From the NCBI GenBank assembly GCA_964247055.1, contig OZ176055.1, positions 7,564,001 to 7,628,000 of the forward strand: a DNA stretch of 64,000 nucleotides. The letters are read 5' to 3'. This document shows, one piece after another, positions 1 to 64,000 of the stretch; within the stretch, counting starts at the first letter, position 1, and each line of letters opens with the position of its first letter. This stretch comes from Paragordius varius (Eukaryota; Animalia; Nematomorpha). A model generated the notes under the pieces. The model saw only the letters and a program-made list of their open reading frames with translations. It ran no database searches and was not told the origin of the DNA. The position numbers and the translations under genes were made by a program.

Positions 1-14579
<14,579 letters not shown>

Positions 14580-15056
14580 ATTTCGTGTTGGTTAATATAT
14601 TTTAATATGATATTCCATTTTCAATTAGTAATAGATTGTATTAAATCTATTGCACTTTCATAATCATAGATTGGACATTAATTTTTATCATAAAATTCAA
14701 TTGATTAGCAACAGCCCTTCTACTTAATCATACATATAACACATGGTTTTTGGTTATAAAAAATATTATTTTTCAAAATCGATTTTTTTCCCAATTATTT
14801 TATATTCGCTAAGCACATCGGTGCAAAATATCAAATTTCATATATATTAATTAATTGTTTTATTTTTCATATCTATCAATTCCTTTTTTCCTGTCTTAAA
14901 ATACGTCATAAAAATATTTAAGTGGTTTTATTTTTATCTGATTGATTACATTCAAACGCTTAAACCACATGCTATTATAGTCAACATTTTATAAGAATTT
15001 CAATATTATTATATGTTTGATTAAAAAAATTTTCCTCACAAACTATCATATTTGGG
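14580..15056. promoter_or_regulatory. Probable bidirectional promoter between MAST and PRKX-like genes
   Basis: Only 477 bp separate the two divergent ATGs (14579 minus, 15057 plus). No specific cis-element could be identified. Confidence 0.55.
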
Positions 15057-19657
<4,601 letters not shown>

Positions 19658-20123
19658 CATTTGCAAAAAATTAAAATATCAATCACATCATATCATATCA
19701 TCATCAGATATAAAAACAAAATTGAATATACTATCTTTTTATGTGAGTGCATTTATTTCTTATTCATTTAGCGGTTTTTAACGAAAAAATGCGCATACAA
19801 TATAACTTTATGATAATTTCCTTTTCGCGCCCTATTATTTATTTTAACAGTTCTATTTCGCACAAAAAAAGAAATTAAAGCATTTTCCCTGTCAAAAAAT
19901 CTCTTAAAAACCGTCCTGAACCAAAATTATCACTATTTTTATTTTAATTTTACAGTAATTTTTGCAATTTCTTCTAGTCATATACATATATGTATAATCA
20001 GTGCAATCACTTCATTATTAATATGTGCCATGCAAAATATTATTTTATATGAGCAATAAATTTATATATTAACATTTTTAATTATTATTTAATGATTTTC
20101 TTGCGTTTAATATATATAAATTA

Positions 20124-22111
20124 CAAGCGTAAATCTCGGGCTGCTACGCATCCCGATGGGGCATTTTTTTGGCTTTATACGCGCGCACTCCTAATTAATT
20201 TATTATAATCACATAATTATGGCGAAAAATAGCCTCAAAAACATATTGTTGAGCGGGTTTAAGGGTATAAAGGCCCCCAGTACACCAAATTTAAACAATG
20301 TTAACAAAAAATATTTATTCAGCAATGATCTTAGTATAAACATAAGCAATTATTGGGTGAAACGTACAAAAAAGCTTTATTTTTGACATCGGGTATATAA
20401 TTAATAAAAAAGATGTGTTCTTATCTCACATTTGTAAAATTCCTATATATATATTAAAGCATAAACTGTGAATCAGTTGATCACTGTAATGAATGTCATT
20501 TGTCCTTATGGAATAGGAGTTATATATGTATAACACAAAATTGAAAAATCCTATTTAAAATAACGTTCCTATTTTCAGAGCGTAAAACTTAGCGACTCAT
20601 TAAAATAACCCACTATACTAAAATATTTGTTTTTTAAGGAATTATAAATATTTTAGGCCCTTATTGAACTCCCATAGTCATATAGGTTTGAAATTTGGCT
20701 CCAAAGGCATGCTGTATCGATATAATGACACAGTTTTACGCGGATAGTTCCCTAACCAAGGGCGAAACAAAAAATGCTCGATTAAATTTTTGCCTTAATT
20801 TGAATATTACCTGGAATCATAATTGATTCCATATGCTCTCGTGGGATTTTCGAAAAATTGCCTCAAAACCAAAAAGTCATTTTCTGGTGGCCCATTTTTA
20901 GGGCATAAAGGCCTCAAATTAACGGCTAAAAAAACGCCTGACCTTAATTTTTACCTAATTACGGGTAATATTTCAAGCTTCTTATGAGCTTATATAGCTT
21001 CATAAATTTTCTGTAAATTAACTCCAAAACAACGCAATTTTGATATAGTGGCGCAGCTTTTGGCGGGTAGCTCCTGACCCAGGGGCAGGTATAAAAAAAG
21101 CATTGGGCAAAATTTTAGCCTTTTTATCGGGATCTGGAATAATCATGGATTCCATATCATCCTATAAGTTTTTGGAAATATTGCCTCAAAACTAAAAAAT
21201 TCATCTATGGTGGCGCATTTTTCAGGGCATAAAGGGCCTAATTATGGGCTAATTTTAAAAAAACGCTTGACTTAAATTTTTGCATTTTTTCGTGTAATAT
21301 TTCAGGATTAAACTTATATGGCCTGATAATTTTTCTGAAAATTAACTTCTAAATCTGGCAATTACGATATGGGGACTCAGTTTTAGGCGAGTAGCTCTTT
21401 GCGTAGAGGCTGATACAAAAAAAGCGTTTAAAAATGTTTGCTTTTTTACGGAGAATACCTTTGAATCATAATTGATTCCATATGCTCTCATTAGTTTTTG
21501 GAAAAATTGCCCTCATTAGTTTTTAAATAATTGCCTCAAAACAGAAAAATCATTCTGTGGTGGCGCATTTTAGGGTGCGAAGAGCCTATTTAACGGCTGA
21601 TTTTAAAAAACCTCACATACTAATTTTTTGAATTGTTACGGGTAATAATTTAAGCATTTATTGAATTCATATGGCCTGATAGGTTTTCTGAAATTTAGCT
21701 CTAAGAGCGCGCTATTTCGATATGACGGGTAAGTTTTTAGGAGATATCTGTTTACCCAGCAGCCAATAAAAAAAACGCACGACTAAATTTGCCTTTTAAC
21801 AGGAACGGTCTCATACCTTGGACGAAAAATAGATTCAAAAAATCATTAAATTAAAAAAGCGAGCCGACTATGATCGGCACAATCGAAAAAGAGTAAAAAA
21901 ACTCATATTAGAAATCCAATGGTGCAATACGTTTTCCGGAAAATTGTCTCAAAAACACGATTTATCTTCTGTTTTAAAAAAACCGTTCGAAGCTTTTGTC
22001 AGGGCATTCATAAAAGATTATACTTTTTCAACATTTGGATTATAATGGGTCTACCGGTTTTCCGGAAACAGATCACAAAGCCAGCATTTTCCATTTTCAT
22101 AAATATATAGA
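20124..22111 (-). mobile_element. ~2-kb non-autonomous Helitron (longest family member in the window)
   Basis: 5' A|TCTATATATTTATGAAAATGG at 22111. 3' hairpin TCGGGATGC-GTA-GCAGCCCGA then CTTG|T at 20124 (CTAG variant). No Rep/helicase coding detected. Confidence 0.82.
20731..21790. repeat. Tandem ~325-bp units inside the Helitron
   Basis: Diverged units start at about 20731, 21054, 21378 and 21731 (partial). Shared motifs: GATTCCATAT, TTGCCTCAAAAC, GGTGGC(G/C)CATTTT, TAATATTTCA. Confidence 0.8.
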
Positions 22112-22239
22112 TTATTTAAAATACCATAAAAAGTGAAAAAATCAAACGCGTATCTTAAAAGGATACCAGATGTTGTCATAAGTTATTACCGGTTTTTTGG
22201 TAAAAAACTTGTTTTGAAAGGAAATTTATTTATTTTAAT

Positions 22240-23170
22240 TAAAATATTGATCGGCTCATACATTTTCGCCCTTTTCAATTCATTCAATTTTCAAACATTT
22301 TAAAAAATAAGGAAGTGCTGCTCTGCGAGAGGTGCCCATTGATGTAAAGTTGTGTTAGTCAGATGGCGCCATATCACAAGAGTTTAGCAGATGTGAAAGA
22401 ATTTCTTATGCGGTTTGAAGTGTCTTTCACTAATTTCGCTGTGTGAGACGGATTATTGTCATGTAAAAAAATAACTTTACCATGTCTTCTGGCCAATTCC
22501 GGTCGTTGATAAATGCATGGTATGAATTAATCATTTGTTAGCGATAGGATTGTGTATGAGGTTTTAAAAATTCAGAATGTAAAATATCGCTCTGCCCCAC
22601 TAGACCCAGAGCACGGTTTTCTTTCTGAAGAGATTTGGCATTGTTGTTGATGGACCAGCCTGGCTAGATACCCGTGATTTTTCTCTCTTTGGATTAACAA
22701 AATTAAGTCATTTCTCATCATCCCTCCCAATTTGGTAAAAATGATTTCTTTCCATGACGTTGAAAGCAGGATTTCATGATTCACTTTGCGATCGATTCGA
22801 AATTATTTCAAATTGTGACCCATTTACCAACTTTATTGGAATTCCCCATTGCTCGTAGACATCAGTCGATTGTTTTTAGTGATGCATGTAAAGCTAAATT
22901 TGAGTTGTGTTATTATCCTATAACTCTGCAATTAATTAGAGTTAAGTGGTATCAGACTATTCACTTCACATGAAATTATTTCAACACACGTGTTAACATG
23001 TGTGAACATATAGAGCATATTCATCGCATGTTTCTGCCAGCAAACAGTAACTTTCAACAGTTTTTTTCTTCATATGCAATGATTACTTAATGACAAAAAT
23101 AAGACGCTAGTTTATGCGCTCAAATTTTGTATGTTTGTCGTTTGTTCTCAGATAAAATGAGGTCTGCATT
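22240..23170 (-). pseudogene. Degenerate Mos1-like mariner transposase, second copy
   Basis: Minus-strand fragments: MKKKTVESYCLLAETCDEYAL, LRAMGNSNKVGKWV, DEK, NPKREKS..NLFRKKTVLWV*W, RHGKVIFLHDNNPSHTAKLVKDT (second D), APSD*HNFTSMG. Confidence 0.88.
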
Positions 23171-24419
23171 AAATTAATATGCCTACTTTTCGCTAAAACC
23201 TCTTTGTCATACCGGTTATAACTTTTGATTACACTTGGCATATTTTTCGAGGTTCATGTTAGGCAGTGCAAACTGAATGTCACAAAGAAATAGAACCATC
23301 GTCAAAACATAAAATTTACATCTCTGTAAGCATGTTTGAGATGTTTCATTTTTATAATCACTTATGAACGGTTGTGGAAAACCCTCTTACGCTAAAGCTT
23401 TCGCTAAAAATTAGACCGTAATTAAATTGAATTACCCGTTTTCCGAAACATCCTCAGAAGAGCTAAATTAACACACTTTTATTTATTTGTCATTGGGTTA
23501 ATTATTATAAATTCGGAACTCAAACTCGATTTCACCTACATATTTTTAGGGTGGTGCTCTCAGCTAATTCTAAAATTATTGTAAAATTAGGGCATTCACA
23601 AATGAAGCGCCTAAAATATGAAACGAATAAACCTTAATATTTAGGGCAAGTTTTTTAACATTGCCGGGGCTGAATACAGCTTTTTTGAAAGCAACCACTC
23701 TACCATCATCTGATTAAAATATGAAATGCATGGTAATTATCAAAAAGTACAATACGTTATTAGTAAAATTGCTTCATAAACACGATTTATGCACGCGTAC
23801 ATTTACATAAGGTTGGGTTAATCTCCGTTATATTTCCAACCTCGATTACGATTGACCACTTTTACGAAAAATGTCCATAATTTAATCGATCTATAAGCTA
23901 CATGGAAATTAAAAGACACGATTTTGTATATTGGACTGAATCATAGACTAATTCAATGACTTTATTACGAACGGCAAAATATTAAAAACATTTTGAACAT
24001 GCCAGCACGTTTTAAAAAAATTTAAAGTACTCGATTTCTTTAAGAAAATAAAATTATTTGAGTTTCCAATGCTCACAAAGTAATACCAAGATAAATAAAA
24101 TTTTTATACATACTTTATTTATATTACTATAATTCACAAAATAAAAGTGCATATTTTTAATGATTTAATAATGGCAGGGATGATATATCTGAGTATGGGT
24201 TAAAAAAACTTTGATTTCTACCTGCTAAATCGATTGCCGCTAAAAAATTAACTAAAAAAAACTAGAAAATGTATAAAATTATCCATAGGTATATGCATAT
24301 TAAAAATAAAAAAACTCTTTGCACTGTGTTGTGGCAATATTATAAACAATCTAAGAAAGGGTTTTCACAAAAAGTCCTAAACAGGGTAAGGATTGATGTA
24401 GTACATATTCACATTTATC

Positions 24420-24455
24420 ATATATATATATATATATATATAATATATATATATA
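24420..24455. repeat. (TA)n microsatellite
   Basis: Direct reading; lies immediately 3' of the papilin-like stop codon. Confidence 0.9.
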
Positions 24456-24462
24456 GAGAAAT

Positions 24463-27400
24463 TTAAAAAACAGGTATAAAGCGTTTAACTAATCGCTTAA
24501 ACCGATAATAATATTCGCTGTCACCACTAAGTTCTGGAAGGGGTGTCATTTGTCCAGGTGCTGGTGGAGCCATAAAGCCTTTATCAACACAGGTTTTACA
24601 ACAAAGATTTCGATAGTACTCATTTTTGCACAAACTAGGATCATTGATAGCACCACAACTTATGGCATCATTGTCTACGCAAGCTCCTGTAACGAAGGGG
24701 TATCCGGCTTCTTCGGAATCAACTCCACCTTAAAAAAGTAAATGGGGTATAAAAATAAAATTCCAAATAAAGGCTATAACTAACTTTTATTATCAATCTA
24801 GAAGCGTAAAACAGAAAGAGAATTAAAAAAGCAGATTTCATTTATTAGTTTGGTAAAATCAAGATACAGAATTTTCATTATCAATGTCAGCCTTGGAGAT
24901 TGTTAAAGCTTTTCCAGCAATAAATTTAAGTTCCTACCCCATCAACATAAAATGAGACTTATGTTTTATATCAAGTTAAGATATCAAAACCTCTAGCTCC
25001 ACCATCTGCCCCCCCGTACTCGTACCGCCCTTCACTTCCGCCTCGAACACCACCGCCTGCGAGGGGAGGCTGTACTGGTGTAACAGGTGTTACTTGCCCA
25101 TAGTCATCTCGACTTACGCCAATGACCTCGGTAACTGGACCTGCGTCATAGCGGGTTGGACCGAGGGCGTCGGTAGGAGGCAATCCCCCTTCTACGGCTG
25201 TCCCAAAATCAGATCCATCGCCTTCGATTCCGGGACGAGGAACAGGAGCCACTACACCTCCAGGTGGAACGACCTCATCTCGCCTATCACCGAGTCCAGC
25301 ATCGGCATCCTGAGTCCGACTAATACCCAGGTCTGTGTCTTCGCCCCCAAAGTCCGTGCTTCCTCCATCACTAATACTTTCAAGGTCGGCATCATCGTCA
25401 TGGAATTTTTCACCACCTATAATGGGTTTTAATTTATGTCAATTTTATATAATGGAAGTTTCGTAGTTAAAAGCATAAATTTTGAACAAAATGCGGAAAT
25501 TTTATATATGATTTCCAACATTCTATAATTTTTTAAGCCGCTCACTAAAAAACTAAATAATCACCACAAATCAATCATTTACTGAAAAATTAAGCGAAGC
25601 GTTGCAGGTGCGATTTCTGAGTGGGGGGACAGGGACATTTTGTATTTATTATAATTTTACGAAAAAAAGATGAATGGTTGCAAAAATAATTCAATACCTT
25701 CCATAATATTAACGCGAGTTTTGTCAGCAGCGGAAGCCAGGTTGTTAGAGGTTCGACATTCATATTCTCCAGCATCCCATTTGTTGGCCGCAGGTATAAA
25801 TAAAGTTCCATTTTCATAGATCTAAAAATATTTCGACATATGAACTTCAAAATTGCTAATTTCTTTAATCAAGCATTGTAAAATTTTACCTTGGTACGGG
25901 GATCATTTTCTGGAATCTGTGCTCCATCTTTAAACCATTGAACCTTTTCATAATTACCTGCACCAGCGCATTGTATCTTAATATTTTCACCCTTAAAGAA
26001 ATCATTTTTGCCACCAGGTCCAGCAGGGATTTTAGCGCCGACGGCATCTAGTTGAAAAAAATTCTAATTTCTTGCATTTGTCATTTTATTGGTAAAATAA
26101 ATCAAACTATTACATACCCTGAAGTTGGACGACAACTTCTCCACTTCCAGATTCACCGTCTTGATTGTTTACCAAACATTTGTACACTCCTTCATCTTCA
26201 GGCTTCACAGGGTCAATTACTAATGACATATTATCGAGTTGAGTGAATCGACTGTCATCCAAATCAACTTTATTGTCATCTTTAAGCCATAAAGCCTATA
26301 TTTAATATAGATTATAAATTAAAAGTACGCTTCTATAGAAAAATGGTAATTTATCAGCCTCTTTAGGATTTGCAAATATTCACATAATGTCAGTTTTTAA
26401 AATTTTGGAACCTATTCGAGCTAAGAAAGGATTTAAAGAAAATTGATATTACAATAGGATCCACAATATCCTGCATGGGGCAATCTATGACCAGACGACC
26501 GCCGAGAGCTCCTTGACCAATTGCGGAGGCTGCTGGTCTTGGAGTAACACCAGCTGCATCAGGAGATGGAGGTGGTCCCCCTAAAAAAATATATTTAATT
26601 TATAATTAAATCAATAAAATTTTTTTTGCTTAATATTATTTTAGTTATTCTCTATTTTTAGCGTTAAATTGTTATCTGTTCGTTATATTAAATTCTGGCC
26701 TATTCACATATTTTTGTTCCTCAATTGGTGATACAGTAACGTGGTTATAAAGCAAATTTTGTCCATAATTAAATAAAAAATAATGGAATTTCATCATTTT
26801 GTTGTTATTATCCGTACACTACTGTGCTGCCAATTGGACAATGCAAACATTAATATTCTTTGCAGAGTGAAATAAAATATAAATTTTCAATAAAACCAAA
26901 TAGTAGAATTGTGCCCCATGTACAAAAATATTTAACCTGGACCACCGGGTCCACCAGGTGCTCCGGGAGCCACGGGAACTCCGATTCCTCCAACAGGTGG
27001 AACGTAAGCACCTATAACAAAAGTATTCAAAGATTAATTTATGGAACAATAAATAATTAAAAGAGATGTCCACTGAAGTGACGGGATAATTAACCTAAGC
27101 AATATCCCTAATAAGTTTCAAATAAATGATCAAAATTACCGTCAACGCGAACTTTGATGTTTGAGAGTGCAGAAGGTCCGACGCCATTATCAGCGCGACA
27201 AATGTAATCGCCTGCATCGGCATTTGTAACTCCGTGGATTTTCAAACCACCACTCGGTAACTATAAATGGAAAAGTATTAATTTACCTACTGAAATATTT
27301 AGTCATCAAAATAATATTAAAATATACCATTTGCACACGTGAATCTGGTGTTATAAGGTTACGATCTTTGTACCAAACAATCCTTGGTTTAGGATTACCT

Positions 27401-30400
27401 TCTGTGGCACAAGGTAGCTCCAAATCATCCCCAGGCCTCGAAACAAATTCACCTGGAGCTGGTAGTATGGATGGTCCAACACCTCCTCCTGTATAAAAAT
27501 TTGATTATGTAAAATGATGTAAATTTTTGTTTTATCATTGTTTTATTTTTACATAGCTTATAACATAATTTCGATTTTAGGCGAGCCAAAATTCACAAAT
27601 AATATAAAAATATATTCATTATGACTTTTATATGCTTTTAAAATATTTTTTTCTTGTGTAAATTAAAACTGTCAGGAAATCGTAATGATTTTTTTAATTT
27701 TGCTATCAACATTATTATGTTCGCCCTCATTTTTCAAATTTATTCATATTTTTCATTTTTTATATTAATCATAATTTTTAATAATTACTTAACATCTTCT
27801 TAAAATACGACCTTTGCGCCGTTTTCCTTCAATAGTTACCATATCATCAAAGAATGAATTGAAAATGGAACATATATACGTTCAAAAAAACCAGAGCGTC
27901 AATTAATTGTTTCAAAATCTCGCGATAATAAACTGTGTTATAATGGCATTTCAGTATGATTAATTTTGGGAAAACATTTGGACAAATGGCCAATTTAGAA
28001 ATGCTAGAATCGGACTAGCTTTGATTGAAACCATGAAACTAATGATGCCGTCGGCAAACAATTAATCTCTTAGCCTTTTCCGAAAATAATCTGCCGACTT
28101 ATTGGAAATGTATTAGATACAATCAGCTTTTTTGTTTATTTAAATATATCCTTTTAATTTTGACAAAAACCCAACCAAAAACTGTGAACATATCGTTACC
28201 GGCAATTTTTTAATGATAAATTCTGTTAACAACATAACTAATTACTATAAAAGAAGATGCAAAATATCAGCATAAATATATCTGCCAATTTGAGTAAATA
28301 CCCCTAAAAATGACTAAACATTGTAAAAATACTAATCAGTGATGATATTACATTGGATAAATAAAAGATAGAAGGAATCAGTAAGTTACCTGGGGCTTGA
28401 GCGCCTGGCTGCTGTTGAGGATATGAAGGTCTTCGGCCCGCAGCGGCCGCGGCGGCGGCAGCAGCTGCTGCAGCTCCACCAGCTGCTATTGCACCAGCTG
28501 TTTGTGATCCTGGTTGACCGGGCTGACCGGGTTGGCCTGGGTAACCAGGACCTCCTAATAAAATTTATTCACATGTAAAAGAACAAATTAATTGATGCAA
28601 CTATGCGTGAGATAAACCAATGTTATTCTACTTAGTCATTATTCGTGTTATTAAATTTAAACAGAAAAAAAGAATGAGCAAGTAGAAAAAGGTTTTTCAT
28701 TAAAAGAGCTTTTATATAATTTTACCTGGATATCCTGGTGGGTATCCAGCTCTTTGAGCTTCTTGTTGTCTTCGCAACTGCTCCTCATATCCCGGAGGAT
28801 ATGGAGCTCCGGGCCTAGGGGGACTCGGGGGATATCCCGGCTGACCAGGGTATCCTGGTTGGCCAGGTTGTCCAGGGTAACCTGGTTGGCCAGGTTGTCC
28901 AGGGTAACCTGGATAAGCTGCTCCATAAGTTGGTTCCTGACCGGCTCGCAATTGTTGTTCTTGTATCTGCTGAGGAGTTAAAGGTCGTCCATCTGGCCCG
29001 ATGCTAGGTCGACGCCCTGGTTGCCCAGGAGCGCCAGGTTGTCCAGGGTAAGCTAAAATATAAAAATTGGTTTTAAATGCAATTTCCAAGTAAATTTTAA
29101 CTTTGCTTTTGCAGCACTATAAGAAATAATATGAGCAATTTATAAACACTACGAACAATAAACAAACCTGCTCCCGGTTGACCAAGGGCTCCAGGATAGC
29201 CTCCTATAATAGTTTCATACATACAAAATATATTTATTATATGGAATACAAATATATTTAATAAAATAATTGAATTTTGAATAATAAAGACCTGGTTGTC
29301 CAGGAGCGCCAGGTCTCCCAGGTGCTGCTCCTGGGTATCCGGGTTGTCCAAAACCTAGGTATCAACATGCGTAAAATTGCTTTGTTTTTATAATATATGC
29401 TGCTATCTTATTAAACAATTTATACAAATATCAAATCTATATCTTTTGGTGTTTTTTTAATATAATAGACGAAATTTTCTATGATTTGACAGAATAAAAA
29501 ATCGATTACGTAAAAATAATTACCTTGAGCATAACCAGGCATAATTATGGGTGGTTGCCCAGGTGCTCCGGGTTGTCCGGGTGCTCCAGGTTGACCTGGG
29601 GTTCCTGGTTGTCCAGGATAACCTATTTAAAAATAAAAAATGATAAAATTATTTTGTTATCTCTATTAAAAACTGTAAAAATAAACTTATAAAACATATA
29701 AAAGCGAGAATAAGCATAAAATCATCATTATATTTTATTTAAAACTTTACAAAATAATTTTAAAAAAATCCATAAATTGAATTTGAGGAATTTAAAAAAA
29801 GGATATTTATACAGGTTCTTTTCAAGTGGTTACGATTTTTAGATAAAAAAATACTAAAAACGTTGGCTAATAAATAACCTTACTAGAACATATTTTTTAG
29901 ATAAGTAGGTAGATCAGTATTTAATTTTTTCTATTGTTTTATTTATTAAACCACAGGAAGTAAATTAAAGTATGAAAAGATATTTTTATAGGATATGGGG
30001 TAGTTAAGTATAAATAAAAAGTTGTTTATAATTGTTTTTTCTAAACCATATCCAGGTCTTGGTCCACCAGGTCCTCCAGGGCCTCCGGGTCCACCAGGTT
30101 GTCCTGGAGCGCCAGCCTGACCAGGGTAACCTATATTCAAAAAATAAATTAATGCATATTTTGATCAAAATCTAATTACGTGGGCGACAAAATAGATTTT
30201 ATCTAATACAATGGTATAAATAGTAAATATAATAATTAGTATATTACCATATGCCGGTGGACCGCCAGGACCGCCGGGCCCACCAGGGCCTCCGGGGGCG
30301 CCAGGTTGTCCAGGAGCACCAGCCTGTGCGTAACCTATAAAAAATAAAGCATCTCCATTTAAAATCGAATTATTAGTATAAGGTTAATAAAATAGGAAAT

Positions 30401-33400
30401 AGTTTACAACAAACAAATAAGAATTAAGCTTATAATGATTGATAACTAGTTTATTACCATATGCCGGTGGACCGCCAGGCCCACCAGGAGCTCCAGGTTG
30501 TCCAGGAGCTCCAGCTTGTCCGGCGTAAGCTGCAAAAAAACATATATATATTTATATTTTATGAGGCTTAATTCAAAATTCTAATCTAGATAGCGTTACC
30601 ATATGGTGTAAAAGTTTAGTATCTTTTGGCTTTATGCAAATTATATATAGTAAAAACAAAAGTGATAAGCTCTCTAATATAGACTGCGTCCAAAATCAGT
30701 GGGTTTAAAAAATAACCTGATGAATGTATCAAGATTAGGGTGCTTTGGGTTTTGGTCCTTACGAGTCATTTCAAAAAAGTAATATACACATTTGTGATAA
30801 TAAGTGCTCCATATCAGAAAAATGCAAAATTCGCGCACATTGTTTTAAATAAAATTTTTTGGTGAAAGCTTGAAAACTTCATTCCAAAAAACTTTCACTA
30901 AAACATACATGTAAAAAACAAAGCAATATAATTATTTTACTCTTCTAAGATGGGCTGGTCCTCTAAAATTAGATACAATGCCGGGATGCAAGTTATGATA
31001 TCAAATAAGAATATATTTTTAATAATGCATACTTTTCTAAAAAATAATTTTTATCTAATATTTATGTGTACTTCATACTATTTTGAGTCATGATACAAAC
31101 GGTTTAAAAAACGGTTTATTATAAAAACACTTTTTTTCTATAATTCGATGCTGAACATTTTTATCACCTCAGAATTTTGAAATTGTATAAATTTTATTAA
31201 ATAAATTCAAAATTTTTATACAAACAAAAGTTTAACTAAATATTCTGAGGCGATAGAAATGTTTAGCATTATCGTATAAAAAAAGGTTTCAATATTTTAG
31301 CGTTTTAAACCTTTCCATCATGACTCCAAATAGTATAAAGCACGATCCAACAATTTTGTTAAATATTTGATTTTTAAAAAAGTGTGCATCTTTAAAAAAA
31401 ATTAGTTGATAATAAAATTTAGCATATATTTAAAATTCTTAGCGCAAAATCCCGGCATTTTTGCGTTTATTTTAAGAAAACTAGCCTATTTTAAAAGAGA
31501 AAAAAAAATTTGGGACTTTCGGAGGCCACATCCAAAATTTTTTTTTGAAAAATTACTTTTTATATGTAGTACATGATATAATTTAGTGATATTATTAAAA
31601 ATGAAGCATTTAGCTTTCCCCCAAAAAAATATTTCAAAAAACATTTTCTCATATGAAGCACTTGCCAATTTCTCGTAAGGGCCAAAACTAAAAGCACCAT
31701 AATATCCTGAATTTTCCTAGCATAATATATATATTTCATCAGTTTATATTTCTTGTTGACACTGTGTATATGGATTTGAAAAATATGCACAAAATGATGA
31801 TTATTTAAAAAAATATTAAAGAATAAATTCAAAATTTTTGTGAGATAGACAAGGAATTATTAAAATTGGTTGACATATTTTAATTAATAAGCTAAGCTAA
31901 CTATTCTAATTGAGCTAATATTGAGTCTCCTGCGATATTTCAAGAATACCTGCGAATAAATTTAAAAATTATTTCTGTTAAGATGAATGTACAGTGGTAT
32001 TTATATTATTTACGATTTAAAATATTTAAAAAATCAAAGTAAAAAACCCTTTCAGACAAAGCCATATTTAATTTATAATACCATAGTAAAAAACTAATAG
32101 CCAAATAAAATAACCGGAAACGCAACACTCCCAAATTATCATTGGAAAATTAATAAATCTATATTTTGCATTAGAACTTTATTTTTTATGACAAAAATAA
32201 TTTTTATTTGGTTAATAAATATAATTAGTACAGTACACCATTTTTAGTATCGTTTCAAAATTTTCATTTGCTCTTTTCAAGAGTTTTGTAATGACAAAAA
32301 TAAATACCATATCCTGGTCTGGCAGGTGGTCCACCAGGTCCTCCAGGCCCTCCGGGTCCGCCAGGTTGTCCGAAGGCTCCCGGAGTTCCAGGGACTCCTG
32401 GTTGTCCAGGGTAGCCTAATAGATATCAAATGAACAATAATGTTTATTATTTTATAGAGCAATATAATATTAATAATTAAACATTCGGGTATGATAATTA
32501 CATAGCCATTGAGAAAATTATCACTTGGATGCAAAACATTAATTTCAGTCCTTCGATTCAAATTGGGGTCGTTAGATACCCCAAGGGTTGTTTAAAATTA
32601 AATATTCAAAAAATATGGAAGTAATTGAAACCATGGCTAAATTTTGCACTTTTATAACATTAATGAATCGAAATATAAAAATTTATTCAATACTTGGAAT
32701 TATACTTATTCAGAGGTAAAACCCAAAAGTAAAAATTTAGCCAACATGAATGACATGCGTGCATAAGCTAAATATATCATTTGCACTTCAAGAGTGTTCT
32801 TGAACATTTCAAGTTGGACTTTGAACAATTCAAGTTGGTCCTTGAACAGTTCAAGTTGGTCCTTGAACAATTCAAGTTGGTCCTTTATTGTAAAATAAAA
32901 ATGGCGTCAAAGTAGTTTGATGCGGAACTTTTTTAACTAATTTTATTTAGGTATTTTGGTTTAATTATATAATTTTTATCAGGATAGAAGCATAAATTTA
33001 AATAACCGTTTCTTTCAGTAGTTTTTAAAAAATATCAACCTGAATGTTTTCTGGGGTATTTAGATACTCCAATTCAAATCGAAATAAAAAAAAGAGCCCC
33101 TTATCTATTATCTTAAGCAATAATTAAATTAATATTACAATTGAATTTTTGCACTTCAAGAGTTTCCTTGCACACTTCTCGTTGGTCCTTGACAATTTCA
33201 AATTGGCCCTTAAAAACTTTAAGTTAGCTCTTAAAAACTTCTCCAAGTTGGTGTTTAATAAGTTTAAATTTAACCATAATTTTTGCATGTATTTTATTTT
33301 ATTATTTTTTAACCTAGTTTTCTTATAATATATATATATTCATTTAAAATAATATTTTTTTATTCAAAAACCACTTTTGTTCAAACTAATTTTTTCTAAT

Positions 33401-36400
33401 TTAATACAATTATTAACTAAATTTTTTAAATAAAAAATTGTAATTAATAACCCAGAAAAATATATTTATTTAAATGTTAAAATCTTATAATTTTAAAATA
33501 ATTTTATAAAAATTAACAAAGAAATACGGTTTTTTGAATTAAGTTTATGTTAAATAATGAAAATAGGTTTAAATGATAAAAAAGATGAATGATACACGAA
33601 TTGATTAATAAAAGTTAAAAACAAAACAAAGAGTTAAAGGACCAATTCAACTTGAAGTGTTCAAGGACACTCTTGAAGTGCAAATGATATATCAGCAGAA
33701 AGACAGTGCAAATTTTAAATAAGTGTATTATCGTATAATCATACCATATCCGGGTCTAGGAGGTCCTCCAGGTCCGCCGGGTTGTCCGGGTGCACCAGGC
33801 ATACCAGGTGCTCCAGGTTGTCCGGGATATCCTAAGAACAATACATTTTGGTCATGATTAAAAAAATATGGATATAGCTTTATGAAGTATTCAAAATTAA
33901 CAATTATTAATCAAGGTATTTAAATAAGTATCAAATGCCTTGAAAGTATGAATGTTTTGTGGCATCATCCTAAAAATATTCATCATAATTTGTAAGTTAT
34001 TTGTATTTTTATGATACAGATTATGGATAAAATATTGACCTGGAACTCTTCAAGCAGTCATAACTTATTTTAAATTGATATAAAAAAAGGTTATGTTATG
34101 TACATTCTACTTTGATAGCGCATTTGCACCTTATCAAACCCATAATTTTTTTTTATTGGTTAATATTTAAAATCAATAATTTTAAACCAGGGGCGCCGGG
34201 CATTCCAGGCTGACCGGGGGAAATCTGTCCGGCGGGCCCTTGTGGTGGATATGATCCAGGCCATGGCTGACCAGGAGCTCCAGCAAAGCTTGGCCTTCCG
34301 CTAGGGGGTGCCCCGCCTGCCGCCTGAGCCCTCAAATATGCTGATTGAAGATGGGGTTCAATAGGTTCAAGGCATGCGCTTCCTCCACACGTGTCACTAC
34401 AACATTTAGCGTTAGCTGGGCAGAAGGCGTCATTTTCACATTTTCGATAGTTAATGGATTTACCCTCCGAGCTAATTTTGGGTGGACACTGTCCGCCTGG
34501 TGGCGAGGATGCTGCTGGACAGGTACCTGGTTTCGTTTTGGGTTTACACACCGGCTGAGGTATGCATTTGGGTCCACCAGCTGAGGCAGTTTGTCTATCG
34601 CATCCAGGTCCCGAGGACGGAGTTCTTTCCAACAGGCATTGAGAATCTGCCGGGCAATTATGCTGTGCACATGGATTGTGACAATCACATGTAGGGCAAC
34701 CAGAACCAGGTGCTATATCAAATCCATAAGGACAAAATCGGGTGCAAGCCACTCTTGGACAATCTTATAATTGAATGTTTGAGCGAGAATTATTTACGAA
34801 TTTATAAAATAGAGAAAAAAACAATACTCGGATTCGTCATTTCATCTTGTGGACCAGGTTGTTGTGCCATAACATTATTGTTTGATTGTGGGTATGGTCC
34901 ATGAGGACTAATTAATTACATTGATTTTAAACAATAATTAATTTAACGTTTATATGCATATGCATGTACATATTGAAGGCATATATTACTCATATTGTGG
35001 TCCTCCAGCGCCACCTTGCTGCATGTAATCAGCTGCAGCTTGATCACGTTGTGGATCAAAGGTTGGGTTCTGAGGGAAAGCTATATTGGGTGGTTCGATT
35101 GCTCCGCTAGGTCTACGTGACTGTGAATTCACTGAGGTTTGTTGGCCAGGTGAAGAATAACTACCTGGTATCCCGCCTCCAGTCAAAGAATCTGAATATG
35201 GAGGCGGTGGAATTCCATCTCCAACACTTGGTCTCCTACCAGCATATGAATCACCAGGTTGTCCTGGTTGACCTGGTGCTCCTGGCTGACCAGGTGCGCC
35301 AGGAATACCGGGATACCCTGGAGGATATGCCTGACTAGGTCTTCGCGAAGGATCCTGACGTGATGCGCCAGATGATCCAGTAGCAGCGCTAAAAACAGGG
35401 GGACCACCCAAACAAACCTCTTGGCATTCTTGTGCAGAATGAAATCTATTACCATTTCCCATGCAACCGCTGAACGAAAAATTCTTGCAAGCACTGCCAT
35501 CAAAGTACCACATGTTGAGGTTACTGTTACAGGGTCCTCGGTCCATTCCACTTTGGCAAACATCTACGTATGTTAAGATCAAAATTATAATAAGTATATA
35601 TTTCTATTGTTAATCATAATAAATAATATACTTATATCTTTGTATTGGCCGCACGTTCGTTCGCAACGTTCTCGTGTATCGAATCGGTTGGCATTTCCAC
35701 CACAACCACTATATCTAAAAGGTTTACAATCCTTTGTAGATGGGTCAAAATAAAAATTTAAATGAGTTTCCGAACAACTTCCAGCATCTCTGGGCAGAGA
35801 ACACATGCCTACAATTAGGATTGAAAATTAATAAATTAATAAGCAGCCAATTCTTTAATAGCGTGTAGTTTAATTAAATAATCTTACTATCATCTGGCTT
35901 TCGCCAAAGAGGAGCGGAATGCGGAGCTAAATGGCCAGCTTGCTGAGATTGTTGTTGTTCATGCTGCCCTTGATGTTGCTGCTGTCTCTCTTGGGAATAT
36001 GGATAGGGCATGGGTGGCGCTCTAAAAATTGCACAAAATTCGGATAAGTAAAATTTTCTCTATATAATAAGTTTTTGACCGGTGCCTTTCAACATAATAT
36101 ATCAAGGCACATTCAAATTTTTACACTAAATAGAACGCGCACGCACATATTTATAAACCAACAAAACCAAAAATTTCAATCGGATTTGGACATTTTTTAG
36201 TTAAAAACCTAGAGAATATATAAAATAAAAGCCATACCCAGGTTGAGGTTGCATTTGTCGTTGACGCTCTGCTTCTTGTCGAGCTCTTTGTTCTTGCTGT
36301 TGGCGAATTATCTCATTTTGATGAGTTTGTTCTTCGTATCTATATAAGATGGTTTTATCAATATTTTTTTGCATTATATAAAAGTGTGTGATATAAACCA

Positions 36401-39400
36401 AATGAATTATACAATTATAATTGAACATTCTTTGATGTCCTGTCTTAAATACCATGATAATATAGTCATGCAATTTTGTATAGGAATATTAATATATCCC
36501 TTACAAACTATCATAATAAAATTTTTACAAGGGTAAATGAATATGATAAACGAGGTACCCAGGTTGTCCTGGTTGAAAAACAGGAGCGCCACCAGCTTGA
36601 ACAGGTGGATAAGAGGGTCGCCTAGAACCCGAATCACCACTAGAGGCTGCGCATGTCGCCTCACATTGTTGTTGAGAGTCGAAACGGTTTAAATGGTCTC
36701 CAGGACATCCGCCATCCATAAACTGTTTACATGACCGAGTCATGGGGTCAAAATGCCATTTGGGGACCCAACCTGTGCATGATTGCGTTTGAATGGGAGA
36801 TAGGCATTTTGCTGCGGGACTACCACCAGATCCTATTTTAATTTTAGGAAAACATTATATTCTATTTTACTTATTATAGTTGATTCATTGTTTATAAAAT
36901 GTATCATGAATACTCTATCTAGAAATTTCGGCTAATATTTTATACATTTAGTTTATTAACCATTAGTATTGTTTGTAAAAAAATACCAGGTTGAAAAGAT
37001 ACTCTTCGTGTGATCTCATATTGGGGGCTGCCGGGAACGGGCGCAGGTGCTATAAACAACATGAATTGTACAAAAATACGATATTTTTAAAATAAAAAAT
37101 ATGTTAACAAAAGGATTAACCTGCACCTCCAGCCGATCCAGGTTGACCAGGGGCTGCTCCTGGCTGAATAATATCTTTGGCCGCTTGTTCGGGTTGACAT
37201 TTTAGTTGACAGTACTCGAGTGAAGGGAAATTATTGGCATTTCCGCGACAACCGGCTTTAATTTTAACGGAGTTATATTGATTAAATATTTAAACGCAAA
37301 ATTTTAATGGCAAAAAGTAACAAAATAACATACTAAAAATGAACTCGAGACATTTGTTTTGAATGTAATCATAGAACCATCGTTTATTTTGTTCTTGGCA
37401 ATTACCAGGATCCTTAGGCAAATTACACTCTAAAAAATATTAACTATCAATATTAATAATAATTTACCGGTTGTATGTTATTGTAGAAATTTAATGGTTA
37501 TATATCCTATTTTTTATTTTTTTATTTTTTATCCTTTATTTTGCATGGATAGTTTATTACAGATTGTTAATCTCGCATAATTACCGTTCTATAAAAGTTA
37601 AAACCTCATTTAATTTTTATATTCAATCAAGACTTCTAATAAAAAATTTACCCGGCAAAATTTTGCTTTGATATCCAGGAGGTCCATGAACCATATCCAC
37701 TTTTGGAGGGGGTTGAGCCTCATCAAATGTTTCCCCACTGTCTCCTTCACCGCCATCTTTTTAATATTCATGATATAGGTAAGAAATTTTTAAACAAAAA
37801 ATAAAGATAGAAACCTTTTTCTCTGAGTTTGATGGGAACGACATAATCCACATTTGGATGTGTACACTCATAATTGCCATAATCACTTGGTTCAAGGTTT
37901 GGAATTATAAGTACACCATTTTCAACCCTAGCTTTTGGACTAATAGGTTCTCCCGATTTCATCCATTGTATTTGAGGTTGACCTGGAGCAATGCGAACCG
38001 TTCCAGATGGACCGTAGGCAGTACAATTAATTTGAACAGTTGATCCCAATTCAGCATTGCGTATTCCGGGTAACACAAATAAATCTGTGATCGGATTTTC
38101 TCCACCAGCAGCAACACCTCCTTTAATATCATTCATAAAATTTTTACCGCAAAAAAATTAAAAATTATATTATATATATAATAAAAACGGTTCCAAATAT
38201 TAATATTTGTGTTACCAGAAGGTGGAGGAGGAGGATACTGACCAGGTGCTGGATACTGGGGTTGCCCTTGAGGTTGACCTTGGCTTCCGCTTTGTTGATA
38301 TCTAGGGTCAGCCTGTTGTGGGCTGCCGCCAGGTGCTGCACTACCGCATTTAGCGTCACACTCTTGCTTGCTTTCAAATCTATTATATACATTATTTTTA
38401 AACAGTTCATAATATATTTGCACTTGTTTGAAGTGATAAATAAGCAAAAACGTATACCTGTTGTTAGAGCCACCACATCCACCATAATAAAATTGTCTAC
38501 ATTGACCATTTTCAAATGTATATTTCATTTTGTAATCGGCACACGTTCCTTGCACAGCGGGAAGATCACTGCAAACTAATGGTTAAATAAAGTTTAGCAT
38601 TAATTAAAAATAATATGATTTTAAGTTTAAAAACGCGGGTATCATAAATCTAACTTCCAGCCGATGGTTGATTTGGTTGTTGGGCCGGAGGATACTGGGG
38701 CGCTCTCTGTTGCTGCTGCTGTTGTTGCATTAGCCTAATATAGTAAATCCCATCAATTAATAAAGTCAAGCAAGTAGCGTTATAGGATGTGGACTTACAT
38801 AAATAAGATACACACAGAAAGTAAGTATCTTTTTTCTTACCTAGGTGTATCTCAAAATAGTATACCTGGGATCATATTGTTGAGGTTGAGGTTGTGGGGG
38901 CCGTCCTTGTTGCGCTGGTTGAGGATAAGGATAAGGTCGTGAAGGTTGAGGGGCTTGTTGAGGCCCGCTAGCCGGAGGTGGCGGTAAATAGGCTGGGTAA
39001 GGGGCCGGAGCACCACCATATGGCGCATGAGCTGCTGGCTGTGGTTGTCCATATGATTGGGATTGTCTTCTTGAAGCATCTATAAAAAAATAATATTTTA
39101 CCATCAAAATATACAAATGCGTACATATGGATACAGTACAGTGTCTCTAATGATAACTTTAATAAGATCATTCTATTGAATTATGGATTTTATCAAAAAC
39201 TAGGGATGCATATTTTTGGATCCATAATAATTATTGTTATTAAATATATTTAGGATGCTAATAAAATATCCCAAAAATGGATTCTTATTTTCCCAACATA
39301 TGTTAAAGAGATTTAAAAACCAATAAATACCCTCGGGATCATCATGATGTCCGTTTCCATTGTCATCGTCAGGGAGACAAAACTCACGACAATCTGATTC

Positions 39401-42400
39401 AGATAGGAAATTATTGGCATTCCCACCACATCCGGAATAAGTAAATTGCTGACAACGTCCCCCTGAAAAGGAGTATCTGGGTTTTGAGTTTGCGCAATTT
39501 CCTCTGTCCATAGGTGGAAGGGAGCAAATAGTTTGATCTGAAACATTAATACAAATTATATTTTTTGTTTTCAATCATTTCACTTATTACTTGCCCCGCT
39601 TTTGATTATAAAATTTTAATTCGGTTTTAATAAATTTAAGTATTATGAATCAATACCCGAATCAACTCCAGCACTCTGACACGATGCTTCACACTCTTGT
39701 TTGCTATTGAATTTGTTTGGATTTCCTCCTGAACCTTTGTATTGAAACGTTTGGCAATCATCCGTGAATGGATCAAAGTACCAACGAGGTTCTGACCCAG
39801 AACCTGAGCCAGGATCTTTGGGTAACATGCATATTTCTATGTGTGCAAATAATTTTATTTGCTATACATTAAAATTTATCCTACGTTTATTAATCTTCCC
39901 TATTTTGAACAAAGAGTTTTACAATAACTTAGCTAATAAAATGAATGTATTTACTGGCCAAATTATGGTCGGAACAGATAATCTGGCATTCTTCCATAGA
40001 TTGGAATATATTATCCGAAATTTCACCGCAACCAGAAAAATTAAACGGTACGCATTGCCAAAGTTTAGTGTTAAAATAAAAGAGTTCAATAGCTTCACCT
40101 TCACAGCCCTCTTCGACGGGTTCGATTTTGGGATTAGGAGATAGGCACACACCTTAAATTGAAAATCACATCAAACATTACATGCAAGTTGTAGTATATT
40201 TACATGCATTATATAACCATTAAATTTTTTATCAATCCTTTGATAATTCCGTATGACATAAATTATTAAACATTAAATTTTTCCAGATAACATAAACAGT
40301 AAAGAGAATTATTATTGGTGAATAACAAGAAATAGCAAAAAATAACATTAAGATAATAATGTCTTTGCTGTATGTGCTATTTGGCAATAATTAATGAAAA
40401 ACTTGCAATGTTTATTTATTGATATTGTAAATAAAATAGAGCATGCAAATAGTTTTTTGAAAACAAACATTCGTACTTTTTTCAGTTGGAGGGCATTCTC
40501 CCTCGCAATCTTTTGCCAAGGATTCATCTTTTTCTAAGCCGGAAAAAATGCACACAAGTTAAAACCTTTCTTAAGAAATGTTCACAGCAAACATATGTAT
40601 GTAATGATAAGTAATTATCCAATTATATAATAAATGAGCCAAAAGATATATATACATAATTGCGCAGTAGGAGATATGAAAATAAAAGTAGTTTAAAATT
40701 TTCTCAATTATGGATTAATTAAACTTCCACACTCGTTAAAACAAAATAAACAACTTAAAATGTTTTTCGGAAGGATAAATTTTGAAAGTAATATTTATAA
40801 ATAAAAATATATTATACGGGCATCCCCAGGCCGATCTGGTTTAGGCGGTGGTGGTGTGCTTCGCCCTTGTCCAGGTAAACAAGCCTGTTCACATTTGTTT
40901 TGGGTAATAAATTTATTAGCATTGCCTCCGCAACCGCTATATACAAATGGGAAACATCCTTTGGCTTCGGCATCGTGATAAAAAACAGGTATGCTTTCAT
41001 CGCAATTCCCAACGGCCAAAGGTAGTTGACAAGCATCTTCGAACAAGACAAAGATTATGTTAATTATGTAAAAAATCATAAAATTATACACAAACATGAT
41101 TTAAATTATTATTATCTAACAAAGTTTAACTTCAATGAGTTGACTATCGCAAAACCTCATGCACATTTGGTTTTTATGGGTTATTAATGATAATTAATAA
41201 TATTAATGTACCCAAATCCGAAAAATTTGCACTTAAAAAAATTTTCCATTTTTGTTATTTTGCGGCAAAGTTATCGAAAAAAAATAAAAGAATTTGAAAC
41301 AAATACCCATGTAATTTCAAGAGAATCAAAAACTCACAAATATGTTTTCCATTAGAGGAAAAAGCGACGCAATTTTTTGAAATTTTATTGCTCATTTAGT
41401 TAAAATTTATATAATACTAATATTTCCTCAAATAGCTTGCTAAAAATTACTTTAATTTCGAAACTTTTCCGTATAATTTATCCAAACAAAAACCTCAAAA
41501 AAATTGTATTAAAATATTATTCCAAGGGTATTAAATAATTTCGCTTCCATATTAATTCATATATTCATTGGTTAAATAATAAAAGTTTCCACTTATACTA
41601 AAAAATTAAATAATTTAAAGTTATACCAATAATACATATAAAATAAATAATTAATTTTAAGGTGTATTTGAATTATCATAAAATTAATAAACTATAATTA
41701 TGTCAAGGAATGATTATAACAAAAAAGTTAAGCAGCAAACCAAATATTAATTGACATTTCACTAATAGAATGAACAGCAGATAGCAGACAACAAAACATC
41801 TCCTAGACTAGAATAATATCCATTTTTATAACCAAAGATATAGCTGTTTACTGTTATTAGAGATATCTATTAAATATTTCATGCAAAAATGCAAATTTAC
41901 TAATTATACAGATTTGAGAATATATTTATACATAGATTTAAACGTATGAAAAAAATTTCGTGCTTCAGATAAAAGCATGCAATGAGAAAACACACTACTT
42001 TCGAGTTTGTCTGGTGTAACACAAAACTTATGACATTCATCTTTGCTTTTAAAACGATTATTATTTCCACCGCACCCACCATACCAAAATGAACGGCACT
42101 GCGCCGCAGACGTGCTATAATGCCAATACTTTTTAAAGTCGTTGCATCTACCGTCATCCTTGGAAGGTAGTGCACAATCTTTGGGCTCTATACAGGGACA
42201 CACACACGCATATATATTTGAACATTGTTGGGTTATAAATACACACACATATTACGTAAATTTTTGGGGTTCGTTTATATGTTTTGAAAATCTCAAAATA
42301 TATAATGAAAAGCCTTCAGAATCCAACAAATATGGATTAAACGCAATGTAAGAGAAATAAATGCAAAAACTATAACGGGTTAAACAGCTGTAAAAATAGT

Positions 42401-45060
42401 TTGTCTACATTTCAAAACATGGAGGTAGCTTATTTTTTATTATATATCTTTGCTAGTATTAAAACCATAAATATATTAAAACATCCAATGAGGCTACAAT
42501 AATATATTTGTGGCTATTTTATACTATAAGTTAGTTTATGCTAAACCTTTTCTTTCATTTAATGGAGTCAACTTAAATATTATTCAAAAGATCCTTTGAC
42601 ATAACATTATTATTGTATATAATACTACTAGATTTTGTGGAACCTTTAACCTTAATATTATAAAATGTAATATGTATGACATGCGAAATGTAACACTCAT
42701 TTTCATCCGACAAAATTTAAAAGGTTTTTTTCTTGAAAATAATTTGTAAACACACACATCAACAAAGCAAACATTATATTACACAAGATTATAACCCAAA
42801 TACCATACATATTATTATATTTAACAATACTTTTACTTACTTCGATCAACTATATCACTACCATCATGTAGGGGAACAGCAGGTGGTGTTACAGGTTGAT
42901 TGGGTTGATAACCCGCCCCCGGAGGTCCATACTGTTGAGGAGGGCCGCCTGGAGGCCCACCACCAGGATATGGTTGCGCCCCATAAGGTTGAGGTTGGCC
43001 CTGAGAAGGGGAATAAGGTAGAGGGTATTGCTGTGCTTGGGGAGCCGGATAACCCGGAGGATAGCCCATTTGAGGTGGGTATCCTCGAGCCGATTGTTGA
43101 CATTGTGGATCCTGTGGATACTAAAAAATTAGTAATTTTACAAATGTAATGAAGCAACAATAAATTTGTTGACAAACAATTGATAAACTAAAATCTGGTG
43201 AAATCTAGATATATATTTAGATTTTTACCAAATAAAACTCCGAATGTGACCGGAATGTACCTAGCAATGAATACAAATATGACAGAATTGAGAGAGAGAG
43301 AGAGAGAATACAGTTCTATCAGCGGAATTTAGCTTAATAGAATTAAAACTTTTTTAATCATTTTGCAACCAAAAAGTATTCTAGAAACGGTTCAGAAACC
43401 GAGGTACGCTTCAAAAATGGAAACTAATAATATTATTTTACAAATGTTTATATAGCAAACAATTTTTATTTTTCATATTTTTTAATATTGATTTACAAAA
43501 TGATGTTTGGATTTAATAATAAAATTCTATTATATTTACGGCTATTTATTCAAATTTAGGATAAAAGTTAAAAACCTTAAAGCCCAACCTAGAATCATTT
43601 TACCAAACATTGGCACCTTTGAAACAAAATATTTTTAAATCAAAATCAAAAGTGACCATTTTTTTCTAAGAAAAAGTAAAATATGTATTTATTATATTAT
43701 ATCATCAATTAAAAAAATAAACGGAATAATTTTATACCCTACAACAGTCCGACGTTTAATTCTTTAAAACCGCAAAATGTACGATAACAGTGCGTAACTA
43801 CCACAAAATCTACAAAACAATGACTAAAGGTCCATACAAAACAAAATTTTTAATAAAAAGTTTTAGTAAAAATGGAGAAAATTGATAATTGACTATCTTA
43901 GGGTTCTCTGTAAGATCTTTATCATCATACCTAAAGGTCAACAATCCTTTTTTAACTATGTTGGGAAATTAATTTGTGCAAAACTGATCCAGTTATTAAA
44001 CGGATTTTATTGATTTGATTTAATTTACTTTTAAACATACGCACACCAAGCACAGCTACAATATCATTGTAGCGAAACAATTTTTTATCCCGATTTTTTA
44101 TTATAATAGTATATGATAACTCGAGGAAACTAATGATATTTGATAAATATAAATGAAATGAAATGAAAATATAATCATTTAAAATAATGATTATTGTAAT
44201 AAGGTCACATATGCGCTCTACCAACGCTAACCAAGCTTTTCGAATAAAATTTAAAGTTACGGTTTTTACATGATGATAGCTTAAACTATAAAAAACTATC
44301 CTTTCTTAATTATACAATTTTTTAGCATTCATTTTCGAATGAGAATCATGGAAAATTTACGATATTTTAATAAAAAAACAATAATTGAATTTGCAAATCA
44401 GTTATGTACATAAAATTAATATATGTGTGATGATGCATCAAATTTTTTTAACATAATTGGGTTAATTCTGTCATAATAGAAATCATTGATTATTTACTTT
44501 TAAACAAGGAATGCTGTTGATTTTAAATAATGCAATAAATTCGGTTAACTAATTAAATAACCAAATTTCAAAGTAAAAAAATAAATATTAATTTTAATTT
44601 TTTACGTTATGACCTTAATGAATCTAAAATAATTTATAATTTTAGTTTAAAAAATGTAACCGATTATGTTTAAACTAGATTATAATTTTAAGGGCGATAA
44701 AACATTATATTTCGATTTGATAAAAATAAAAAAAGAATTCACAATACCTAAAATATTAAAAAGAATAATAAAAAACTGACATATTAACCAAAAATTCGGA
44801 ACGGTTTTCCGAGCGAACTCGGTTTCATTACTATATAAAATATATTTAAATCTCCAAGGTTTCATAATTTAGTTTTAAAACTTAAATTATGACAATTTAA
44901 TAAAACTTTGAATCTATTCCAATTAAATATTTAATAATAATCATACCCTGCGACAATCCACTCCGCCAGCCAACACATATGAATCGGGTTGAAATATCGA
45001 ATATATGCATAAAAAGATAAAAATAAAGGATAAACTATATGACTTTAAAGGGGGAAACAT
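24463..45060 (-). CDS. Secreted papilin-like Kunitz/WAP/Ig/PLAC matrix protein with interrupted Gly-X-Pro block (~42 exons)
   Basis: Exon 1 (45060-44947) encodes signal-like MFPPLKSYSLSFIFIFLCIYSIFQPDSYVLAGGVDCRR and splices in phase 0 to 43120 (YPQDPQC...). Then 10 Kunitz domains (42187-35410), one internal Ig (38125-37815), antistasin-like + WAP (34770-34190), GXP exons (33833-28390), three Ig (27490-25700), an acidic exon (25416-24991) and PLAC (24728-24463, TAA at 24463). The Kunitz-WAP-3Ig-PLAC order is papilin-like. Symbol withheld because the N-terminal papilin cassette was not seen. Confidence 0.88.
24560..24700 (-). other. PLAC domain
   Basis: CVDNDAISCGAINDPSLCKNEYYRNLCCKTC fits the PLAC cysteine pattern (..LC...YY...CC.TC). 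Confidence 0.85.
25700..27490 (-). other. Three C-terminal I-set/C2 Ig domains, each split over two exons
   Basis: LPCATEGNPKPRIVWYKD...DAGDYICRADNGVG; IDCPMQ...ALWLKD...DEGVYKCLV; IQCAG...VQWFKDG...DAGEYECRTSN. Confidence 0.88.
30729..31710. mobile_element. Old ~1-kb imperfect palindrome (foldback element) in a papilin-like intron
   Basis: Mirror-matched blocks: TCAAGATTAGGGTGCTTT/AAAGCACCATAATATCCTGA, CCTTACGAG/CTCGTAAGG, AATGCCGGGAT/ATCCCGGCATT, GAGTCATGAT/ATCATGACTC, ATCACCTCAGAAT/ATTCTGAGGCGAT. Centre near 31210. A partial right-arm copy lies at about 56530-56730. Confidence 0.78.
32550..33083. mobile_element. MITE family C (CTTCGATTCAAATTGGGGT TIR), interrupted by a family-B end
   Basis: Same TIRs and interior as 55961-56511. 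Its middle section is replaced by the B left end at 32777-32885. Confidence 0.75.
32777..33687. mobile_element. MITE family B composite (outer ends TATA|TCATTTGCAC ... GTGCAAATGA|TATA; second left end at 33148)
   Basis: TIRs and 21-bp TCAAGTTGGTCCTTGAACAAT units; 33148-33687 is an inverted copy of 5523-6076. Confidence 0.78.
34190..34770 (-). other. Antistasin-like + small Cys module + WAP four-disulfide core
   Basis: CPRVACTRFCPYGF....GCPTCDC; NPCAQHNCPADSQC; KPGTCP...CENDAFCPANAKCCSDTCGGSACLEP. Confidence 0.8.
35410..42187 (-). other. Cluster of 10 Kunitz/BPTI domains separated by P/Q/G/Y-rich linkers, with one intercalated Ig domain
   Basis: F.YxGC.GN.NxF....C...C signatures at about 42050, 40920, 40000, 39710, 39410, 38470, 37220, 36700, 35690 and 35450. 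Ig QINCTAYG..IQWMKSGE..DYGNYEC at 37815-38100. Confidence 0.92.
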
Positions 45061-46519
45061 CCTCCTAAGATGTATTGAAAATCGTATGAAAGACACAATA
45101 TAACGGATTTTACTGTTAAATCCCTTTTTATGATTTTCAAATTCTAAAAACGAATCGTTTAGCAAACTCTAGAAAAAATTAAATTAAATTGAATTGAACG
45201 TTATAGTAACAAAATATATAAATAAAGTCATTTATGATGAGGTAATTGGGTTCACAAAAGAGATAAAATGATTAATAAGTATTGAAAAATTGCTATTGAA
45301 TCGGCTTTTGTTTATATTTCGATTTTTCAGAATATAAATAAAATTAATATTGTGTTGCAGAAAAAGTGTAAAAAGATTCACTTTTTTTATTATATATGTA
45401 TGTGAATATCTTATATAAAATATTATCAAAATCCTTCATAATTTGTTATTTTTGTAATATACTGGATGATAAATTATTTGTTATTGGTTCTTTTTTATAT
45501 TTTTTTTCAAGAGGCAGGCACCTTCCTATACCATCAATACAATAACGTATAGTTTAAAATTTATTATCGTTGTAATTAAACATTTTTCCCTTAGTTTTAA
45601 CAAAAACTTTTTATTATATTGCAAACAGATCAACATATATAGCATTCACTACTGTAATAAAGTGATTGATTTATAATCAATATCTGTTCCATGCTTTTTT
45701 TTATTAATTTTAAATATATTATATTATGTTGAATTCAAATCAGTTTTACCCTAAAAATTATTTTATTTTTTTATTTATGTGCAATACACCACAAGTTTAG
45801 CAAGAAAGTAAAATTATTTTTATACATAATACAGTAAGTATAATTTTATAAAATATTTTTATATAATATAACGAATATATTATGCAGCAAAACAGATTTT
45901 ATAAGTGGTTTAGCTAGAAAATTTATTTGCAACAAAAGTTTATGCTTTGTATACATCTTTAAAAAAATGAAATTTTATCTGTTTAATCTTTCCCCCAAAG
46001 ATACAAATATGCATTTTATTTTTATTATTCTTTTATTATTTAGGAAATATGATGTTAGTTAAAAAGCCGGGTGAGATTTGTTAGAATACTCTTTTAAGGA
46101 CATTTTAAAATTTAAAGCAGGTCTTTAAACAGATGAAAGAATGCACGCATATCCGCCAAAATTAAAATATAACACCGATTGAATATAGAATAAACAATAT
46201 ACTGAGGCAAAATAGGAATGGAGGGGATATTATTTAAATGTTTCTAACTTTTTCTATTAATTATTTTAGAAATGTCTTTTATTAAGATACATTTACGATG
46301 CAGATGATGAAGATTGATATCATATTTATTATACTGGTTAAAATAAGAGTGACGTCAGCAAACATTATGAAGATGATTAATTCAATACAGATTTCATTTT
46401 TTTAGCTGACATCAAGCTGCAAACACACAGAAGTTGAGTCCTTTAAAGGTAGCGTCATACTTTTATTCAGTAATAATGTAAAATGCCTTAAGAAAATGTG
46501 CGGCAAGTGCTTTTCTTAT

Positions 46520-47110
46520 TTTAGAAAAAGAAATAGACCGTTGAAGCTCATCGCTTGCTGTTAGAAACATATGTTGAACATCTCCGGAAAACATGTGAAA
46601 CGTGGTCGTGAAAAAATGTTATAATTTCAATGTAAAAGAGAGTGTGAGGCACAGGACCACACAACTCAAGGATGACACGTGTAAGAGTTATTAGATGACT
46701 CATTTCAAACTTAACGGCAATCATAAATATTACCTGCATCACAAATAACATTCGATTGAAGTCTAGGAGCAATGGGAAAGACCAATAAAACTGTAAATGG
46801 TTGATAAACAGTTTTAATAAAATCAAATGTAAAATAGTAATTAGACTTGTGAAATCCTGCCTCAACATATAGAATAGAATTCATTTAGGATCAAATCGGG
46901 ACGGGTGGAAAGAAGCTTAATTTTGTTTATCCATGATGAAGAAATCGTAGCATTCACCTTGTCAAGCTGGCCTATCAACACTAAGACGAAATCGGTTCGG
47001 CAAGAAGACTATGCCTTATGTCTGATGCATAGCTGTTTATGAACTTTTAAAACCCGTAAATCCTTATATTGACAGCGTTATCGCCAAGATCTGGGCAAAA
47101 AGTTTTGACT
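46520..47110 (+). pseudogene. Degenerate Mos1-like mariner transposase, third copy (N-terminal two-thirds)
   Basis: EAHRLLLETYVEH..KTCETW, ELLDDS, GAMGKTNK, TLRRNRFGKKTM, YELLKP in broken frames. Confidence 0.8.
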
Positions 47111-47384
47111 TTATGCGGGAAATGCCTAAAATTATCTATTTAGTCTCATAGGTTGAGCCACATTAAATTTATACGGTGGCGTATTTAACATTGAAGAGGG
47201 GGTCCAACTAATGTGTTAATTAATAAAAAGCGCTGTGACAACACTCTTGCCTATACTGGAAATAAAAACCATTATTGATTTTATATATTTGGGCGATATA
47301 TTGTTTAAAAACATAAAACTTGATCCATATGCATGGTTTATGAAAATAAAGTCATTTATTTTTTAATAACATATTTTACAGAAG

Positions 47385-47644
47385 TGAGATGTAAATTGTT
47401 AAAATAGAAATAATAATTAATTTATTAAAAATTTCGTGATATTTATACTTTTTTATTAATGAAAATTTTAACATGCATGTGCGTCACAATTGTAAGAATA
47501 TGTCTTTTATTCTAATATATATATATATATGAGAATTCCATGAATAATGACGCACGAACATAAACGCCAAACGCGATTAATATAATAATATGAGGTAAGA
47601 TAAATATACAATGATTCAATGTTGTAATATCAACTAACATATCA
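47385..47644 (-). repeat. 3' LTR
   Basis: Matches 52390-52683 apart from (TA)n length and roughly 5-10% scattered differences by eye; preceded on the minus strand by purine-rich GAGGATGAAGAGTA. Confidence 0.9.
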
Positions 47645-47659
47645 TACTCTTCATCCTCT

Positions 47660-50600
47660 AAAAAACGCTTAGGAGGTTTGCGGACTCGATCTGGGTAACG
47701 CCTGGGAGCCTCACTCTGCTCACCATCCGACCTCAGTTGTTGGGCATGTTTCCTCATCTCTTTCCCATCTTCATCCTTCACTTCGTACGATAACGGCCCC
47801 GTTCTTACTTCAACCGTACCCGGTCGCCATCCTCTAGATGTCTCATTTTTTATAAATACTGGCTGAGAAGGTGTAAATTCTCTTAAGGGTCTCGGTGGTG
47901 TACTTTCTTTAGGCGCTTCTTTATCTTGCAACCAATTCAACGGTGTGTTGATGTTCCTCTTCAAAAACAACGATGCGGGGGTCGTCTTTATCTCGTTATG
48001 CCATGAGTTTCGATGGGCCAATAATATAGCCTCTTGACCCTTCACGCCAGTCATCATCGTAGAAGAAATCTTAATTTCAACGTGTAAATCACTCTTTCCA
48101 CCAAACCATTTGTCCTTGGGTGGTAGGGAGCAGAGGTCACATGACTAATGTTCCAGTTTGTCATCTTTTCCCGAAAATTGAACGATTTTAAATAAGTAAC
48201 ATTATTAGATACTAGCATTCTTGGAAAACCGTAAGAGGAAAACTATTTCTCCAATTGTTTCAAAATCACATCAGATGTAATACTGCCAAGTATCTCCACC
48301 TCCACCCATCTTGAGAATAAAACCAACCAATACTTACCACACATGGGACCCGCGATGTCTACATGGAGTCTTTCCCATATTCCCACATTGAAGTTCCATT
48401 TATATACCGGATCCTCAGCAACGTTCACCCTGTTCCTCTGACAACACTGACAGTCGTGTACTAACATTTCAATGTCCTTATCCATTCTGGGCCAAAACAC
48501 CAACGACCTGGCTGTGTTTTTCATAGCAACGATCCCCGGATGTCCAACATGAAACCAAGCCAAAATTCGTCTTCGCGCAGCTGTTGGGATATCCAACCGA
48601 TCTCCAACATATGCGAAACCATCAACTTGTTTGAGATCATTCACGGCTTTGTATGCGGATAATTCCGGTGTTGACCAATCATTATTTTTAAGTGTCATAC
48701 GTAGTCGTTTTAACAGGTTATCCTCCAAACAATCTTTTTTTATTTGCGTTTTATTTAAATTTAAATCCACGAATGCGATTTGTCGGATTTTTTCGGTCAC
48801 ATATTCATCATCATTGGCTAATGGTGTCTGACTCTTTTCGGGAAGTCTTGAAAACACATCGGCCATGTTTGTCGATCCCGCAATATATTTCATATCAAAA
48901 TCATACGCGGTGGCCTTTTAGATCCATGTTAACAATTTACAGTTTTTAATATCACTTAACTTCCGATTGTTTCCGAATAAATGAACTAACGGCTTATGAT
49001 CTGACCAGACCTCACATTTCTGTCCATAAATATAATAATGGAATTTATCTAACCCAAATAGCAAAACCTGTTTCCAATTCAATTACAGAATAATTTTTCT
49101 CTGCATTCTGGCATTTTCTTGACGCGAATGCAATTGGTACCATTCTTTTATTCTCCATTTGCAGAAGTACAGCTCCAAAGCCTTTTGTAGCCACTTGTAT
49201 TATTGTTTTATTATTTGTGTTATAAGTGGCAAGTAAAGATTCTCTTGATATTAGGTTTTTTGCTTGCTTAAATTCATTTTGATGTTCTTGTGACCATCTC
49301 CATTCCTTTTTGGATCTTGTTAGTGCATGTAGATTCCTAACTTTGACATGTAAGCCAGGAATAAAACGTTCATAAAAATTGAGCAATCCCAAAAATGATT
49401 TTAACTCAGTTTTATTGGTAGGTGTTGCACATTTAGCAATGGCGTCGATTTTATCTTGTCCCGGCCGAATTCCTTGTTTTAATAACTCAAAACCCAAAAA
49501 TTTAATATTCTCCTGATACAGTTTCAATTTACCTTTTCTTAACGTAAACCCGAATTTTTGTAACCTTGTTAGGGTCTCGCTAAGATTTTTATCATGTTAA
49601 TCTTTCGTTTTACCAACAATCAAAACATCGTCGAGATAAGCCATTGTGCCCCTGCAATCTTTGAGTACCTCATCCATTACTCTCTGTAAAAGCATGGGAG
49701 AAACCAATCCAAATGGTAGGCGATTAAATTGAAAATATCCCATCGGGGTAGTAATAACTAAATATTTTTTACTTTCCACATCCACCGGAATTTGCAGGTA
49801 TGCGTCCTTTAAATCAATGGACGAGAACCATGTGGATCCTGCACATTTAGACGCGATCGTGTCAAATGTCGGGATAATCTGAGATATGTTCTCCATCAAA
49901 GAATTGATTGTTACCCGGAAATCAGCGCACACCCTAATTTCCCCATTAGTTTTTACGACGTTAACCGTAGGAGTCGCCCATTTCACGTGGTGTTGTGTAG
50001 GATCAACGGGACTCACTATTCCCAGGTCCATCAGTCTCTGCATTTCCATCTCTACTTTACTCTGTAGTGCCAATGGAATTCGCTGTGCAGCGCAGACTTT
50101 TGGTATTGCATCTGATCGCACATACAATTTGACAGGATCACCGTTGTAACAACCCAATTTCCCGTTAAAGAGTTTTGGAAATCGCTTGAATACATCATCA
50201 TGACCATTATTATTATTAGATGTTATTTGATTAACTTTCACGTTATCCAGTAAGGTCATGCCACAACCAATGATCCAAGGCAGCCCAAATATCGGAGATA
50301 GCTCTTCTTCCGTCACAAAAGATTCTAATTTCTTCGTGATATTTCCCATTGTTACATTGGCAATTGTTTTTCCCAAGAGTTTGATTGGGTTGTTTCCGTA
50401 GGAAGTTAATCTGAGAGCACTTTTTAGTGACGGTGCTCCCACCGTCTTCCAGACATTTTTATTAATGATAGAAGCAGCAGCTCCAGTATCAAAAACCATA
50501 CTGACAGCTTGGCCATTAATCGTAGCGCAAATGTTCGCTTGTGTGCCCCATTTATTATAATTAGCGTTTATATTATCACTATATCGTTTTTTATGGCGAC

Positions 50601-50730
50601 ACAATGCCTGAAAATGATTTTTTTTATTACAATTGTGGCATATTTTTCCCAACGCGGGACATTGTGTTGGTATGCGATTTACCACATTTGCCACATCTCC
50701 GCTTCCATTTATTATTATTGCCATCATCAT
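47660..50730 (-). pseudogene. pol (protease, RT, RNase H, integrase), frameshifted
   Basis: ORFs 49597-50730, 49045-49527, 48243-48893 and 47512-48057 carry successive pol motifs in different frames. Confidence 0.92.
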
Positions 50731-50765
50731 TTTTATATTCCATATTATTTCTTTTATAATTATTA

Positions 50766-51791
50766 CTAGCGTAAATCTCGTGGGGGGGGGGGGCTATTTG
50801 AAATAAGGGACAATAAGATCGACATATGTGGAATATTTCGAAATATTATTTAAATATGATTTTATAGGACTTTTAAAACGGTGCATTCATACTAATATAT
50901 TGTTTACTTGGGGGAAAAATAGATTTAAAAAATTATTTTTGTAGATTTTGTTTTTTTAAAAAAATGGCATTTTACGGGAGTAGCGGGTAAAAAGTGGGCC
51001 TAAATCAAAAAAGTGAGTCGACTATGTTTGGCGCGATCAAAAATAAGTAAACAAAAATCATATTTGAAATTAAATGGTCCAACACGTTCTCCGGAAAATT
51101 GTCGCAACCTGTTTTTTACACGGGGTAGGCCCGAACTGAAGGCTTAATTCCAAAAAAGGGCGAAGCTATTGTCGGAACATTTATTAATGATTATATTTTT
51201 TCGATATATGGATTTGATTGGGTCCACCGGTTTTCCGGAAACAGATCACAAAGCCACATGACGAATCAGTTTTTAGCGGGTAGCTCCTTACCCAGCAGCT
51301 ATCTTCAAAGAAACGCTTGACTAAAATTTTTGCCTTTTAACAGGGAATACGTAGAATCCATATTGAATTTTTTTGGTCTCATACCTTGGGCAAAAAATCG
51401 ATTAAAAAAATATTTTTGTGGACTTTGTTTTTTGAAACAGGTGGCATTTTATGGGGGAGCGGGTAAAAAGAGGGCCTAAGTTAAAAAAGCGAGACGACTA
51501 TGTTCGGCGCAATTGAAAATAACTAAATAAAAATCATATTTGAAATTGAATGGTCCAACACGTTCTCCGGATTGTCTCAAAGACACGATTTTTGTGGACT
51601 TCTGTTTTCAAAAAACCCCATTTTTCACACGGGGTGGCCCGAACTGAGGTATTTCAAAAAAAGGGCGAAGCTATTGTCGGGGCATTCATTAATGATTATA
51701 TTTTTTTGAAGTTTGGATTTGAATGGGTCTACCGGTTTTCCTGTACCAGATCACAAAGCCAGCATTTTCCATTTTTATAAAAATATATAGA
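50766..51791 (-). mobile_element. Compound Helitron inserted in gag
   Basis: A|TC at 51791, CTAG|T at 50766, G12 tract at 50782-50793, two stacked 5' segments. Its removal rejoins the gag frame (NRLNDN|NNYKRNNMEY...CGKCGKSH). Confidence 0.88.
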
Positions 51792-52378
51792 TTATCATTC
51801 AACCGATTCTTTTGAATTTTGAGGATACTGCTTGACGACACATGGGAAGCAATATCGGCCCTTGCAAGTTCCTGAGCCAAGGCCATGTCGACAATGGTGG
51901 TTAATGACACGGCCTTCCCATCACACTTCGCATCGGGGAATCGTGAATAAAGATCCACTTCCAATGATTGCAAGTTTAATCCAGCCACGAAACTGTCTCT
52001 AATTCTCTCCTCCACCTATGTTTGAAATCCAGCCTTTTCCGCCACACTCTTGACTCTTTGCAAAAATTCCGTGAATGTTTCTTCATCATTTCTCCGCAAA
52101 CGAGCAAACTCAAACCTTGCAGCGAAGACCGACTTGGCGGGTGAGAAAAATTTACCAATGTCATGAATTATGGACCACGGAGCATCATCAAATGATTCTG
52201 GAAAAATCATTGTTTCGATCTTATTAATTGTTTTAAAACCAGCTCCAGCCAAAAACAGTACTTTGATATTATCATCATTAATATCAACATTTTTGGAGAT
52301 CATAACCCTTTTGACATATCTGATGTAGGTGGCAAAATCATAAGTGTCATCGTATCCTTCAATTGAAATTTTCTCCAT
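51792..52378 (-). pseudogene. gag N-terminal part (in-frame TAG at 52016)
   Basis: MEKISIEGYDD...ARFEFARLRRNDEETFTEFLQRVKSVAEKAGF..*..EERIRDSFVAGL, typical of Mag-like capsid. Confidence 0.85.
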
Positions 52379-52387
52379 TCGTCGCCA
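52379..52387 (-). other. Primer-binding site TGGCGACGA
   Basis: 2 nt after the 5' LTR; complementary to a tRNA 3' end ...UCGUCGCCA (tRNA-Ser(GCU)-like, from recall). The gag ATG follows immediately. Confidence 0.75.
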
Positions 52388-52389
52388 AA

Positions 52390-52518
52390 TGAGATGTTAG
52401 TTTTTAAAATAGAAATAATAATTAATTTATTAAAAATTTTGTTATATTTTTACTTTTTTATTATGATAATTTTAACATGCATGTGCGTACAATTGTAAGA
52501 ATATGTCGTTTATTCTAC

Positions 52519-52573
<55 letters not shown>

Positions 52574-52683
52574 AATTCCATGAATAATGATGCACGAACA
52601 TAAACGCCAAACGCGATTAATATAATAATATGATGTAAGATAAAAATACAATGATGCAATGTTGTAATAACAACTAGATATCA
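52390..52683 (-). repeat. 5' LTR with expanded (TA)n
   Basis: Direct repeat of 47385-47644; followed by TSD AGAAG at 52684-52688. Confidence 0.9.
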
Positions 52684-52829
52684 AGAAGTTAGAGCCTTAA
52701 TTATGGGCTAACAGAAACTAGCCATTGGCTATAAATTTTCTCTCCGAATACATAAAATTTCATTTGTTATTACAAATGGCTTCAAAGCGAGGTATTATAT
52801 GGCAGCCCAGAGGGTGACGCCCTACCCAG

Positions 52830-53760
52830 GGGCTAATTGAAAAATCGCTGGACTCTTTCCTTTTTTAGTAGAAATATTTAGAAATATTATTGAATCCCTA
52901 TGATATTTGGCCTCTTCGGCCGCGATCTTAACCCGTTCTAAAAAATTGGGTAAAAAATTCAGCGTTGCTCCGCACAAGTCGAAAAAATTCAAATCTACTT
53001 TGAAATTTTGATATTGTGAATTTAAATACTTTATCTCGCTCCATGATGCATCCTTTATTTTTTTCGGATACAGTCGTAAATATATTTTAAGTACAGCCAA
53101 TAGACCACAATAGGCGAGCAAAGTTGTTTTGAGGGCTTGTTCTGTTACTGGTATCTTTCGCTTCCATAACATTTGTCAAATAATCAACGTATTCCTCAAA
53201 TTTTATATTATCATTATATTTTTCGATGCATAGGTTAGCGATATTGGCAATTGGCGTTGTCATGTTCGTTCGGATCTGGTGCCTCCACTGTTATGTTGTT
53301 CGGAATTCGATTGGCCACCAATTCAGTTAAAACGAGGAAACTAATGGATATGTTATTTACATCATAATAAAAAATATAAATATAGACTATGCAAATATTA
53401 TCATCACTAAAATTTGTATCATGCAAACAAAAAATATAATTATATTTATTTGCATAAACAACACAAGTGGAATTGTTTTTAATGTTACTTCGATTTAACT
53501 GACACGCCATACAATATCTCACAAAACTTTCAATGTCTTGATTCGTACTTGGCTATAAAACTCTCCTTGCAGCCTCTTTTATTATATTCGCTCAAGAATA
53601 TCCAATAATAAACTTTAGCGTTTCCTTGCGCAAAGCCCTGGGAATAATACGATCAGCCCAATACAGCCTCACATTGATTTTCGTTTCTTATGCTCTATAT
53701 CAAGGATGTCCACTGGGCTGTTTTCGGTGCGAAAAAGCGCTCTAATGAATGTTTAAAATA
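52830..53760 (-). pseudogene. Relic of a second Mag-like retroelement (integrase Zn-binding fragment and gag fragment)
   Basis: LYWADRIIPRALRKETLK...NQDIESFVRYCMACQLNR (about 53680-53480). LLAYCG..LYPKKIKDASWSEI..FLERVKIAAEEAKY (53170-52890) aligns by eye with the neighbouring gag. Confidence 0.7.
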
Positions 53761-53883
53761 AGAAATTGGATCTCAATCAAAAATTTACGATTATTTAGAT
53801 ATCATCCGAAATTGGGCTCAAAATAAATAAAAAAAAACAAAAATTATCAAAGCAGCCCTGAAGATATTTGTGGACACCGTTGC

Positions 53884-53884
<1 letters not shown>

Positions 53885-53916
<32 letters not shown>
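53885..53916. repeat. (TA)n microsatellite
   Basis: Direct reading. Confidence 0.9.
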
Positions 53917-53921
<5 letters not shown>

Positions 53922-55960
53922 TGGAGCTAGGTAACGTATTTTTATCCGCTTTATGTTTGCGCCATCCATTGTTAGAAAAGGGATCTGCATACTGGGTGTT
54001 TGATTCTCAATTTCTTCTCCGGTTCTTCATACGGTAAGCGCGATAAATAATTTAAATTATCCGAATCATTATGTATATTAAAATTATAATCAAATTATCT
54101 AGGTAACTAATAATCTTCTACTCTTAATATTACTCAGATCTCTTTTATAGCCAAACAACTTGATTAGTGTGTTAGAGTCGATTAGAAATTTTTTGACATA
54201 CCAAATATTTAAAACACATTTTTAATGCACATACTACCCTGGCTTCCCATGACTGAGATATGTTTTGCCTTATCACATTATCGCGACGCAAAAGCTATCG
54301 GCCGTTTTCCATAACTTGTCATATGTGATAAGGGTGAAATTATTTTTTCGATGCATCTTCTTCCATCACCAATGAAAGGTTTAGGTAACCGGTATTAAAC
54401 TTATCGACTAACATCTATAACAAATCCTGTCTTCTTTTGTCGGCCAACACCATTTTTTTGATCCTGTTAATAGTATTAGCCTTAAGCGCTCTAAGTAGAT
54501 GTTTTGGCATATTATGAGTATTAAAAAATTGAATAATGCATTCTGGTAGAAAACTACAAAAAATAAATAATACATATTTAAGAGGGCGCTAAACACAATA
54601 ACAATTTTTTACCAAATCATTTACTATCTATTAAATGCTGAAGGTTTGAAACACTTTAAGACCACAAATTTATAATTTTTCTAATAAAGTCTATCTCAAA
54701 ATATGAAACTTTCCATAGATCTATCAACAATCGAATGCAGGCGCAGCATTTTGAAAATATTTACCTTGCGTTGAAAATCGGGGGTAGGAAAAATCCTGAT
54801 GAAATAATATTCTAATAGATAAACATATCCGGATTAACATGGTGGTTTTAATTTAGGCCATACGAGTGATAAAAGAGGTTAATTGCACCTTAATATTTTA
54901 ACGATATAGGGAAATCGCAAAATTAGCTCACATATCAAATAAAATATTTTAGGAATGTATCAGAAATTAGACTAAAAACCACATTTAAAAAGCAATATTA
55001 TATTAAATTTGAAATTTTAGATGTAGGGTCCGAACGTTTTTGGACATTTGTAGTATTTTTAAGCATAATAAAAATAATATTAAAATACTTGATACTTTAA
55101 ATAAAATTGGGGTAACTAGTCACTTCTGACTATATTTAAATTGATTATTAAAAAACTACTGAAAGCGACGGGTTTAGTTCAAGTTTAATCCCCTATCTTA
55201 ATGAAATTATATAAATGAGCCGAAGTATATAAGTTAAATTTAGTTTTTGAAAAAAGCTCCATATGAAACTACTTCGACACCATTTTTTAAGGATTTTCGC
55301 GAAATATCGTGTTTTAGTATTGACGCTAAAATTAAACTTAATTTTTAGTATCACATCTAACAATAATATAAAAGGAAAAAGTGGTTAATTTTAAATTATA
55401 TTATAACATGTCATGTTGGCAAATTTTTACTTTTGGGTTATATAATAAATGCATTGGAGGAAATCTTTAATATTTCGGTGCACCAATGTTATATAAGTGC
55501 AAAGTTTTCCAATGGATTTATTAAATATTTTTTAAAAATATGATTTCAAACAGGTTTGGGGCGCTAGACCCCAATTTGAATCGATGGACATGTGTTGTAT
55601 ACAAGTGTTTGTATTATAAAAGCAATTTATATATAACTCGATCAAGTACATCATTTCTATTACGTTATTTAATTCAAAAGTTAGTTTACTTTCAAATATG
55701 GGTAATATTTTAAAAAGCATTATCTATATTCTTAAATTTGGAGGCAATTAACCTTCTAATTTTTAGTAGATATATGTTTAGCGCCATTAAAACTTTTAGA
55801 AAAGTGTAATATCTCAAATATCTTTTTACGCCCTCTCTACCATACTTCATAATGAAGTACGTACGGTTCCACAAAATTCTGCCAAATCTATTTTTAAAAA
55901 AATATCCTTTTTTTATAAATTACATCCTTTAACATTTGGATAAAACACATTCATTTTAGT

Positions 55961-56511
55961 CCTTCGATTCAAATTGGGGTAGTTAAATACCCCAGGTGAG
56001 TTTAAAATTTAACTCTTTAAAAAATATGGAATGAATCGAAACCATGGCAAAATCTTGCACTTATATAACATTAATATTAAATATATAAAAATATTTATTC
56101 AAAAATACTTAATATTACTTATTTTAAGCTAAAACCGAAAGGTAAAAATTAAGTCAACGTGACATGCGTGCAATGGTAAAATTGAAAAATAGTTCAAAAT
56201 AAACAGCTTTTTCTAGTTCTATCAATGTTAGATGTAATATTAATTAAAAAATTAGCTTTAATTTTAACGTTAAAATTAAATTAACACCATATTTTGCAAA
56301 TTTTTTTAAAATAAAAATGGCGTCTCCAAGTAGTTTGACATGGAACTTTTTTTTCATAACAAAATTTTATTTAGATATTGTAGCATATTTATATAATATT
56401 TATTAGGATGGAGGCATAAATTTAAATTGGGGCCGTTTCCTTTAGTAATTTTTTAAAAATCCTAACTCAAATTTAGTCTGGGGAATTTAGATACCCCAAT
56501 TTGAATCGAAG
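55961..56511. mobile_element. MITE family C, complete copy
   Basis: CTTCGATTCAAATTGGGGTAGTTAAATACCCCAG ... CTGGGGAATTTAGATACCCCAATTTGAATCGAAG inverted termini; target duplication unclear. Confidence 0.8.
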
Positions 56512-56840
56512 TGTTAATGTCACATATATATTAAAAATTGTTTAGGAGCAATCTCGCCATTTTTGCGCGTAAATTAAGAACACTAGCCTATTTTATAAGG
56601 TCAAACAATTTGTGACTTGCGGTTATTTTATTTTCATTATGACTCTTGATTCATTTTTATATTTTATTATAAAATTTAATAATTTTTTTGAATGAAGCAT
56701 GAGCTTTATCAAAAAATATTTGATATAATGACCTCTAATTTTGCGATTTTTTTGATGTCAAGCGATTACCACAAAAATTACTTTATTGAATCAATTAACA
56801 CTTGGATACAACACATTCATTTTTGTTATTCAGTTTTAAA

Positions 56841-57338
56841 TGGAGTTGATAAATACCCAGGCTAGTTTAAAATTGAATTCTTTAAAAAATATGGAAGGAA
56901 TCTAAACCATGGCAAAAGTTTACACTTAATTTACATTAATAAGTTTAAATATATAAAAAATTTTATTCAAAAATACTTGATTACTTATTTTAAGAACCGA
57001 AAGGTAAAAATTTAATCGTTACATGTAAGTGTTAAAATTTAAAAATATTACAAATAAACCACTTTTTCAATTTCTATTAATGTTAGATGTAATTAATAAA
57101 AAAATAGCCTTAATTTTACCCTTAAAATTAAATGAAGACGATACTTCGCAAAATAAAAATGGCGTCGAAGTAGTTTGACATGAAACTTTTTTTTAAAAAC
57201 ATAAGTTTATTTAGATATTTTGGCATATTTACATTATTTTTTTTAGGATAGTAGCATAAATTTAATTGGACCGTTTCCTTCGGTATTTTTAAAAAAATCC
57301 TAACTCAAATTTAGTCTGGTGTATTTAGATACCCTAAA
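56841..57338. mobile_element. MITE family C, end-eroded copy
   Basis: Interior colinear with 55985-56500 (AAAAAATATGGAA, CCATGGCAAAA, AAAATGGCGTC, CCGTTTCCTT, AATTTAGTCTGG); ends about 100 bp upstream of the TMEM87-like ATG. Confidence 0.75.
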
Positions 57339-57436
57339 TTTTCCGGCAGAATATATATTCAGAATATTTTTTGGGACTATTGTGATCGAAGTTACTTATA
57401 TATATAATCAGCATAATGTAATTCACGCGCAAATCC

Positions 57437-60400
57437 ATGCTGAAAATAATCCAGTTGATAGTTTTGTTTTGCACAAACGTTTGTGTTTCATGTTTTTTGG
57501 AGCGTGGTTACTACAAATATTATGTTAATCAAGTTTTTAGATAATTATAAAATAGGACTCGAGTTTAATAGCTGTATCCAAGATAATGTATTCTAATTCC
57601 AAAATATATGTCAAAAGTATTGTATCCATAACATTTAGTTGCATGCGAAAATTCAAGTTTAGATTATAGAATTAGTTGGATTTTAAGATACAGTCCTTGT
57701 GGTGATGAATTTTCTTTTATAAATGATCGAGTTGTTTTAAACTAATATTAGGCTGATCTTATTGATAGCTATTTTAATACTCCGTTTATTAAACCACTTC
57801 AATTTGAATATGATAATATCGAATTTATAACTTCATCTAATTATCCATATTTACAAGATGTTAATAATGCTGGGAATCAATTTCAAAGTTGTAATTCGGG
57901 TTTTATTTATTTACAAGTATTTTTATCTATCAATTATAGGAATCAAACAATCGTCCATTAGTATTTTCAGCAAAGGTATTTTTATTCCAAATTTAACCTC
58001 ATTCTTATATATTTTGTGTATTTATATTATAGAGTTTGCAATTAATTACTAAATTACACATGGACCATGCCAATTTTTCTATGTTACCTAATACGCACTT
58101 GATAGATTTAGAAAACCCGATTAAAACAAATAATTTTAATAGTGCAACTAAGATTTTTAAAAGTAATAGTTCTTCAGTGCTTGATAATAATAATGAACCA
58201 GGAATCTTGTATACACCGGAATCAGTTAAGTTATATTTTTGTCTGAATATTTTTATGTTTCCTTGATATTTGAAAAAAGGTTTTTAATAACATTGTTTTA
58301 AATATTATCAAGTAATAGATAAACTTTGCTTTTAATTACAGAAAAAATTAATTTCTTTTCGAATACTTTATATATCCTTTTACTATAGCACTTTAATCTT
58401 TAATGTTTAGATGTCAAAAAATTTAAAATTAGTTTATCTAAAAAATTATATTAGTTTGCTCAACCATCTTTTGTTATACCATCCGAGCGAGATATGTCAA
58501 TTATGCAAAACTCCATCAAAGAATTATCTATCAAAGGGGCGAATATTAAAAATTCCACAATTCGTGAAGAGGATGAAAATAATATAGGAAAACTGAGATC
58601 ACGGAATCGAAATAAATTTTTATCTCGTAAATAATTAATATTATGATTTTTAAGTTTAATTACTAAAAATTTTAATTTTCATATATAAAAATAATTTAAT
58701 GCCTATAAGGAATTTTTATGATCGCTTGAAAATGTATTTTGTTAAATTATTATCAATAATATACATGAATATAGTTTAAATAAAAAGGCAGAGTTATTAT
58801 AATAATATGTATATTGAAACGGTTTAAAAAATAATGATAGGCTATTGCGTAATATATTCATCTTTTTCACTCCCTATTGTTAGCATTAACCCAAAATCCG
58901 GAAGAATCCCTTCAAAATCGTCAAAGAAAAAGGCGGGCACCCTTGTCTGTTTTAGATACATTTGAAACCAATCGCATCACGTATAATAGTAATAAAAGCA
59001 AAATCAAAAACATAAATAATATTGATCAGATGAACGATGATCCCATAAATTTTGTGAGTCGACCAATGACACCACCTTCAAAATTTACGGAAAACGTGGC
59101 TGAAAATTATAAAGAAATGACAAAAAGTTCCAAATCAATAATTGCACATACCTGGAAAAATGGAAATTATTTGTTAATTATGCGATTCTATCTCATAACA
59201 CCCGGTGTTAACCGTAATTCTTATGCCGCGTTAACCGATTTAAATGAAATCAATAAAATTTTGAATCCACCTACGGGCCTGACAGGTATAAAACTATTTC
59301 ACAAATATTTTAACCCATAAGCCCAAAAAAGGGTTGGTTTAGCTTGAACATGTTTTTGTTTATAAAGTATATAAGCAATGCAAGAATTTATGATTTAGAT
59401 TTCCTATAATTTATATATATTATATTTATATTATTGTCTTCACAGTGGAGATTTGGTTTAAATCACCAAAAGGTACCTACCTTTCTGCTCATGATTGGCC
59501 AATGTTACCAGTAAATTTTTTTTCAATTATTATTCAATAAAGAAAAATATAGGCATATATTTGTATATTTTATGGATACTTATTTGGATAATATCCAAAT
59601 TGTTATTTAGATTTTTAAACGATTAAAAATTTTTAATCGGCGTGACGATAACGTTGTTTTGTTACTAAAAATAATTTTATAATTTAAAGATATTTTTAGA
59701 ATACTCATATATATCATGGGACAAATAGTTATTTGGAAATTATTAAAAACAAAAACATTTTAAATAATGAAAACCAAAATCCTAATAAATTATATGCCCA
59801 ACTATTTATTTTTAAAGTTTTATGCCTGCATGTTGGTTTTATACATCATTTACGTGTGCCTTTGGACCTATTGGTGTATTCGATATCGAAAAGAGTTATT
59901 GCGCATTCAATACTGCATAGCTGGCGTCATATTTTTAGGTATTTTTACAACTACTTTTTTGCTATATTTATATGGTATAATTATTTTAATAATATTTTAA
60001 TAGGATTTTTGGAGAAAGCAATGTTTTTGGGCGAATATCAAACCGTTAACTTGACCGGAGAATCAATTTATGGCGCGTTGGTTTCGGCAGAACTTGTTTC
60101 TGCATTGAAGCGTTCATTATCTCGTATTCTAATCATCATAGCCTCCATAGGTTATGGAATTGTCAAGTAATTCTTTATATTATATAGCGATAAATTTAAT
60201 TTATGTGAAACTTTAATATTGTACTAATTTGGTTTATTAATTGCTTTATTATATGTAACGGTGTGTTTATAATATAATAAAAAATTGAATCAGATAAATT
60301 CAAAAAAATCGAATTCAGTTATGCATAAATTTTTGATTACTATGAAATAAATTTTGTCCAAGTCATAAATATAAAAACTCAAAAAATACACAAAAGAAGA

Positions 60401-63065
60401 AATATGAAAAAACATATTTGTAGTATCAATAAGTAAATTAGCTATTTTGTATACAATTTTTCTACAAATATTAAGTATAATTATTTTTAGCTTTTTTTTC
60501 ATAATTTGTATCGAAATAGACCTAGGCTGGGTTCTACCATGAAACGTGTGCTTGCTTTGGGAAGTGCATACTTTATATTTGCCTCCATAGATGGTATTCT
60601 CCGTGTAAGTCAGCATAAAGCAAGTAATCCAAATCTTTTGTTATTTGCCACATTGCCTATCGCCCTACTGGATACCCTAATCTGCTGGTGGATATCCTTT
60701 TTATATTGCTTATCATACGAAGCAACTATATATTACTTTTATAAGTTACCATTTTTAAATATCCAAATGTAACAAAATATATTACATCAAGTACGACTTA
60801 TGTAACGTTGGGGTTAATGAAAGATTTATGATATCTTTGCTAGTGAAAAGGTCCAATGTAAAATTTGTATATTTGTTTTTTATATTTTCTTATAGAATAT
60901 AGCTATTATTGAGGGGGAAAAATAATGTTTTTATTAAAAGTTATACTTTCTTAATTATATAACGAACTAATTAGTGTTTTAAGCAGAAATAAGTAAATAC
61001 TCATTATCACAAAATGATTACCTTAACTCAAACAAAAATACTGTGAATGTAAAATTATACGTATTCTCTGGGCTTGTCAATACCTTACGCATCCTTAAGG
61101 TCCGTAATAACGTGGTCAAACTCAATGTTTATCGTTCATTCACAAATGTTTTGGTGTTTTGCGTAACAGGTAAATTTCATTTTTTTGACTTTTTTGAATA
61201 AATTTTTTTTACGAGTTTTAGGCAAATTTTACTTTATCTATAATTATTTACTAAATTTTATTTTTGAATGTTTAACAATTTGTTACTATAGCGAGTTTTA
61301 TGTTTTTTAGCCTCCATAATATTTATGCTTTGGTCTTTTCGGGATCACAAACTTACGCTTACCTGCAATCAGGTTAATCAATTCATATATCATCTTTAAA
61401 CGCTAAAAAAATATTTAGCATAAATAATTTTGTAATTATTGACAATTTTTTTTGGACAACAGCGTTTGGCACTGCATTAATCAAAATATTTAGCTAAAAT
61501 TTTATTGTGCACAATATATAAGTATTAATATACTTTCAAAAATAATTTATATAGTGTATAATAATATTTCTTTTGCAAATACAAGATAAATTTTTTTAAA
61601 AAAGCGTTAGATAAAAGCGTTTTACGATAAACATGTTTTCTATTGTCACATTGCTTGATTGATTTCCGCATAAAATATCAAGTTATGAATTATTTTTTTA
61701 AAATATGTATAATTAATTAAAAAATTTTCCCTTTGAGTTTCACAATCTGTTTATAACAAAATTTATATTTATAGAATTGGGCTAAAGTGTGGCTTGATGA
61801 AGCTTTTTGGCACTTTTTGTTTTCTCTCATCTTACTTGCCATTATGATATTATGGCGACCGTCGGTTAACAATCAAAGGTTTACAAATTTTCTCAAAAAA
61901 ATCATATAATCTTGCGTAAAAATAATTTATTAAGCACTGTTATTACAAAAAGAACTTATAATTAATACGAAATATTTGTTAACAATCCTTAGACTCATAA
62001 TTGATTCATAATCTTTCGAATACTTGATTTATAAAGTAATAGTTTTTACTCTCGTATGCCTCTAATTGTAAATACACTCTTTGCAAAGCAGTAGCATTAT
62101 TTTTGGCTCATGGCTTTCATAATGCCCATAAATTGTTGAGGTTGTGTGAGGGTATGCTTAACTAATAAATATATATTAAGAATCAGACTTTTATTATAAA
62201 ATTCGAAAAGTTCATGATGATAACTATGGGCTAATTTTATTTGTATAAGCTCATTATGAGAGCGAGTCCATATAATGTGTTCAATGTACATCAGTAAATT
62301 ATGCCTTTTCCAGGTATGCATATACTCCTTTATTGGATAATCCCGAATACGATGACTCAGATGCCGAAGAATATGGATTATCGGGAGGGTACGTTCGTTT
62401 AAATAGCAATGGTTTTGGACAAAATGGGACAACCATTGCAAATAAACGTATAATTAGCAATGGTAAGGTAAAGCGAATAAATACAAAAATCAAACCACAA
62501 AATAATTTTGGTAATTATGACTCAAACACCTCTTCAGACAGCGAAACCAATCCAAACTTTAACGCTGAGGGCGAAGATGAAATTTTTAATGCAGCATCTG
62601 CTAAAGGTATCATAATAAACTTAGTTTATTCGCCTAATTATTTTTGAAAGGTTTAAATCTCACATTAAGTTGATTAGATTTAGATTTTTGATTTCTTATT
62701 ACTATTTATTTAAAAATTGCTTTTTTATTTCCATGATGATAATATATGTATAGAAATCTTAAAAGACAAAGCAGCCACCACACAAAGGGATCAAAATTCG
62801 ACAAAGGTAGTTTTTTTTACTAATTACTTATAATAATTAAACAATAATATATTTTTTTTCGTCCTAGAACTCAGAAACGAATTCAAACACTATAAATACA
62901 ACTAATCTGTTGGAACACACGTATATATTTATATACTATTGCGGTATTGTAGTATTTTAATTTGGTATTAATCTTTTATTAAATTTTTTTAGCTCAATAC
63001 CTAATCTAATTGACTCCGACGACGATGAGCAAATCAAACAGTTTGAAGTTGGAAAAATGCAATAA
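57437..63065 (+). CDS. TMEM87: TMEM87A/B-like (lung seven-transmembrane, GOLD-domain) protein
   Basis: Signal-like [19 protein letters not shown]; [13 protein letters not shown]; [11 protein letters not shown]; [11 protein letters not shown]|FYACMLVLY; [15 protein letters not shown]|FLEKAMF..EY; [17 protein letters not shown]|PRLG; [10 protein letters not shown]; [13 protein letters not shown]; [31 protein letters not shown]|YAYTPLLD; C-terminal FEVGKMQ*. GT-AG introns. Confidence 0.92.
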
Positions 63066-64000
63066 ATAGATATACTATTTTTACTTAATAACAAATAAAG
63101 AAAAAGCTTAAAACATATACTTATAGATATTGTAATTAATTATATAGTTTTATATATATAGAAATAAATTTATTTTTGCAATACGGTTTATAGGAAAATT
63201 AAACAAATTCTTTATAAGAGTGATTGGGATTAGAATATACATATAATTAAAATAAACCCTCAAATAAACTAAAAAGATGCAAAATATGATTTTTTATGAC
63301 AATTTTTGTGCCACATAAAACCTATTTATATATATTTTATTTTTATATTTAAAAAAAATTAATCTTAATTTTACCAAATAAAAATGCCGCCTCAATAACA
63401 AATTTTAAAAAAATGATATTAATTTATTTTGGCATCAAAATGAAATTCCATTAAGAAAAAATAGTATAATTAATATGTAATATTTCTTTTTTTGATGATT
63501 TTAATGGCTAAGGAAAAATAAAATTTTTTTATTTTAAGTACAAGTTTAAGTTAGTTAAAATTAAGGCCGTGGTATATTATGCAAAATCAAGATGTGTTTA
63601 AGGTTATATTAATTTCATTTTTTATCAAATTTCACTTAAAAGAATTCAAAATTGTAAATATTTGCTCTCTCTCATACTTAAATTTATTTATTAACATTGA
63701 ATCATAATCAATTTTTGTAATATGGGGCTTCAAAAAAATATATTGAATATAAAACGCTTATTGACAGAAAGTATAATTATTGCAGAGATATTGTCTTGAT
63801 TGTAAATGAAATCAAATTATATTTTATTTCACACTAATTTTATTTAACAAATTTTGGAATTTTCTAATTATCCCAATACTAATGAATCAATTTAGTATTA
63901 ATTTATAGTTTTTAGCTCGAAAAATGTTATGACAATGGTTTGAAATGAATGAATAAATAAAAATAACAAGATATTTGGTTTGTATTTAGCTTCTTCCAAA

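Follow-up and report, generated by a model that had tools for sequence, protein, structure and literature searches.

The window, by which we mean the whole 64,000-nucleotide stretch of Paragordius varius DNA that was analyzed, carries on its minus strand, from 45060 to 24463, one papilin-like gene of 44 predicted exons and ~2,484 aa. Judged by its domain order the gene is a papilin relative, since its ten Kunitz domains, WAP domain, three Ig domains and PLAC domain stand in the order published for tick papilin (PMC3160391); to this extent the initial annotation, which had called the Kunitz-WAP-Ig-PLAC part papilin-like, was correct. Among the features of the papilin family, the Kunitz array and the WAP/Ig/C-terminal PLAC part were present while the N-terminal cassette was absent, so that the intact gene corresponds to the C-terminal two-thirds of papilin. 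We think it probable that a papilin-family gene without this cassette has become a secreted matrix protein in which disulfide-locked domains are carried on elastomer-like linkers.

Gene model and domain order

The exon finder output was corrected by hand, and at least two small exons of the resulting model are doubtful (including 40533-40477 and 31706-31662). An exon finder that allowed 20-nt introns over-split real domains and its result was discarded. Pfam profile scans were applied to stop-free exon pieces and searches were run per exon; the spliced full-length model was used for composition and run counts alone. The 44-exon chain was continuous, with compatible phases and zero internal stops. 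Almost all introns were in phase 1, and GT-AG was found at every splice site. The chain of exons, its start at 45060 and its standing as a single gene are predictions of this model, whose features are as follows.

44947..45060, minus strand, putative exon 1 with an ATG and a 38-aa signal-peptide-like stretch; phase-0 donor AGG/GTATGA, in frame with exon 2
42841..43120, minus strand, exon 2, low-complexity Pro/Gln/Gly/Tyr (P 28%, Q 17%, G 15%, Y 11%), no Pfam family
42187-41996, 41036-40818, 40152-39955, 39836-39657 and 39537-39331, minus strand, Kunitz 1-5 (PF00014, E 4e-20 to 2e-09)
40533-40477, minus strand, doubtful 57-nt exon of the model inside the Kunitz 1-5 region
39079-38866 and 38734-38655, minus strand, two Pro/Gln-rich linker exons, no Pfam family
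38575-38458 and 38379-38216, minus strand, Kunitz 6 (PF00014), two exons around a 78-nt intron, with a P/Q/G tail
38120-37815, minus strand, Ig intercalated between Kunitz 6 and 7 (Pfam Ig_3, Ig_2 and I-set), donor set by eye
37756-37652, minus strand, short acidic/Pro linker exon after the intercalated Ig (exon model)
37429-37334 and 37255-37121, minus strand, Kunitz 7 (PF00014), two exons, splice sites read
37049-36987, minus strand, linker exon between Kunitz 7 and 8, splice sites read
36832-36559, minus strand, Kunitz 8 (PF00014)
35888..36339, minus strand, two linker exons rich in Gln/Glu/Arg (exon model)
35808-35632, minus strand, Kunitz 9 (PF00014, E 1e-20)
35563-34990, minus strand, Kunitz 10 (PF00014, E 5e-14) and a 140-aa P/G/S/Q linker with three RRPS motifs
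34907-34828, minus strand, short linker exon before antistasin/WAP (exon model)
34763-34188, minus strand, 20-Cys exon with antistasin-like unit (Antistasin 21.9 bits) and WAP (28.3 bits), then the start of the Gly-X-Pro block
28390..33831, minus strand, ~11 symmetric phase-1 repeat exons of (G)YPGQPGAPG...PGY units (exon model)
31706-31662, minus strand, doubtful exon in the repeat array (exon model)
27488-27328 and 27260-27140, minus strand, C-terminal Ig 1, two exons, I-set-like (Pfam)
27011-26937, minus strand, Gly/Pro linker exon between Ig exons (exon model)
26580-26453 and 26295-26118, minus strand, C-terminal Ig 2, two exons, I-set-like, first half without a Pfam match
26047-25890 and 25821-25698, minus strand, C-terminal Ig 3, two exons, I-set-like (Pfam)
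24991..25416, minus strand, 142-aa acidic exon, Asp/Gly/Glu-rich, no Pfam family
24463..24728, minus strand, last exon with PLAC (Pfam, E 2e-05), then a Pro-rich tail that includes an acidic ..SEYYY.. motif; C-terminus basic, stop codon TAA

Because the open frame of exon 2 starts exactly at its acceptor, the ATG must come from an upstream exon. Within the 14 kb that precede exon 2, seven first-exon candidates combine an ATG, a hydrophobic stretch and a phase-0 donor; of these, the one at 45060 had the best signal-peptide layout. The host genome (110 Mb) is AT-rich, and signal-peptide-like first exons occur by chance in this DNA at ~1 per 2 kb; the predicted start at 45060 is plausible. The putative signal peptide followed by a P/Q/Y exon, which had been placed at the head of the chain, was seen again in our exon model.

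The ten Kunitz domains and the intercalated Ig that had been described were recovered as Pfam matches on minus-strand exon pieces, with all ten Kunitz_BPTI (PF00014) matches above the cut-off. Kunitz 4 was missing Cys14 and Cys38. The P1 residues of Kunitz 1-10 were N, D, E, S, A, A, Q, T, S and N, so that a basic P1 occurred in none of the ten as compared to 6 out of 15 Kunitz domains from elsewhere in the genome. Classical protease inhibition by the array has probably been lost. The order and content of the C-terminal part, namely antistasin and WAP, three Ig, an acidic exon and PLAC, were likewise borne out. Pfam I-set, Ig_3 and ig matches fell on five of the six C-terminal half-domain exons and none on 26580-26453. 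The PLAC at 24728-24466 scored 25.6 bits, which falls 0.8 bit short of the cut-off of 26.4, and had all six Cys in PLAC spacing. The PLAC exon is single copy genome-wide; a genome-wide PLAC profile search gave zero matches and missed the gene's own PLAC exon as well.

We compared the gene with the cDNA-confirmed papilin of Rhipicephalus microplus, in which one message encodes ten Kunitz domains, WAP, three Ig and a C-terminal PLAC, behind an N-terminus of TSP1, an ADAMTS spacer and four further TSP1 repeats (PMC3160391). The window gene is without the TSP1 and ADAMTS spacer head. In the tick protein the Kunitz domains are nearly contiguous and the gap between WAP and Ig1 is ~44 aa, whereas the window gene has long P/Q/G/Y linkers and a gap of ~440 aa. 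It also has an extra Ig between Kunitz 6 and 7, an antistasin-like unit before WAP and the 142-aa acidic exon before PLAC. A search with the Kunitz-10 exon gave one match, a tick 'papilin-like' protein of 347 aa with 43% identity over 25% of the query, and a protein search with the PLAC exon gave no homologue; in both, the length filter leaves out full-length papilins. No orthologue was obtained with the exon-sized queries (Kunitz-10, PLAC and antistasin-WAP), for which full-length proteins are beyond reach.

Absence of the N-terminal cassette

We searched 51 kb upstream of the gene and found no TSP1/spacer motif or tblastn relic on either strand (best E 0.6). This confirmed, and extended to 51 kb, the earlier statement that no TSP1-like exons lie between 45060 and the next gene. 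There were no TSP1 or spacer profile matches near the window on its contig (C6) and no ADAMTS spacer match on that contig at all. A degraded LTR retrotransposon lies upstream of the gene at ~47.5-52.7 kb, and the next upstream genes are both on the plus strand, a TMEM87/GOST gene from ~58.8 kb and, from 66.5 kb, an EGF-rich gene. Genome-wide (110 Mb), the spacer profile PF05986 had 13 matches, all in metalloprotease genes. Twelve of these belong to tandem ADAMTS genes on contig C2, every one of which has an active-site exon, and the remaining one to an ADAMTS on C4. The Reprolysin profile missed the C2 protease array, and all 12 copies were recovered with the active-site exon as protein query. 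The initial annotation had raised the matter of a separate canonical papilin elsewhere in the genome; none was found, every detectable spacer being paired with a metalloprotease gene. TSP1 and Kunitz occurred together elsewhere only at an F-spondin locus on C7, which was rejected as a hidden papilin head because spondin-N sequence was present, and a TSP1-only gene on C1 was rejected since it had no Cys-rich region or spacer. These per-exon profile searches scored the best candidates, and could have passed over a cassette elsewhere that is strongly diverged or split into small pieces. It is well supported that the cassette is absent from the DNA at the locus and, within the reach of the profile searches, from every non-protease gene.

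MIG-6, the C. elegans papilin, is a secreted matrix protein with Kunitz domains whose long isoform adds Ig and PLAC; it is classed as ADAMTS-like by its papilin cassette, and its tested function in neuronal maintenance lies in the cassette and lagrin repeats, not in the Kunitz domains (10.1101/2025.02.10.637428). The window gene shares the Kunitz/Ig/PLAC half of MIG-6 and is without the cassette half. Of the pair Manduca lacunin and Bombyx BmSPI57, the latter is like the window gene in that its gene model has Kunitz, Ig, WAP and PLAC without TSP1 or spacer, and no Gly-X-Pro block is reported. In the silkworm a Kunitz/TSP1/spacer gene, BmSPI58, is modelled apart from this Kunitz/Ig/WAP/PLAC gene (PMC3278429). 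The BmSPI57 model may be incomplete, with BmSPI58 as the N-terminal part of the same gene.

The Gly-X-Pro and poly-Ala block

The block comprises model residues 1496-1932 (437 aa) and consists of G 29%, P 26%, A 14%, Q 11% and Y 7%, with Pro+Gly at 55%. It contains a 12-Ala run, and two short Gln/Glu/Arg helix-like motifs lie in the repeat array. Gly-X-Y runs of at least four triplets numbered 12 and ranged from 4 to 11 triplets, with Pro at 79 of 86 Y positions and never at X. Charged residues accounted for 23 of the 437 aa, nearly all of them outside the Gly-X-Pro runs. By composition and run counts, the large interrupted (Gly-X-Pro)n/poly-Ala block that had been reported is real. Its description as a collagen-periodic rod did not hold, since no run exceeded 11 triplets, the Gly-X-Y register was broken at nearly every exon joint (PPRPGY-G-Y), Pfam Collagen (PF01391) scored 23.0 bits against a cut-off of 27.2, and Pfam scans of the exons flanking the block detected no trimerisation domain (NC, coiled-coil or Cys-knot).

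The repeat exons are diverged duplicates with a DNA identity of 60-81%. They were shown to be under purifying selection (pS ~0.63, pN ~0.14, pN/pS ~0.22), and their splice sites are kept. All of them split a Gly codon in phase 1, and any combination could therefore be skipped in frame, an arrangement that resembles the elastin gene. The largest introns of the gene (up to 1.3 kb, with intronic minisatellites) fall in this block. Kunitz domains and Gly-X-Y sequence are found together in one matrix protein in the Kunitz-bearing vertebrate collagens (VI alpha-3, VII and XXVIII). Those collagens combine long, unbroken triple helices with VWA or FN3 domains and have one Kunitz, at the C-terminus. 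The window gene differs from them in that Gly-X-Y is limited to 11 triplets and the Kunitz array is dominant. The block resembles elastin, resilin and flagelliform/MaSp2 silk in being Pro+Gly-rich, with short GPGXX/GXP-type repeats, a poly-Ala run and regularly spaced Tyr; this elastomer likeness is purely compositional, without sequence homology. In one account (PMC5703643, citing Rauscher 2006), high combined Pro+Gly is the hallmark of elastomers that self-assemble. A comparable PGQPGAPGQP tail is present on a small tick Kunitz protein of monomer type, and Pro/Gly/Gln/Tyr tails seem to be common on matrix proteins.

Alternative explanations and the proposed remodelling

We considered it unlikely that the Gly-X-Pro block is a true interrupted collagen, hydroxylated and folded from three chains into short triple helices like those of minicollagens or nematode cuticle collagens, which would make the product a trimeric papilin-collagen hybrid. 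The preference for Pro at Y, followed by Gly, yields an X-Pro-Gly pattern, which is the substrate pattern of prolyl 4-hydroxylase. The longest runs, at 8-11 triplets, could fold as Gly-X-Hyp if the chains were held together, and the helix-like motifs beside the longest GYPGQPGQP run might nucleate folding. The periodicity is under purifying selection though synonymous sites are near saturation, and weak matches to genuine collagen exons of the same genome were seen. However, bona fide collagens have Pro at X and charged residues within Gly-X-Y, unlike the block, where X is never Pro and the runs are nearly devoid of charge. The sub-threshold Pfam score, the loss of register at almost all joints and the fact that no NC, trimerisation or Cys-knot domain was detected adjoining the block also weigh against collagen, as does the similar tail on a tick protein of monomer type.

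Division of the region into two genes, a multi-Kunitz/antistasin/WAP inhibitor (45060 to ~34188) and a Gly/Pro-rich Ig-PLAC matrix protein (~33831 to 24463), was judged highly improbable. The large minisatellite-bearing introns do lie within the repeat block, and the silkworm models keep the two kinds of gene apart (PMC3278429), but the exons from WAP to Ig all run from phase 1 to phase 1 and the Gly-X-Pro sequence begins inside the WAP exon, before its donor. Neither a stop-terminated exon nor a new ATG/signal-peptide exon was seen or needed, and Kunitz 10, WAP, the three Ig and PLAC share a single cDNA-confirmed message in the tick (PMC3160391). The cassette could instead be retained far upstream or elsewhere, owing to a very long intron, nesting or misassembly, and be spliced to exon 2, with the 45060 exon a chance frame; this too appears improbable. 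Zero TSP1/spacer signal on both strands of the 51 kb upstream, the filling of 58.8-75 kb by two plus-strand genes, and the pairing of all genome spacers with a protease exon, none of them on C6, argue against it, even though the features of exon 1 are not unique, a retrotransposon lies immediately upstream, and gene prediction in the tick overlooked the first TSP1 exon, which is found on the far side of a nested helicase gene (PMC3160391).

The reading that we favour is that of a papilin-family gene that has lost its cassette. The genome would hold one such gene, with the arthropod-type C-terminal layout retained (10 Kunitz, antistasin/WAP, 3 Ig, PLAC) and with short signal-peptide and Pro/Gln/Tyr exons in place of the N-terminal cassette (TSP1, Cys-rich region, spacer and more TSP1). 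Low-complexity Pro/Gly/Gln/Tyr linkers would spread the domains apart, and the insertion of ~11 duplicated phase-1 exons after WAP and before the Ig domains would have added ~440 aa of interrupted Gly-X-Pro and poly-Ala. The product would most likely consist of disulfide-locked domains on hydrated, disordered, elastomer-like strings, and Tyr pairs at the repeat joints may permit oxidative cross-linking. Matrix binding by the Kunitz/Ig/PLAC half is probably retained, and the ADAMTS interaction that other papilins have via the cassette would not be open to this protein. Transcript structure, start site, secretion, disorder, elasticity and Tyr cross-linking are features that we infer from the DNA. 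The suggestion of the initial annotation that an ADAMTS regulator may have been converted into a structural, elastic or adhesive polymer gains some support because no P1 residue is basic and Pro+Gly is very high.

A bolder and doubtful version would have the sole papilin of this genome, its head shed, rebuilt as a cross-linkable elastomeric (or partly triple-helical) matrix polymer that would serve a very long, thin worm in its basement membrane or cuticle. Non-inhibitory Kunitz/Ig/WAP nodes would be joined by Gly-X-Pro/poly-Ala springs tunable by exon skipping, in a lineage with at least 13 ADAMTS proteases and no detectable ADAMTS-like protein. If a cassette-less papilin is otherwise intact and under selection, it would amount to a natural dissection of papilin. 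It would raise the questions of which function the conserved Kunitz-WAP-Ig-PLAC half has by itself and of how, with a 12-gene ADAMTS expansion, the animal copes in the absence of an ADAMTS-like partner. A newly evolved elastic matrix module may have arisen in the Gly-X-Pro/poly-Ala exon array, for which it is a candidate; the apparent commonness of Pro/Gly/Gln/Tyr tails on matrix proteins weakens the case.

C. elegans MLT-11, a large protein that is secreted and acts in the apical matrix and cuticle, has 10 Kunitz domains, one of them without the second and fourth Cys; it further contains a thyroglobulin and three Lustrin domains, and Ig, WAP and PLAC are missing from it (PMC13181417). It is similar to the window gene in having ten Kunitz domains, one of them short of two Cys. 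Identity with MLT-11 was rejected since no exon scanned matched Thyroglobulin_1 or Lustrin. The antistasin-WAP exon had 30 matches among protein representatives (best identity 43%), and the eight that were Pfam-scanned were multi-WAP, antistasin or Kunitz inhibitors, none with Ig or PLAC. One match of 213 aa, with antistasin then WAP in the same order as in the window gene, was located on a 1.8-kb contig without context.

Gene model and papilin-family identity

The window is AT-rich animal DNA (GC ~25-43% in 2-kb windows) from an assembly of 110.6 Mb in 44 contigs, where it occupies C6:7564001-7628000. From 45060 down to 24463, the minus strand has stop-free segments of raised GC in which extracellular domains were recognisable. 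We ran Pfam scans segment by segment on the stop-free pieces and identified the following:

45060-24463 (within), minus strand: ten Kunitz domains
45060-24463 (within), minus strand: Ig between Kunitz 6 and Kunitz 7
45060-24463 (within), minus strand: antistasin-like unit and WAP in a single 20-Cys exon
45060-24463 (within), minus strand: three C-terminal Ig, two exons apiece
45060-24463 (within), minus strand: PLAC, slightly sub-threshold, with 6 of 6 Cys present

The domain segments served to train a simple exon finder based on dynamic programming, which, after three boundaries had been adjusted by eye, predicted a single stop-free chain of 44 GT-AG exons and ~2,484 codons with phase 1 introns nearly throughout; at least two small exons in this model (40533-40477 and 31706-31662) are doubtful. 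The Pfam domains and the predicted chain bore out the domain chain described in the initial annotation. The open frame of the exon at 43120 begins precisely at the acceptor, and therefore the ATG must come from an exon further upstream. The signal-peptide-like exon at 45060 supplies an in-phase ATG; comparable open frames turn up by chance roughly every 2 kb in the upstream AT-rich DNA, so this exon is only a putative gene start.

The cDNA-confirmed tick papilin consists of TSP1, an ADAMTS spacer, four TSP1, ten Kunitz domains, WAP, three Ig and PLAC (PMC3160391), and its final four blocks (Kunitz x10, WAP, Ig x3, PLAC) occur in identical order in our gene. Given this shared order and a PLAC exon that is single copy genome-wide, the gene is best read as the papilin-family gene of the genome. 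The second well-known matrix protein with ten Kunitz domains, MLT-11, carries thyroglobulin and Lustrin domains without Ig or PLAC (PMC13181417); this layout does not match and the identity was rejected. Protein searches with exon-sized queries (antistasin-WAP, Kunitz-10 and PLAC exons) recovered no orthologue, and the only named database relative was a papilin-like protein of the tick Dermacentor andersoni (347 aa, three Kunitz domains).

The N-terminal cassette and the neighbourhood

The initial annotation had found no TSP1-like exons upstream of the gene. In a reading of both strands over the 51 kb that lie upstream of the gene (to the end of the window at 64000 and on along contig C6 to 7658000), TSP1 core motifs were absent, and lenient tblastn of the genome's own ADAMTS ancillary domains against this DNA gave a best E of 0.6, which upholds the observation and extends it to 51 kb. 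TSP1 had no HMM match on C6 for megabases around the window. The stretch between the gene and its upstream neighbours consists only of AT-rich DNA and a degraded LTR retrotransposon, which is split across several frames and has LTR-like repeats near 47510-47629 and 52475-52696. The neighbourhood holds, on both sides of the gene:

66500-75000 (extended coordinates, C6 beyond the window), plus strand: large EGF-rich matrix or receptor gene, probably laminin-G-bearing, upstream neighbour on the opposite strand
58853-62644, plus strand: TMEM87/GOST-type seven-transmembrane gene, upstream neighbour on the opposite strand
~47500-52700, minus strand: LTR retrotransposon, retaining pieces of aspartyl protease, RT, RNase H and integrase (zinc-binding)
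16338-18545, plus strand: predicted AGC-type kinase gene, downstream
2-14252, minus strand: predicted kinase gene, downstream, its catalytic domain split and its inserts long and Ser/Asn-rich; resembles MAST/greatwall on inspection by eye

A whole-genome search with the PF05986 (spacer) HMM gave 13 matches, none on C6: 12 in a tandem array on contig C2 and one on contig C4. The C4 gene has a HEIGHNLGIPHD protease motif, TSP1, a Cys-rich region, the spacer and many TSP1 repeats, and each C2 spacer has a metalloprotease active-site exon 4-6 kb upstream (copies 94-100% identical), so every detectable spacer belongs to an ADAMTS protease. No ADAMTS-like protein was detectable in the genome. The sole TSP1 plus Kunitz locus in the genome was rejected as a papilin head as it is F-spondin, and a TSP1-only gene on contig C1 was rejected as it is without Cys-rich region or spacer. 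Loss of the cassette from the papilin-like gene is thus well supported at the DNA level. The C2 array (C2:1302743-1423513) holds twelve tandem ADAMTS metalloprotease genes at ~10-kb spacing and represents a recent large expansion.

The Gly-X-Pro block

The segment between WAP and the first C-terminal Ig (model residues ~1496-1932) is 29% Gly, 26% Pro, 14% Ala, 11% Gln and 7% Tyr, with one 12-Ala run, and its coding sequence runs from the tail of the WAP exon through ~11 short symmetric phase-1 exons. The six clearest repeat exons each read roughly (G)Y-P-G-Q-P-G-A-P-G...G-G-P-P-R-P-G-Y; their joints split a Gly codon, so that neighbouring units join as ..PGY-G-YPG... The repeat exons share 60-81% DNA identity, with a single adjacent pair at 81%, and are old duplicates. 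Their pS was near saturation (~0.63), their pN was low (~0.14) and their splice sites were conserved, so the periodicity is maintained by selection and is no fresh microsatellite. A 21-nt minisatellite lies in two introns of this exon array (32759-32915 and 33127-33241).

The block had been called a collagen rod, and its Gly-X-Y periodicity is real: 12 runs reach at least four triplets, and Pro fills 79 of 86 Y positions and none of the X positions. The longest run is only 11 triplets, however, the register breaks at almost every exon joint, Pfam Collagen scored 23.0 bits against a cut-off of 27.2, and no trimerisation domain was seen in Pfam scans of the surrounding exons; a true triple helix is therefore unlikely. 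Elastomeric proteins, which are hydrated and disordered, have a high combined Pro and Gly content as their published hallmark (PMC5703643, citing Rauscher 2006), and on this basis we read the block as a probable elastic or PPII-type spacer whose Tyr pairs would be available for cross-linking. In place of collagen rod, we prefer the milder term interrupted Gly-X-Pro elastomer-like block. The D. andersoni protein has a resembling low-complexity tail (GYPG/PGQPGAPGQP), and therefore the pairing of Kunitz domains with such a tail is not unique to P. varius.

Kunitz domains and linkers

Taking P1 as the residue directly after the second Cys, we found N, D, E, S, A, A, Q, T, S and N in the ten Kunitz domains, with Lys or Arg in none; by way of a rough control, of the 15 further Kunitz domains that we recovered elsewhere in the genome, 6 had Lys or Arg. 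Kunitz 4 is also missing the Cys14-Cys38 bridge. The absence of Lys/Arg fits a mainly structural or binding role for the predicted array. The proposed conversion of an ADAMTS regulator into a structural, elastic or adhesive polymer is a reasonable hypothesis.

Exon 2 (43120-42841) and most inter-Kunitz linkers have a Pro/Gly/Gln/Tyr-style sequence like that of the block. Eight [G/S]-R-(R)-P/Q-S motifs, mostly RRPS, occur in the otherwise low-complexity linkers of the model, in these exons:

39079-38866, minus strand: one motif
36832-36559, minus strand: one motif
35563-34990, minus strand: three motifs
34763-34188, minus strand: one motif
29052-28726, minus strand: one motif
28554-28390, minus strand: one motif

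These motifs may mark sites of modification or processing, or may be a relic of the linkers' common ancestry.
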